64,000 bases of DNA, taken from assembly GCA_027923505.1 (NCBI GenBank), contig BROI01000009.1:806001-870000 (forward strand), read 5' to 3'. The notes beneath the pieces were generated by a model. It was not told the origin of the DNA and searched no databases. It saw only the letters and a list, made by a program, of their open reading frames with translations. How positions within the stretch are numbered: position 1 is the stretch's first letter; every line of letters begins with the position of its first letter. Source of the stretch: Mayamaea pseudoterrestris. Taxonomy: Eukaryota. The translations under genes were made by a program, and so were the position numbers. Of the stretch, positions 1 to 64,000 are shown piece by piece.

Positions 1-159
1 GCGCTGCCAACTGACGACTTGAACAAGATGCTTGATATTCAAAGCAGCATATATCATCGGAACGTTAAAGACCTGAAAGCCTGATGATATTTCTATTCTA
101 GGAAAGAGCACAGTGAAGGCAGCCATGATTTGACTTCTGCGGCCGGCGCCGAGGACCAT
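1..159 (-). CDS. 5' part of DUF3605/GIG1-like gene (runs off the window start)
   Basis: Near-identical to 33179-33337, the 5' end of the complete copy. Confidence 0.55.
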   Translation of the reverse strand, partial: MVLGAGRRSQIMAAFTVLFPRIEISSGFQVFNVPMIYAALNIKHLVQVVSWQR

Positions 160-451
160 GTTGATGGATGTCCCTGCAGATGGTACGTGATACGTCACCG
201 GGAGAACTAGCTCCTATTAGGGATGCCTTGTAGCGTTGTTTGTTTAAATTCCTTGCAAGATACTGTAGTTGCGTGCCGTGAAGGACGGAAGTGCCTGCAC
301 ATGCAAGATTTGCGACGCGACGGAAAATGATCACCTGTCGGAGCGCAACTGAATCTGTCATAGCGGTAATCAGTCATTCGCGGCCCGCGCCGCTGCGCGC
401 GATTTTGTCAATCCAAAAAAAAACGATCATCCGACATCCGACGGCGCAACC

Positions 452-1816
452 ATGGTGCAGGTCCATCGCCTCGCGACGCCCCGCAGTCGCACCAAGCCTC
501 ATCTTGTATTGAATGGAACCAAAATACTTTGTGGCGTGATCGTTCTGATTTGCGTCATTCTCTTCATCGAAACGTCAACAAGCACGACGAGTCGACCTGA
601 TGCTGCAGCTCGATCGTCCTTACTGCAGCTTCGCACGAAGAACGCCGATGACGTCTCGCAAAAGAAGGGATTAGCTACAGTTGCTTTTGCTGTAAGCATT
701 ACCGGATGTGGTTCTGATCCGATCACGGAAGGAGCTGCAGTATTAATGCACTCCATTCATCGAGCATCAGTGCTCGGATCGCTTGGCGGAAAGTACGACT
801 ACGACTTGTTTGCCATTTACCACCCGCAGGCTGCAGAATGTGCAAAGCCACTACAGAAGCTTGGGTGGAAATTGCTTGAAAGAGATGTTTTTGTAAAGGT
901 TAGCGACATTAAAGGAGACTATCTGCGCGAAAAGATTGAATCAAATGGATGCTGTGGAGAAAAGGAACTGATCAAGCTTGAAGCGTATACGCTCACCGAC
1001 TATCCCATTGTCGTACACCTTGATCTTGATGTATTGGTATTAAAGCCCATGGATGACGTCTTTGACATGATGCTGGCGACAGAGCCAGTCGATGCGGCCC
1101 AATACTCGGACGTTTTGATGCAGTATCCACCGCAAACAACGCCTGCTCGCATCAACGCCTTCTTCACCTACGACTACAATATGGTCAGTCCTCACACGGT
1201 GCATAAACCAGTACAAGGAGGTCTGATCATTCTTCGTCCCGATTTGCACGTTTACGAGGAATTTCGGCAGATTGTTTTGGAAGGTGACTTTCGCTCGAGC
1301 CAAGGCTCAAACGGCTCTGGATGGGGCGGCAAAGTTGGGCCGTTTCACGGATCCATGACTTTTCAAGGCATTGTTCCATACTACTACAATGTTTTGCACG
1401 AGGGAAAGGAATCACTAGTTTTGAATCGCTGCGTCTACAACCAAATGTGTGACAATCCACGCGACCGTCCGACTAAAAACGATATCGTTTCCGGAACATG
1501 TCGAACGGGAGAAGCAGAATGCGAGGATTGTCGGTCTCGGCCGCTCGAGGACGTAGTGACGACGCATTTTACACTCTGCCAAAAGCCATGGTGGTGTCTT
1601 CCCCATACACAGGATGCGATACAGCACCGACTCTGTCAGAAGCTGACACGCGAATGGTATCGGGTGCGTTCTGAAATGGAACAGTCATGGGGTCGGTCTG
1701 GTCAAGGTGCAGGCAACTATATGCAGGATATTTTCTTTGGATATTGCCAGCACAGTGGCCACCAAGGGTACACACCTATTGGCGAACCATATGGAGCTGT
1801 CAGCAGCAAATTGTAA
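452..1816 (+). CDS. GT8-like (GT-A fold) glycosyltransferase, type II membrane protein, paralog 1, copy A
   Basis: 454-aa ORF with an N-terminal TM helix, ELIKLEAYTLTDYPIVVHLDLD (DxD) and HFTLCQKPW. Confidence 0.8.
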   Translation: MVQVHRLATPRSRTKPHLVLNGTKILCGVIVLICVILFIETSTSTTSRPDAAARSSLLQLRTKNADDVSQKKGLATVAFAVSITGCGSDPITEGAAVLMHSIHRASVLGSLGGKYDYDLFAIYHPQAAECAKPLQKLGWKLLERDVFVKVSDIKGDYLREKIESNGCCGEKELIKLEAYTLTDYPIVVHLDLDVLVLKPMDDVFDMMLATEPVDAAQYSDVLMQYPPQTTPARINAFFTYDYNMVSPHTVHKPVQGGLIILRPDLHVYEEFRQIVLEGDFRSSQGSNGSGWGGKVGPFHGSMTFQGIVPYYYNVLHEGKESLVLNRCVYNQMCDNPRDRPTKNDIVSGTCRTGEAECEDCRSRPLEDVVTTHFTLCQKPWWCLPHTQDAIQHRLCQKLTREWYRVRSEMEQSWGRSGQGAGNYMQDIFFGYCQHSGHQGYTPIGEPYGAVSSKL

Positions 1817-2284
1817 TTGATGGTATTGCAACACTTGTTATACGCGAGCCAGGCAGAAACGGCGCCGATGAAGCACAACCTAAAGCATCCAACGTGTTTT
1901 CGCACTGCTTAAAGGTGCTTAATGACCGTCGACTACGACCAGACATTTGAGCCCTGTCTCGTTTCAGTTGCCATTTGGAAATAATATCCACGGCGACTGC
2001 CCGTGCTGCACGTGAGACTTCATTTAAGTATTGAAGCGTTTATTTTAACAAGTAGACTTTGCGCAAAAGAACCTCTATTTTCAATTCGCAAAGAGTTGTA
2101 TTATTCAAACAGACGAATACCAGCTGCACACTTTGGTAAACAGATCAACTACCGGTACCGGTAGTAGCGTAAACAAGGTTAGTCGCAGCGCAACTCATTG
2201 TGACATGCGACTTTTCCGTCGGCGACCTACAATTACAACGATGAAATTGTGGATGAACTTATCATCGGCCCCAAGTCCGACGCC

Positions 2285-3676
2285 ATGAGTTCAGCTCAGC
2301 GCACTCGGATTTTTGGATCAACAATGAACAGATATACAACATATCTGGCTGTATTCATTATTTTGCTCTTGGTTGCCGTTGTCTTCACCATCGAATCGAA
2401 CCAAAAGCTTTTGATGCCTGCGCAGATCGATGATGTGTCGCTGATTTTTGCCGGCGATCTTACAACGCAAAAGCTCGCTTCGAGACCTATAAAGGTCGCG
2501 TACGCAGTATCAATCACGTCGTGCAACTCGGGACCATATGCGACTTCCTTAGCAGATGCGGCAGCCGTCTTAAAGCATTCGATCCATCGCGCATCAATTC
2601 ACGGAACACTCGGCGGTCGCTACGACCACGACAGCTTTGTCATCTCTTATCCTGGTGCAAAAGAATGCTCAGCTGCTTTGGAAGATTTTGGATGGAAAGT
2701 GATAGAGCGACCAATCTTGGTCAACGTAAGCGAAATTCGAGGCAACCACATGCGAGAGAATGTCGACAACACGGGGTGCTGCGGCTCAAAGGAGTTTATA
2801 AAACTTGAGGCATATACAATGACTGATTACCCAATAGTTGTACATCTGGACCTTGACACTTTGGTTCTGAAACCAATGGATGACCTATTCGACGTGATGC
2901 TGAACACGTCGCCAACTATCGGCGCTGATCATTACAAAAACTTTATCATGCAGCATAGCAACAAGAATCAAACGACAATTCCCGATCGCGTCAATGCTTT
3001 TTTCACTTACGACTACAACATGGTTACGTCAAGTACTGTATATAAACCCGTACAAGGGGGCTTGATTGTTGTGAGGCCTGATCTCAATGTGTATGAAGCG
3101 TTTCGCCAAATTGTACTTGAAGGGGATTTCCGCAGTGGAGAAGAGCGAAATGGCATTGGTTGGGGCGGAAAGGTTGGACCATTTTATGGCGGCATGACCT
3201 TTCAAGGCATAATTCCCTACTATTACGATGTTCTTCACCCTGGGCAGGCTCTTGAACTAAATCGATGCGTCTACAACCAAATGTGCGACAATCCCCGGGA
3301 GCCGGTTGCAGAAAACAGCACCATACCAGGGAAATGCTTAACGAATGAAACCGAATGCGAAGACTGTCGCGCTCGTCCCGTAAATGAGATTGTAACGGCT
3401 CATTACACCATTTGTCAAAAACCCTGGTCATGTCATGCCCATGCCGAGGAATCCATTGGACATCAGCTTTGCCGTAATCTTATGCGTGAATGGTTTCGCG
3501 TACGCTCTGAAATGGAGATTTCTTGGGGCCGCAAGGGACTGGGAGCGGGTAGTTACGAACCAGACATTTTCTTTGGGTTCTGTCGCGGGCATGGCGACTT
3601 TAGTTACCTTCCGATTCAGCAGCCGTTTGGTCGACCTTTGGCCATCAACTCAGATGGCCATAACACAACTTTATAG
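2285..3676 (+). CDS. GT8-like glycosyltransferase, paralog 2, copy A
   Basis: First ATG gives MSSAQR. TM anchor, EFIKLEAY...VVHLDLD and HYTICQKPW. Tandem paralog of 452-1816. Confidence 0.8.
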   Translation: MSSAQRTRIFGSTMNRYTTYLAVFIILLLVAVVFTIESNQKLLMPAQIDDVSLIFAGDLTTQKLASRPIKVAYAVSITSCNSGPYATSLADAAAVLKHSIHRASIHGTLGGRYDHDSFVISYPGAKECSAALEDFGWKVIERPILVNVSEIRGNHMRENVDNTGCCGSKEFIKLEAYTMTDYPIVVHLDLDTLVLKPMDDLFDVMLNTSPTIGADHYKNFIMQHSNKNQTTIPDRVNAFFTYDYNMVTSSTVYKPVQGGLIVVRPDLNVYEAFRQIVLEGDFRSGEERNGIGWGGKVGPFYGGMTFQGIIPYYYDVLHPGQALELNRCVYNQMCDNPREPVAENSTIPGKCLTNETECEDCRARPVNEIVTAHYTICQKPWSCHAHAEESIGHQLCRNLMREWFRVRSEMEISWGRKGLGAGSYEPDIFFGFCRGHGDFSYLPIQQPFGRPLAINSDGHNTTL

Positions 3677-4499
3677 ATATCATATTAACGTGCTGCCACT
3701 GTTAGGCATACTATAATTGCAAGAATTTCGTCGCCAAGTAGATGAACCCCGCACGTAAGAAGGTTACAACTGCATTTTTCCTGTCGCAACACTTTATCGC
3801 ATCGGTTACTATGTAATTCCGACCGAAGGGAGATGCTAGCTTCAGAGTTTAAAAAGGTCTCGACACTCTTTGAATTTACTCTGACTAATTTGTTTTTAAG
3901 GAGGAGCAAATACGCGAGTGCTTGGCAATCACTCTAACCTTGCATGCCACTTTAGTATTACCTAGCTAGCTTCCTCGTGCTCAAAGAAACAATTGGTGCA
4001 ATTGGAAGCGAAATCTGTGCCATCCATACTACGGTAGATAGGGACACCTTACTGTACTGTAATTGTCGGTATTTTACTATCCTGCATTACTTTCTTGTCT
4101 ACCGGTAGTACGAGAGAATAGCAAATTTTGTTAGCAGTGCCGGTAGGTCATGAATCATCAGCCCCGGGCATGATGCGTATCATAGCTCCCGTGTCTCTTT
4201 CCTTCGCCTCCATTGTTCTTTAGCTTCTCATTTTACTGCCTCACTGTTGCAAGTTGGAGGGTGGTCGACGGAGTGACATATATGATACCGGTATTAGGTA
4301 CATGTGTAGGTCAAGCTGAGTAGATTCGAACGCTATACCGACACTTACTTCAACAACATCGTCACTTTCTATCAACGTCATTTTTCAGCTTCAAGATGAC
4401 CCTGCCTTCGTAAAAAGTGCAAGCAGAATGTCCCCAATCATCGCTTTACAATAGCCTGCAGGGGTACGTCAGCCTTGCGAATTGTGTCCGCATTAAGTG

Positions 4500-4731
4500 C
4501 AATCAGCGTGGGCGCTGATTGCCCTCTGTCGCTCGGCTGCTTCGTTCTTCCAAAGTGTTGCGCGCGTTGGCGCGCTTAGACTTGCTCGTGCCTCAGGTGG
4601 CTCGACGAGTGTAGCGAGAGTCGGGTCGCATGGTCTGAGGAACACGGAGTGGACTCCGGGTTCCCAGAGCAGGAGACACGTCATGGATGACGCCTGAGGA
4701 GAATCCTGTCTTGCAGGATTCGCCACAACCC
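4500..4731 (-). repeat. Split direct repeat B2 (3' terminus of the element)
   Basis: Direct repeat of 4975-5205 with only a few differences. Confidence 0.92.
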
Positions 4732-4746
4732 GGGTGGGTGGGCGGG

Positions 4747-4974
4747 AACAAAAACGGAGATGCTATTGCTAACAAGGGTGCAAGAGCTGATCCGAAAGGA
4801 ATGGCTTGCCGCTGAAAGCCGATGGCTTGGAGGGATGTCCAAGTGTCGCAGCAGCAGTCTCAATGTCCTAGCGGCAATCTCAATGTCATCCAAACTGTGT
4901 CTGCTACTGTACCCGTAGGTTTCCTACGGGTAGTCCCTAGGGCGGGCTCCTCTGTGCATCCGCTCTAAGCCGGA
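4747..4974 (-). repeat. Split direct repeat A2 (internal)
   Basis: Matches 13062-13233 apart from a 56-nt insert at 4790-4845. Confidence 0.92.
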
Positions 4975-5205
4975 CAATCAGCGTGGGCGCTGATTGCCCT
5001 CCGTCGCTCGGCTGCTTCGTTCTTCCAACGTGTTGCGCGCGTTGGCGCGCTTAGACTTGCTCGTGCCTCAGGTGGCTCGAAAGTGTAGCGAGAGTCGGGT
5101 CGCATGGTCTGAGGAACACGGAGTGGACTCCGGGTTCCCAGAGCAGGAGACACGTCATGGATGACGCCTGAGGAGAATCCTGTCTTGCAGGATTCGCCAC
5201 AACCC
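4975..5205 (-). repeat. Split direct repeat B1 (internal)
   Basis: Direct repeat of 4500-4731. It abuts A2, so the junction ccgga|caatca reproduces the joined element ends. Confidence 0.92.
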
Positions 5206-5476
5206 ACACGACTCAGCGAGCAAGGCTGAAGGCGTCAAGCCACAACAACAGAGTGCCTGTGGCAAGAACCGCGGAAAGGAAGAAGAAGGAAGCAGGGGAA
5301 AGAAAGGAGAAAAGGTCCTGGTCAGTGCAATGTTGGGAAAGGGAGGACGTCAGGTGAGGAGCGCCAGGACGATCTGAACTCGGGGGAGTCAGTGCCCTTG
5401 GATGCAAACTTGAATTGTCCAATCCTCAAGTTCCCAATGCAAGAAAGAATGGGTAAATGAAAAGGTGTATTTTTAA

Positions 5477-6778
5477 TTATAGCATTATTGCGCCTTTAAT
5501 GGCATTGCTGGTAAGTGTACCAATTTTTTCTGAACATTCGCGTAAATAATGGTGCACCGAAGGTGGTGACCAGCGTAAGCGAAACGCTATTTCTTCAATG
5601 CTCATACCAGAGTTATTGAGTGCTACTGCAGCAGTAACGCGATTTGAATGAGCAACAATTCGTGTAATGTTGAGTCGTAGGAAGTGGTTTGGATTGGGGT
5701 AAGCGCCAATCACTGCCTGCCGCATTACCCGGATTACGTCGCGCGCTTTGAGGTAATGGTAGTCGCCATTGTTGTTGTAGCGAAAAACTCCAAGTGGTTC
5801 TGCGTATGGTGCCTTGTGAAGAATTTTGGCACGTAGAATCAGCGAAATGCTGGCCCGTATAGGGCAGATAAATTTATGGCCCGAGCGTCGAAACTTGCGA
5901 ATCGTAAAATTGTTTTGGCTTTTGTCAAACCGGAAACGAATGTGTAATTCATACGCACTTTCGCCTGCTTTATGTAACATGGAATGTGGCAAGAGAACGT
6001 TGCATTTTGTATAAAAAACAAAGTCGAGGTCCACAAAGCCTAATGGCCAACCTGCCCATTGACCAGCGTCTCTGCTGTTGGGTACTTTGCTAAAATGGCC
6101 ACGTTTGGCAGTGGACTGTGCATATTCGTTAGCGCGTGATCCTGTGAATACGCCAAGGCAAGTCCAGTCAAGAACAGAGGCTTCCAGATCCAGGTGCGCA
6201 GTTGTGTCCGTGGTTGCTGCTGCACAAACAGACTGGTAGAGGAAGTCAAACATGCGATGCGTGTATGGCTCGCGTTTTTCCTTGGTTGTTTGCCATTTCC
6301 GACGACTGTCCAGAATATCAGCCAGTAAGGGATGGTGGCCCGAGCCGCGAGGATCTTGGATCGAAAATCTGCGTTGTACAAAAGTCTCCAGGAATGAATG
6401 GGCTGAGTTCAGGTAAGTTACCAATGATTTGGTGCAGAGAGGCGTGGGATCTTGTTGGGTGGCAAATTTTTGTGATTTCTTTTTAGCCAGCAGCGATTGT
6501 CCCCTTGAAACAACATCAAACATGTATGCGGCAATTACCGAGATTTCTTGCCCCGGTGCGAGCGCTGTAAGAGACTCGTCCGTAAACCCTGCGTCGATCG
6601 CCCATTCACCAAAATTTTTGGCGCGGCTGTCAAATGTTTTATCGTTTTTGGACCGTATGTCGCCTCGTTCGCGCTCCCGTCGATCACGGAGGAGATTGTC
6701 AAAAGCAAGTCGCGCTCCACTCGGTAAATGCTGCATGTTGCTAGCGCCTGCGTTTCCGGCGTGATAACGGACTCCCAC
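5477..6778 (-). CDS. Tyrosine recombinase of the retrotransposon
   Basis: Catalytic residues present: FTGSRANEY (R), FDKSQ (K), HSNR (HxxR), RWS...HY (W, Y). First ATG at 6736. Overlaps the end of the RT ORF. Confidence 0.9.
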   Translation of the reverse strand: MGVRYHAGNAGASNMQHLPSGARLAFDNLLRDRRERERGDIRSKNDKTFDSRAKNFGEWAIDAGFTDESLTALAPGQEISVIAAYMFDVVSRGQSLLAKKKSQKFATQQDPTPLCTKSLVTYLNSAHSFLETFVQRRFSIQDPRGSGHHPLLADILDSRRKWQTTKEKREPYTHRMFDFLYQSVCAAATTDTTAHLDLEASVLDWTCLGVFTGSRANEYAQSTAKRGHFSKVPNSRDAGQWAGWPLGFVDLDFVFYTKCNVLLPHSMLHKAGESAYELHIRFRFDKSQNNFTIRKFRRSGHKFICPIRASISLILRAKILHKAPYAEPLGVFRYNNNGDYHYLKARDVIRVMRQAVIGAYPNPNHFLRLNITRIVAHSNRVTAAVALNNSGMSIEEIAFRLRWSPPSVHHYLRECSEKIGTLTSNAIKGAIML

Positions 6779-9594
6779 GACTCCGTCGAGGTTTTGAAGC
6801 GAGAAAGTCGGTCCGCCTCCACATTGTTGGCTCCCGGCAAGTGACGTCCCTGGATGCAGAAAGTGAGACAGCTGTAAGTGGTGATGGCCTGTAAGAATCG
6901 TGCCAGCCTACGAATTTCAGGATCCCGGCTGCGCGCAGCGTGACGCATCCAGGAAAGGGCCGAAGTATTGTCGGCCAAGACGCTAATGACATGTTGGTTG
7001 TGTTTGGTTTGTGGATTTGCCATTAAAGCACTCAGCGTGAGAATCACATTTATTATAATGGCAATGAACTCCAGAATGTTGATATGGAGGGGATCACCAG
7101 TGGTGTGATGTGCCAATTCATGGAATGCTCGCATTGGAATGTTACAACTGAGCAGGTCCGATGCGTTGAGGCACCACATAAACAAGAGCTCAATATTCCA
7201 GCCTCCAACGCCAGACATGCTCGCATCACTTTTCATGGTGTTTGTTGGTACCCTTGGAATGAGCAGACCAATTGGCTTGCGCCATACGTGTGACCATTTG
7301 TCCGTGTTTAAAGTTGGACGTAAAATGCGCAAGTCGGCCAGTGCCTCCTTTGATATAGCAATCCTTGTTTTGCTCCACCATTGACGGCGAGCATAGTTCG
7401 CATTGGGGCTGGAGCGAAATGCTGCGTCGGCTTTACTTGCTGCGTCAGTGAGAGACTGCTGTAGGCGGATGGAAAGGAAATCGGCGAGATCACTGACTAA
7501 AGTTCCATGGCATATTAAACCCAATATTTCTGCCTTTTCCACTGGCGTGACTGTAATGTAATCAGGCCGAAAACCGGTTGGTTTGTCACTGAGGCGATCA
7601 ATGAGAGATGCCAAGCGTGCCTGTTTGTCCGCAGGCCAGGACAATTCCATACGGCGCGAATCCCAATCAAGACCCAAGTAGAGCAGTTTGTGTGAAATTT
7701 CCATTTTCCATTTGCGTGGGTTGATACATAAAGCGCGTCGCGCTGGAGTTGGTTCACCAAAAACAATGCGAGCCGCAATGACGCTTCTGGTAATTGCGTT
7801 CAAAATCGTGCCGCGTGTCGCCGCGACGGCTTGATCGTCGACAAAGCTGGAAAAGCCAAATCTATAGTCGCGTCCAAGTATTGAGCGAACACCCGTGTTC
7901 TTTGAGTCTGCCGTTGACTGTTGAAATGTTGCAATGGTCTCGTTGGTGGGCTCGTCGCTTAGCACTATTGTGTTTGACAGGTCGGTGGTGGCCTCGCCAA
8001 TATCAAGGAGCGCAGCAATCTGGCTGCGTAGTTCACCAAGTATCATGTAGTATCCTGGTGAATTTCGTGCGCCAAAAATTAGCCCCACCGGGACGACAAG
8101 AAATGGACCAAGGACGGATGCAAAAGCCACAGCAATGTCTGGGTGGTAGTGCAGCCAGCGGAACGCAGCTGATATGTCATCAGCAGCCAGAAAAATCTCA
8201 TCGTCCGGATTATCGAGGCGCATGTTATAAATTAGCTGGAGATAGCGGCGCAGCACAGTGCCGTAATACACTCTTGGATTGAACTGGTCACTGTCTGGGT
8301 GGAGAGAGTCTGGAATTTGCTTGTTGATCATGCCTTCGTCTGTTGTTGTAATTGGATTTGATGGATCGCATACAATCCGCCCTTCGTCACCAAGACGGCC
8401 CACTTTTGGAGGGATGTAGGAGATAATGGCAAGGAACAAGCCTGGGATAAACTTCCATAGAAAGCGAGGAAACATTATGTGGTATGACATTTTTTCTTCC
8501 TTGCGGAATTTGTCCGTTACGTCGTCCCAGCACTCGTCCAAACGACGGTTGTCAAGCTGTTCTCGTGCACGAACATCCTCAAATTTGCCAACAAAGTTGC
8601 TTTTACCTGGAACGCCTTCATGAATAATGCGTATTGCTTCATCCAATTTCACCGGTGGATAATCCGGTGGGCGCGAGGCAGTGCGTAGCGTTTCCACGAC
8701 ATCACAGAGTAGCGAGCGATCTTGGTGCTGGTAGGTGTATTCACCACCAAGCCAGCGCAGTAAGTCACCATAGTTAACGTCAAAGCGTAGAAGGGCTGCA
8801 CCCATGTCATTTGCTCGAGTCATGCTGATAGGTGAATCGTCGTCCGCCGGAAACAGGCGTGGCACACGTAGGTGTGGGACGGCTCGTGCTGTTGCACGCT
8901 GGCGCAGAAGTGCATATTTTTCCCAACAAGGTTCAACAGCAGCCATTGTTTGGCGATCTGAGACTGTAAGCCACTGCCATACAAGGTGTAAGGCCATGTG
9001 GTGCGATGGCTGTGCGTGTCGCGTCGAAATATCAGGAGTCGCTTTGCCCCAACCAAATTTTCGTCGAAGCCAAATGCGTGGATCAGGATGCATGACGGTT
9101 GTTGAACCAAAGACTGGATGTAAGAAATCAGGATATGCAGACTGTAGGGTTGCTGATTCAGTGTCCGTTAAAAATTGCCAAACTGGGGCCATGATGGTTG
9201 CCAGAAAGTGATCCCAATTGTATCGCGTCACAGAAGAGGCGCGAGTTGGTTTGCGATGTGTGCATCGGAGGAGTCGAACTGGCCGCGCACCAGTTGTTGG
9301 AATGTGTGGCAGAATGTTGCGCAGGGATTGGTTGCAAATGGATACGGAGGCTGGAGTCGACGGTGGGACCGTGTGCCTCATCTCCACGAGAGTGTTTGCT
9401 GTTTCAATCCGCGGGTGATGGCAATTGTGTCGTCTCAGCGTTGTTGCAGCAGTCCAGTTCAATGTTAATTTGTGTGATTTTTCTATAGTTGTTATGTAAA
9501 AAGGCACAATTGGGATAAGTTGAGCTTGGCCCATCCTGTGCTGCTTGTGCGCCCGCCGGCGTCGCCGACAATGTGTCGAGATCGAGTGTTTCAC
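6535..9594 (-). CDS. Reverse transcriptase-RNase H of the retrotransposon
   Basis: RT motifs DDISAAF, LIFGARNSP, FVDD, YLG. DIRS-type RNase H motifs SDAS, HINILE, ADN, HLPGANNVEADRLSR. No methyltransferase domain evident. Start codon uncertain. Confidence 0.92.
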   Translation of the reverse strand: MKHSISTHCRRRRRAHKQHRMGQAQLIPIVPFYITTIEKSHKLTLNWTAATTLRRHNCHHPRIETANTLVEMRHTVPPSTPASVSICNQSLRNILPHIPTTGARPVRLLRCTHRKPTRASSVTRYNWDHFLATIMAPVWQFLTDTESATLQSAYPDFLHPVFGSTTVMHPDPRIWLRRKFGWGKATPDISTRHAQPSHHMALHLVWQWLTVSDRQTMAAVEPCWEKYALLRQRATARAVPHLRVPRLFPADDDSPISMTRANDMGAALLRFDVNYGDLLRWLGGEYTYQHQDRSLLCDVVETLRTASRPPDYPPVKLDEAIRIIHEGVPGKSNFVGKFEDVRAREQLDNRRLDECWDDVTDKFRKEEKMSYHIMFPRFLWKFIPGLFLAIISYIPPKVGRLGDEGRIVCDPSNPITTTDEGMINKQIPDSLHPDSDQFNPRVYYGTVLRRYLQLIYNMRLDNPDDEIFLAADDISAAFRWLHYHPDIAVAFASVLGPFLVVPVGLIFGARNSPGYYMILGELRSQIAALLDIGEATTDLSNTIVLSDEPTNETIATFQQSTADSKNTGVRSILGRDYRFGFSSFVDDQAVAATRGTILNAITRSVIAARIVFGEPTPARRALCINPRKWKMEISHKLLYLGLDWDSRRMELSWPADKQARLASLIDRLSDKPTGFRPDYITVTPVEKAEILGLICHGTLVSDLADFLSIRLQQSLTDAASKADAAFRSSPNANYARRQWWSKTRIAISKEALADLRILRPTLNTDKWSHVWRKPIGLLIPRVPTNTMKSDASMSGVGGWNIELLFMWCLNASDLLSCNIPMRAFHELAHHTTGDPLHINILEFIAIIINVILTLSALMANPQTKHNQHVISVLADNTSALSWMRHAARSRDPEIRRLARFLQAITTYSCLTFCIQGRHLPGANNVEADRLSRFKTSTESWESVITPETQALATCSIYRVERDLLLTISSVIDGSANEATYGPKTIKHLTAAPKILVNGRSTQGLRTSLLQRSHRGKKSR

Positions 9595-9604
9595 CTTGGT
9601 GGAG

Positions 9605-12600
9605 TCAAGATGATGCCGTGTTAAACACAGCTGAAGTTTCCAAAATGGCCGCTACCGCTGGCTTGCGAAAAAATTCAAGAAGCGGGCGAAGTTTCTCGCG
9701 CGTCCAAGTTCCAGTTGGGTCTGGAAGCACAATGTGGTGGCGTGGACAGTCTTTTACATCGCACCCGGGGGATCCATGCAGCGCATGGAAAAGGCATAAT
9801 TGTTTTCCTTCAAACACTGGAGCTCGGATTGGGGGAGTGCGGCGACTCAAATGTTGAAAAAGTTTCCGAACTGCGGCACCGGAACAGTCGGTGCCATCAC
9901 GCCAACGTGCCAACGAAGCAGGAGCTTTTAAATACGTACCGGTTGTTTCGCGCTTTTGTGCGGCTGAATTCTGTTGGCTGGCGCCACCTGTTGAGGTTTT
10001 TGGTTGGGTGGACGACTTGTCGTGATGTTTTGCCTTCTCAGGCAGGACGTCCGTGGGGGCTTGCCGTTTAAAAGGCCCAAAATTGGGCAATTCCTTCGCT
10101 GTAAGATTTTCAATGGTAATGCCCCTCATGGTGCTGGATCGCCATGCTGCAAGTGCCTCACTTAAGGGTTCAAAGCCATTGTTGTCTAAAAACATTTTGA
10201 ACGCGCAGACATCGGAGCGTGACTGCTGGGAGTGAAGCAGTACTCGCACACAATGATCATCGGAGTCGAGTGACATGGCCCAGTCAATAACAATGCGCCA
10301 TAAATTGCAGATAGAGTTGATGACAGCAATTGAGCAAGTTAGTTTTCTGTCGGTCGACATGTTGGACCATGTTTCGTGCAGCCGCTGGTTAGCGAGGAGC
10401 TGGATCAGCCAAGCTAGTTGACCAGCGAATGGAGATGCAAGTAGCCAAGGTGAGAGTTCAGGATGTACCTCGCGCAGTGCTGGGAATCGAACTTGGTTTG
10501 TGAAGTGGATATGGAAAAACCATGCGATATTCTTCGTCAGTTGCGCTAATTTGGCGCAGTCCAAGCCATCCTGTGTGAAGCGGTGCCCAGTTTTTTGGAC
10601 CGTTTGAATGAAGCTCCATGGGCTGATATAGGAATCAAAGGTGCAGGTTGGATCATCGCCTGCAAAGAAAAGGCCTGATTGCAGTGCTTTTATGTTATCA
10701 GGTGTGGAGAAGAAGTCGTTGTTGGCAAAGCTCGGTCGCGCGTAAGATTCCATTGTGGAGTTTTGAGCGGCGCGAAGTTCGTTGCTGAAATGGTTTGTCA
10801 CGTGGCCTGGAATTTTCGACTCGAGTACGTTTAAAGTGTACTTTTTTGACACGTAGCCTGGGATGAGAACTTGCCAATCTGGGAAACGATGTCCTTTACT
10901 GTCGTCTCGTGGACCCATGTGAAATCTTGGATCGACAGCAATGGCTCCAAAATGAGCAGCCAGGACAATAGCGTTGGAGAGTCCATCCTCCACGTAGGCT
11001 TGGCGATTAAATCGGTCGGGTTGCGAAGAAGTGGCCGGAAAGAGAAAATCAATGTTGCGAGAGAGCATCTTTGTGCCCATTGTAAAATATGGCAACAACT
11101 GGGTGTGTGGTTGCTCGTATGGCAGCAGAAACGTTGAGTTTGAAGTTGTTGTAACTGTATTGCGCGCAGGTAATTTAAATGACATTCGCGGTGGCGAGTG
11201 CTGTGCCGGTTTTGTGCCAAGATAGTCCACCGACTTGTCGTCAGTGTAGGCCTCGTATTCGATGTCCATGTAGCCAAGCTTCTGTTGCGCGCTATAGTCA
11301 AACAGCGCCTTCCTCTTGCGGCGCGAATCGGGTGGTGAAGGTGGATTTTTTGACATTGCAGCGCGTGATTGTTCATCTTCCGCCACAGTGGGCGCCCGGT
11401 TTGGTGTTGCTACTGTATGCGAGAAGCCCATGGCCGCTAGAATATCCAATGCTGCTGGAGCCGGTTGGCTATCTTGTTTTGCAGCAGATGACGGAGATTG
11501 CGCATCTGAAATTTTGTCTTTTAATTCGATGCGCAGCGAAGCAATAAAATCGTCGGAAGATTCCGCCGGCAGGTCGACACTTGCAAACCGATTCCAATGG
11601 GGCAGCAAATTTTGGCGAAGGAAAGGAATATGAAAGTTTTCAATCCACAACTTTGCCTTGGGATTGACGAGCAATGGCAAATGGATTGTGTCCATGAGAT
11701 ACTCTTTATTCCACTCAGCAATGTCGGGTGACTGCTGGAGAATGGCCATTCCTTTTTGCTCATAAAGCGTTAGCTTGTTTCCCCACTGTTTTGTGAGTGA
11801 ATGCCGGAGGTAATCCCACATCCAACTGAAGCGGATCTTTGTTTCCGGATGGAGAATGGCAAGGTGCGAGTCCAATGATTGCTCAAGTTTCCAACTCTCC
11901 CAGGACTCGTGCAATTGTGCCATGAACAAAGTGTCAAGCTTCATGGCCGCCGCCTGGGTGGCGCATGCTGCAAGAAAAGTATCCAAAATTGGATTATCAA
12001 TCATCCAAGCGTAGGCCTCGTCTGGTAGCTCCGTGAACTCCATGCAGAATGCCTTGAGGAGCGCTCCAGTGTGGCAGCGCAAGTGATCGAAAGGGACCCC
12101 AAGTGGGATGCCGTGATGGCCTTTTGGTATGAACAGCGCACGTTGCTGCACAAGCGTGCGCAGGTCGGGCATATTTTCCGTTGTCACAGGACGCTTCGTT
12201 GTCACAATCGCGAAAGGTTTGTCGCCAGAAGTGAAAGTGGGAGGCGTTGGTCCCAGAAAATACTTGCCAGCAGGGTGATCCTTTGGAATGTCCTCTTTGT
12301 GGACCAGGAAGCAAGCTGGCTGGGTCAATTTTAAGCCATTGGCAAAGACCAAGGCGTCGTGCAGTACTTCGGAATGCCGAGTCGCAGGAGCAGTCACCAA
12401 AGTGGCGCGCGTGTTTCTTGTCAAAATTGACACAACTGGGTTGACGCTGGATGGAGCCGCGACGTTCAGTGGCTGCAAGTGAGACCAAGCTTCCAACAAG
12501 AAGGAAGGTTCCTTGGCTCCGGCAGATGTATCCAATGCGTCCAAAGTGGCTTGGTTTGTTTGAAGTAAAAAGGCATTGCCGTTGGCAGTACCAGAGGGCG

Positions 12601-13015
12601 CCGCAGAGCAAATCAAAGCGTGATTGGCGTCGAGCACTTGCCCTGGAATCGAAAAGCTCGAGAGAGTAATCATAGCGCCAACGTTGGCATTGCCCATCAT
12701 TTTGAGCTTGTCAAGTGCGCCGAGGTAAATGTCGCCGGCGTCGTCGTCAGGCTCCTTTGTCTTGACCGACATGCGCTGGTTGAGCGCATAAAACTCCTCC
12801 TTTGTCAACCATTTGTGGAGCACTTTTTCCTTGTCCTTCTCCTTGTCCCAGCTTCCATCAAGCTGGAGCTCCATCGCCTTGGCGCGCTCTCCTTTAGGAG
12901 GAACATTATCCGTTCCAAGCCACGTGGTCGGCAAGGCAATCTCCTCCGGCCATGAAAGGGCCACAGGAGCGCCCCCGAACTCAGCTAGGGAAGGAAAACG
13001 AAGACGAATGAGCAT
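9605..13015 (-). CDS. ORF1 (gag-like) of the retrotransposon
   Basis: About 1136 aa from the first ATG at 13015. C-terminal CCCH-type finger CLFHALHGSPGCDVKDCPRHH. First-ORF position in the element. Confidence 0.8.
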   Translation of the reverse strand: MLIRLRFPSLAEFGGAPVALSWPEEIALPTTWLGTDNVPPKGERAKAMELQLDGSWDKEKDKEKVLHKWLTKEEFYALNQRMSVKTKEPDDDAGDIYLGALDKLKMMGNANVGAMITLSSFSIPGQVLDANHALICSAAPSGTANGNAFLLQTNQATLDALDTSAGAKEPSFLLEAWSHLQPLNVAAPSSVNPVVSILTRNTRATLVTAPATRHSEVLHDALVFANGLKLTQPACFLVHKEDIPKDHPAGKYFLGPTPPTFTSGDKPFAIVTTKRPVTTENMPDLRTLVQQRALFIPKGHHGIPLGVPFDHLRCHTGALLKAFCMEFTELPDEAYAWMIDNPILDTFLAACATQAAAMKLDTLFMAQLHESWESWKLEQSLDSHLAILHPETKIRFSWMWDYLRHSLTKQWGNKLTLYEQKGMAILQQSPDIAEWNKEYLMDTIHLPLLVNPKAKLWIENFHIPFLRQNLLPHWNRFASVDLPAESSDDFIASLRIELKDKISDAQSPSSAAKQDSQPAPAALDILAAMGFSHTVATPNRAPTVAEDEQSRAAMSKNPPSPPDSRRKRKALFDYSAQQKLGYMDIEYEAYTDDKSVDYLGTKPAQHSPPRMSFKLPARNTVTTTSNSTFLLPYEQPHTQLLPYFTMGTKMLSRNIDFLFPATSSQPDRFNRQAYVEDGLSNAIVLAAHFGAIAVDPRFHMGPRDDSKGHRFPDWQVLIPGYVSKKYTLNVLESKIPGHVTNHFSNELRAAQNSTMESYARPSFANNDFFSTPDNIKALQSGLFFAGDDPTCTFDSYISPWSFIQTVQKTGHRFTQDGLDCAKLAQLTKNIAWFFHIHFTNQVRFPALREVHPELSPWLLASPFAGQLAWLIQLLANQRLHETWSNMSTDRKLTCSIAVINSICNLWRIVIDWAMSLDSDDHCVRVLLHSQQSRSDVCAFKMFLDNNGFEPLSEALAAWRSSTMRGITIENLTAKELPNFGPFKRQAPTDVLPEKAKHHDKSSTQPKTSTGGASQQNSAAQKRETTGTYLKAPASLARWRDGTDCSGAAVRKLFQHLSRRTPPIRAPVFEGKQLCLFHALHGSPGCDVKDCPRHHIVLPDPTGTWTREKLRPLLEFFRKPAVAAILETSAVFNTASS

Positions 13016-13061
13016 GATGATGATGATGAGGAAAGAAAGCGGTTTGAAGCTACAGGCAAGA

Positions 13062-13233
13062 AACAAAAACGGAGATGCTATTGCTAACAAGGGTGCAAGA
13101 GCTGTCGCAGCAGCAGTCTCAATGTCCTAGCGGCAATCTCAATGTCATCCAAACTGTGTCTGCTACTGTACCCGTAGGTTTCCTACGGGTAGTCCCTAGG
13201 GCGGGCTCCTCTGTGCATCCGCTCTAAGCCGGA
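13062..13233 (-). repeat. Split direct repeat A1 (5' terminus of the element)
   Basis: 172 bp matching A2. Host sequence gaccgaagccgag resumes at 13234. Confidence 0.92.
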
Positions 13234-13372
13234 GACCGAAGCCGAGCGAACGCCAGCGAACAGTCAATAAAGAATCGAAGCCCTTTCTAGTTGAAGTTAG
13301 ACTGCAAGCCAGATTAAACATCTCACAAAACTTTCGATCGCGCCGATTAATCCATCGCCCATCATCCCCACC

Positions 13373-14038
13373 ATGATCTGCTCGTCAATAAAGCGAGCGT
13401 CAGAACTTAACAACCATGGCATTAACTTGCTTGTCGCAGGGCATTCACAAGAGGCAATGAATACTTTTCAGAGTGCGTTGTCAGGTATCAAGGAGATTGT
13501 AAGCGATCAAGATCCAAGCCTCCATTCCGACACATCAATGAGCGTCGCCCCTACCCAAAGATTTATCAGCGAGAGCCCTTTGATTCTACATACACTACAT
13601 ACGGATCAGTCATTTGTTTACAATCGACCCTTGGTGATTGACGAGATTGTGTCGATTGACGATCTCGATTCTACCTTGGCACTACTGAGCGCCGCCATTC
13701 TTTTCAATCTCGCCTTGGTGTGCCATCAAATTGGACGAGAAGGCCAAGAGAAGGCACTCAAGCGCGCATCGGTACTGTACAGAATGAGTTTGCAGCTACT
13801 TCAAAACTGCGAGGCGAATGAATGTACCACTGTCATTTGTCTCCTCGCGCTCAACAATCGAGCGCAGATCCATTATGAGCTCTGCGACTACTCGCAGAGT
13901 GGACATTGTTTAAAGCAAATATCTAAGATCATGCACGACGATGTTCGTTTGCATGAGTCTTTGAACGCAGCAGACCTTGAAGGTCTTTTGCTGAATGTGA
14001 TGCTTCAAGATCCACCATCGGCTGCTCGAGCCGCATGA
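13373..14038 (+). CDS. Hypothetical helical-repeat (TPR-like) protein, copy A
   Basis: 221-aa ORF, protein-identical in copy B despite synonymous changes. LNNxG, ILFNLAL and LNNRAQI helical motifs. Confidence 0.7.
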   Translation: MICSSIKRASELNNHGINLLVAGHSQEAMNTFQSALSGIKEIVSDQDPSLHSDTSMSVAPTQRFISESPLILHTLHTDQSFVYNRPLVIDEIVSIDDLDSTLALLSAAILFNLALVCHQIGREGQEKALKRASVLYRMSLQLLQNCEANECTTVICLLALNNRAQIHYELCDYSQSGHCLKQISKIMHDDVRLHESLNAADLEGLLLNVMLQDPPSAARAA

Positions 14039-14864
14039 TCTCGTTGCTTGCTATCCATTTCACAACAAACCCATCAACTATTCGGTCATATACAACCTGT
14101 ATCTGCTATACGCGCCGCCTGCTAAGTGGCAACTGTTAAAATAAGGTACCAATTTTTGCTAATCTCCATATGAAATTCCGTATTTCTATAATTTGTCACT
14201 GCGCTGGGAATGGCAGGCACATATGCATCATGTATTCATATCTTTTAAGTCTTCAACGACTGGAACAGAAAATCAAATTGAAGGATATATACTTTGACAC
14301 GAGTAAGTTGCGCGGTGCGTCTTTGAGTTAACGTACATATAGCCCATCCAACAGCCCATGACATTGCATTTTGAAGGCGAGTATCTTGCGAAACGGCCTT
14401 GACAACCGCTTCTTTGAAGTTTGGTCGGTTCTTCGCATGCCGATGAACCAACTGCACGTAATATTCGTGACCGCATTGACAGTGAGTAGGATGCGATACA
14501 TCACCGGCACACCATCACCGTAGTTGGCGATGAACCTGGCCCACTTTGGATTGATACCTGCTGTACCATGTATTTCTAAGCATTAAAAGTTTGGTTCCGA
14601 TGCTGAGACCCCATCGACACATTGGAAACTCATTTGCATAATTGCCAAGATGTGCAGCGATTCGTCGGTTTTTTAATCGTAACTGCGAACTTTTACGGTG
14701 CTTGCACTTTTCTTCGTAAACTACGATAGCAAAAGTCGCTCCAGAAACGGTACGACATATCGTACCAGTAGACAGATCCTTTCGCTTGGTGCGACGACGA
14801 CACATCACATCCTTCACCTTTCCCCACTCGTTTGGTTGCTGCGATCAGGTAAATTTCAAGTAGA

Positions 14865-15695
14865 ATGTCCTCTGGAGTCGACTACTCCAAATGGGACAAG
14901 TTAGATTATGGATCATCTGACGATGAGGGCAGTGGCAGCGATCAGGGTCAGGCTGAAAGTGATGTTCGTGGTCAGCAACCGCGCGTCACTAGATTCGACC
15001 AGCCCTCCACAATTACCCGAAATGTAGACGGCGAGCTCATTGTGGAAACCCAGCATGACGCAGGGGAAATGGTAGCGTTGACAGAGTCGCTTAAGTACCC
15101 AAAGGAGTCTACCGGTACCGGTAGAGCTGACTCCGCTTTTGCCGATGAGAACCCCACAGACTCCGCCTTGGCGAGCAGTCTGTCGAACGACACTGCTACA
15201 ATACCAAAGACATGGACTGAAAAGGGCTCTTTTGAGATTGTCCAAGGATGCGAAGTTTATTGGAGTCAAGATCGCTACTCTGTAATGATTCGCATCGCGC
15301 TTCCAGAGGAAGGAAAGTGGACCTGCGTCGTCTCAAGTCTGCTGGCATACGCCGATCGATTTGTTGCCGTTGGGAGCGGACCAAAATCATTATTGGAAGT
15401 TTGGCGAGCCGATTTAACAAATTCTGTATTGATGCGGTCGGAAATTGCTTATCCTGTTCATGCTACGGAAGATGACGAAGGGGTAGACTGGTCCATCGAA
15501 CGCATCGGCGTTCAGAGATTTCTGTCAGTCACGTTGAACAAAGCCACGCCAATGGCTGGCATGACGCTTTGGTGGAAGCGTCCACTCTCGGAAATGAAGG
15601 AAATATCGATGGATTGGAGGGAACCATCGTCAACGAGCTTTCAGAAAGTATGGAATGAAGCTCATGCACAATTTTACGACAAGCATCGAAACTAA
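14865..15695 (+). CDS. CS-domain (p23/NudC-like) protein with an N-terminal DYSKWD motif
   Basis: 276-aa ORF. YWSQDRYSVMIRI ... VDWSIE ... LSVTLNKA ... WWKR is typical of a CS domain. Confidence 0.7.
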   Translation: MSSGVDYSKWDKLDYGSSDDEGSGSDQGQAESDVRGQQPRVTRFDQPSTITRNVDGELIVETQHDAGEMVALTESLKYPKESTGTGRADSAFADENPTDSALASSLSNDTATIPKTWTEKGSFEIVQGCEVYWSQDRYSVMIRIALPEEGKWTCVVSSLLAYADRFVAVGSGPKSLLEVWRADLTNSVLMRSEIAYPVHATEDDEGVDWSIERIGVQRFLSVTLNKATPMAGMTLWWKRPLSEMKEISMDWREPSSTSFQKVWNEAHAQFYDKHRN

Positions 15696-16286
15696 GTAAG
15701 CTGCTTGTAGATTCTCAAGATGTTTGACAAAATCCATCCACAAGGAGGAGTTATAAGCAGGTGCAGTAGTACACCACTTTAATTCTTTTGTATATCACTA
15801 CTATCTGCCGGTAGGAGTTTCAAAAATTCCAAACACAATACAGTACCATGAGCAACTTTGCCAATGCTCACGATCCAAATCGATCCCATCATCATTATTA
15901 CAAGGCAAGGCCACCGTTGAAGCTGCTTTGAGTCGGCGGCATATCCTGAGTCCGACTCCTTAACGTTTCCCACACGAGGAGGCAAATGTTCGTCGGCTCA
16001 ACGTGTGCGAAGTTCCCATTTTTCCACACTACTTGTACCTGTAATAGTGTCGCAGCGTTACATCTTTTGATCGTACCGGTACTTCTGCAGAGCGAGCCTC
16101 GCCTCACAAATTCTGGAAAACGAACAACGTCACCCACAAAATTGAAGGCGAAGACAATTGCCGACGCACTGCACTTCAAACCACATCATCACTTGCATCT
16201 GAGCGCAAATGCCGACTCGTCGGCAGCGCCACAAGATCACAATAACGACGGAAGTCAAGCGAGCACATAGCAGCAGCAATAATAGA

Positions 16287-17699
16287 ATGATCTTCAGAAC
16301 TTCGGTCGTCCTTGCCCTTGTGGCCGCTCAGACACCCTTGAGCTCCGCGTTTCAGCCGACGCATGTCTCACGACCACATTTCTCACTCACATCACGCCGA
16401 GCCGTCGCAGTGGATGCGGAGACAGGAACGTTTTCCGCGGCTGCACTCACGCAGCAAAGTGTCTCAGCAGAGGCGACTGCTACCGGCGCCATGATGGATT
16501 TGACTGGAATTGCCTTTAGCGGACTCAAGGGACAAGCATTGTCACTTACAGACTTTCCCAAGGCCAATGAACTTCGCGCCGTCATTCCAGCTGAGTGCTT
16601 TGAACCTGAAACCGCCAAGTCTTTGGGTTATCTAAGTGTCTCACTTGCTGAAACGGCCGCATGCTCCGCCATCGGTTTGCAAATGCTCAACGTTCTACCA
16701 CCTGAAAGCATTTTCACATGGCCTATTTGGGCCGCTTACTCGGCCGTCACTGGAACCGTCGCCATGGGTCTCTGGGTTCTTGCCCACGAATGCGGGCATG
16801 GTGCCTTTTCCAAAAACAGGGCCTTACAAGACGCTGTCGGCTTTATGATACACTCCGTCATGCTCGTTCCATATTATTCATGGCAGCGATCCCATGCAGT
16901 GCATCATCAGTACACAAACAATATGGAGCTAGGCGAGACACATGTTCCAGAACCTTACGAAGACGACGGAGCGTTCGCACTGCGGGAGAAGTTTCTCGAT
17001 GTTCTTGGGCGTGAACAAGGCATCAAGGCTTGGGGCGCCTGGCAGAGCTTTCTACATCTCGGCGTTGGATGGCCGGCGTACTTGCTTATTGGTGCCACGG
17101 GTGGACTTGACCGAGGTATGACGAATCACTACTATCCGAACCCATTGACGGAACCAAAACAACCAAAGAAGGAACTTTTCCCCGGAAATTGGAAGGAGAA
17201 GGTCTACCAATCGGATATTGGCATCGCCGCTGTTATTGGAGCCGTCGTCGCTTGGACCGTATGCTGTGGTCCAGCCCAAGTTATGGCTCTTTATGGCGGT
17301 CCTCTTTTGGTGGTCAATGCCTGGCTAGTGACATACACGTGGCTACAACACACGGACGTGGACGTGCCTCATTTTAGCTCGGACAATCATAACTTCGTCA
17401 AAGGCGCCCTTCACACTATCGACCGTCCCTACGATAAGATGGATCCATGGGGCGTCATAGACTTTCTACACCATAAAATTGGAACCACACACGTTGCTCA
17501 CCATTTCGATAGCACCATTCCTCATTACAAGGCTGATGTCGCTACCAAAGCTATAAAAGACAATTTCCCTGAACACTATCTGTATGACCCAACCCCAATC
17601 CCGGAGGCGCTATGGAGAGTCGCCAAGGGATGCAACGTTGTTGAGCAGCGAGGTGACAAGTGGGTCTGGAAAAATAATGGCGTTGAGGATTTGCTTTAG
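16287..17699 (+). CDS. FAD6: Plastid omega-6/delta-12 fatty acid desaturase, copy A
   Basis: His boxes HECGH, HAVHH, HVAHH. Signal peptide followed by SSAFQP. Closely resembles Phaeodactylum FAD6 as I recall it. Confidence 0.88.
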   Translation: MIFRTSVVLALVAAQTPLSSAFQPTHVSRPHFSLTSRRAVAVDAETGTFSAAALTQQSVSAEATATGAMMDLTGIAFSGLKGQALSLTDFPKANELRAVIPAECFEPETAKSLGYLSVSLAETAACSAIGLQMLNVLPPESIFTWPIWAAYSAVTGTVAMGLWVLAHECGHGAFSKNRALQDAVGFMIHSVMLVPYYSWQRSHAVHHQYTNNMELGETHVPEPYEDDGAFALREKFLDVLGREQGIKAWGAWQSFLHLGVGWPAYLLIGATGGLDRGMTNHYYPNPLTEPKQPKKELFPGNWKEKVYQSDIGIAAVIGAVVAWTVCCGPAQVMALYGGPLLVVNAWLVTYTWLQHTDVDVPHFSSDNHNFVKGALHTIDRPYDKMDPWGVIDFLHHKIGTTHVAHHFDSTIPHYKADVATKAIKDNFPEHYLYDPTPIPEALWRVAKGCNVVEQRGDKWVWKNNGVEDLL

Positions 17700-18096
17700 A
17701 GGTGCTCATAAGCAATGTAGAGATTAGTTACTTGCATGCAGTTCTCTTTGTAATTATCAACATTTCGACTGGCTTTCTCTTCTGGCACCAGACTACATCA
17801 CATATCAGCACAAGGAAGAGTCTGCTGGAACCCAACAATATTTGCCTCGAAAGTAGATAGAGGTGCAAATTCGCTTAACTCGCAGCGACTCTCGCTCCAT
17901 CTTTTGTCCGTTTCTTCAGGTAAAGAAACGGACACGCAACCGTGTGTTGTGGTCGATGACACACCCACATGCCATAAAACAATTGCAAGAAGAGCTGCTC
18001 TTACACTCTCTGGTCAAGTTATCGTCGCAGAGCACAGAGTATTTGTCTCCGCTCACTTCACACCTTGTTGCTTCGTGAACTCACTCAGCGCTCAGC

Positions 18097-19191
18097 ATGT
18101 CGGTCAATGCGAACATTTTTGACCTCGACTGCCCATCGGAGCATTCAAACTCTCTTGGTTTGATTGTCCATCCTCCGACGACCATTTCTTTTGTTGACGA
18201 TGCGTATACGAACAAGGATCAAGTTACCATCTTGCCTAGCAAAGTCTTTCACTTGAGCAATGGGATCCATCAAGCGTTTCCTGACTCGCAGACGCATTGG
18301 GCAGCATTTTCGGTTCTGGAGTGGCTAGAATCATTGGCTTCAGCCGCCGAGACGTCGGGAGCGTCACCGATTATAGTCAATGGTACTCGATTGAGCGAGC
18401 CTTCCTTCCCGCCGATACCGACTCTGAGCAATGACCCGACCACTCCTCGGTGGACGCATGGAGAACCACAACTAGTAATGACGAAAAACAACCGTTTCAT
18501 GGACATGCAGCAACGTGATCCAGCAGGCTGGTGGGGGCTTCGGCAGCTGGAAGACGCGGCGTCGCTAGTCGAAGACATCGGTCGGTTGGAAAGTGAATAT
18601 CACGCCATCTACGAGCGATTCGAATACACGTTTAATTGCATTGTGCTGCAAGCCGAGACATGTGGTTTCGAAGGTAGGCACTTGCTTGATACTCTTTACA
18701 AAGACACGACGCGGAAACTTTGCGATCTTTTTTTAAATACATCGACATCGCATGTAGGGTCGATCGCTGGAGGTATCCCGAAGGTGATCTCAGCTGAAGG
18801 TTCAGCCAAGAAGAATTTCCCGCGGATCATGACCGCGTGGTTGGTCAGCAACTGGACCAACCCGTACCCGGACGAAGAAGGTCTAGCGGAGTTGGCTTTT
18901 GCGACAGATACTTCAGCGACCGTCGTGGGTAACTGGCTGATTAATGCGCGCACTCGCAAGTGGCGGCCGGCCATTGTCAAGGCCTCCAAGCACATGGATC
19001 GACCAGCGTCCTTGTTGCTGGAAGATTCAATCAACATCTTTTCGAATTGTCCATTGCGCACGCTTGGAGACGAAACAACGTCGTCATCGACGGAATGCAG
19101 TGAGTTTGACAGTGGTCACATGCTATCAATTGCAGATGCGTATTCCATGCCCAATAAGCGCTTGAAGTCGGACTATTTTGGAAATATGTGA
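18097..19191 (+). CDS. TALE/KN-class homeobox protein, copy A
   Basis: WLVSNWTNPYP...VGNWLINARTRKW homeodomain with the PYP loop. Confidence 0.82.
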   Translation: MSVNANIFDLDCPSEHSNSLGLIVHPPTTISFVDDAYTNKDQVTILPSKVFHLSNGIHQAFPDSQTHWAAFSVLEWLESLASAAETSGASPIIVNGTRLSEPSFPPIPTLSNDPTTPRWTHGEPQLVMTKNNRFMDMQQRDPAGWWGLRQLEDAASLVEDIGRLESEYHAIYERFEYTFNCIVLQAETCGFEGRHLLDTLYKDTTRKLCDLFLNTSTSHVGSIAGGIPKVISAEGSAKKNFPRIMTAWLVSNWTNPYPDEEGLAELAFATDTSATVVGNWLINARTRKWRPAIVKASKHMDRPASLLLEDSINIFSNCPLRTLGDETTSSSTECSEFDSGHMLSIADAYSMPNKRLKSDYFGNM

Positions 19192-19320
19192 TAGGCGATG
19201 ACTAATTCAAGTTAATGATAGCATAGTATATGTTTGTAAACGACATAAATGCTGCAATCTTAGACAGCGTGACGCTGACAAACCCATTGTACATTTGCAC
19301 GTATAGAAGCAACATTTCTC

Positions 19321-19807
19321 TCAATCCCCTCCAGCGTTCCACAGTCCAGAGTCCACACATCGCTTCATATGGTATTCTGCCTCCTCTGGTTCAAGTTTCA
19401 TAAGTGCTGCCTTGAGTTGCTCGACGTCTCGGCTCTCAAAAGCCTTGACCATATCTTCGGGCAATGTATCGATCACCTCCAGCGGGTCAAGCCCTCCCGG
19501 TCCTAATCGCTCCTCCTTTGGCACCTCCTCCAAGTTTTTACTAGTTGCCTCTACCGCTCGTTCAGCATCAATTTCTCGACGTTTTACCACGGCACGCTGA
19601 ACAATTTTATCCTGAAATGACTTGACGCCCTTAATAAACTCTTCCAAGTGCTCACGCTGCTCCATTCGCTTGAAGAACGGCAAAATAACATTGCCTGGAT
19701 GGGTGTCGAGTGTTTTGGCTAGTTCGGCAATGTTCGTAATAATTTGCGACTGTCGGGCCGTTCGTTGCATCGCCTCGCGCCTGCCATTCATTTCATCCTC
19801 GAGCGAC

Positions 19808-19839
<32 letters not shown>

Positions 19840-20724
19840 CAAGAGAACTTCTGCATGTTGAAGCAAAAAGTCGCGCGAACCGTTCAAATCAGGGATCTTC
19901 ATAAAGTCTTCCACAACGTCGGCGTACTTTTCGCAAAATTGCGGGTACGTTTCCATCACTCCAATATCAGCCTTGTTGAACTTTTCCACTGGACCAGTTG
20001 CAGGATTAATAATTGTTTTCGATGACGTTGTTTTACTCGCACCTTCATCGTCGACCGCTCCATCAGCCTCTGCTTCATCGCTCTTGCCCAAAACAGTGGG
20101 CTCCAATGTGTCCTCGTCTTTCGGAGGAATGAATCCGCTCTCAGTGTAGTTCTTCTTTCCAGCCGTCTTACTGACCTCTGTCTTGTCGGAGACGACCGTT
20201 CCAAGATTGTCAACGTTCCACTTCTTGTTCTTTTCGTACTCCTCAAGCTTTTCGTAACGCTTAGCATTGGCTGCCTCGAGTTCGTCCAGTTCAGCTTGAA
20301 GGGCTTCAATCTCGTCCAAATCATCGTCATCGTCCGAACCAGCCGCTTGTTGCTGCTTGATTTTTTGAATATCGTGGCGAAGAATCTTCATGCGCTGATC
20401 AGCTTGCTCAATCTGTATGTTGGTTTAGCAAATGTGAGATTGTAGTAGATGTATGTACATCGTTTCCGGTGGTACTAGTCACGAATAAAGACTCCTCTCT
20501 TTACACAAAGAGCACAAGGTCTCCACCATTATACATATTCTTCGTATGATACGCACCTGCGCCAGAATATTCTTCTTATCCTTTTCCTCGTTCTCCTCGC
20601 GCTCGACTCTGCTGCGATGCTTCAGACGGAACCAGCTCTCTCGATCAATGTTGGGGTGAACATCGTCCTCATCGTCCGATAACTCGATCTTGTCCCACTT
20701 GGAGTAGTCGAATGGTTTAGCCAT
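19321..20724 (-). CDS. CDC37: Hsp90 co-chaperone Cdc37, copy A (exons 20724-20557 and 20412-19321)
   Basis: N-terminus [23 protein letters not shown] and C-terminal [12 protein letters not shown]...[10 protein letters not shown]. The GT-AG intron keeps frame. Confidence 0.93.
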
Positions 20725-21072
20725 GGCTTTGAAGGACGTTGACAGCAAGAAAGTTGATGAAGATTATGGTCAAGCTACGGTTCGCAGGAGGCAGCGAAAA
20801 TGCTTTGGAGCGAGTCGAGTCGCTGCGTTTCTCGCCGCGCCCGCCGCGCCAACGTGCTCCTTGGCGCTCGTAAATCTTGGCTTCGGTAACAGTCAGCGAT
20901 ACACATCGCTTTGTAGCGAACGCTAAGCGAGTCAACACGTGGAGATACACCAACAACATCAACCAAGTCCGTTTCAACTTGCTTTTCTTGATCAAGCCGC
21001 AACTTTTAACTTGTCGGAAAGAGCAGCACTCGCAAGTTCATTGCCAATCAGCAGTTGAAGCGTTTGTGGAAA

Positions 21073-22113
21073 ATGGAGTCTGTGGCCTTTACCTGGAAAA
21101 ATGCTTCGCCGCTGCTGCAACGGCGGAATACCAAGCGCTCTTTGCTTTTGGTTTTCCTTTTCAATGCTTTATTACCTTTCTCCATGTCGACTCGAGAAGC
21201 AAACTATCAAGTCTCTCATTCCTTTCGACGGACGAGCTCTTGCTCCAGTCCTAAATGGTTAACTAAGCATCTTATATCTGGCAACGAAAAGGACAATCTG
21301 TCGTTTCCCATTTCCGTCAAATTGTCGCTTCTTGTTCAACTTCGAGGCGGAGCGTATGACTCAGACTATCGAGACGATGCAGATGCAACGGCATACTACT
21401 CCTACGCGGAATCTCACCAGCAGTCAAGAGGCGGCAACACTGGTGGAAGATACCAGGAAGACTGGGAGATTCCAGCGTCGGCAGCAGCAGCCGCCCGCAA
21501 CCGTCAATCACAGCCACAGCAACCATTACCGGTACGCACTAGTGGCAGCACCACATATGATGAAGACTATTACCTTGACCGTGGTCTCCCGTCTCCTCGG
21601 GAGCGACAACGAAAAGGCAGCAGTGCAGCATCCAAGTATGTTCCTTCTATTCTTTCGCGAGGCAACAAGAAGATTGGATTGGCACTACTCGGTTCTGGTC
21701 TTGCAGTTACTATGCTTGGAATTAGTCTGTTTTTCAACAAGACGCTGATGCGTCTCGGCAATCTACTTTTCATTGGAGGCGTGCCATTGGTCATTGGACC
21801 GACACGGACCATGGGCTACTTTATGCAGCCGGCCAAAGTGCGAGCGACAGGGTGCCTAGCATTGGGAATCTTTCTCGTCTTTGTTGGATGGCCCGTCTTT
21901 GGGATTGCACTAGAAGTTTTTGGTCTCTTGAACTTGTTCGGAAACCTATTTCCAATCTTTTGGGCTGTAGCGAAGCAAACTCCGATTGTTGGAAGCTTGC
22001 TGAAGCAAAGTGACGCGGGAAAACGTACAGGCGGAGCAGCAAGGCGACCAAAATTCACGGACGACCAGGATGATATCCAGCGTCGGCGTGAGGAGGAGAA
22101 AAGATACTATTGA
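21073..22113 (+). CDS. Got1/Sft2-family vesicle transport protein with a long N-terminal extension, copy A
   Basis: C-terminal KKIGLALLGSG...LFFNKTLMRLGNLLFIGG...GLLNLFGNLFP Got1 signature. Start uncertain. Confidence 0.78.
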   Translation: MESVAFTWKNASPLLQRRNTKRSLLLVFLFNALLPFSMSTREANYQVSHSFRRTSSCSSPKWLTKHLISGNEKDNLSFPISVKLSLLVQLRGGAYDSDYRDDADATAYYSYAESHQQSRGGNTGGRYQEDWEIPASAAAAARNRQSQPQQPLPVRTSGSTTYDEDYYLDRGLPSPRERQRKGSSAASKYVPSILSRGNKKIGLALLGSGLAVTMLGISLFFNKTLMRLGNLLFIGGVPLVIGPTRTMGYFMQPAKVRATGCLALGIFLVFVGWPVFGIALEVFGLLNLFGNLFPIFWAVAKQTPIVGSLLKQSDAGKRTGGAARRPKFTDDQDDIQRRREEEKRYY

Positions 22114-22550
22114 CATTGAATAATCGCGCTTGACTGCTGTCGTAAACAATGTTGAACAGCAAGCAAGCTACCTAGATCTTGCTTGGACTGCGTATCCTGT
22201 TCCGCAATATAACTTTTAACTATGTGTGATTACATAAATTGCCTGTGGCCAGGTAGTTGTGCGCAAATCATGTCGTCTGAGGAAGAATACAACTTGGCTG
22301 AGCTAAAAACTACGTTTATACGGTAATTGTACGGTAATTGGAAGGGCTGTGAAGGTAGCTGCAATCGTACCGGTATTGATTGCATACGCACGTGAGTTTT
22401 CGATCTTGCTTTCACCCAACGCTCGAGCGCGATGGCTGGAGGTTCGGCGGCAGGCCCATCACATCAGCGACGAAAGATATCGTTGATGCCGACACCGAGC
22501 AGCCATCATCTCCCTGTCACGAACTACCCGCCAAGCAGCAAATCACCACG

Positions 22551-23465
22551 ATGACAAACTTTGGGAAAGCAGCAATTCTTGCGGTTCTTTTCGGAGCAGC
22601 GCAAACCAACGCGTTTGTTGTCCAAGGACCTTCTCGGTCGCAGACACGGCTTGCATCGTCTGTGAGTGATTTGCCTGCCGACGCTAAGCTCTCGAAAGAC
22701 ATTTGGAGATCTGTATCGCCGACAGTCGTCCAAGGTAACTCATTGAGGACGTTTCAAACCACCTCAGCTGATAGAGTGCAGGTTCTTTTGAAGACAGAAG
22801 GACGCCCGCTCAATTCAAGGTAAAGTGTAGTGGTCACGTTCTTTTGAACAGTCGCTGTTTCAAAGATTCATCTTCTCATTAATGCACTATCATTTGCTCA
22901 CAGGGTTGAGCTATGGCAGGGACCAGATTATCTCCCGTTCAAGCTGGGCATCTATCTTGAGGACGGAAGCTTGTCGCCCTTCAACGGAGTGGTCGAGACG
23001 CCGTATGACTCAAATACTATCGCAGTCTACAATACAGGAAACTTAGAATTTCCTCTCAAAGCTTGCGTTGTGCCTGACAAGCAGGATCTTGGTCCAATCA
23101 AGGAACGGCTCATGGACTCGGCCGATCCGATTACAATCCAGGGAGGAGCTCTGCGAACGTATCCCTTTGATGCGTCGGTCGCGAGCGTGCAAGTTTGTTT
23201 GAAAACGGACGGTCGCCATCTTCAAGCGCGCATTGAATTGCTCCAGGGGCCTAACAACAACAAGCAGATTATTCAGGTCTATTCTTCGGACGGCAAGAAG
23301 CGTTCATTCTATGCCGTCTTTGAGACACCAGAAGCGGGTTGCGTCGTTCGAATCGTCAACGAACAGACAGTTGAGTATCCTCTCATGTCTTGGGTTGAGC
23401 CTTACAAGATTGACGACTCGTTTTCGGCTACAGAACCTGTCATGGGCGGCGGTAGCAATCGCTAG
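22551..23465 (+). CDS. Signal-peptide protein with two internal repeats, unknown function, copy A (intron 22820-22903)
   Basis: Signal peptide then NAFVV. Repeats VQGNSLRT..VQVLLKTEGRPL..ELWQGP and IQGGALRT..VQVCLKTDGRHL..ELLQGP. The intron restores frame. Confidence 0.78.
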
Positions 23466-23859
23466 GCCGTCGTGCTTACGATAGTTGTTGCGATTTGTAA
23501 TGTGGGTGGCAAAGCAAAAATATTTTTGTATGGGATTCGCTTCTATGTAGACTATACATCGGGTTTTATTTCTGTAACCTTTAATATACCAAAAAGTGTT
23601 GTATAAGATTGAGGATGTGACTCAAAGCAAAAATCACTTCAGTCAGTGCTCTGACTTGCACAATATCATGCAGGTAGCTAAATATTCAATCAATCCCGCT
23701 TCAGCGCGCGCTCGTGACGTCAACGCGATGGGTCATTTCACTTGGTGGTTTCATGTTCGGTTCCACGAGCAGCAGCCAGTTCTTCTGCAGCTTCATTAGC
23801 CTCGAAGACAATTCTACCATTAACAGTCTGTTGATCCTGCTGATCTTCCAGTGAAGCAA

Positions 23860-25294
23860 ATGGTGCGTCAAAACTCTGTCAAGGCTGCCTTTTCCAAGCC
23901 GGAGGCTGTCCGCTCAAGGTGAGTCGGTTTTTTGCCGTGCTCCTCTTGCATATCCTCAAAAGAACTTGGCCTCTCCGAGGTTGTGACGGATTGAAACAAA
24001 AGAGTTTCTTCATTTATAGGCGTTTTGAGCTAAATGTCTAAGCTATTTAACGCCGCTCGTTTAAAATTGCAGTACCTCATTTATAACGAAATGCTGCCGA
24101 TGCTGCTGCCTCTTTGTGTCGCTGCTGGTCTTTCTCATGATCCTCGGTGCCGGCAGCGGGCCAGTCAATGACAATGCACTATCGGGCCAAGCTCATCATG
24201 CTTCAATTCAAAACAAAGTTAATAGCAGTCGTGCTCGCGATTACGATGCAACTGCCTGGCATTATGATAAGTCGAGCGAATACGATTATGACGAGGTGGA
24301 AAATGTCGTTGGCGAAGCCAAGCTCATTCTGGAGAAGGCTGAATAAGATGTTTTGCAGGAAGAAGAGTCATTGTTGAAAAAGGCAGTTACGGCGGGAGGA
24401 CGAGCACTGCGTGCCGGCATCAAGAAAGTACTCGGGCTGGTGCAACGGACCAAGACATAGAAGCAATCGCTGCGCAAGTAGAGGAGGAAGTAGTTTCGGA
24501 TGCCATGGATGAGTTGAGAGAAGATGCGGAAATTATTTTACAGGAAGAACTTGATGGCGTGAGCGAAGACGCCTATGGAGATGTGTCCATGGGCTACGAT
24601 CGCGCCACTATTCGACATTCCATAGGAGACCGAAGGGATCATTATACATCCGACATGCGCACTCGAATTGGCGGTCTGGAGCATGACTATCAGGAGCAAT
24701 TGCCAGAAAATCTTTTGGAACTTGAGAAGAAGTTGTTAGAAAAGAAGGTTGAGCGCTAAATATGGTCGAGATGTTCATTTGAGCATTGTCGCCGGAGAGG
24801 TTCGAGAGCGACGGACGATGGCTACCTCCGTTCTACCAAGAACAAGGAAGGAAAGTGCGAGTAAGAATAGGAATCATTATGGCACAGACGACGGATAGCT
24901 ATGGAGGCGGTGGCGGGACAACTACCTCGTCGGGCTATGGCGGTGGAACTGCGTCTACTGGCTACGGCGCAGGAACGACTTCAGGTGCTCGAACGAGCTC
25001 ATATGGAGACACGGCAACTAATGAAGCGGCATCCCAGACGAAAGATGATGATGGAGCTAGTGACGATGATGATGTGTTGCTGGTACAACTGGCGACGACA
25101 GTAGCGAGGCGACGATAGAGGCTCGGATAATGACAATGACGACGACACCGCTGATGACGAAGACGGCAATGTAAGTTAATCTTATCTCTTGCATCGCGCT
25201 TCCTGACTCCACAAGCGCTGACAAATTTTGGTTGTTCACCTGCGCTACACAGGACGATGACGCAAATGATGGCGACGACAATATGCGCAAAATA
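23860..25294 (+). pseudogene. Broken copy of the 53009-54441 gene (stop and frameshifts; possibly sequencing error)
   Basis: Collinear with copy B but has gaa-taa for gaa-caa near 24343 and many 1-3 nt indels. Confidence 0.65.
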
Positions 25295-25639
25295 GACGTG
25301 TCAGACTGCTATTTTGGGAGACTACACATTTTTTAACATTGAAATACATATAGTACGTCATGTATATTTTATTTCGGAAGAGCTGGAGCGATGTTGATTT
25401 ATTTTATGTACTGGTGCTGGTGCGCTAGCTGAGATTTTGAACCGCGCTATTCGGTCGTGAGGTGCTGCTCCTATTCTAATTTGCACGATTTACATCGCTC
25501 GTGTGAGTTGAAGTCATCGAACGCTAATGAGCACTACTAGCCGTGATTCTGGCCAGCCAACGAGGCGCGCCATCCGCGTCTGGAAAATGCAAACGAAACA
25601 TCGACCATCCACATTCTTGCACTCGTAACAATCGACCAG

Positions 25640-26465
25640 CAATTTCCACCGGCCGGCAGTCTCCTTCTTTTTCCTTCGGCGTCGCGTTTCGCCCTATGCA
25701 CACTGCATTTGCCGCGCGAACATCGTTAGATTGGCGTAAGTATAGGTCCATGTTGCTCGTTTTCCAGTTTCCAAACAGCCGCTGCGCTTCGTGACGGTGA
25801 AGAAGTATAAGCCCCTCGCTGCGATATCTTTGACGAAGATTGCTTTGCATACCGGAATCAATTTTGCTTTGTCTGAGTCTTAGAGTTGCCGCTTCGATGT
25901 CTGCTATGAATTTCATTTTCATCTTGTCGTCGCACCTCGTCACATTCCACTCATTTCCCACCGTGTCTTGAATTCTTTCTTAGATTTTAGCTTCTGATGT
26001 TTTCAAGACACAAGAAGTCAAGTTTGCCGATACGACGGAAACGGTGTGTCAAGGGTCGCGACCTTTTCCTCTGCTTCCCAAGGCTTTTGAGGTGCAGATT
26101 GGCGTGATCGGATGGGGCTCGCAGGCGCCGGCACAGGCGCAGAACTTGGCGGGGAGTCTGGTACCGAGGCTATCGTTTCCATTGGTCTTCGTCGAAGGCT
26201 CTGCCAGTTTTCGACGAGGCGAGGCAATGCGGTTTCAGCGAAGACAAGGAACTCTTGGCGGATGTTCTCCGTCATCAAGGACAGCGACTTAGTTATTTTG
26301 TTGATCAGCGATGCCATGAGCAAGACTTTACAAGGAGATTTTGCGACCATGACCTGGAGCCTTGGGTCTTTCATGGATTCTTGCTGGGTTATTTGGAGAG
26401 TATCGGCGAGGACTTTCCGTCGAAATGGATGTTATTGCTGTGTGCCCCAGGGCATGGGTCCTTCA
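25640..26465 (+). pseudogene. Truncated, indel-ridden 5' part of ilvC
   Basis: Matches about 54796-55669 with dense deletions and ends at the duplication junction. Confidence 0.75.
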
Positions 26466-28139
26466 CGGCCGCATCGCATTCACCGGTAGATCCGTTGCTG
26501 GACGCATCGACGAACGACCGCCGCAACAATGAATGTAGTGTCGTCTGCAGACAATATTAAATTCAACTTTTCGTCCTGATGCATCTGACAAGTCAGGCAG
26601 CGGCGAACAATATCACGTGTGGCAACTGAAGGGTCGATTCCGCTCACGATAAGCTGCTGAGTCGTTCCACGTTTGAGTGCATCAGCTAAAGAGTTCTGAA
26701 GATCAATGTAAACATGGACATTTGAAAAAATCTTATTTGCGGCCAAAGTACTCGCGTTGATCGCATGCGAGCGCCAGTGAGTATTCGCTGTCGCCTTGCA
26801 AATGCATCATGTCGCCAAGGGTGGATTGGGTTCATGCACCTTCAGACCGTTCCCGAACAATGTGCTTGCAAGTCAATGTAGATCGGCCCAGTCATGAACG
26901 CGTCATTACGCCGCTTCGTATTCCTGCTGTGAATCTTCTCCGTGTTATAATGCTTTTCAACACCGATGGGTTTTCATAGCGTTACGCCATTGTATAAGTT
27001 TGACGGGTGTCGTTTGTCAAACAGCAGTGTGCTCCAGTGAGATCACCTTGTAGTATCGTAAACGACTGGGAAGTAGCTCGTGATCATTTCCTTGCAAACA
27101 GTAAGGTGAGTCTGGGAGCGTCGGCGAAACAAAGTGCGTCATGAGAAACAAGATATCCATAAACCCATTGTGAACAGCAAGTGGCACTCTTCGTCCTGCC
27201 ACGCTGGTTCAACCGCATCAAAATCGACAGTGTCAAAGGATATGGCGCAAACAAGGGTGACTGCATCGAGAGCGGTGCCCGCGACATGCTCGCGACAACT
27301 TCAAACACCCTCCACATGCCGACATTCATCTTCCAAGCCTCGCGCTGAAGTTTCACCTTGCGCTCGCAGCACTAACTCGGAAAGACGCAACACGCGAATG
27401 TGCCCTCCTCCGCCATTTCCAAATCGGTCGGGGTACTCTCGCTCGATATTTTCGTACAGCGCCCGCCGCAAAAATGCGTACGGGAGGGCAGCAACCAGCG
27501 TCGTGGTAGACTGGTTGAACATTCCACCGCATTGTCAGGCCATTCTCGCAAGGTTGCCATTTGGTGGTCGCAAAAAATCGAACGTCATCCGTTCGAGTCA
27601 GTTCCTGGTACGGCGCAAGGTTTGCTCCACTGACTGGGATGATCGCTTGGTTTGCTGTTGCTGCTGCTCCTCTTGGTGCTTGATTGCATAATCGGCAATG
27701 ATTTGCTCTGCCAGTCGCCTGTAACGTAATTAACGCCTTGCTTGGTCCACAGGTCAAAGCTCATAATTGTGCTCGTTCAAAAGGCAACGCTGGATGGATT
27801 GAGAACAACCTCTCGGCAGAAGCATCATCAGCGAGCTGACGACGACGGAAACATGTAAAAAGAAGTTGTAGGAACGAACAGTCCATGAGTTCCGTAGCAT
27901 CAATGGCTTGATTCGCCGATGGCAGAGTCTTGGCCACAGCAGCAACAGCAGCTGCAACGTAAATCCCTCCATTTATCGCCTTCCTCTTCCTCGTCATCGC
28001 TGGGCGCCTCTGCTTTGACCGGAGACGCCACTATATTCGAATGAAACAATGGAAACTTAATTGTATAATGCTGTATCGTTCCGGCGCTCGTTTTCAGGAT
28101 ATGTAATTTTGGGCAGCAAATCTTTGCGGGGTGGACCAC
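26466..28139 (-). other. Probable frameshifted hypothetical gene, cut at the 26465 junction
   Basis: Chain of overlapping short minus-strand ORFs with protein-like composition and no recognisable family. Confidence 0.35.
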
Positions 28140-28802
28140 GACGTGATCCGTTTGGAACTTGAATACCTGTCATTTCCTCGTCTCCGACAAAAGCAGCCGT
28201 CTGCGCGATGAATCAAATCATTCGATTGCTGTGGAAGCAGAATATGAACAACAAGTGTAAGTTTACAGCAAGTCGGACTAATGCAAAAAGCTGGTATTTG
28301 TTCTAAAAAGTCTGTGCATCAAATTTCATCGAGCACTGGTTGCAGCAGCCTCATACCTCGATAAAATTCTCTGTAGTTTACGTTCTACCATCTTGTGCTG
28401 GCTGTATGTTACGCGGATGGGCAGGATTCTCAGATAGTGGTAGCGGGTCCAACCACTCTTTGGATCGTCGCTCGAAGTCTCCGGGCTTACCGTTACGACC
28501 TGGGGTACTCTTTGTCAAACAGTATTTAATTAACGGTAAGGAAACGAGTGCCAGTGAAAACTGCGTCATAGGCAATGTTGAGAAACGAGTGCCGGTGGCA
28601 TGCCTGCAATGGTTGGAAACGTGCCCAGTGAAAACTACGTCATGCTTATATATGCCTACCGCGCCAAGGTGCCAGCGCAAGAATTGTGCGCGGGCGTGTA
28701 TTTCATTCGTCTGCTCGCACGACTAATGTACGGTATGTGTTGACCTTACATCTGCATGAGAATAGAGCATAGTAATCAACGAAGATAGAAGAATCGAGAA
28801 AT

Positions 28803-31800
28803 ATGCAGAGCAATTTTTTCGGTAGGCTCAACCTCCTCCAACGACAATCAGCCAGCTGTAGCTGCTGCTTCACTGCAAACGACGGAGACTACTGTTGCAA
28901 ACGACAGGACTTGGAAGAGGCGCAGCAAAACTCGTTGCTGCCATGCAGTGTCAATTCGCACTCCATGGCCCGACGTGCAGCGCCTGTTCCGGGCCGTTGG
29001 CTGTCCGCCTTCTCGTTCAACAATCGCCAAGGAGAATGAAGAAGCGCCAAGTGCCGGCGACGGCCCTCCGACGATTCAAGTTTCTCTCTTTCCGGAAGCG
29101 ACTCTGCGAGTAAAAAATATTCTGAAAGGACTTGTTTCGCCGTATCAAATCATTGAGACGATTCAAGACATTGGGTTTGACGCGGAACTCACCAGTGAAC
29201 AGGCTGCAGACACTTAACACAGCTGCATCTTCCACTCTGCGAGTCGTTCTGTTTACGTTTACGAATGCAGAGACTGCTGAAAGGGCGTTTGCATCTTTGA
29301 CGAAAAATCCCAAGGTTCAAAGCGTTCATCCAGTCGAAGATCAGCCGCAAGAGACCAAGCGAAATTGCAGTTATTTTGTTTGGAAGCCAAGGGACGACGA
29401 AAATCATCAAAATACTTGGAGCTAGGCGAAGACAAAGGAGAGAGATTAGAAAGTACAGAGTTTGTAAGCTGCACGCTCCGTGTAACCTTTGACGAAACGT
29501 CGGGGATGGGCGTTCGAACGCTTTTGCGTGAGTTGCAAGAGCAGTTGGGATTCAACAATTCACATGACGACGACATTGAAGTCCAAGACGCGCTGGGCTT
29601 TCAATGTAATCAAGAGGCGGTTGAAGCGCGGCGACGCGCAGAGGTTGCGCGAGTGCGTTGCGATTTTTTTCTTTGCGCTGGCGCTCGCTGTTCCGGTTGG
29701 AGTTGTTTCCATGTTGCTTGGAATGATACCAAGAACCATGATGCTTGTCCATACTTATCCCTTTTGGCGGATTACTTGGCTTGAATTTATCACGTGGCTA
29801 CTAACGACGCCGATTCAGTTCATTTCCGGCGCTCGCTTTTATCGAGAATCCTACTACTCGATCAAGTCGCGACACTTTGGAATGGGTTTCCTCATCTGCC
29901 TTGGTACTAGTGCCGCATACTTTTACTCGGTGGCTGCCACATTATACAACGCCATGCAGCCAGAAGGCACTGAGATGCTTGCCACGGCGTTTGAAACGTC
30001 GGCCTTTCTGATAACCTTTGTGATTCTCGGAAAATATCTGGAGCTCAAGGCAAAGTCTCGAACGTCGCGAGCCATTGCGAGTCTGGCGCAGCTCACTCCT
30101 CAGTCGGCAACCCTTGTAGGCACATGGAATCTTGATCTTGATCGAGAGGATTCCTGCGTCGAGGAGAGGATTAATTCTGTTTTAATACAACGTGACGATG
30201 TATTGTTGGTACGACCTGGCGAAAATGTTCCAATGGATGGCATTGTGGTGCATGGTGCCTCATCCATTGACGAAAGCATGTTGACCGGCGAGTCTTTACC
30301 CATCGTCAAGCAGGCTGGTGACAGCGTTATTGGTGGAACTGTGAACCTGGATGGAGCGATCCGAGTTCGGGTAACAAAGGTGGGCAGTGATACAGCCATG
30401 GCGCAGATCATTCGCTTGATCGAATCGGCGCAGTCTACCAAGGCTCCGGTAAGCTTTAAAGAAGTGCTTATTCGCTTTTCTTCTATAATGAGAACTAAGT
30501 CTTATCCCGAATTGCATTTTTTATGCAGATTCAAGAATACGCCGACTGGTTGTCGGCACTTTTTGTGCCCGTGGTTCTGCTCATCTCTGTTTGTACCTTC
30601 ATTCTTTGGGCAATCCTTCTGAATACAGCGGCACTTGATCACGTAAAAGGTAGCTGGTCGTATTTGGACCATGGGTTGAATGATTGGACGCTTCCACTCA
30701 TATTCGCGATTTCAGTGCTGGTGATTTCCTGTCCATGTGCGCTGGGCCTGGCCACACCGGTAAGTCTTATTCGGATTATGGTTGGTTCCAAGAATGATCG
30801 TCCTATAAATGTCTTATTAAAATCAACTTGTTTGTTTACAGACGGCAATAATGGTTGGATCAGGTGTAGGAGCCCGAAACGGAATTCTTTTGAAAAGTGG
30901 CGAAGCGATTGAGCAATCGCGTGAGCTTAGGGCAATCGTGTTCGATAAAACAGGCACGTTGACCTTTGGCCGGCCATCAGTGCAAGACGTGTTACTCTTG
31001 TCGGATCGTTGTGCTACAATTTTCGACTCTTTTGTCGATGAAAAGGTTATGTCGCAAGTGCAGACAGCTGGTGGCGCAACTATAATTGAGTCAAGCGTGA
31101 ACCGTATCAAGACATTGGAGAACATATTTTTTCTGGCTGCAAGCGCGGAGCATGGCAGCGAACATCCACTCGCAAAAGGTGAGAGGAGTTCTATGGCACC
31201 TGACTTCTGTTTGAAAGGACGCGCGTCTGACATGTCTTATTTTCAGGAATTATCGGCAAGGCAGCAGACCTGGGCATTGGCGATGGACTTTCGCGACCAT
31301 TAATTCGCCCGGATGACTTCGAGAATGAACCGGGCGCTGGTATACGCTGCACTATTAGTGGGCATCGCATTCATATTGGTAACCGACGCAGTTTGAAGAC
31401 GAATGTTATTGCGTTCGGGACAGATGCCATGGACGCAATGGAATACCTAGAAACGAAGGGGCAAACAGCGGTCATTGTGTCTGTTGACGGTCAAGCCGAA
31501 GCAGTGATTGGTCTTATTGACAAGGCTAAGGACGAAGCGGCAACAACTGTTAATGTATTGAGACGGGGACTTGGAATTGACGTTTACATGCTGACTGGTG
31601 ACAATATTCGGACTGCAAGAGTTGTCGCATCGGAGGTTGGTATCGCTCCGTCGAATGTGATTGCCGATGTGCTTCCAGAAGGAAAAGTTGATTGCATTAA
31701 AGCTTTGCAAGCAAAGTTTGGCGGTGGTGTAGCCATGGTCGGCGACGGAGTTAATGATGCGGCCTCACTGGCTTGTGTAAGTTTACGAGGATGTCAATGA

Positions 31801-32494
31801 TTACGCGACGTCTGGCTGATATTTAAAAGTGCCTCTCGTTATTCTGCAGGCTAACATAGGAATAGCAGTCGCAGCTGGCACCAATGTCGCGATCGAGTCG
31901 GCATCGGTAGTACTCATCAATTCGAATTTGACTGATGTTGTCACAGCAATTCACCTGTCCAAGAGTATCTACAATCGCATTCGCTTAAACTTTCTTTGGG
32001 CGTTTGGATACAACACTCTTGCCATCCCTTTGGCCGCAGGAGCATTTTATCCAATCATGAACATGGTCGTTCCTCCTTATATTGCTGGATTGGCAATGAT
32101 ACTCTCTTCGCTCACTGTATTGTCATCGTCCTTGTTGCTAAATCAATATCAGCCTCCGAAATACGATAAGGAGTACAAGCGATTTGGCGACGGTGTGGCT
32201 TTATCAAAGGTGCACATGACTGCAGCTGGCCAAAGGGTGACGATTCAGTGCTGTGAAGGAATGCGGCAGGGAAAGCCCTGTTGCTGCCCACCCGATGCTT
32301 GCTTCTGCGATGAATGTACGGAGCACGGGCGTACTTTGACAAGAGACGACGATTCATCGACTGTATCAAGTCAGATTGAAAGTAATTATCCTGGTTGCCA
32401 GTCATCCTGGGGCAAGCCCTGCAACTGCAAGGACAACTGTCGTTGCGGTCCGGGCTGCAAATGTTGCCACGATGCAACCAAACGGACGACGTAA
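28803..32494 (+). CDS. P1B-type heavy-metal (probably Cu+) transporting ATPase; introns 30449-30528, 30760-30841, 31179-31246, 31777-31849; 5' part frameshifted
   Basis: HMA-like [42 protein letters not shown], and YN / MxxSS in the last TMs. Confidence 0.9.
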
Positions 32495-32534
32495 ACGAAA
32501 TAGCAGACTTCATCGAGTACTGAAAGTTAACTTA

Positions 32535-33337
32535 TTATTCAATTTGCCCACCTTTCAAAACAAGTATATGCCTATGGTTGATGTGAGGTAAAGATTGAAG
32601 ATGAGGAGGATTCTTCCAATGCAAAAAGTCGCGAACGTCCTGTAGACGAGAGCGTAGCTCCATTTCTGCGTCAGCGACATCGTCCTCTGTGCAGTCTTCA
32701 CCCAGTTTCCATCTTTTTGCATAAAGAAGTGACAAGCGTGAGCGAAGGTGATTGCCGTGAGACAACGCCTGATTAGCACAATTTTTGCCGCAAGTTCATC
32801 ATCTTGTCAGAAGTATGCAGCATAAGCTCGTCACATTCCCACTTACAAAATCCAGTGGCATACATTTTCGCCAACATGATACGAAAAGGAGTTTTCCGCT
32901 AATACCTTCAAGGGTTGAGTGGACGATGGCCGAGGTACGTGCAAGAGTCCGTCATCTGCAACTGTCGGCACCAACCCAAACTTTTCGTAAAGTATGTAAT
33001 CGTACATGGTCCTGTATTCTTTCAATACTTTTATCCTGTGCAATTCATAAAGGTTTTGATGCTTCTTGGACCGCTTTAGTGCGTCAAGTTGGTTGGTACT
33101 GACAATGCTTTGCAGTTCGCTCCAGGTTGGCGGTGGCACTTCCTCGTCTTCGGCACCATGCATCTGGGTGGTGCTACTGCGCTGCCAAATGACGACTTGA
33201 ACAAGATGCTTGGTATTCAAAGTAGCATATCTCATCGGAACGTTAGAGACTTGAAAGCCTGATGATTTTTCTATTCTAGGAAAGAGCACAGCGAAGGCAG
33301 CCATGATTTGACTTTTGCGGCCGGCGCCGAGGACCAT
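32535..33337 (-). CDS. DUF3605 / GIG1-like protein (intron 32846-32713)
   Basis: NSFSYHV...HWILWKLG and WKNPPHLQSLPHINHRHILV motifs. Splicing joins the two ORFs in frame. Confidence 0.7.
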
Positions 33338-33619
33338 GTTGATGGATGTCCCTGCAGATGGTACGCGATACGTCACCGGGAGAACTAGCTCCTATTGGGG
33401 ATCTTTGTTGCGTTGTTTGTTTATATTCCTTGCAAAATACTGCAGTTGCATGCCGTGAAGGACGGAAATGCCTGCACATGCAGGATTTGCGACGTGACGG
33501 AAAATGATCACCTGTCGGAGCGCAACTGAATCTGTCATAGCGGTAATCAGTCATTCGCGGCCCGCGCCGCGCGATTCGTCGTCATTCAAAACGATCATCC
33601 GACATCCGACGGCGCAACC

Positions 33620-34993
33620 ATGGTGCAGGTCCATCGCCTCGCGACGCCCCGCAGCCGCACCAAGCCTCATCTTGTATTGAATGGAACCAAAATACTCTGT
33701 GGCGTGATCGTTCTGATTTGCGTCATTCTCTTTATCGAAACGTCAACAAGCACGACAAGTCGACCTGATGCTGCTGCTAGATCGTCGTTACTGCAGCTTC
33801 GCACGAAGAGTGCAAGCGCGGGCAACGATGTCTCGCAAAAGAAGGGATTAGCTACAGTTGCTTTTGCTGTAAGCATCACCGGGTGTGGTACTGATCCTAT
33901 CACGGAAGGAGCTGCAGTATTGATGCACTCCATTCATCGAGCATCAGTGCACGGATCGCTTAGCGGAAAGTACGACTACGACTTGTTTGCCATTTACCAC
34001 CCGCAGGCTGCCGAATGTGCAAAGCCATTACAGAAAATTGGGTGGAATTTGCTTGAACGAGATGTTTTTGTAAAAGTCAGCGACATTAAAGGTGACTATC
34101 TGCGCGAAAAGATTGAATCAAATGGATGCTGTGGAGAAAAGGAACTGATCAAGCTTGAAGCTTATACGCTCACCGATTATCCCATTGTCGTACACCTTGA
34201 TCTTGATGTACTGGTACTAAAGCCCATGGATGACGTCTTTGACATGATGCTGGCGACAGAGTCAGTGGATGCAGCACAATACTCGGACATTTTGATGCCG
34301 TATCCACCGCAAACAATGCCTGCTCGCATCAACGCCTTCTTCACCTACGACTACAATATGGTCAGTCCTCTCACGGTGCATAAACCAGTACAAGGAGGTC
34401 TGATCATTCTACGTCCCGATTTGCACGTCTACGAGGAATTTCGGCAGATTGTTTTGGAAGGTGACTTTCGCTCGAGCCACGGCTCAAACGGCTCGGGATG
34501 GGGCGGCAAAGTCGGGCCGTTTCACGGATCCATGACGTTTCAAGGCATTGTTCCATATTACTACAATGTTTTGCACGAGGGAAAGGAATCGCTAGTTTTG
34601 AATCGCTGCGTCTACAACCAAATGTGTGACAATCCACGCGACCGACCAACTAAAAACGATATCGTTTCAGGAACATGTCGAACGGGAGAAGCAGAATGCG
34701 AGGATTGTCGGTCTCGGCCGCTCGAGGACGTAGTGACGACGCATTTTACACTCTGCCAAAAGCCATGGTGGTGTCTTCCGCATACACAGGATGCGATACA
34801 GCACCGACTCTGTCAGAAGCTGACACGCGAATGGTATCGGGTGCGTTCTGAAATGGAACAGTCATGGGGTCGGTCTGGTCAAGGTGCAGGCAACTATATG
34901 CAGGATATTTTCTTTGGATATTGCCAGCACAGCGGCCACCAAGGGTACACGCCTATTGGCGAACCATATGGAGCTGTCAGCAGCAAATTGTAA
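33620..34993 (+). CDS. GT8-like glycosyltransferase, paralog 1, copy B
   Basis: 457 aa, counterpart of 452-1816 with a 3-aa indel. Confidence 0.8.
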   Translation: MVQVHRLATPRSRTKPHLVLNGTKILCGVIVLICVILFIETSTSTTSRPDAAARSSLLQLRTKSASAGNDVSQKKGLATVAFAVSITGCGTDPITEGAAVLMHSIHRASVHGSLSGKYDYDLFAIYHPQAAECAKPLQKIGWNLLERDVFVKVSDIKGDYLREKIESNGCCGEKELIKLEAYTLTDYPIVVHLDLDVLVLKPMDDVFDMMLATESVDAAQYSDILMPYPPQTMPARINAFFTYDYNMVSPLTVHKPVQGGLIILRPDLHVYEEFRQIVLEGDFRSSHGSNGSGWGGKVGPFHGSMTFQGIVPYYYNVLHEGKESLVLNRCVYNQMCDNPRDRPTKNDIVSGTCRTGEAECEDCRSRPLEDVVTTHFTLCQKPWWCLPHTQDAIQHRLCQKLTREWYRVRSEMEQSWGRSGQGAGNYMQDIFFGYCQHSGHQGYTPIGEPYGAVSSKL

Positions 34994-35458
34994 TCGATGG
35001 TATTGCAACACTTGTTATACGCGAGCCAGGCAGAAACGGCGCCGATGAAGCACAACCTAAAGCATCCAACGTGTTTTCGCACTGTTTAAAGGTGCTTAAT
35101 GACCGTCGAGTACGACCAGACATTTGAGCCCTGTCTCGTTTCCGTTGCTATTTGGAAATAATATCCACGGCGACTGCCCGTGCTGCACGTGTTTTTAGAC
35201 TTTATTTGAGTAATGACGCGTTTATTTTAACAAGTAGACTTTGCGCAGAGAACCTCTATTTTCAATCCGCAAAGAGCTGTATATTCAAACAGACGAATAC
35301 CAGCTGCACACTTTGGTAAACAGATCAACTACCGGTAGTAGCGTATACAAGGTAAGTCGCAGCGCAACTCATTGTGACATGCGACTTTTCCGTCGGCGAC
35401 CTACAATTACAACGATGAAATTGTTGATGAACTTATCATCGGCCCCAAGTCCGACGCC

Positions 35459-36850
35459 ATGAGTTCGGCTCAGCGCAGTCGGATTTTTGGATCAACAATG
35501 AACAGATATACAACATATCTGGCTGTATTCTTTATTTTGCTCTTGGTTGCCGTTGTCTTCACCATCGAATCGAACCAAAAGCTTTTGATGCCTGCGCAGA
35601 TCGATGATGTGTCGCTGATTTTTGCCGGCGATCTTACAACGCAAAAGCTCGCTTCGAGACCCATAAAGGTCGCGTACGCAGTATCAATCACGTCGTGCAA
35701 CTCGGGACCATATGCGACTTCCTTAGCAGATGCGGCAGCCGTCTTAAAGCATTCGATCCATCGCGCATCAATTCACGGAACACTCGGCGGTCGCTACGAC
35801 TACGACAGCTTTGTCATCTCTTATCCTGGTGCAAAGGAATGCTCAGCTGCTTTGGAAGATTTTGGATGGAAAGTGATAGAGCGACCAATCTTGGTCAACG
35901 TAAGCGAAATTCGAGGCAACCACATGCGAGAGAATGTCGACAACACGGGGTGCTGCGGCTCAAAGGAGTTCATAAAACTTGAGGCATATACAATGACTGA
36001 TTACCCAATAGTTGTACATCTGGACCTTGACACTTTGGTTCTGAAACCAATGGATGACCTATTCGACGTGATGCTGAACACGTCGCCGACTATCGGCGCT
36101 GATCATTACAAAACCTTCATCATGCAGCATAGCAACAAGAATCAAACGACAATTCCCGATCGCGTCAATGCTTTTTTCACTTACGACTACAACATGGTTA
36201 CGTCAAGTACTGTATATAAACCCGTACAAGGGGGCTTGATTGTTGTGAGGCCTGATCTCAATGTGTATGAAGCGTTTCGCCAAATTGTACTTGAAGGGGA
36301 TTTTCGCAGTGGAGAAGAGCGAAATGGCATTGGTTGGGGCGGAAAGGTTGGACCATTTTATGGCGGCATGACCTTTCAAGGCATAATTCCCTACTATTAC
36401 GATGTTCTTCACCCTGGGCAGGCTCTTGAACTAAATCGATGCGTCTACAACCAAATGTGCGACAATCCCCGCGAGCCGGTTGCAGAAAACAGCACCATAC
36501 CAGGGAAATGCTTAACGAATGAAACCGAATGCGAAGACTGTCGCGCTCGTCCCGTAAATGAGATTGTAACGGCTCATTACACCATTTGTCAAAAACCCTG
36601 GTCATGTCATGCCCATGCCGAGGAATCCATTGGACATCAGCTTTGCCGTAATCTTATGCGTGAATGGTTTCGCGTGCGCTCTGAAATGGAGATTTCTTGG
36701 GGCCGCAAGGGACTGGGAGCGGGTAGTTACGAACCAGACATTTTCTTTGGGTTCTGTCGCGGGCATGGCGACTTTAGTTACCTTCCGATTCAGCAGCCGT
36801 TTGGTCGACCTTTGGTCATCAACTCAGATGGCCATAACACAACTTTATAG
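35459..36850 (+). CDS. GT8-like glycosyltransferase, paralog 2, copy B
   Basis: 463 aa, counterpart of 2285-3676. Confidence 0.8.
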   Translation: MSSAQRSRIFGSTMNRYTTYLAVFFILLLVAVVFTIESNQKLLMPAQIDDVSLIFAGDLTTQKLASRPIKVAYAVSITSCNSGPYATSLADAAAVLKHSIHRASIHGTLGGRYDYDSFVISYPGAKECSAALEDFGWKVIERPILVNVSEIRGNHMRENVDNTGCCGSKEFIKLEAYTMTDYPIVVHLDLDTLVLKPMDDLFDVMLNTSPTIGADHYKTFIMQHSNKNQTTIPDRVNAFFTYDYNMVTSSTVYKPVQGGLIVVRPDLNVYEAFRQIVLEGDFRSGEERNGIGWGGKVGPFYGGMTFQGIIPYYYDVLHPGQALELNRCVYNQMCDNPREPVAENSTIPGKCLTNETECEDCRARPVNEIVTAHYTICQKPWSCHAHAEESIGHQLCRNLMREWFRVRSEMEISWGRKGLGAGSYEPDIFFGFCRGHGDFSYLPIQQPFGRPLVINSDGHNTTL

Positions 36851-37814
36851 ATATCATATTAACGTGCTGCCACTGTTAGGCATACTATAATTGCAAGAAT
36901 TTCGTCGCAAAAGTAGATGAACCCCGCACGTAAGAAGGTTACAACTGCATTTTTCCTGTCGCAACACTTTATCGCATCGGTTACTGATGTAATTCCGACC
37001 AAAGGGAGATGCTATTATCAGAGTTTAAAAAGGTCTCGACACTGTTTGAATTTACTCTGACTAATTTGTTTTTAAGGAGGAGCAGATACGCGAGTGCTTG
37101 GCAATCACTCTAACCTTGCATGCCACTTTAGTACTACCTAGCTAACTTCCTCGTGCTCAAAGAAACAATTGGTGCAGTTGGAAGCGAAATATGTGCCATC
37201 CATACTACGGTAGATAGGGACACCTTCCTGTACTGTAATTGTCGGTATTTTACTATCCTGCATTACTTTCTTGTCTACCGGTAGTACGAGAGCATAGCAA
37301 ATTGTGTTAGCAGTGCCGGTAGGTCATGAATCATCAGCCCCGGGCATGATGCGTATCATAGCTCCCGCGTCTCTTTCCTTCGCCTCCATTGTTCTTTAGC
37401 TTCTCATTTTACTGCCTCACTGTTGCAAGTTGGAGGGTGGTCGACGGAGTGACATATATGATACCGGTATTAGGTACATGTGTAGGTCAAGCTGAGTAGA
37501 TTCGAACGCTATACCGACACTTACTTCAACAACATCGTCACTTTCTATCAACGTCATTTTTCAGCTTCAAGATGACCCTGCCTTCGTAAAAAGTGCAAGC
37601 AGAATGTCCCCAATCATCGCTTTACAATAGCCTGCACGGGTACGTCAGCCTTGCGAATTGTGTCCGCATTAAGTGGACCGAAGCCGAGCGAACGCCAGCG
37701 AACAGTCAATAAAGAATCGAAGCCCTTTCTAGTTGAAGTTAGACTGCAAGCCAGATTAAACATCTCACAAAACTTTCGATCGCGCCGATTAATCCATCGC
37801 CCATCATCCCCACC

Positions 37815-38480
37815 ATGATCTGCTCGTCAATAAAGCGAGCGTCAGAACTTAACAACCATGGCATTAATCTGCTTGTCGCAGGGCATTCACAAGAGGCAAT
37901 GAATACTTTTCAGAGTGCTTTGTCAGGTATCAAGGAAATCGTAAGCGACCAAGATCCAAGCCTCCATTCCGACACATCAATGAGCGTCGCCCCTACCCAA
38001 AGATTTATCAGCGAGAGCCCTTTGATTCTACATACACTACATACGGATCAGTCATTTGTGTACAATCGACCCTTGGTGATTGACGAGATTGTGTCGATTG
38101 ACGATCTCGATTCTACCTTGGCACTACTGAGCGCCGCCATTCTTTTCAATCTCGCCTTGGTGTGCCATCAAATTGGACGAGAAGGCCAAGAGAAGGCACT
38201 CAAGCGCGCATCGGTACTGTACAGAATGAGTTTGCAGCTACTTCAAAACTGCGAGGCGAATGAATGTACCACTGTCATTTGTCTCCTCGCGCTCAACAAT
38301 CGAGCGCAGATCCATTATGAGCTCTGCGACTACTCGCAGAGTGGACATTGTTTAAAGCAAATATCTAAGATCATGCACGACGATGTTCGTTTGCATGAGT
38401 CTTTGAACGCAGCAGACCTTGAAGGTCTTTTGCTGAATGTGATGCTTCAAGATCCACCATCGGCTGCTCGAGCCGCATGA
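37815..38480 (+). CDS. Hypothetical TPR-like protein, copy B
   Basis: Same protein as 13373-14038. Confidence 0.7.
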   Translation: MICSSIKRASELNNHGINLLVAGHSQEAMNTFQSALSGIKEIVSDQDPSLHSDTSMSVAPTQRFISESPLILHTLHTDQSFVYNRPLVIDEIVSIDDLDSTLALLSAAILFNLALVCHQIGREGQEKALKRASVLYRMSLQLLQNCEANECTTVICLLALNNRAQIHYELCDYSQSGHCLKQISKIMHDDVRLHESLNAADLEGLLLNVMLQDPPSAARAA

Positions 38481-38899
38481 TCTCGTTGCTTGCTATCCAT
38501 TTCACAACAAACCCATCAACTATTTGGTCATATACAACCTGTATCTGCTATACGCGCCACCTGCTAAGTGGCAACTGTTAAAATAAGGTACCGATTTTTG
38601 CTAATCTCCATATGAAATCCCGTATTTCAATAATTTGTCACTGCGCTGGGAATGGCAGGCACATATGCATCATGTATTCATATCATTCAAGTCTTCAACG
38701 ACTGGAACAGAATGTCAAATTGAAGGATATATACTTTGACACGAGTAAGTTGCGCGGTGCGTCTTTGAGTAAGCGTGCATATAGCCCATCCAACAGCCCA
38801 TGACATTGCATTTTGAAGGCGAGTAGCTTGCGAAACGGCCTTGACAACCGTTTCTTTAAAGTTTGGTCGGTTCTTCGCATGCCGATGAACCAACTGCAC

Positions 38900-39045
38900 G
38901 TAAGCGCACGGTAAGCTGCAACCGAAGGAGTGGATCGAGGACGATCACTTCTTGGAGAAAATAAGTAAAGTGGTTTTATTGACTCTGTTCTGCTTAATCA
39001 TTAGTGTCGCTTCAAGGGCGCGCAAGATATATTCTAGATCCAACA
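38900..39045 (+). repeat. 5' LTR lacking its first ~67 bp
   Basis: Shares about 91 bp with the 3' LTR and ends in CAACA. Confidence 0.85.
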
Positions 39046-39072
39046 TTTTCTCCAAGAAGCGAGTGAAAAGAC

Positions 39073-42000
39073 ATGTCTTCGACGAGCAATACTCCGACGA
39101 CAGGAGCGGCGTCGAGCGGTGGAGGTGCACCTCCCGCTCCGCCAGCAAGCGAAGGAAACCGACGCACCGTTCATTATCTTCGTGAAAATCGTGCTGGGAA
39201 TCGTTCCGGGAATCAAGGCAATGGTAACAGACTCAACGGACCGAGTCGTGCGCCGAGTGGAAATTTCAAGGAAGCGAGCCGACGCTCGCTGGATTCATCT
39301 ACGACTATAACGGTTCGCGCGATCCCGATGGATTCATCCGTACGACGAACGAGATCATCACTTTCGTCGGGCGCTCCTACAAGAAATATACCAAGGAGCT
39401 GCTCAAGGGCATGCGCAACGTGGAACTGGAGATTCCTGACGAGCCTGCACGTCCAACGAAGGATGCCGACACGACGGACTCGGACTGGTCCATAATGCTC
39501 GAGGAATACAAGGCCGACAAGAAAGAGCATGTCGAGCGCGTGCGTGTATACTCCGACTTCCTCGCTGGTCTCTACGCCGTGTTGCATGGACAATGCACGG
39601 AGCGTATGAAGGATCGTGTCAAGTCGCACGCCAAGTTCCGAGACGCCGAGGAGGACACGGACGGAATTAAGTTGCTGGCGATTATCAAGGAGATCTCGCA
39701 TACGTACGAAGGGCGCTGCAAACTTGTGGATCAAGTCGTGGACATTCAAGCTGAGTTGTTCGGACGTACTCAAGGAGCGCGCGAAAGCCTGCAGAAATAT
39801 TACGAAAGCATGGTCACGCTGGCAGACGTGGCGAAGGCGGTTGGCGTCACGATGCACAACGAGATTGTGGCGTTGAACATTGCCAAGGATGACAATCGTA
39901 ACAAGGCGAACAAGGAGGATATCAAGGCCGCCGAAGAGCTCGAGCTTGCGATGCTTTTCGTGCGTGGCGCAACGGGCGAATACGCTGGGTATTGCAAGCA
40001 CTTGCGCAACTGCTACCTCGACGGGCACGACAACTTCCTGTTGACGATCCACGATGCATACAACATCATGCAGCGTCGTGAGCATGCGGATGGAGAAGCC
40101 ACGTTGCCAACGAACGAGGGCGTGGCGTTTCACACGACTGGTACAGCGCGTGACCCTCCCAGATGCTGGACCTGTCAACAGGTTGGTCATGTGCAGCGAG
40201 ACTGTCCTACGAGAACGGAGTCTACGGAGAGTGCGCCGGCTGCAGAGGCTAGTGGGGCGCAGCACTTCACGCTGGGTAGCGAGGAAGAAAGCGATGACGA
40301 CGATGAGGTCGGATACATGTTCGCGCAGCCGCCGAAGGTGAACATCTCGAAGAAGGCTGTGCTCTTGGACAATCAGTCGACAGTGGATCTGTTCTGCAAC
40401 GCCAAGATGCTGACGAACATTCGCCCGGTGCCAACGTGGATGGTGATCAAGTGCAACGCTGGTACAGTAAGGACGAACATGATGGGCGACCTGGAGGGCT
40501 ATGGTCCGGTGTGGTGGTATCCGCAGGGACTGGCGAACATTTTGAGTTTGGCGCAAGTCCGCAAGAAGTTTACCGTGGAGTATCTCATGCACGGCGTGGA
40601 TCGTCAATGTTCGTTGTGGAGAAGCCGGATGGTAAGCAGCGAGTTTGTCGAGACTGACTCTGGGCTGTATGTTTGCGAGAGCTTTTCGAAGGGCAAGCGC
40701 AGCGATGTCAAGGATGGAGTGGCGATGTTGACTACGGTAGACGATAACCGTCTACCTACACCAATGATGACTATTTACGCGCTGTTAGAGCTAGGGAACT
40801 GCAAATCAAAATTGGACGGCCAAGCCTCAAGGATTACCTGCGCATCGTTACTAGCAATCAGTTGCCGAACTGTCCTGTGACGAAGGCCGACATCCTGGCT
40901 GCTGAGCACATCTTTGGACCAGATGTTGGCTCGTTAAAAGGAAAGACGACGCGTCGCGCGTCGCATCTGGTGAAGCCTGCGATTGTTGAGCAGCTTCCAC
41001 CGGCTATCATGAGTCGCTATCGAGACGTTACTCTTTGTGCTGACATCATGTATATCAACAAAGTCCCTATGTTGGTGACGTTCTCCCGCAGCATTCGTTT
41101 TGCTACGGTTGAGGTGATTCAAAACCGTACGCTTCCGGTTATGTTGAAGGCAATCGAGTCTGTGTTGAAGATTTACGCACGCGGTGGGTTCCGTGTCGTC
41201 GCGGCTCTGATGGATGGGGAGTTCGCTCCAATGCTGGCGCGTTGGCTGATCTCGGAGTGGCGCTCAATGCGACATCTGAGGATGAACACGTTGGCGAAAT
41301 TGAACGTTTTATCCGTGTCGTGAAAGAACGGGTGCGCGCGACATACAACACGTTGCCATTTAAGCACGTGCCGGCACGCTTGGTTATCGAAATGACGAAG
41401 TCTGCCGTGTTTTGGTTGAATGCGTTTCCGAACGAGCGTGGCATTTCGAAGGATCTCAGTCCACGCACTATTGTGACTGGTCAGACAGTTGACTTTAATC
41501 GGCATTGCAAGTATGAATTTGGTCAGTATGTGCAAACGCATGAGTCGCACAGCAATGACATGCAGGCGCGCACGATCGGTGCGCTGGCTCTGCGCCCGAC
41601 TGGTAATGTGCAGGGTGGGTTTTATTTCCTCAGTTTGTCTTCGGGCAAAGTTCTGAATCGTGGGCACGCTACGCCTTTGCCCATGCCTGATGATGTCATT
41701 GAGCGCGTGCATCGTCTCGCTCGTCAACAGAAGGCCAATCCGGGCATCGTGTTCATGGACCGCCACCGTGTTGCGGAGGCTGCTGAGCCAGTCATGTGGC
41801 ACGAAGATGACGCCGAGGATGATGATGACTCTGATTATGATGACGACGCTTCTCGCGGTGACGACGACTCTGCCGGCGGAAGCGAAGGAGTGAATGCGAC
41901 CGATGACGACGACGACGACGACGATGGTGCTGACGGCGCAATCGAAGGAGTGCCGAACGACGAGGATGGTGAGGCCATTGACGGCGAACTTGACGACGCG

Positions 42001-43913
42001 CCAGCCGTGGATGATGGCGAAATTGAAGGAGTGCCCGATGAAGGCGAAATTGAAGGAGTGCCAGCTGCTGCGGACGAAGAGGATTTCGATGCGCGCTATG
42101 GCCCACGCACTGGTCGGTATGGCCTGCGTGCGCGCAAACCTCGCTCGTTCGCTCATTTGTTCACGCTCGACGCTGCAGAGGAAGTGTCGGAGCCACTCGT
42201 CACGGCACAGATGAATATGCGACAAGGTTTAAAGGCTTTTGGCGATGCTGGAGTGGAGGCAGTGCGCAAGGAAATGCAGCAGCTACACGACAGGCACGTC
42301 ATGAAGGCAGTCCCCCAATGCACTCTGACTCCGCAGCAGCGCAAGGACGCTCTGGCGTATTTGATGTTTCTCAAGCGCAAGAGATGCGGGACTGTGAAGG
42401 GACGCGGATGCGCGGATGGACGCAAGCAACGAGCATACACTGCAAAGGAAGACGCAGCATCTCCAACGATAGCGACAGAGGCCATCTTTCTGACAGCTAT
42501 CATTGACGCTATGGAAGGGCGCGAGGTTGCTGTGGTTGATGTACCGGGTGCTTTCATGCAAGCGGAAATGGATGAGTTGGTGCACGTTCGTTTCACTGGG
42601 AAGATGGTGGAGCTACTGTTGGAAATTGATCGCGAGATGTACGAGCCTTGCGTCACAATGGAGAATGGCGAGAAAGTCATGTATGTTGAATTACTCATGG
42701 CGCTTTATGGTACGCTTCGAGCAGCGCGACTATTCTGGGAGAAGTTGTCCGCAAAATTGCTTGAGTGGGGCTTCGAGAAGAACCCGTACGATCCGTGTGT
42801 GTGCAACAAGATTGTCAATGGGAAGCAAATCACCGTGGGATGGCACGTGGACGATTTGAAGATTTCGCACGTCGACGTGAGCGTAGTGGATGAGTTCATC
42901 GCGCAGATGGATGAGGAGTTTGGCAAGGAGACTCCAATGAATAAGTCACGCGGAAAAGTGCACGACTACCTCGGCATGGTATTGGACTATACTAAGCCTG
43001 GAGAAGTAGCAATCAACATGGTTGACTATGTGAAGAACATCCTGCATCATGCGCCAGACGACATGGATGGAACGGCAGCTACTCCGGCAGCCAGTCACTT
43101 GTTTCAGATATCGGAAAATCCTGTCATGTTGAGCGAAGCGAAGAAGCGAATTTTGTGACGATTGTGATGCAGTGTCTGTATCTGAGTCAGCGAGCGCGAC
43201 CGGATATTCGCACAGCGATTTCTTTCTTGAGCACGAGGCTGCAGCAGCCTGACGAAGACGACTATAAGAAGGCTGCAAGAGTGATTAAATATTTACGCGG
43301 AAGCGTGGACATGGTGTTGACGCTGAAGGCGGACCAGTCCGGGATAGTCCAGTGGTGGGTGGATGCGTCGTACGCGGTGCACCCAGACATGAAGGGTCAC
43401 ACTGGTGGAACAATGACACTTGGACCAGGATCAGTGTACAGTACGTCGGCTAAACAGAAGTTGGTAACAAGAAGCTCGACGGAGAGCGAAGTTGTGGGAG
43501 TTCATGATGTGCTACCGCAGTTGCTGTGGACAGGATATTTTCTGAAGGCGCAAGGTTTCGGGGTCAAAGACACGAAATTGTATCAAGACAATATGAGTTC
43601 AATGCTGTTGGAAAAGAATGGCAGAAGCTCAAGTACAAAGCGCACGCGACACATGAATGTTCGGTACTTCTTTGTGAAAGATCGCGTGGCAGCTGGTGAA
43701 GTCAACATTGAGCATTGTCCGACCGGAGACATGGTCGCGGATTTCTTCACGAAACCATTGCAGGGAGCCCAGTTTGGCAAGCTCCGCAACCTGGTTATGA
43801 ATCTGGCCTCGAGCAGTAAGTACTACTCGGCCCAAAGGAGTGTGTTGAGCATGGATGAGAACCCAAACCGAAGCGGCAGCGGTGACGTCACGAAGACGGT
43901 CACATTTAAGTAA
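39073..43913 (+). pseudogene. Copia gag-pol polyprotein with several frameshifts
   Basis: Zn knuckle CWTCQQVGHVQRDC, protease LLDNQST, integrase CADIM / MDGEF / EIER, RT DVPGAF / LYG / WHVDD, RNase H VDASYA / TESE / QDN / ADFFTKPL. Confidence 0.9.
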
Positions 43914-44000
43914 GCGCGGTAAGCGGCAACCGAAGGAGTGGATCGAGGACGATCACTTCTTGGAGAAAATAAGTAAAGTGGTTTTATTGACTCTGTTCTG
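43843..44000 (+). repeat. 3' LTR lacking its last ~53 bp
   Basis: Starts TGTTG after the short purine-rich aaaggag. Host sequence resumes at 44002. Confidence 0.85.
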
Positions 44001-44001
44001 T

Positions 44002-44571
44002 GCTGACTCCGCTTTTGCCGATGAGAACCCCACAGACTCCGCCTTGGCGAGCAGTCTGTCGAACGGCACTGCCACAATACCAAAGACATGGACCGAAAAG
44101 GGCTCTTTTGAGATTGTCCAAGGATGCGAAGTTTATTGGAGTCAAGATCGCTACTCTGTAATGATTCGCATCGCGCTTCCAGAGGAAGGAAAGTGGACCT
44201 GCGTCGTCTCAAGTCTGCTGGCATACGCCGATCGATTTGTTGCCGTTGGGAGCGGATCAAAATCATTATTGGAAGTTTGGCGAGCCGATTTAACAAATTC
44301 TGTATTGATGCGGTCGGAAATTGCTTATCCTGTTCATGCTACGGAAGATGACGAAGGGGTAGACTGGTCCATCGAACGCATCGGCGTTCAGAGATTTCTG
44401 TCAGTCACGTTGAACAAAGCCACGCCAATGGCTGGCATGACGCTTTGGTGGAAGCGTCCACTCTCGGAAATGAAGGAAATATCGATGGATTGGAGGGAAC
44501 CATCGTCAACGAGCTTTCAGAAAGTATGGAATGAAGCTCATGCACAATTTTACGACAAGCATCGAAACTAA
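44002..44571 (+). pseudogene. 5'-truncated CS-domain gene, copy B
   Basis: Matches 15126-15695. The promoter and first 87 codons are replaced by the Copia element. Confidence 0.85.
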
Positions 44572-45437
44572 GTAAGCTGCTTGTAGATTCTCAAGATGTT
44601 TAACAAAATCCTTCCACAAGGAGGAGTTATAAGCAGGTGCAGTAGTACACCACTTTAATTCTGTTGTATATCACTACTATCTGCCGGTAGGAGTTTCAAA
44701 AATTCCAAACACAATACAGTACCATGAGCAACTTTGCCAATGCTCACGATCCAAATCGATCCCATCATCATTGTTACAAGGCAAGGCCACCGTTGAAGCT
44801 GCGTTGAGTCGGCGGCATATCCTGAGTCCGACTCCTTAACGTTTCCCACGCGAGGAGGCAAATGTTCGTCGGCTCATTCGTGTGCGAAGTTCCCATTTTT
44901 TTGTGGTAGGATATAATATCCGGACATGCTTCACGACATTAATGGGTGTAACTTGGTGCGACATGCCGTACTTCTTGGCGTTCGTGTCTACTCCAATGAC
45001 TCATAAAATGACCGGTGATTCTGCGACATCATCTACCCAGGCCAGTCAATTTAATGTTAGTATGCTGCGTCTGCTGTTTGGCAATGTTTGTGCGCGCGGA
45101 GCGCGCAAAGGTCTTTGCAGGCTTTGTGAAACCATTGATCCTACCACCTCCCCGCCCCGCGAATGTGTTCACACTACTTGTACCAGTAATAATAGTGTCG
45201 CAGCGTTACATCTTTTGATCGTACCGGTACTTCTGCAGAGCGAGCCTCGCCTCACAAATTCTGGAAAACGAACAACGTCACCCACAAAATTGAAGGCGAA
45301 GACAATTGCCGACGCACTGCACTTCAAACCACATCATCACTTGCATCTGAGCGCAAATAATGCCGACTCGTCGGCAGCGCCACAAGATCACAATAACGAC
45401 GGAAGTCAAGCGAGCACATAGCAGCAGCAATAATAGA

Positions 45438-46850
45438 ATGATCTTCAGAACTTCGGTCGTCCTTGCCCTTGTGGCCGCTCAGACACCCTTGAGCTCCGCG
45501 TTTCAGCCGACGCATGTCTCACGACCACATTTTTCACTCACATCACGCCGAGCCGTCGCAGTGGATGCGGAGACAGGAACGTTTTCCGCGGCTGCACTCA
45601 CGCAGCAAAGTGTCTCAGCAGAGGCGACTGCTACCGGCGCCATGATGGATTTGACTGGAATTGCCTTTAGCGGACTCAAGGGACAAGCATTGTCACTTAC
45701 AGACTTTCCCAAGGCCAATGAACTTCGCGCCGTCATTCCAGCTGATTGCTTTGAACCTGAAACCGCCAAGTCTTTGGGTTATCTAAGTGTCTCACTTGCT
45801 GGAACGGCCGCATGCTCCGCCATCGGTTTGCAAATGCTCAACGTTCTACCACCTGAAAGCATTTTCACATGGCCTATTTGGGCCGCTTACTCGGCCGTCA
45901 CTGGAACCGTCGCCATGGGTCTCTGGGTTCTTGCCCACGAATGCGGGCATGGTGCCTTTTCCAAAAACAGGGCCTTACAAGACGCTGTCGGCTTCATGAT
46001 ACACTCCGTCATGCTCGTTCCATATTATTCATGGCAGCGATCCCATGCAGTGCATCATCAGTACACAAACAATATGGAGCTAGGCGAGACACATGTTCCA
46101 GAACCTTACGAAGACGACGGAGCGTTCGCACTGCGGGAGAAGTTTCTCGATGTTCTTGGGCGTGAACAAGGCATCAAGGCTTGGGGCGCCTGGCAGAGCT
46201 TTCTACATCTCGGCGTTGGATGGCCGGCGTACTTGCTTATTGGTGCCACGGGTGGACTTGACCGAGGTATGACGAATCACTACTATCCGAACCCATTGAC
46301 GGAACCAAAACAACCAAAGAAGGAACTTTTCCCCGGAAATTGGAAGGAGAAGGTCTACCAATCGGATATTGGCATCGCCGCTGTTATTGGAGCCGTCGTC
46401 GCTTGGACCGTATGCTGTGGTCCAGCCCAAGTTATGGCTCTTTATGGCGGTCCTCTTTTGGTGGTCAATGCCTGGCTAGTGACATACACGTGGCTACAAC
46501 ACACGGACGTGGACGTGCCTCATTTTAGCTCGGACAATCATAACTTCGTCAAAGGCGCCCTTCACACTATCGACCGTCCCTACGATAAGATGGATCCATG
46601 GGGCGTCATAGACTTTCTACACCATAAAATTGGAACAACACACGTTGCTCACCATTTCGATAGCACCATTCCTCATTACAAGGCTGATGCCGCTACCAAA
46701 GCTATAAAAGACAATTTCCCTGAACACTATCTGTATGACCCAACCCCGATCCCGGAGGCGCTATGGAGAGTCGCCAAGGGATGCAACGTTGTTGAGCAGC
46801 GAGGTGACAAGTGGGTCTGGAAGAATAATGGCGTTGAGGATTTGCTTTAG
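45438..46850 (+). CDS. FAD6: Plastid omega-6/delta-12 fatty acid desaturase, copy B
   Basis: Counterpart of 16287-17699 with all three His boxes. Confidence 0.88.
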   Translation: MIFRTSVVLALVAAQTPLSSAFQPTHVSRPHFSLTSRRAVAVDAETGTFSAAALTQQSVSAEATATGAMMDLTGIAFSGLKGQALSLTDFPKANELRAVIPADCFEPETAKSLGYLSVSLAGTAACSAIGLQMLNVLPPESIFTWPIWAAYSAVTGTVAMGLWVLAHECGHGAFSKNRALQDAVGFMIHSVMLVPYYSWQRSHAVHHQYTNNMELGETHVPEPYEDDGAFALREKFLDVLGREQGIKAWGAWQSFLHLGVGWPAYLLIGATGGLDRGMTNHYYPNPLTEPKQPKKELFPGNWKEKVYQSDIGIAAVIGAVVAWTVCCGPAQVMALYGGPLLVVNAWLVTYTWLQHTDVDVPHFSSDNHNFVKGALHTIDRPYDKMDPWGVIDFLHHKIGTTHVAHHFDSTIPHYKADAATKAIKDNFPEHYLYDPTPIPEALWRVAKGCNVVEQRGDKWVWKNNGVEDLL

Positions 46851-47248
46851 AGGTGCTCATAAGCAATGTAGAGATTAGTTACTTGCATGCAGTTCTCTTT
46901 GTAATTATCAACATTTCGACTGGCTTCCTCTTCTGGCACCAGACTACATCACATGTCGGCACAAGGATGAGTCTGCTGGAACACAACAATATTTGCCTCG
47001 AAAGTAGGTAGAGGTGCAAATTCGCTTAACTCGCAGCGACTCTCGCTCCATCTTTTGTCCGTTTCTTCAGGTAAAGAAACGGACACGCAACCGTGTGTTG
47101 TGGTCGATGACACACCCACATGCCATAAAACAATTGTAAGAGGAGCTGCTCTTACACTCTCTGGCCAACGTTATCGTCGCAGAGCATAGAGTATTTGTTT
47201 CCGCTCACTTCACACCTTGTTGCTTCGTGAACTCACTCAGCGCTCAGC

Positions 47249-48340
47249 ATGTCGGTCAATGCGAACATTTTTGACCTCGACTGCCCATCGGAGCATACAA
47301 ACTCTATTTGTTTGCCTGTCCATCCTCCGACGACCATTTCTTTTGTTGACGATGCGTATACGAACAAGGATCAAGTTACCATCTTGCCTAGCAAAGTCTT
47401 TCACTTGAGCAACGGGATCCATCAAGCGTTTCCTGACTCGCAGACGCATTGGGCAGCATTTTCGGTTCTGGAGTGGCTAGAATCATTGGCTTCAGCCGCC
47501 GAGACGTCGGGAGCGTCACCGATTTTAGTCAATGGTACTCGATTGAGCGAGCCTTCCTTCCCGCCGATACCGACTCTGAGCAATGACCCGACCACTCCTC
47601 GGTGGACGCATGGAGAACCACAACTAGTAATGACGAAGAACAACCGTTTCATGGACATGCAGCAACGTGATCCAGCAGGCTGGTGGGGGCTTCGGCAGCT
47701 GGAAGACGCGGCGTCGCTAGTCGAAGACATCGGTCGATTGGAAAGTGAATATCACGCCATCTACGAGCGATTCGAATACACGTTTAATTGCATTTTGCTG
47801 CAAGCCGAGACATGTGGTTTCGAAGGTAGGCACTTGCTTGATACTCTTTACAAAGACACGACGCGGAAACTTTGCGATCTTTTAAATACATCGGCATCGC
47901 ATGTAGGGTTAATCGCTGGAGGTATCCCGAAGGTGATCTCAGCTGAAGGTTCAGCCAAGAAGAATTTCCCGCGGATCATGACCGCGTGGTTGGTCAGCAA
48001 CTGGACCAACCCGTACCCGGACGAAGAAGGTCTAGCGGAGTTGGCGTTTGCGACAGATACTTCAGCGACCGTCGTGGGTAACTGGCTGATTAATGCGCGC
48101 ACTCGCAAGTGGCGGCCGGCCATTGTCAAGGCCTCCAAGCACATGGATCGACCAGCGTCCTTGTTGCTGGAAGATTCAATCAACATCTTTTCGAATTGTC
48201 CATTGCGCACGCTTGGAGACGAAACAACGTCGTCATCGACGGAATGCAGTGAGTTTGACAGTGGTCACATGCTATCAATTGCAGATGCGTATTCCATGCC
48301 CAATAAGCGCTTGAAGTCGGACTATTTTGGAAATATGTGA
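47249..48340 (+). CDS. TALE/KN homeobox protein, copy B
   Basis: Counterpart of 18097-19191. Confidence 0.82.
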   Translation: MSVNANIFDLDCPSEHTNSICLPVHPPTTISFVDDAYTNKDQVTILPSKVFHLSNGIHQAFPDSQTHWAAFSVLEWLESLASAAETSGASPILVNGTRLSEPSFPPIPTLSNDPTTPRWTHGEPQLVMTKNNRFMDMQQRDPAGWWGLRQLEDAASLVEDIGRLESEYHAIYERFEYTFNCILLQAETCGFEGRHLLDTLYKDTTRKLCDLLNTSASHVGLIAGGIPKVISAEGSAKKNFPRIMTAWLVSNWTNPYPDEEGLAELAFATDTSATVVGNWLINARTRKWRPAIVKASKHMDRPASLLLEDSINIFSNCPLRTLGDETTSSSTECSEFDSGHMLSIADAYSMPNKRLKSDYFGNM

Positions 48341-48469
48341 TAGGCGATGACAAATTCAAGTTAACGATAGCATAGTATATGTTTGTAAACGACATATATG
48401 CTGCAATCGGAGACAGCATGACGCTGACAAACCCATTGTACATTTGCACGTATAGAAGCAACATTTCTC

Positions 48470-48956
48470 TCAATCCCCTCCAGCGTTCCACAGTCCAGAG
48501 TCCACACATCGCTTCATATGGTAGTCTGCCTCCTCTGGTTCAAGTTTCATAAGTGCTGCCTTGAGTTGCTCGACGTCTCGGCTCTCAAAAGCCTTGACCA
48601 TATCCTCGGGCAATGTATCGATCACCTCCAGCGGGTCAAGCCCTCCCGGTCCTAATCGCTCCTCCTTTGGCACCTCCTCCAAGTTTTTACTAGTTGCCTC
48701 TACCGCTCGTTCTGCATCAATTTCTCGACGCTTTACCACGGCACGCTGAACAATTTTATCCTGAAATGACTTGACGCCCTTAATAAACTCTTCCAAGTGC
48801 TCACGCTGCTCCATTCGTTTAAAGAACGGCAAAATAACATTGCCTGGATGGGTGTCGAGTGTTTTGGCTAGTTCGGCAATGTTCGTAATAATTTGCGACT
48901 GTCGGGCCGTTCGTTGCATCGCCTCGCGCCTGCCATTCATTTCATCCTCGAGCGAC

Positions 48957-48988
<32 letters not shown>

Positions 48989-49873
48989 CAAGAGAACTTC
49001 TGCATGTTGCAGCAAAAAGTCGCGCGAACCGTTCAAATCAGGGATCTTCATAAAGTCTTCCACAACGTCGGCGTACTTTTCGCAAAATTGCGGGTACGTT
49101 TCCATCACTCCAATATCAGCCTTGTTGAACTTTTCCACTGGACCAGTTGCAGGATTAATAATTGTTTTCGATGACGTTGTTTTACTCGCACCTTCATTGT
49201 CGACCGCTGCATCAACCTCTGTTTCATCGCTCTTGCCCAAAACAGTGGGCTCCAATGTGTCCTCGTCTTTTGGGGGAATGAATCCGCTCTCAGTGTAGTT
49301 CTTCTTTCCAGCCGTCTTACTGACCTCTGTCTTGTCGGAGACGACCGTTCCAAGATTGTCAACGTTCCACTTCTTGTTCTTTTCGTACTCCTCAAGCTTT
49401 TCGTAACGCTTAGCATTGGATGCCTCGAGTTCGTCCAGTTCAGCTTGAAGGGCTTCAATCTCGTCCAAATCATCGTCATCGTCCAAATCAGCCGCTTGTT
49501 GCTGCTTGATTTTTTGAATATCGTGGCGAAGAATTTTCATGCGCTGATCAGCTTGCTCAATCTGTATGTTGGTTTAGCAAATGTGAGATTGTAGTAGATG
49601 TATGTACATCGTTTCCGGTAGTACTAGTCACGAATAAAGACTCCTCTCTTTACACAAAGAGCACAAGGTCTCCACCATTATACATACTCTTCGTATGATA
49701 CGCACCTGCGCCAGAATATTCTTCTTATCCTTTTCCTCGTTCTCCTCGCGCTCGACTCTGCTGCGATGCTTCAGACGGAACCAGCTCTCTCGATCAATGT
49801 TGGGGTGAACATCGTCCTCATCGTCCGATAACTCGATCTTGTCCCACTTGGAGTAGTCGAATGGTTTAGCCAT
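48470..49873 (-). CDS. CDC37: Hsp90 co-chaperone Cdc37, copy B (one intron)
   Basis: Counterpart of 19321-20724. Confidence 0.93.
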
Positions 49874-50218
49874 GGCTTTAAAGGACGTTGACTGCAAGAA
49901 GTTGATGAAGATTATGGTCAAGCTACGGTTCGCAGGAGGCAGCGAAAAAGCTTTGGAGCGAGTCGTCGCTGCGTTTCTCGCCGCGCCCGCCGCGCCATAC
50001 TGCTCCTTGGCGCTCGTAAATCTTGGCTTCGGTAACAGTCAGCCATACACATCGCTTTGTAGCGAACGCTAAGCGAGTCAACACGTGGAGATACACCCAC
50101 AACATCAACCAAGTCCGTTTCAACTTGCTTTTCTTGATCAAGCCGCAACTTATAACTTGTCGGACAGAACTGGGCTCTAAAGTTCATTGCCAATCAGCAG
50201 TTGCATCGTTTGTGGAAG

Positions 50219-51259
50219 ATGAGATCTGTGGCCTTTACCTGGAAAAATGCTTCGCCGCTGCTGCAACGGCGGACGACCAAGCGCTGTTTGCTTTTGGTTT
50301 TCCTTTTCAATGCTTTATTACCTTTCTCCATGTCGACTCGACAAGCAAACTATCAAGTCTCTCATTCATTTCGACGGACGAGCTCTTGTTCCAGTCCTGA
50401 ATCATTAACTAAGCATCGGATATCTGGCAACGAAAAGGACAATCTGTCGTTTCCCATTTCCGTCAAATTGTCGCTTCTTGTTCCACTTCGAGGCGGAGCG
50501 TATGACTCGGATTACCGAGACGATGGAGATGCAACAGCATACTACTCCTACGATCAGTCTCACCAGAAGTCAAGAGGCGGCAACACTGGTGGAAGATACC
50601 AGGAAGACTGGGAGATTCCAGCGACAGCAGCAGCAGCCGCCCGCAACCGCCAATCACAGCCACAGCAACCATTACCGGTACGCACTAGTGGCAGCACCAC
50701 ATATGATGAAGACTATTACCTTGACCGTGGTCTCCCGTCTCCTCGGGAGCGACAACGAAAAGGCAGCAGTATGGCATCCAAGTATGTTCCTTCTATTCTT
50801 TCGCGAGGCAACAAGAAAATTGGATTGGCTCTACTCGGTTCTGGTCTTGCAGTTACTATGCTTGGAATCAGTCTATTTTTCAACAAGACATTAATGCGTC
50901 TCGGCAATCTACTTTTCATTGGAGGCGTGCCATTGGTCATTGGACCGACACGGACCATGGGCTACTTTATGCAGCCGGCCAAAGTGCGAGCGACAGGGTG
51001 CCTAGCATTGGGAATCTTTCTCGTCTTTGTTGGATGGCCCGTCTTTGGGATTGCACTAGAAGTTTTTGGTCTCTTGAACTTGTTCGGAAACCTATTTCCA
51101 ATCTTTTGGGCTGTAGCGAAGCAAACTCCGATTGTTGGAAGCTTGCTGAAGCAAAGTGACGCGGGAAAACGTACAGGCGGAGCAGCAAGGCGACCAAAAT
51201 TCACGGACGACCAGGATGATATCCAGCGTCGGCGTGAGGAGGAGAAAAGATACTATTGA
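50219..51259 (+). CDS. Got1/Sft2-family protein, copy B
   Basis: Counterpart of 21073-22113. Confidence 0.78.
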   Translation: MRSVAFTWKNASPLLQRRTTKRCLLLVFLFNALLPFSMSTRQANYQVSHSFRRTSSCSSPESLTKHRISGNEKDNLSFPISVKLSLLVPLRGGAYDSDYRDDGDATAYYSYDQSHQKSRGGNTGGRYQEDWEIPATAAAAARNRQSQPQQPLPVRTSGSTTYDEDYYLDRGLPSPRERQRKGSSMASKYVPSILSRGNKKIGLALLGSGLAVTMLGISLFFNKTLMRLGNLLFIGGVPLVIGPTRTMGYFMQPAKVRATGCLALGIFLVFVGWPVFGIALEVFGLLNLFGNLFPIFWAVAKQTPIVGSLLKQSDAGKRTGGAARRPKFTDDQDDIQRRREEEKRYY

Positions 51260-51696
51260 CATTGAATAATCGCGCTTGACTGCTGTCGTAAACAATGTTG
51301 AACAGCAAGCAAGCTACCTAGATCTTGCTTGGACTGCGTATCCTGTTCCGCAATATAACTTTTAACTATGTGTGATTACATAAATTGCCTGTGGCCAGGT
51401 AGTTGTGCGCAAATCATGTCGTCTGAGGAAGAATACAACTTGGCTGAGCTAAAAACTACGTTTATACGGTAATTGTACGGTAATTGGAAGGGCTGTGAAG
51501 GTAGCTGCAATCGTACCGGTATTGATTGCATACGCACGTGAGTTTTCGATCTTGCTTTCACCCAACGCTCGAGCGCGATGGCTGGAGGTTCGGCGGCAGG
51601 CCCATCACATCAGCGACGAAAGATATCGTTGATGCCGACACCGAGCAGCCATCATCTCCCTGTCACGAACTACCCGCCAAGCAGCAAATCACCACG

Positions 51697-52611
51697 ATGA
51701 CAAACTTTGGGAAAGCAGCAATTCTTGCGGTTCTTTTCGGAGCAGCGCAAACCAACGCGTTTGTTGTCCAAGGACCTTCTCGGTCGCAGACACGGCTTGC
51801 ATCGTCTGTGAGTGATTTGCCTGCCGACGCTAAGCTCTCGAAAGACATTTGGAGATCTGTATCGCCGACAGTCGTCCAAGGTAACTCATTGAGGACGTTT
51901 CAAACCACCTCAGCTGATAGAGTGCAGGTTCTTTTGAAGACAGAAGGACGCCCGCTCAATTCAAGGTAAAGTTTAGTAGTCACGTTCTTTTGCACAGTCG
52001 CTGTCTCAAAGATTCATCTCCTCATTAATGCGATATCACTTGCTAACAGGGTTGAGCTATGGCAGGGACCAGATTATCTCCCGTTCAAGCTGGGCATCTA
52101 TCTTGAGGACGGAAACTTGTCGCCCTTCAACGGAGTGGTCGAGACGCCGTATGACTCAAATACTATCGCAGTCTACAATACCGGAAACTTAGAATTTCCT
52201 CTCAAAGCTTGCGTTGTGCCTGACAAGCAGGATCTTGGTCCAATCAAGGAACGGCTCATGGACTCGGCCGATCCGATTACAATCCAGGGAGGAGCTCTGC
52301 GAACGTATCCCTTTGATGCGTCGGTCGCGAGCGTGCAAGTTTGTTTGAAAACGGACGGTCGCCATCTTCAAGCGCGCATTGAATTGCTCCAGGGGCCTAA
52401 CAACAACAAGCAGATTATTCAGGTCTATTCTTCGGACGGCAAGAAGCGTTCATTCTATGCCGTCTTTGAGACACCAGAAGCGGGTTGCGTCGTTCGAATC
52501 GTCAACGAACAGACGGTTGAGTATCCTCTCATGTCTTGGGTTGAGCCTTACAAGATTGACGACTCGTTTTCGGCTACAGAACCTGTCATGGGCGGCGGTA
52601 GCAATCGCTAG
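51697..52611 (+). CDS. Signal-peptide two-repeat protein, copy B (intron 51966-52049)
   Basis: Counterpart of 22551-23465. Confidence 0.78.
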
Positions 52612-53008
52612 GCCGTCGTGATTACGATAGTTGTTGCGATTTGTAATGTGGGTGGCAAAGCAAAAATATAATTTTTGTATGGGATTCGCTTCTATGTAGA
52701 CTATACATCGGGTTTTATTTCTGTACCCTTTAATATACCAAAAAGTGTTGTATAAGATTGAGGATGTGACTCAAAGCAAAAATCACTTCAGTCAGTGCTC
52801 TGACTTGCACAATATCATGCAGGTAGCTAAATATTCAATCAATCCCGCTTCAGCGCGCGCTCGTGACGTCAACGCTATGGGTCATTTCACTTGGTGGTTT
52901 CATGTTCGGTTCCACGAGCAGCAGCCAGTTCTTCTGCAGCTTCATTAGCCTCGAAGACAATTCTACCATTAACAGTCTGTTGATCCTGCTGATCTTCCAG
53001 TGAAGCAA

Positions 53009-54441
53009 ATGGTGCGTCAAAACTCTGTCAAGGCTGCCTTTTCCAAGCCGGAGGCTGTCCGCTCAAGGTGAGTCGGTTTTTTGCCGTGCTCCTCTTGCAT
53101 ATCCTCAAAAGAACTTGGCCTCTCCGAGGTTGTGACGGATTGAAACAAAAGAGTTTCTTCATATGAACACATTTCAGCTAAATGTCTAATCTATTTAATG
53201 TCGTTCATATACTTGCAGTACCTCATTCATAACGAAATGTTGCCGATGCTGCTGCCTTCTTGTGTCGCTGCTGGTCTTTCTCATGATCCTCGGTGCCGGC
53301 AGCGGGCCAGTCAATGACAATGCACTATCGGGCCAAGCTCATCATGCTTCAATTCAAAACAAAGTTAATAGCAGTCGTGCTCGCGATTACGATGCAACTG
53401 CCTGGCATTATGATAAGTCGAGCGAATACGATTATGACGAGGTGGAAAATGTCGTTGGCGAAGCCAAGCTCATTCTGGAGAAGGCTGAACAAGATGTTTT
53501 GCAGGAAGAAGAGTCATTGTTGAAAAAGGCAGTTACGGCGGGAGGACAGGCACTGCGTGCCGGCATCAAGAAAGTACTCGGAGCTGGTGCAACGGACCAA
53601 GACATAGAAGCAATCGCTGCGCAAGTAGAGGAGGAAGTAGTTTCGGATGCCATGGATGAGTTGAGAGAAGATGCGGAAATTATTTTACAGGAAGAACTTG
53701 ATGGCGTGAGCGAAGACGCCTATGGAGATGTGTCCATGGGCTACGATCGCGCCACTATTCGACATTCCATAGGAGACCGAAGGGATCATTATACATCCGA
53801 CATGCGCACTCGAATTGGCGGTCTGGAGCATGACTATCAGGAGCAATTGCCAGAAAAATCTTTGGAACTTGAGAAGAAGTTGTTAGAAAAGAAGTTGAGC
53901 GCTAAATATGGTCGAGATGTTCATTTGAGCATTGTCGCCGGAGAGGTTCGAGCGACGGACGATGGCTACCTCCGTTCTACCAAGAACAAGAAAAAGAAGA
54001 AAAGGAGTAAGAATAGGAATCATTATGGCACGACGACGGATAGCTATGGAGGCGGTGGCGGGACAACTACCTCGTCGGGCTATGGCGGTGGAACTGCGTC
54101 TACTGGCTACGGCGCAGGAACAACTTCAGGTGCTCGAACGAGCTCATATGGAGACACGGCAACTAATGAAGCAGCATCCCAGACGAAAGATGATGATGGA
54201 GCTAGTGACGATGATGATGGTGTTGCTGGTACAACTGGCGACGACAGTAGCGAAGGCGACGATAGAGGCTCGGATAATGACAATGACGACGACACCGCTG
54301 ATGACGAAGACGGCAATGTAAGTTAATCTTATCTCTTGCATCGCGCTTCCTGACTCCACAAGCGCTGACAAATTTTGGTTGTTCACCTGCGCTACACAGG
54401 ACGATGACGCAAATGATGGCGACGACAATATGCGCAAATAG
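53009..54441 (+). CDS. Type II membrane protein with acidic helical region, Lys tract, G/S/T/Y repeats and Asp-rich tail (introns 53068-53218, 54318-54399)
   Basis: The GT-AG introns keep frame with the 354-aa ORF. CCRCCC precedes the TM helix. Confidence 0.7.
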
Positions 54442-54795
54442 ACGTGTCAGACTGCTATTTTTGGGAGACTACAATTACTTTTAACATTGAAATACATATA
54501 GTACGTCATGTATATTTTATTTCGGAAGAGCTGGAGCGATGTTGATTTATTTTATGTACTGGTGCTGGTGCGCTAGCTGAGATTTTGAACCGCGCTATTC
54601 GGTCATGAGTGCTTGCTCCTATTCTAATTTGCACGATTTACATCGCTCGTGTAGGTTGAAGTCACATCGAACGCTAATGAGCAGCTTCTACTAGCCGTAG
54701 ATTCTGGCCAGCCAACGAGGCGCGCCATCGCGCGTCTGGAAGATGCAAACGAAACATCGACCATCGCACATTCTTGCATCTTCAACAAGTCGACC

Positions 54796-56659
<1,864 letters not shown>

Positions 56660-56795
56660 TTGTGAGATGCGTTGTAATTGTATAACACAGTTGACTTAAT
56701 ATTACTGTCCATACATGTACCGTAGATCTAGGTACTGACCTGCAGCAGTTGCGTGAAGTAAGGTTGTTGTCTATCAATGGTTGTACTCTACTTTT

Positions 56796-57746
56796 TTACT
56801 TTGCCAATGCAAAGGTCATTTCTCCAACCTCCACAACGAGTGTACCATCGACATAGGCTCTTCCACTCGCTTTGGCCAAACCAAACTTGGCGTTCCACTT
56901 TTTGATTTCAACTTCCATCACTAAGGAGTCTCCTGGCACGACTGGCTTCTTCCACTTGACTCCGTCGACACCGGCAAAGAAAAAGACAGCGCCTGGCGAC
57001 GCGCCGTCCATTTGTAGGCAAACGATGCCGGCCAGTTGCGCCAATGCTTCAACTTGTAGAACACCCGGCATGATGCTGAATAACCAGGTAAGTTAATGAA
57101 TCATGTTAGCGAAACATCATGGAGTCATCTGCCCACTCGCTCCTTCAGTATATTGCTTCGCACTTACGGCCTTCCAGGAAAATGTCCATTGAAAAATTCC
57201 TCGTTCTGTGTATAGATACATGATGCAAAAATGAGCCTCAGTCGAGCCATGGTTCGCAATATCAGCAACACTCTCGACAAAAAACATTCAAGCAGGATAA
57301 ACAATCAACATCTCGTTTGAACGTCTCAAGCGAAGCATTGTAATGGAAACATTGAACAGTAATGGCTCAACTCAGGTGTGCTAACACACACACCAAAGAC
57401 AGCATGCATCTACCGTAGCCGTGACTTCCTCCACTCTTACACATACCTTGGTGACGCTCTTGATTCCGACGGCTCTCTTGCCTGCCTCATACTCGACAAC
57501 CTTGTCGACGAGCGCAAACGGATAGCGATGCGGCAAAAGCTCATCAATCTGTTCCGATGTGTAAATGACTTGTTGTCCGGCCGTAGCTGCCGAAATCTCT
57601 TTACCCGTCTTGCTGGATGTGGCTGGTGTCGCTTCTTCAGTGGCAACAGCAGAAAAGGGACGCGCAGTCGAAGCTTGCTGGGAGGATGGGATGGTAAAGG
57701 CAAATGCCGAGGAAAGGCTGAGGAGAGCGATGAAGGCAGTCTTCAT
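56796..57746 (-). CDS. fabZ: Plastid 3-hydroxyacyl-ACP dehydratase (exons 57746-57447, 57205-57168, 57075-56796)
   Basis: [38 protein letters not shown]. Presequence SSAFAFT. Confidence 0.93.
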
Positions 57747-58115
57747 GATAAATTATTGTTGCGATTCGGGCAAGAAAAGAAGGTATGTATAGCAATGCCG
57801 TACAAGTATGAGCAAGAATCGGTGAAGGCGACGACGGCCTTGATGATGAGAGACGATTCAAAGCTTGGGCGTCGCCATTTTCCATCCGTCGCTGACGTAT
57901 CTACTTTGAAAATGTCGGACCGGTTCAAATTTCAGCCAACCAGAAGGCGCGGACCGTCACATTCGTCACTCACCCGCGCGGCGACGGATGATGCTCGACA
58001 AAGGACGACGACATGTTCGACCATCTATAGCACTAGCGTCGAGCATTTCATTGCATCGAATCCTTGTTGGATATAGCGAACGACGACGAAGAATCAATCA
58101 TTGTCAATCGGTCTA

Positions 58116-60122
58116 ATGAAGTCGTTTGCTCTTGTCGCTATTCTTCTCGCCTCGGCGTCGACGGCGGATGCCTTTTCCGTTCAAAGACTGGGAGCTGCAA
58201 TGCGGTCACATAAGATGACGCAACTCTTCATGAGCGGCAGCAAAATTACCATGCCAGCATTGAGTTCCACCATGAAGGAGGGGCGGGTTGTTAGCTGGCT
58301 CAAAAATGAAGGCGATGCCATTGAGGCGGGAGAAGCCATCATGGTGGTGGAATCCGATAAGGCTGACATGGATGTCGAAGCATTTGAGGATGGTTTTCTG
58401 GCCAAGATTATCATCGGCGAAGGTGAAATGGCTCCAGTTGGAGAACCAGTTGCTTTGATAGCGTCCGAGGAGAGCGATATCGAGAGTGTCGTGGCGGCGT
58501 ACTCCTCTGGTGGTGCTTCTGCCCCAGCACCTCCAGCGGCCGCTCCTTCCGAAGCTTCATCTGTCCCAGCTTGTGAGTATAGTTTTACATTGACTTGCTA
58601 TGCAATCATAAGCTAAAATGTCTCACGCATTTCCGTTATATCTACAGCTGCCTCATCTGCACCGGATTGTGAATTTAGTCAGATTGACATGCCAGCTCTC
58701 AGTTCCACCATGAAAGAAGGAAAGGTTGTCTCCTGGCTCAAGAATGTCGGTGACGCCATTTCTGCAGGCGAAGCTATTATGGTGGTTGAATCAGACAAAG
58801 CTGACATGGATGTGGAAGCCTTCGAGGATGGCTACCTAGCTGCTATCATCACTGGCGAAGGAGAAAGTGGAGCGGTTGGTGCACCAGTCGCTTTGATTGC
58901 TACTAGCGAAGCCGACATCCCCACTCTGCAGGAGTATGCTTCGACATTGTCAGGAGGAGCTCCCGTTGCTGCTGCTTCGGCACCTTCTGCGCCACCTGCA
59001 GCGTCCCCTGCGCCGGCTGCTGCTCCCAAGAGTGTGTCCGCGCCGCCAGCTGGTGGCCGCGTGGTCGCATCTCCCTTGGCTCGCAAAAAGGCCGAGGAGC
59101 TTGGCATTGATATCAGTACCGTGGCAGGAAGTGGACCCGAGGGTCGCATCACGGCATCTGATGTTGAGAATGCAGCCTCTGGAAAGTCATCGGGTGCACC
59201 TGCAAAGAAGGCAGCTGCTGCCCCGGCCAAGCCTTCATGGACGCCTGCTCCTGGTGTCGTTGCTGCCACCCCAACTGCCCGTCAGCTCGCCAAGAAATAC
59301 AAAATTGACCTCAACAGCCTACAGGGAACTGGAAGTCTTGGACGTGTCACGGCCGATGATGTTCTCATGGCGGCTGGTGAAAAGAAACCAGAACGCAAAA
59401 AGGCAGCTTCTCCGGGAGAAGAAGTTGTTGAAATGCCATCGGGAGTCGTACCAATGACGGGCATGCAACGCGCCGTTAGCAACAACATGGTCGCGACACT
59501 TTCCATCCCTGAGTTCCGTGTTAGTCGCGAAATTGAAATGGACAAGTTCGATGCCATGTACCAAAAGCTAAAGTCCAAGGGCGTTTCCGTCTCGTCGCTC
59601 CTCGCCAAAGCTGTCGCACTTGCCATTGAGAAGCATCCCATCATGAACAGTGAGTTCTCAGACGCAGGAGGTGGATCCATTATTTACAAGTCGGATATTA
59701 ACATTGCCATGGCTGTATCAATTGATGGTGGCCTCATTACGCCGACTCTTACCAATGCCAACGAGCGCAGCGCCGTTGAACTCGCTGAGAACTGGAAGGA
59801 GCTGGTGGACAAGGCTCGATCCGGAACTCTTTCGCCTGCCGAGTACACTTCCGGCACGTTTACTATTTCCAACATGGGCATGTTCGGCGTGACTCAGTTT
59901 GGTGCTATTCTTCCCAAAGGACAAGGCGGCATTCTCGCCATTGGCGGCACCCAGGAATTAATCGTTCCATGCAGCCAAGCTGTCCTTGGAATGAAGAAGG
60001 TAAAGAAGATGACTGTCACTCTGACATGCGATCATCGTCAAATCTATGGATCGGACGCTGCCTTCTTCCTCAAGACTTTGGCGGACATAATGGAGAACCA
60101 ACTCGACAAGGTTGCTCGCTGA
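58116..60122 (+). CDS. Plastid pyruvate dehydrogenase E2, dihydrolipoamide acetyltransferase (intron 58573-58647)
   Basis: Two lipoyl domains (ESDKADM), two subunit-binding motifs (ASPLARK..GRIT, ATPTARQ..GRVT), catalytic DHRQIYG, presequence ADAFSV. Confidence 0.92.
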
Positions 60123-60311
60123 GTAAGCGCTACTGACGAATAGATAATAATCAGGTTGTATTTTGCAAAACATTTGCTGCTATACACTTTGCATATGAGA
60201 TTATAGAGTGCTCGAGACGGCGACGAAGATACAAAATGCATTCCCACTGTGTATGGTGCATCGACTTCATACAAGTCCCGCATCAAACTGAAATAGTATT
60301 ATCGTCCATGC

Positions 60312-61487
60312 TCACCGCGTTCCGCCAAGAGGAGGCGATGAAGCGTAGGAGTCAGAAAGTGATATATCCAAATCGTCTACCAGTGACTGTATATACTTCT
60401 CGTCGCCCCATGTGGTTTTCCGTGCCAGCTCCTGATACTTGGAGATGCGCGACTCGGAGATATGATCAACCGTTGAAGCGGTTTCCGACCCTTCAATCGA
60501 TTCTGTGGCAGAAACATCCCCGTCTGGAGGATTATTTTGTACTGCTCCGCGTTCCACATCGTCCGATGTCTCAGAATTTTTGCGCGAAATGATGGAAGGG
60601 TCGCGGCCATTCGTGTATACTGATTCGTCGTATTCGCTAAAGCCGTCGTACGCTTGATTCCGAGTCTCGTCGTCATTCTCTTCAACATCGTCACTCTTTC
60701 TCAAAAAATCTTCTTCGTCCGTCTGTTCGTGAGCGAGGTCATGATCGTCTCCAGGCAAGTAGTCTGCATCAAAATCCAAATCGTCATGACGTTTCCGAGG
60801 GTTAAGAAAGCAATTCATCAACAATGCCACGAGAAACAGAGAGCTTGCCGCAACCCCATACTTCCCCGATAGTCCCAGCATACATTGTTTTGCTTGTTGA
60901 GGTGTCGACTCTACGCCTTCTGTTTGAAACCATAAAGGATTCGAGCAAAGAGCCACGTCAAAAAACAGAAATTTGCTTCCTTCCGCAATAAACGAGAGCA
61001 TGACAATCGGCAGCAACAGGCCCGGCCAAAGGATATTTGTCGGGAGTGGAGTCAAGACCATCAGCCAGTTCAACAGCGTAGAGATACCGCCTCCTACGGC
61101 GGCAATGATCGCCATGATGCGTGAGACTTTCCACGTCTTGTCATTTGACATGAAAACCTCTGTAAATTGTTTAGAGTACGGAGTGCATCCTGGTAACCAG
61201 CGCTGTCGATTGTCGTTTTCGAGGGTAAAACCGGGCTTCTGGATCATAAACAGGCCAATTTCTAACTGACTGCTACTATTCCATGCAGAATTGGCTGGAA
61301 CAAAGTCAATGTCCACATGAATGAAGTCGCAGCCGGCCGACGAGTAGAGTGACAGAATCAAGGCCGCTGTCAGAATCGGCGCGAGTAAGACGGGAATAAG
61401 CCCGTAGAGACAGCAACATGCTCGACAACTGCGTCGCTGACGAGCCATGCATGATGGTGACGATGAATCCTTCAAGTCGATTGCCAT
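60312..61487 (-). CDS. Multi-pass (about 4 TM) membrane protein with acidic C-terminal tail
   Basis: Four hydrophobic helices with Cys-containing loops. Start uncertain (ORF open to 61694). Confidence 0.65.
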   Translation of the reverse strand: MAIDLKDSSSPSCMARQRRSCRACCCLYGLIPVLLAPILTAALILSLYSSAGCDFIHVDIDFVPANSAWNSSSQLEIGLFMIQKPGFTLENDNRQRWLPGCTPYSKQFTEVFMSNDKTWKVSRIMAIIAAVGGGISTLLNWLMVLTPLPTNILWPGLLLPIVMLSFIAEGSKFLFFDVALCSNPLWFQTEGVESTPQQAKQCMLGLSGKYGVAASSLFLVALLMNCFLNPRKRHDDLDFDADYLPGDDHDLAHEQTDEEDFLRKSDDVEENDDETRNQAYDGFSEYDESVYTNGRDPSIISRKNSETSDDVERGAVQNNPPDGDVSATESIEGSETASTVDHISESRISKYQELARKTTWGDEKYIQSLVDDLDISLSDSYASSPPLGGTR

Positions 61488-61754
61488 GGTGGTATACTTT
61501 GTGGAGGGATGCATCCTTGGGTCACGATGAAAGATCGCGCCCGTCACCCATCGGTTGCACGTGCGGGCCGAAAATTTGCGAGCCGGCACAGCCTTATGTC
61601 GTACCAGCATCCGACATCGATGAGGTGTAGTCGTATCGGTACTAAATTTCGTCGGCGCGCCACAACCATGGAAGATTCCGCAGACTCGCAACATACATTC
61701 GTTCGCAACTTGACCTCAGCGGTGTTTTCTTCGTTTATACCACATCTCCTTGCC

Positions 61755-62549
61755 ATGTCTAATGTAACGAGAGACGAGCTGCTAACACGCTATTTAACGC
61801 CACTTCTGGAAAAGCATGAACGTAACGAGACGATCGTTTGGGAGGATCTTATGCATGCCAAGCATTCGGCTGATGCTGCACTCCAGTCGAGTGACAGCAA
61901 AGAGGCTCAAAAGGAGGCAGAGGAAGAGCTTCAACAACTGCACAAGTCTCAGGTCGCGCTTTACCGCGAACAAGCCGCACATGCTCTTTTACAATGGTGT
62001 CAGACATGGAAACTTCCCGATCCTACGGAAGATGAAACTCACATGCAGTACGTTCAGCGATGCTTGACACGAGCATTTGACGAGCGACCATTCTGGAAGC
62101 TTGGTACTGGTATGCTGCAGAAGATTCTCTCGCCGCCGATAAAGAAGCGGACGGAAGCTTTGTATCTGGACATGACCAATCGGCGCCGTCGCAAGCAGGA
62201 CGATGAAGTAAAAGACGCTTTGAATGCAGAAGAAAGCGACGGAGAAATTGGCGAGGAGGACGAAGTCGATGGAGAGGATGAAGAGTTGGACGGTGCTGGC
62301 GATACTGAGGATGGAGAGGCTGGCAACGAAGAAACGCATCCAAAAGCAAACACTGCAGGAAAGTCAACTTTAGCGAGCAAAGCGGCCGTAAACAAGAAGA
62401 AGGTTGTTCCCGTCAAAAAGACTATTCAACGGAAGAAGCGACCGGCTGCAGTGACCACCGACAAGTTGAATCAACCAAGGAAAGTCGGTGCGAAGAAGCG
62501 CGGCAGAGGCGGTGCTACAGCTACTGGCGCTGCTAGCAGTAACAAGTAG
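61755..62549 (+). CDS. Hypothetical protein with acidic and basic (NLS-like) C-terminus
   Basis: Long ORF 61509-62549. Probable ATG at 61755, given the divergent neighbour. Confidence 0.55.
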   Translation: MSNVTRDELLTRYLTPLLEKHERNETIVWEDLMHAKHSADAALQSSDSKEAQKEAEEELQQLHKSQVALYREQAAHALLQWCQTWKLPDPTEDETHMQYVQRCLTRAFDERPFWKLGTGMLQKILSPPIKKRTEALYLDMTNRRRRKQDDEVKDALNAEESDGEIGEEDEVDGEDEELDGAGDTEDGEAGNEETHPKANTAGKSTLASKAAVNKKKVVPVKKTIQRKKRPAAVTTDKLNQPRKVGAKKRGRGGATATGAASSNK

Positions 62550-62674
62550 TGACTACAATGCTGACGACATGAGGTTGCAGCATGCTATCTCAATAACTTT
62601 TATCTACATGTGCAGAGGCATTAACTATTGTCATTATCTATTTCAATAAGTCAAGAGGGCTGGACGCTTACAAC

Positions 62675-64000
62675 TTAGAAACATTCCCATGCTTGTTCTT
62701 CCGCTCGTCGATGGGCAAACGTCGTCGTCTCGCACGGATCGATGCTCCAGGTACTGAGTAGATCGCGAAAGTGTTGTGGCGACGATACATGTACGCTAGG
62801 CTGATTGAGAAGAAACTGACTGATCCATTGAGAGGCTTCTTTTCCCACTTGAAGGAGCTCCCTTCGAAGCTCCACAAACTTGTCATCGCATATGTCAATA
62901 GCATAGTGGAAATTCGGTCTCTCTTCTTTTTTCTTTTTGCCAACCAATTTAAGAAATATCTTTCTTAGTGTGCTTTCGTTGTCAACCGGCCGTAACGGTT
63001 TGTCGAGCTGCAGAAACTCTTTAAAATCGTGGGCAAACCGCCGAGCCAAGCCATTCTCCTTGACGAATGGCTGGCTAACCTCATACAAAAAGACCTGATT
63101 TCTCATATAAGCAGGCGGATATGGCATCGCAAATGCCTTTCGGGTGTTGGGCGATTGCATATCTGAGCCCGCACCATTTAGCAAAGCTTGCTCCTTTGGA
63201 TCGGTCACGTTTGTTTTCCCAAGCATTGCTAGATGATGATGGAACTGGACGCGATCTGGTAATTTTCGGCCAACCATTTGTTCCGCAGGTAGCATTACTG
63301 CCTCTCCGTCGGTAAAGTTTCTTCTCTTTTGACTTTGCCTAACCTGTTATGAAGAATGCAATTGTTGAGTGGGTGTTGGGTGTTGGATACGTAACATATG
63401 AACAAACTCGCTGTTTTAACACCATAACTCACGTTAAAGTTGTAATAAGATTCAAACCACTTGACTGGATGACGAAGCCCCACCACAAGTCTCGTGTCAG
63501 GCCAGTACTTGCGAAAGGCGCTCAGTGCAGGAGGACGACGGATATCATTGGGTGCCTTGTAGCCTCGGCGCTTGTTTGCATCGTAGGGGCCCAGCTCGTA
63601 CATTGATTTAACCATTTTTGCTGGACCTCTCGTCGCATCAAGCAAATGATGTATTTCTTGGTTGTAAATGAGTACTTGTGGATGTTCATACAGCCAATGT
63701 TTTATAAACGTTGTCGCAGTCTTGGCATGCCCTATAATAGCAAAATCCATAAGGTATTGAACATCGCTCGTTACATTCATAAAGTCGTCAGTAATCAATG
63801 AGGTCAGAGGAGTTTCCGACACTTGTGGGTGGTGCGAGTTGAGTTTAGTATGGCCAATGATGTATATCGCCGCCACACCCACAGCAAGCATTATGCTGAG
63901 CAAGCATCCGAAGAAATTCCACCGTGGTCTTTGGTGGAAAATCTTAGCGACTATACGAGCATGGAATGCTTTAGCAGCATCAGCATCAGCAGCATATTCC
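62675..64000 (-). CDS. Membrane-anchored sulfotransferase-like protein (intron 63432-63344; 5' end beyond the window)
   Basis: 5'-PSB FAIIGHAKTATT and 3'-PB LRHPVKWFESYYNF. Splicing joins the two ORFs in frame. Confidence 0.78.

Follow-up and report, generated by a model that had tools for sequence, protein, structure and literature searches.

The window that we analysed, a 64-kb stretch of DNA from the freshwater diatom Mayamaea pseudoterrestris, holds two copies of one flanking sequence, the first of which (copy A) is interrupted by a long, repeat-bounded coding segment. This raises the question of what kind of mobile element the segment is, and whether it is young. Alignment within the window matched 1-4499 of copy A to 33179-37675 of copy B at 96.5% identity and 13234-14461 to 37676-38903 at 98.2% identity. 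These matches fix the limits of the insertion exactly at 4500-13233 and bear out the preliminary description, which had reported an 8734-bp insertion missing from copy B (Table 1). Because the bases on either side of the insertion adjoin in the empty site, there is no target-site duplication, a result that concerns this one insertion only. The element, whose sense strand is the minus strand, has no further match in the rest of the window. Next to the insertion point lies a motif, TCCGCNNTAAG, that also occurs at the element's A end. We found four matches to it on both strands of the 64 kb, where 0.33 would be expected: 4487-4497, 4959-4969, 13218-13228 and, in the empty site, 37663.

Table 1 Features of the element and its insertion site (window coordinates)
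Feature	Position	Strand	Details
Whole element	4500-13233	minus	8734 bp, without target-site duplication; from alignment of filled and empty sites
A1	13062-13233	minus	5' split direct repeat, 172 nt
ORF1	9605-13015	minus	1136 aa from first ATG (13015), TGA stop 9605-9607; stop-to-stop 13126-9608
CCCH zinc-knuckle-like motif	9734-9796	minus	ORF1 C-terminus, C1074-x10-C1085-x4-C1090-x3-H1094
ORF2	6535-9651	minus	Stop-to-stop frame 9651-6538 plus TAA; first ATG 9534
RT fingers and palm (predicted)	7642-8637	minus	ORF2 residues 320-651
RNase H (predicted)	6790-7242	minus	ORF2 residues 785-935; D790, E842, D875, D928; ending ADRLSR
ORF3	5477-6907	minus	Stop-to-stop frame 6907-5480 plus TAA; first ATG 6736
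B1	4975-5205	minus	Split direct repeat
A2	4747-4974	minus	Split direct repeat, 228 nt
A2-B2 spacer	4732-4746	minus	15 nt
B2	4500-4731	minus	3' terminal split direct repeat
Target-side motif TCCGCNNTAAG	4487-4497	plus	2 nt from the insertion point; matches the element's A terminus
Empty site	37675/37676		Second flank copy (B), element absent

Reads across both junctions, which had been proposed as a check, gave no such confirmation: the listed contigs of four public runs bridge neither filled junction, and the insertion thus rests on the assembly itself. An assembly chimera, with no counterpart of this form in the genome, would account for this, as it would for contigs from two runs that pass from 4499 to 13234, although the shorter side of these is just 30 letters against a bar of 31. 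We nevertheless consider a chimera highly improbable. The breakpoints agree to the base with ends that are defined independently by the internal B1/A2 junction, as those of a misjoin would not. Moreover, contigs built from short reads necessarily end at the A and B repeats, and copy B alone predicts the empty form.

The filled and empty sites may be two alleles of one locus, with the haplotypes of a diploid assembled one after the other, in which case the insertion is heterozygous. We hold this to be close to an even call, leaning slightly to the negative. Over 17,174 aligned bases the copies show 328 mismatches (1.9%) as well as indels, and each carries a private retrotransposon, the element in copy A and a Copia at 38906-44000 in copy B. 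According to the available text of the genome paper (PMC9724779), the strain is diploid with a heterozygosity of 2.97%, two Nanopore assemblies were merged and haplotigs purged, and the assembly measures 30.6 Mb where k-mers had given an estimate of 27.2 Mb. On the other hand, a single contiguous sequence carries both copies at a distance of 33 kb, and the sequence that follows copy A (26466-33178) is unlike that following copy B (55670 onward).

The repeats fell exactly where the preliminary description had put them, in the sense order A1-[ORF1-ORF2-ORF3]-B1-A2-B2. A1 and A2 share two blocks at 100% identity, separated in A2 by an extra 54 bases (4790-4843), while B1 and B2 are 98-100% identical, with differences at 4 of 232 aligned positions. 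The internal segment 4844-5080 equals 13103-13233 joined directly to 4500-4605, so the B1/A2 junction (4974/4975) represents the element termini joined together. The outer end of B2 (4500-4521) forms a 9-bp perfect palindrome around 4 nt, which recurs in B1 at 4975-4996, and the fold of the junction region has a z of -3.45. No inverted repeat pair of 40 nt or more was present in 3500-14500.

All three ORFs are open on the minus strand, as had been claimed; together they encode 2.6 kaa and fill 5480-13015. Relative to ORF1, ORF2 is shifted to the +1 frame, with an overlap of 44 nt, and ORF3 overlaps ORF2 by 370 nt in a different frame. None of the three gave a significant Pfam match, the best being PF00589 to ORF3 at E 0.038, and the same was true of the 11 other ORFs of at least 100 aa in the element, which had no Pfam match. 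Among 27 relatives, RVT_1 reached an E of only 0.017 at best, in 2 of the 27, and no RT or RNase H match was found in 32 more distant relatives. Sequence searches of the PDB returned nothing relevant. Since support from curated-family sequences is almost nil, the enzyme assignments rest on predicted folds and motifs.

On these grounds, ORF2 is a reverse transcriptase of the retroviral/LTR type with an RNase H, as judged by predicted fold and catalytic residues. A helical N-terminal part precedes the RT, which carries the motifs DDISAAF (D472/D473), FGARNSP and FVDD (D586/D587), and the RNase H follows. The AlphaFold model (mean pLDDT 78) yielded 36 Foldseek matches at E<=0.001, the best at 8e-8, and the best 10 of these 36 were reverse transcriptases of CaMV, foamy virus, Ty3, XMRV, HERV-K and MMLV. 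By VIA, the model matched an MMLV RT fragment with a Z of 14.2 and an rmsd of 2.8 Å over 224 residues (matches overall, Z 14 and rmsd 2.8-3.0 Å), and HIV-1 RT p66, RNase H included, aligned to residues 281-937. In an alignment of 27 sequences, D473, D586/D587 and D790 were invariant and D472, E842, D875 and D928 nearly so; in a wider alignment of 33 sequences at 20-33% identity, D473, D586/D587, D790, E842, D875 and D928 were all invariant. ORF2 ends about 85 residues beyond the RNase H motif D928-R932, which leaves no room for a methyltransferase domain, and Pfam found no methyltransferase anywhere in the element, in line with the earlier claim that it is missing. Neither a protease nor a Pfam-detectable DDE integrase was found in the element.

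ORF3 is a tyrosine recombinase by its Cre-like predicted fold and its R-K-H-R-W-Y set (R215, K286, H377, R380, W403, Y411), which all 27 aligned sequences share. Its model (pLDDT 84) matched Cre recombinase best (E 8.5e-5, probability 1.0, TM about 0.6), and all 22 Foldseek entries at E<=0.001 were of the Cre family (Cre and Cre-derived Tre). Predicted folds and catalytic residues thus agree with the order proposed earlier, in which the tyrosine recombinase comes after the RT/RNase H protein. ORF1, which had no Pfam match, is Gag-like by position. Homologues of about 1100-1290 aa occur in five related loci at 18-22% identity, and the three Cys and the His of its CCCH motif are invariant in 8 of 8 aligned ORF1s. 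Between two relatives, dN/dS was about 0.1 for both ORF2 and ORF3, and ORF1 gave a dN of 0.35 with dS saturated.

M. pseudoterrestris protein models match the element, confirming the diatom host. Besides the element, the species has at least seven annotated family members, which answers the earlier call for a copy count: one protein model is 96.6-98% identical, and six more, each on a separate contig, are 51-61% identical. Relatives were found in the diatom Nitzschia inconspicua and in 95 metagenome stretches. Of the related metagenome loci of at least 5.5 kb, 22 of 23 have ORF3 after ORF2 and 5 of 23 have B1/B2-like repeat pairs 3' of the recombinase. In a set of 1.84 billion representative proteins, a profile of the lineage found 8422 at E<=0.001. 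The family is part of a large lineage with RT and recombinase below Pfam thresholds, which extends to at least one further diatom and to many aquatic metagenomes.

The preliminary description had also called the element young and potentially active. Its youth holds in a relative sense, the insertion being younger than the split of the flank copies, but is qualified by the differences between B1 and B2 and by the 54 nt missing from A1, since the published PAT/Ngaro model expects split repeats to be identical at insertion. These same lesions could mean that the copy is intact in frame and no longer mobile, ageing through damage to its cis-acting repeats. The reading frames are also relevant here: in five related loci ORF1 and ORF2 share a frame, with only one TGA between them and CTC after it, and the element has the same TGA CTC but with ORF2 in the +1 frame. 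However, 9200-9650 is free of indels in the contigs of the four runs, among them contigs of other copies that differ by 2-3%, so the +1 arrangement is a family trait and not a private lesion. Considering also the three open ORFs and the recency of the insertion, we think an immobile copy unlikely, and favour an element that was probably recently active.

Its life cycle may be pictured in four steps. A full-length RNA would run from A1 to B2 and be copied into DNA by ORF2, whose predicted fold and catalytic residues are those of such an enzyme. The B1/A2 junction would then restore the ends and join them into a circle, the role given to it in the published PAT/Ngaro model. Lastly, ORF3 would carry out conservative recombination between the circle junction and a genomic site, in keeping with the absence of a target-site duplication, and the target may be chosen by its likeness to the A end of the element, as the match of TCCGCNNTAAG suggests.

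Work on transposable elements in diatoms has centred on Copia (CoDi), and the element had been put forward as a possibly undescribed lineage. The lineage does seem undescribed, but the order had already been listed in diatoms by automated annotation, so that the novelty seems limited to the lineage. In the available text of three sources, DIRS-order elements in diatoms are confined to entries of automated tables: for Phaeodactylum, 14 'DIRS' copies (PMC5859163), repeats of Chaetoceros muelleri labelled LTR/Ngaro by RepeatMasker (10.64898/2026.04.27.720831), and 'Gypsy/DIRS1' at 0.32% beside 7.36% unclassified in table S3 of the Mayamaea genome paper (PMC9724779). We tentatively suggest, as a rather doubtful proposal, that a lineage with a giant CCCH-finger ORF1 probably makes up part of the 'unclassified' repeats of diatoms and that this copy is heterozygous, and hence a very recent insertion in a laboratory strain. 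As its ends are known to the base, its empty site is at hand and its three genes are intact, the element can serve as a reference for a Pfam-invisible lineage, which would improve repeat annotation in diatoms. In a culturable diploid alga, it also offers a tractable case for target choice by a tyrosine recombinase and for the rebuilding of ends by split repeats.

Taken together, the element is very probably an autonomous, intact DIRS-order retrotransposon with a Ngaro-type layout, belonging to a multi-copy M. pseudoterrestris family. It combines the RT, RNase H, tyrosine recombinase and lack of target-site duplication of the DIRS order, and its architecture is of the Ngaro type because of the repeat order, the RT/RNase H in ORF2, the recombinase in ORF3 and the lack of a methyltransferase. 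Other mobile elements with a tyrosine recombinase fit less well. CryptonS DNA transposons of oomycetes and Phaeodactylum are also found in stramenopiles (PMC3212892), but Cryptons have no RT/RNase H and no long repeats, only 5-6-bp terminal direct repeats, against the 172-232-nt split repeats here; we rejected them because the element has an ORF for RT/RNase H, and the family conserves it together with the recombinase. DIRS1-like elements (Dictyostelium DIRS-1) share the recombinase, an internal copy of the joined termini and the lack of target-site duplication. In DIRS1, however, the terminal repeats are inverted, and there is an internal complementary region as well as a methyltransferase domain. 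They were rejected since the repeats here are direct, with no inverted pair of 40 nt or more in 3500-14500, and the element has no methyltransferase. PAT-like elements (PAT, Kangaroo, TOC3) likewise have split direct repeats, RT/RNase H and a tyrosine recombinase. According to the available text of PMC3266345, they are structured like DIRS1-like elements apart from their termini, which implies a methyltransferase-like domain after RNase H; they were rejected because such a domain has neither room nor a Pfam match in the element. The recombinase, co-oriented here, is also sometimes inverted in PAT elements.

In VIPER elements, the recombinase ORF precedes RT/RNase H. VIPER/TATE elements, known only from kinetoplastids and set apart from the element by description only, resemble it in their very divergent proteins. 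The earlier choice of Ngaro rather than PAT was right, but in the available texts the repeats of VIPER-like elements are likewise split and direct (PMC6681497) and a methyltransferase is missing from them too (PMC3266345), so these features do not discriminate Ngaro from VIPER. Split direct repeats, common to three of the four subgroups (PMC6681497, available text), do not place the element either.

This leaves some possibility, which we consider real but on the doubtful side, of a Ngaro-like architecture in a lineage outside Ngaro. RT and recombinase of fungal and Cafeteria Ngaros are detected by PF00078 and PF00589 in the available texts (PMC3783388, PMC8547959), and those of Cafeteria also match PF17919 (PMC8547959), whereas the proteins of the element fall below Pfam thresholds and 59 scanned family members gave no significant match. 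Pfam invisibility, however, gauges divergence and not branching order. The element is 8.7 kb long against about 6 kb for Ngaro, and differs in the length of its ORF1, about 1136 aa and similarly long in the five relatives, in the CCCH motif at the C-terminus of this ORF and in its two ORF overlaps; Ngaro ORFs usually do not overlap, a typical and not a defining trait (PMC3266345, available text). The LTR/Ngaro label on some diatom repeats argues for Ngaro, although it possibly concerns another lineage. The layout itself, in which the likeness is one of architecture, favours Ngaro: as in zebrafish DrNgaro1, fungal Ngaros and Cafeteria burkhardae Ngaro1-4 (PMC8547959, available text), the element has the order A1-[ORFs]-B1-A2-B2 and co-oriented genes for a Gag-like ORF1, RT/RNase H and recombinase, and it shares with them the lack of protease, DDE integrase, methyltransferase and target-site duplication.

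When we aligned the window with itself by BLAST, the left flank of the element (1-4499) matched 33179-37675 at 96.5% and the right flank (13234-14461) matched 37676-38903 at 98.2%. Since these flanks recur without the element ~33 kb downstream, the insertion runs from 4500 to 13233, exactly 8734 bp, and the alignment of the filled site (copy A) with the empty site (copy B) bore out what a preliminary description made from the sequence had claimed. No target-site duplication accompanied the insertion, because the bases bordering the element adjoin each other in the empty site. Compared with the whole 64-kb window by BLAST, the element matched only itself and its own internal repeats. Our repeat search returned exactly the repeat positions proposed in that description and, together with the frame check, the same order of parts, namely A1, the ORFs, B1, A2, and B2 in the sense direction on the minus strand; no inverted repeats of at least 40 nt were found in the element region. 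The stretch 4844-5080 is identical to 13103-13233 joined directly to 4500-4605. Because this equals an end-to-end fusion, the B1/A2 junction at 4974/4975 corresponds to the joined termini of the element without an extra base.

Coordinates of the split repeats and open reading frames of the element in the window
Feature	Position	Strand	Description	Basis
A1 repeat	13062-13233	minus		repeat search
A2 repeat	4747-4974	minus	matches A1 at 100% in two blocks; 54 additional bases, 4790-4843	
B1 repeat	4975-5205	minus		repeat search
B2 repeat	4500-4731	minus	98-100% identical to B1	
ORF1	13126-9608 (stop-to-stop)	minus	first ATG 13015, 1136 aa, stop TGA	frame check
ORF2	9651-6538 (stop-to-stop)	minus	first ATG 9534, +1 frame relative to ORF1, 44-nt overlap	frame check
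ORF3	6907-5480 (stop-to-stop)	minus	first ATG 6736, 370-nt overlap with ORF2	frame check

The 54 nt private to A2 are bordered by a 2-nt microhomology. Another variant of the A repeat, in which 4806 is joined to 4933 and 126 nt are skipped, occurs in contigs of two public sequencing runs, X1 and X2. Given both the A2-specific bases and this shorter form, the A repeat is length-polymorphic among copies.

All three reading frames were open throughout, as the preliminary description had stated. Pfam searches gave no significant match for any of them (the best was PF00589 in ORF3, E 0.038) and none for 11 other ORFs of at least 100 aa in the element, and PDB sequence searches yielded no relevant match. 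For ORF2, a homologue search scored 7999 candidates, of which 68 proteins reached E ≤ 0.001; no precomputed Pfam domains were recorded for these 68. In an alignment of 27 of them, the (nearly) invariant residues include those of a reverse transcriptase (the DD of 'DDISAAF', FG..SP, and 'FVDD') and of an RNase H (D790 of 'SDAS', E842, D875 of 'DNT', and D928 of 'AD.LSR'); in a wider set of 33 sequences (20-33% identity) none of these residues varies. When scanned singly, 2 of the 27 relatives touched RVT_1 (best E 0.017) and one touched RVT_3, and none of 32 more distant relatives gave a reverse transcriptase or RNase H Pfam match at E ≤ 0.01. The nearest ORF2 clusters in the protein atlas are unnamed, with 9 of 30 matches falling in a cluster in which 46% of members carry RVT_1.

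The alignment-based AlphaFold model of ORF2 has a mean pLDDT of 78 and is confident at residues 126-1000. Foldseek returned 36 PDB matches at E ≤ 0.001, the 10 best of which are all reverse transcriptases, from CaMV (8e-8), foamy virus, Ty3, XMRV, HERV-K, and MMLV. With VIA-align, residues 324-651 superimposed on the MMLV fingers-palm fragment (Z 14.2, rmsd 2.8 Å over 224 residues), and HIV-1 p66, including its RNase H, aligned over residues 281-937. On this independent retest, fold matches and catalytic residues support the earlier assignment of ORF2, which is a predicted reverse transcriptase with RNase H. ORF2 ends ~85 residues past the RNase H motif; a methyltransferase domain therefore does not fit, and its absence, likewise noted before, agrees with the lack of a Pfam match in the element.

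Of 7197 candidates in the search with ORF3, 311 proteins reached E ≤ 0.001, and no Pfam domains appeared in the 120 of these 311 that were listed. R215, K286, H377, R380, W403, and Y411 are invariant in an alignment of 27 sequences. The predicted ORF3 model (pLDDT 84) matched Cre recombinase best, across both domains (E 8.5e-5, probability 1.0, TM ~0.6 on the target). All 22 fold matches at E ≤ 0.001 are Cre-family entries, comprising Cre and the Cre-derived Tre, and XerA and the Tn1549 integrase rank lower. The Cre-like fold and the invariant catalytic set thus uphold the earlier reading of ORF3 as a tyrosine recombinase, as which it is predicted here.

ORF1 matched no Pfam family and nothing at 0.9 or more in the protein atlas. 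Homologous ORF1s of 1118-1288 aa were found in five related metagenome loci (L002, L005, L007, L039, and L026) and of 741-791 aa in three others (L069, L070, and L079). Eight aligned ORF1s are 18-22% identical to that of the window copy, and a C-x10-C-x4-C-x3-H motif (spacing of the window copy) near the C-terminus is invariant across them. Between two relatives, ORF1 has a dN of 0.35 with saturated dS, and dN/dS is ~0.1 for ORF2 and ORF3. From its position and this motif, we infer that ORF1 encodes a putative nucleic-acid-binding, Gag-like protein.

The ORF1/ORF2 boundary takes more than one form. In L002 (TGA at 3597-3599), L003, L010, L005 (5532-5534), and L007, one TGA with CTC directly after it is all that separates ORF1 from an ORF2 in the same frame, and in L079 a TAA at 2975-2977 is the sole stop between the in-frame ORFs. 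These six loci are candidates for ORF1-ORF2 fusion by stop-codon readthrough. The window copy keeps TGA CTC, yet its ORF2 is read in the +1 frame, which rules out such readthrough there. Contigs of four public runs, including copies that are 2-3% different, have no indel within 9200-9650, and since this holds in diverged copies the +1 arrangement is a family trait.

The preliminary description had linked the insertion to reads spanning both of its junctions; neither filled junction, 4499/4500 or 13233/13234, was bridged by any of the listed contigs of the four runs. More than 60% of sampled words were found in two runs from two studies. Their contigs are interrupted at the repeated A and B segments. 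The joint of 4499 to 13234 appears in X1 and X2 with 30 letters on its shorter side, against a tool threshold of 31. Loose contig ends at 4974/4975 and 13235 lead to different flanking sequence, which additional copies elsewhere would explain. Runs X3 and X4, whose kind is unspecified, cover mostly the element interior and hardly the flanks, and no RNA run is listed among those that contain the sequence. Support for the insertion comes from the assembly and from the element ends, which agree to the base with the internal junction.

Apart from the 54-nt indel, A1 and A2 have the same sequence; B1 and B2 disagree at 4 of 232 aligned positions, and copies A and B differ by 1.9% mismatches plus indels. 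The insertion is younger than the split of copies A and B, yet not brand new. The ORFs are intact, and 'young' in the earlier proposal of a young and potentially active element is to be taken as relative.

The duplicated block spans at least 17 kb (1-26465 vs 33179-55669). Within it, copy B has a private insertion at 38906-44000, a 5.1-kb Ty1/copia-type LTR retrotransposon with 87-nt LTRs 98% alike and ORFs carrying zf-CCHC and RVT_2, and at the same place copy A has 664 unrelated bases (14462-15125). Copy B also has ~270 bases at 44901-45169 beyond copy A at 16023/16025. The host genome paper describes the likely host strain as diploid with a heterozygosity of 2.97%, and the assembly as two merged Nanopore assemblies subjected to haplotig purging, amounting to 30.6 Mb vs a k-mer estimate of 27.2 Mb (PMC9724779). 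Copies A and B could therefore be haplotypes laid in tandem by the assembly: their mismatch of 1.9% is close to the heterozygosity given there, and each copy holds one private retrotransposon, the tyrosine-recombinase element in A and the Copia element in B. The sequences beyond copy A and beyond copy B are, however, unrelated, which speaks against haplotypes, and we consider this origin and a true segmental duplication to be about evenly balanced. If the copies are alleles, the insertion is heterozygous, arguing for recent activity.

The anatomy of the element matches the split-repeat model as set out in the literature (PMC6681497, PMC3266345, PMC3783388, PMC8547959). Under this model, a transcript spanning A1 to B2 would be reverse-transcribed by the enzyme whose fold and catalytic residues are described here. 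Its ends would then be restored and joined via the internal B/A junction, which is identical to the fused termini, presumably giving a circle, and the recombinase would insert the joined form conservatively, consistent with the lack of a duplication at this one insertion. A crossover within a shared TAAG core was rejected, as the empty site it predicts mismatches the observed one.

The 11-mer pattern TCCGCNNTAAG is found at each A end of the element, at a distance of 5 nt from the terminus, and at the target in both the filled and the empty copy, where it lies 2 nt away from the breakpoint and is oriented as in the A ends. It occurs only 4 times on both strands of the 64 kb, with 0.33 expected and 0 of 100 shuffles reaching 4, a count to be read with the pattern's derivation from those same four sites; chance was therefore estimated separately, and by hand arithmetic the probability of matching 9 of 11 positions within 20 nt on either side of one target is ~0.005. 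For this single insertion, the likeness is suggestive of a target chosen because it resembles the element's own site. At the recombination junction, the outer end of B (4500-4521 and 4975-4996) forms a perfect 9-bp palindrome around 4 nt, and folding of the junction region gave a z of -3.45. This palindrome may serve to bind the recombinase or to form a hairpin in the cDNA.

The top ORF2 match is a hypothetical protein of Mayamaea pseudoterrestris from another copy, 96.6-98% identical over ORF2 and ORF3, and six further proteins of this species, each from a separate contig, are 51-61% identical. A third homologue search, with a wider alignment, gave 17 matches, including one extra Mayamaea protein. 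Since the best matches are that species' proteins, the host is the raphid pennate diatom M. pseudoterrestris or a very close relative, in keeping with the diatom host named at the outset. P0325, a 1915-aa Nitzschia inconspicua protein annotated 'hypothetical protein', belongs to the element family, with residues 703-1497 matching the RT/RNase H profile. It may represent ORF1 fused to ORF2, or a gene model in which genes of a related element were merged. In the profile search of 1.84 billion representative proteins, 8422 matches reached E ≤ 0.001, of which 2924 reached E ≤ 1e-10 and 833 reached E ≤ 1e-30; those close to the weak cut-off may include other reverse transcriptase families.

A metagenome scan returned 122 pattern matches, 95 of them related stretches, and we retained 80 as loci; 14 pattern matches in viral contigs included no relative. 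The recombinase follows the RT gene in 22 of 23 loci of at least 5.5 kb, the exception (L073) ending soon past the RT. B1/B2-like repeat pairs were found downstream of the recombinase in L001, L026, L058, L064, and L069; most contigs stop in that region, which is typical of short-read assemblies at repeats. L026 (1-8755) is circularly permuted: its ends overlap by 126 nt (1-126 = 8613-8738), and between ORF3 and ORF1 it carries 1.9 copies of a 423-nt unit. A circle or a tandem would give this layout, as would an assembly graph closed by way of the split repeats.

In the publications that we searched, we found no curated description of the element's lineage. The lineage seems undescribed, as the preliminary description had suggested it might be, but DIRS/Ngaro elements already figure in automated diatom tables: those of Phaeodactylum list DIRS (PMC5859163) and those of Chaetoceros muelleri list LTR/Ngaro (10.64898/2026.04.27.720831). 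Table S3 of the host genome paper gives 'Gypsy/DIRS1' at 0.32% and unclassified repeats at 7.36% (PMC9724779). By its architecture, the element is Ngaro-type. Its sequence, as judged by our profile searches, is far from the reach of curated profiles; that it marks a separate deep lineage is possible but rather unlikely. Unlike the proteins of the window element, which gave no significant Pfam match, those of the Ngaros of the stramenopile Cafeteria carry Pfam-detectable domains (PMC8547959), and Ectocarpus has 'DIRS/Ngaro-like' elements (PMC3145265). Ngaro elements were already known in stramenopiles.

Follow-up and report, generated by a model that had tools for sequence, protein, structure and literature searches.

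A Copia family in the diatom Mayamaea pseudoterrestris that likely primes reverse transcription with the 5' end of its own RNA

What primes reverse transcription in a Copia element that lacks a tRNA primer-binding site of the TGG type after its 5' LTR? This question is raised by an element at positions 38900 to 44000 of the window, the 64,000-nucleotide stretch of Mayamaea pseudoterrestris DNA analyzed here, in which, as originally noted, no TGG is found after the LTR. The element is a frameshifted, end-clipped (dead) copy of a young Copia family, and all of its features given below are on the forward strand. The 5' LTR remnant, at 38900 to 39045, covers approximately LTR positions 68 to 211 of 211 and terminates in CAACA (39041 to 39045), with the A at 39045 as the last LTR base. 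It is followed by a polyprotein (39073 to 43913), a purine-rich tract that is likely the PPT (43834 to 43842; relatives have a similar motif before the LTR), and a 3' LTR remnant (43843 to 44000; positions 1 to 158 of 211), so that the 5' LTR has lost ~67 bp at its start and the 3' LTR 53 bp at its end. The polyprotein has the domain order Gag-PR-IN-RT-RH, with PF07727 matched on homologues, which is the Ty1/copia order and bears out the earlier assignment to Copia. Gag contains one CCHC knuckle, and frameshifts break the polyprotein reading frame in this copy. A protein in NCBI labelled Mayamaea pseudoterrestris (P0002) is 99% identical to the window polyprotein, and RNase H catalytic motifs are seen in it.

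The sequence that abuts the LTR is complementary to a segment inside the LTR. The two arms of this inverted repeat, at 38945 to 38962 and 39045 to 39062, are 18 nt long with one mismatch, and in the exact core 38948 to 38962 pairs with 39045 to 39059. The original prediction had described a 15-nt exact complement at the primer-binding position; the match is indeed exact, but the 15th pair, which involves the final base of the LTR itself, is not a conserved one. Since the A at 39045 belongs to the LTR, the predicted primer-binding site proper is 14 nt long (39046 to 39059), and it is the exact reverse complement of the LTR arm at 38948 to 38961. In three related elements described below (L181, L189, and L190) the 15th pair is missing, so that the duplex is 14 bp. 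The 18-nt LTR arm is present again in the 3' LTR, as had been claimed, at 43953 to 43970 (43956 to 43969 for the 14 nt). A 14-mer of this kind is expected somewhere in the LTR with an analytic probability of 1.1e-6, and when the LTR was shuffled 20,000 times no pairing above 12 nt arose. The 14-bp helix is part of the minimum-energy fold in all six leaders folded, with modest z-scores for the whole leader of -1.8 to -3.7.

At least 41 matches to the family were found when its own genome was searched. The full LTR is 211 bp, beginning with TGTTG and ending in CAACA, at 24 of the 30 loci fetched, and 29 of 31 LTR/primer-site junctions carry both arms exactly; of the other two, one has a substitution in the LTR arm and one has no LTR arm. 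Among 10 further copies, two diverged ones (L197 and L198) have substitutions in the loop yet retain intact arms, and several have deletions that take out one arm. A 5-bp target-site duplication flanks 10 of 18 LTR pairs examined, or 10 of the 12 in which both ends are readable; six pairs have an end that is truncated or could not be located, and two lack a duplication. The end-clipped window copy also has no target-site duplication, and 664 bp of host DNA (14462 to 15125 of a paralogous stretch in the window) are gone at its insertion site. In L031, another copy, the 3' LTR stops at the same LTR position as in the window copy, and the copy at L022 is inserted approximately 30 bp downstream of the 5' LTR of another copy, at the start of gag.

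The site was compared with the tRNAs of the host, for which all 50 Rfam tRNA matches in the genome yielded 48 distinct ARAGORN calls, a set without Cys, Tyr, Gly-GCC, and Arg-ACG. Within this set, the longest Watson-Crick run between the primer site and any tRNA is 7 nt, or 8 nt with G-U pairs, and there is no internal tRNA stretch complementary to the site of the kind used in half-tRNA priming by copia, Osser, and Bianca type elements. For a within-genome control, we fetched 40 of 150 RVT_2 matches, found a repeat pair in 34, and dropped 8 as family duplicates or segmental repeats, which left 26 other Copia elements. The primer sites of 8 of these 26 match tRNA fragments over 14 to 17 nt, showing that the test detects tRNA priming where it is present. 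Pairing of the site with the element's own LTR was at most 6 nt in all 26, so that, of the Copia elements compared from this genome, the window element's family alone shows long self-pairing.

The next RT in this genome is approximately 36 to 38% identical, so that the family has no close sister there, and evidence for covariation was therefore sought in other sequence collections. Two scans provided 15 related loci (10 and 5, the latter five on likely eukaryotic contigs binned in bacterial assemblies), and two scans of viral contigs yielded no relative. The LTR/primer-site pairing can be tested at nine loci in eight families, as at least one arm is missing from the contig in L183, L185, and L192 to L195 (L195 being judged by match coordinates only); Gag matches across the eight families are mostly 34 to 49% identical to the window element. 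All 14 positions pair in 7 of the 9 testable relatives, with 14 Watson-Crick pairs in L181, L182, L189, L190, and L191 and 13 Watson-Crick pairs plus one G-U pair in L184 and L187. L188 retains 11 contiguous pairs and a bulge and L186 retains 9 contiguous pairs and an indel, and we read both as probably decayed copies. L184 had been considered a counter-example, which it ceased to be once its leader was found to exceed 700 nt upstream of gag.

The arms differ widely in sequence between families. In an anchor-based count, the arm of the window element and those of five relatives show 46 differences, 45 of which stay Watson-Crick and one of which becomes G-U, while the window element's arm would form only 4 to 6 of 14 pairs with the primer sites of these same five relatives. 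In a MAFFT alignment of eight sequences (without L182 and L184), 94.3% of cells pair and 12 of the 14 pairs have changed on both sides; none of 500 shuffles reached the observed pairing, and slid registers gave 40 to 56%. The structure scored on this alignment was derived from these very sequences and MAFFT misregistered the L191 arm, so the anchor-based count is the safer measure. No support was obtained for a further conserved helix adjoining the primer duplex (best, 27 of 45). Thus, the covarying complementarity that the original prediction had proposed to look for is found in the relatives, and the compensatory changes argue that the pairing is real and selected. Three of the relatives (L184, L188, and L190) have long leaders between primer site and gag; that of L184 terminates in a splice-acceptor-like tract, and those of L188 and L190 seem related in sequence.

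The position of the LTR arm also coincides with a proposed promoter motif. TCAH(+1)W has been proposed as the diatom initiator and is present in 68% of P. tricornutum promoters (PMC4686930). The first paired base, 38948, is the +1 of a TCAH(+1)W-like motif, TCACT, at 38945 to 38949. The TCA directly precedes the arm in the window element and in all nine testable relatives, eight of which fit TCAHW, and it is invariant though mostly unpaired. TCAHW is a common motif, with three sites in the LTR of the window family. In two unrelated Copia elements without self-pairing, L150 and L159, TCACTCTTTT is the sole TCAHW site in the LTR and lies 68 and 83 nt upstream of the end of the LTR, a placement that would be expected of a promoter motif and is indirect support for such a role.

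Taken with the tRNA mismatch, the covariation supports what had been proposed for this diatom Copia lineage, and we estimate a probability of roughly 0.88 that the family primes reverse transcription with the 5' end of its own RNA, in a manner like that of Tf1. Transcription is predicted to start at LTR position 114, that is, at 38948 or within one base of it, and the first 14 nt of the transcript would fold back and pair with the primer site, with a loop of approximately 84 nt between them. The element's RT/RNase H would then cut after base 14 to leave a free 3'-OH, and the freed 14-nt fragment would prime minus-strand DNA, with the last base of the LTR copied first and a blunt end as the outcome. 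Priming by the 5' end of a second packaged RNA is an alternative that we count as the same mechanism. In retroviruses, the primer-site stretch of plus-strand DNA is copied from the primer. Plus-strand DNA that ends in primer-site sequence has been described (PMC7175516), and if the plus strand of the diatom element copies its primer, a mutated LTR arm would pass its new bases on to the primer site. Such transfer would account for as many as 10 of the 14 pairs having changed on both sides.

Other explanations for the pairing have to be weighed against self-priming. Inverted repeats can arise in reverse transcription, and the pairing could in principle be a functionless by-product of template switching or local copying. 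We consider this very unlikely, as one position and one length are kept in eight families in which 45 of 46 differences are compensated, and the covariation data already largely refute it. There is a similarly slight chance that the site binds an overlooked host tRNA, tRNA fragment, or small RNA and that its match to the LTR is secondary. The tRNA set lacks the four species named above, and other Copia elements of this genome use unusual tRNA fragments, but each of the eight families has a different primer site, matched to the LTR of that family, while tRNAs are conserved. Furthermore, the 12-nt core of the site followed by a non-T base occurs at four places in the genome, none of which belongs to an Rfam family.

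A duplex that is selected for packaging, dimerization, or translation control, with priming by another route, is improbable too, if somewhat less so than either of these. Covariation demonstrates pairing and not priming, and a hairpin with no known role is conserved at this position in fungal GalEa elements (PMC5445492). Yet in every full case the pairing begins after TCA, ends at the LTR boundary, and has a constant length, a geometry that is required of a priming duplex and not of a generic stem, and the 48 tRNAs contain no alternative primer candidate. The pairing itself, its fixed length, its fixed position flush with the LTR and after TCA, and its covariation are observed, and self-priming is the reading that we prefer.

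Within the literature covered, self-priming has been demonstrated for Tf1-type Gypsy elements only and predicted for one plant Copia lineage. Tf1 and Tf2 of Schizosaccharomyces pombe and Tj1 of S. japonicus, a comparison case for self-priming (PMC4600332), resemble the diatom family, as do Tf1/sushi elements generally, in having a site that adjoins the 5' LTR and is complementary to their own LTR. In the case of Tf1, pairing involves the first 11 bases, and cleavage by RNase H falls between bases 11 and 12 (PMC7175516); that mechanism was shown experimentally for 11 nt, whereas the mechanism proposed for the 14 nt of the diatom family is inferred. Tf1/sushi elements are Ty3/gypsy and have IN after RT-RH, in contrast to the window element, in which IN precedes RT and which thus lies outside that group. 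Self-priming has been predicted for the TAR lineage of plant Ty1/copia elements (Houba and Osr-1, with Fourf in the same table row) on the basis of at least 10 bp that are complementary to the LTR and start 0 to 5 bp after it (PMC6317226). The window element, with 14 of 14 bases flush with the LTR end, falls within this definition. The background given with the original prediction, that Copia elements normally use tRNAs or tRNA halves, was incomplete in that it missed this prediction for TAR. TAR differs in being a plant lineage.

A quick tree built from 31 RT-RH rows groups the family and 12 relatives in one clade (SH-aLRT, 100) on a branch of 2.3, a length that calls for caution about long-branch effects, and this clade is separate from every other Copia element sampled in this genome. 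From this very long branch among diatom Copia, we infer an origin of self-priming that is probably separate from that in TAR. The long separate branch also fits CoDiII, described as the most distant CoDi lineage (PMC2806351), and the family shares with CoDi elements a diatom host, the Copia order, a length of ~5.2 kb, and short LTRs with TG..CA ends. Going by these descriptions, the family is most likely CoDiII (CoDi5). The main text of PMC2806351 does not describe primer sites, nor do the available portions of PMC2774666, PMC3601003, PMC8147415, and 10.1101/2025.10.24.684338 describe those of diatom elements. Fungal GalEa elements are likewise Copia without a tRNA primer site, and their CHS is palindromic, pairs downstream, and has no complement in the LTR (PMC5445492). 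The diatom site, in contrast, is not a perfect palindrome and has its partner upstream in the LTR, which places it outside the GalEa type.

In the literature covered, we found no report of self-priming in diatom Copia. It is somewhat more probable than an even chance that several features come together here: a deep-branching, widespread diatom-type Copia clade with self-priming separate from Tf1/sushi and plant TAR, a fixed 14-nt primer that starts at the initiator, a Copia RNase H that cuts an RNA-RNA duplex, and a genome shared with Copia families that apparently use four other nonstandard primer sites. That a distant Copia clade offers a case supported by covariation suggests that the switch from tRNA priming to self-priming has evolved repeatedly and that an RNA duplex can be processed by a Copia RT/RNase H. 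The start site, cut site, and primer length are predicted exactly, for a family with dozens of near-identical copies in a small genome. Self-priming may, in addition, be the reason that annotation based on tRNAs detects no primer site in such elements.

The 26 control elements show a variety of primer sites. Those of L162, L164, and L165 match positions 26/27 to 40 of tRNA-Asn(GTT) over 14 to 15 nt, flush with the LTR end, and L163, L172, L177, and L178 match the same tRNA with mismatches; priming by the 5' half of tRNA-Asn is likely for the L162/L164/L165 type, judging from these matches. For plants, only Met and Ile tRNA halves are given in PMC6317226. Half-tRNA-Met sites (positions 26 to 39) are found in L146, L160, and L179, with near matches in L147, L149, L152, L154, and L155, and the site of L157 and L158 matches positions 10 to 23, in the D-arm, of an initiator-type tRNA-Met, an unusual short fragment and not a half molecule. 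No site among the 26 matches a whole tRNA 3' end. L150, L159, L169, and L171 have a perfect 12-nt palindrome after the LTR end that differs per family, matches neither a tRNA nor the LTR, and is reminiscent of the conserved hairpin site of fungal GalEa. Several of the tested Copia LTRs do not have TG..CA ends.

Elsewhere in the window, a reading of the sequence upstream of the element as a tandem array was abandoned after the true LTR start was located. Positions 4500 to 13233 hold a further element, which has split direct repeats and long open reading frames on the minus strand. The window also contains a segmental duplication, in which positions 1 to 26465 and 33179 to 55669 are 96 to 99% identical, with a different inserted element in each copy.
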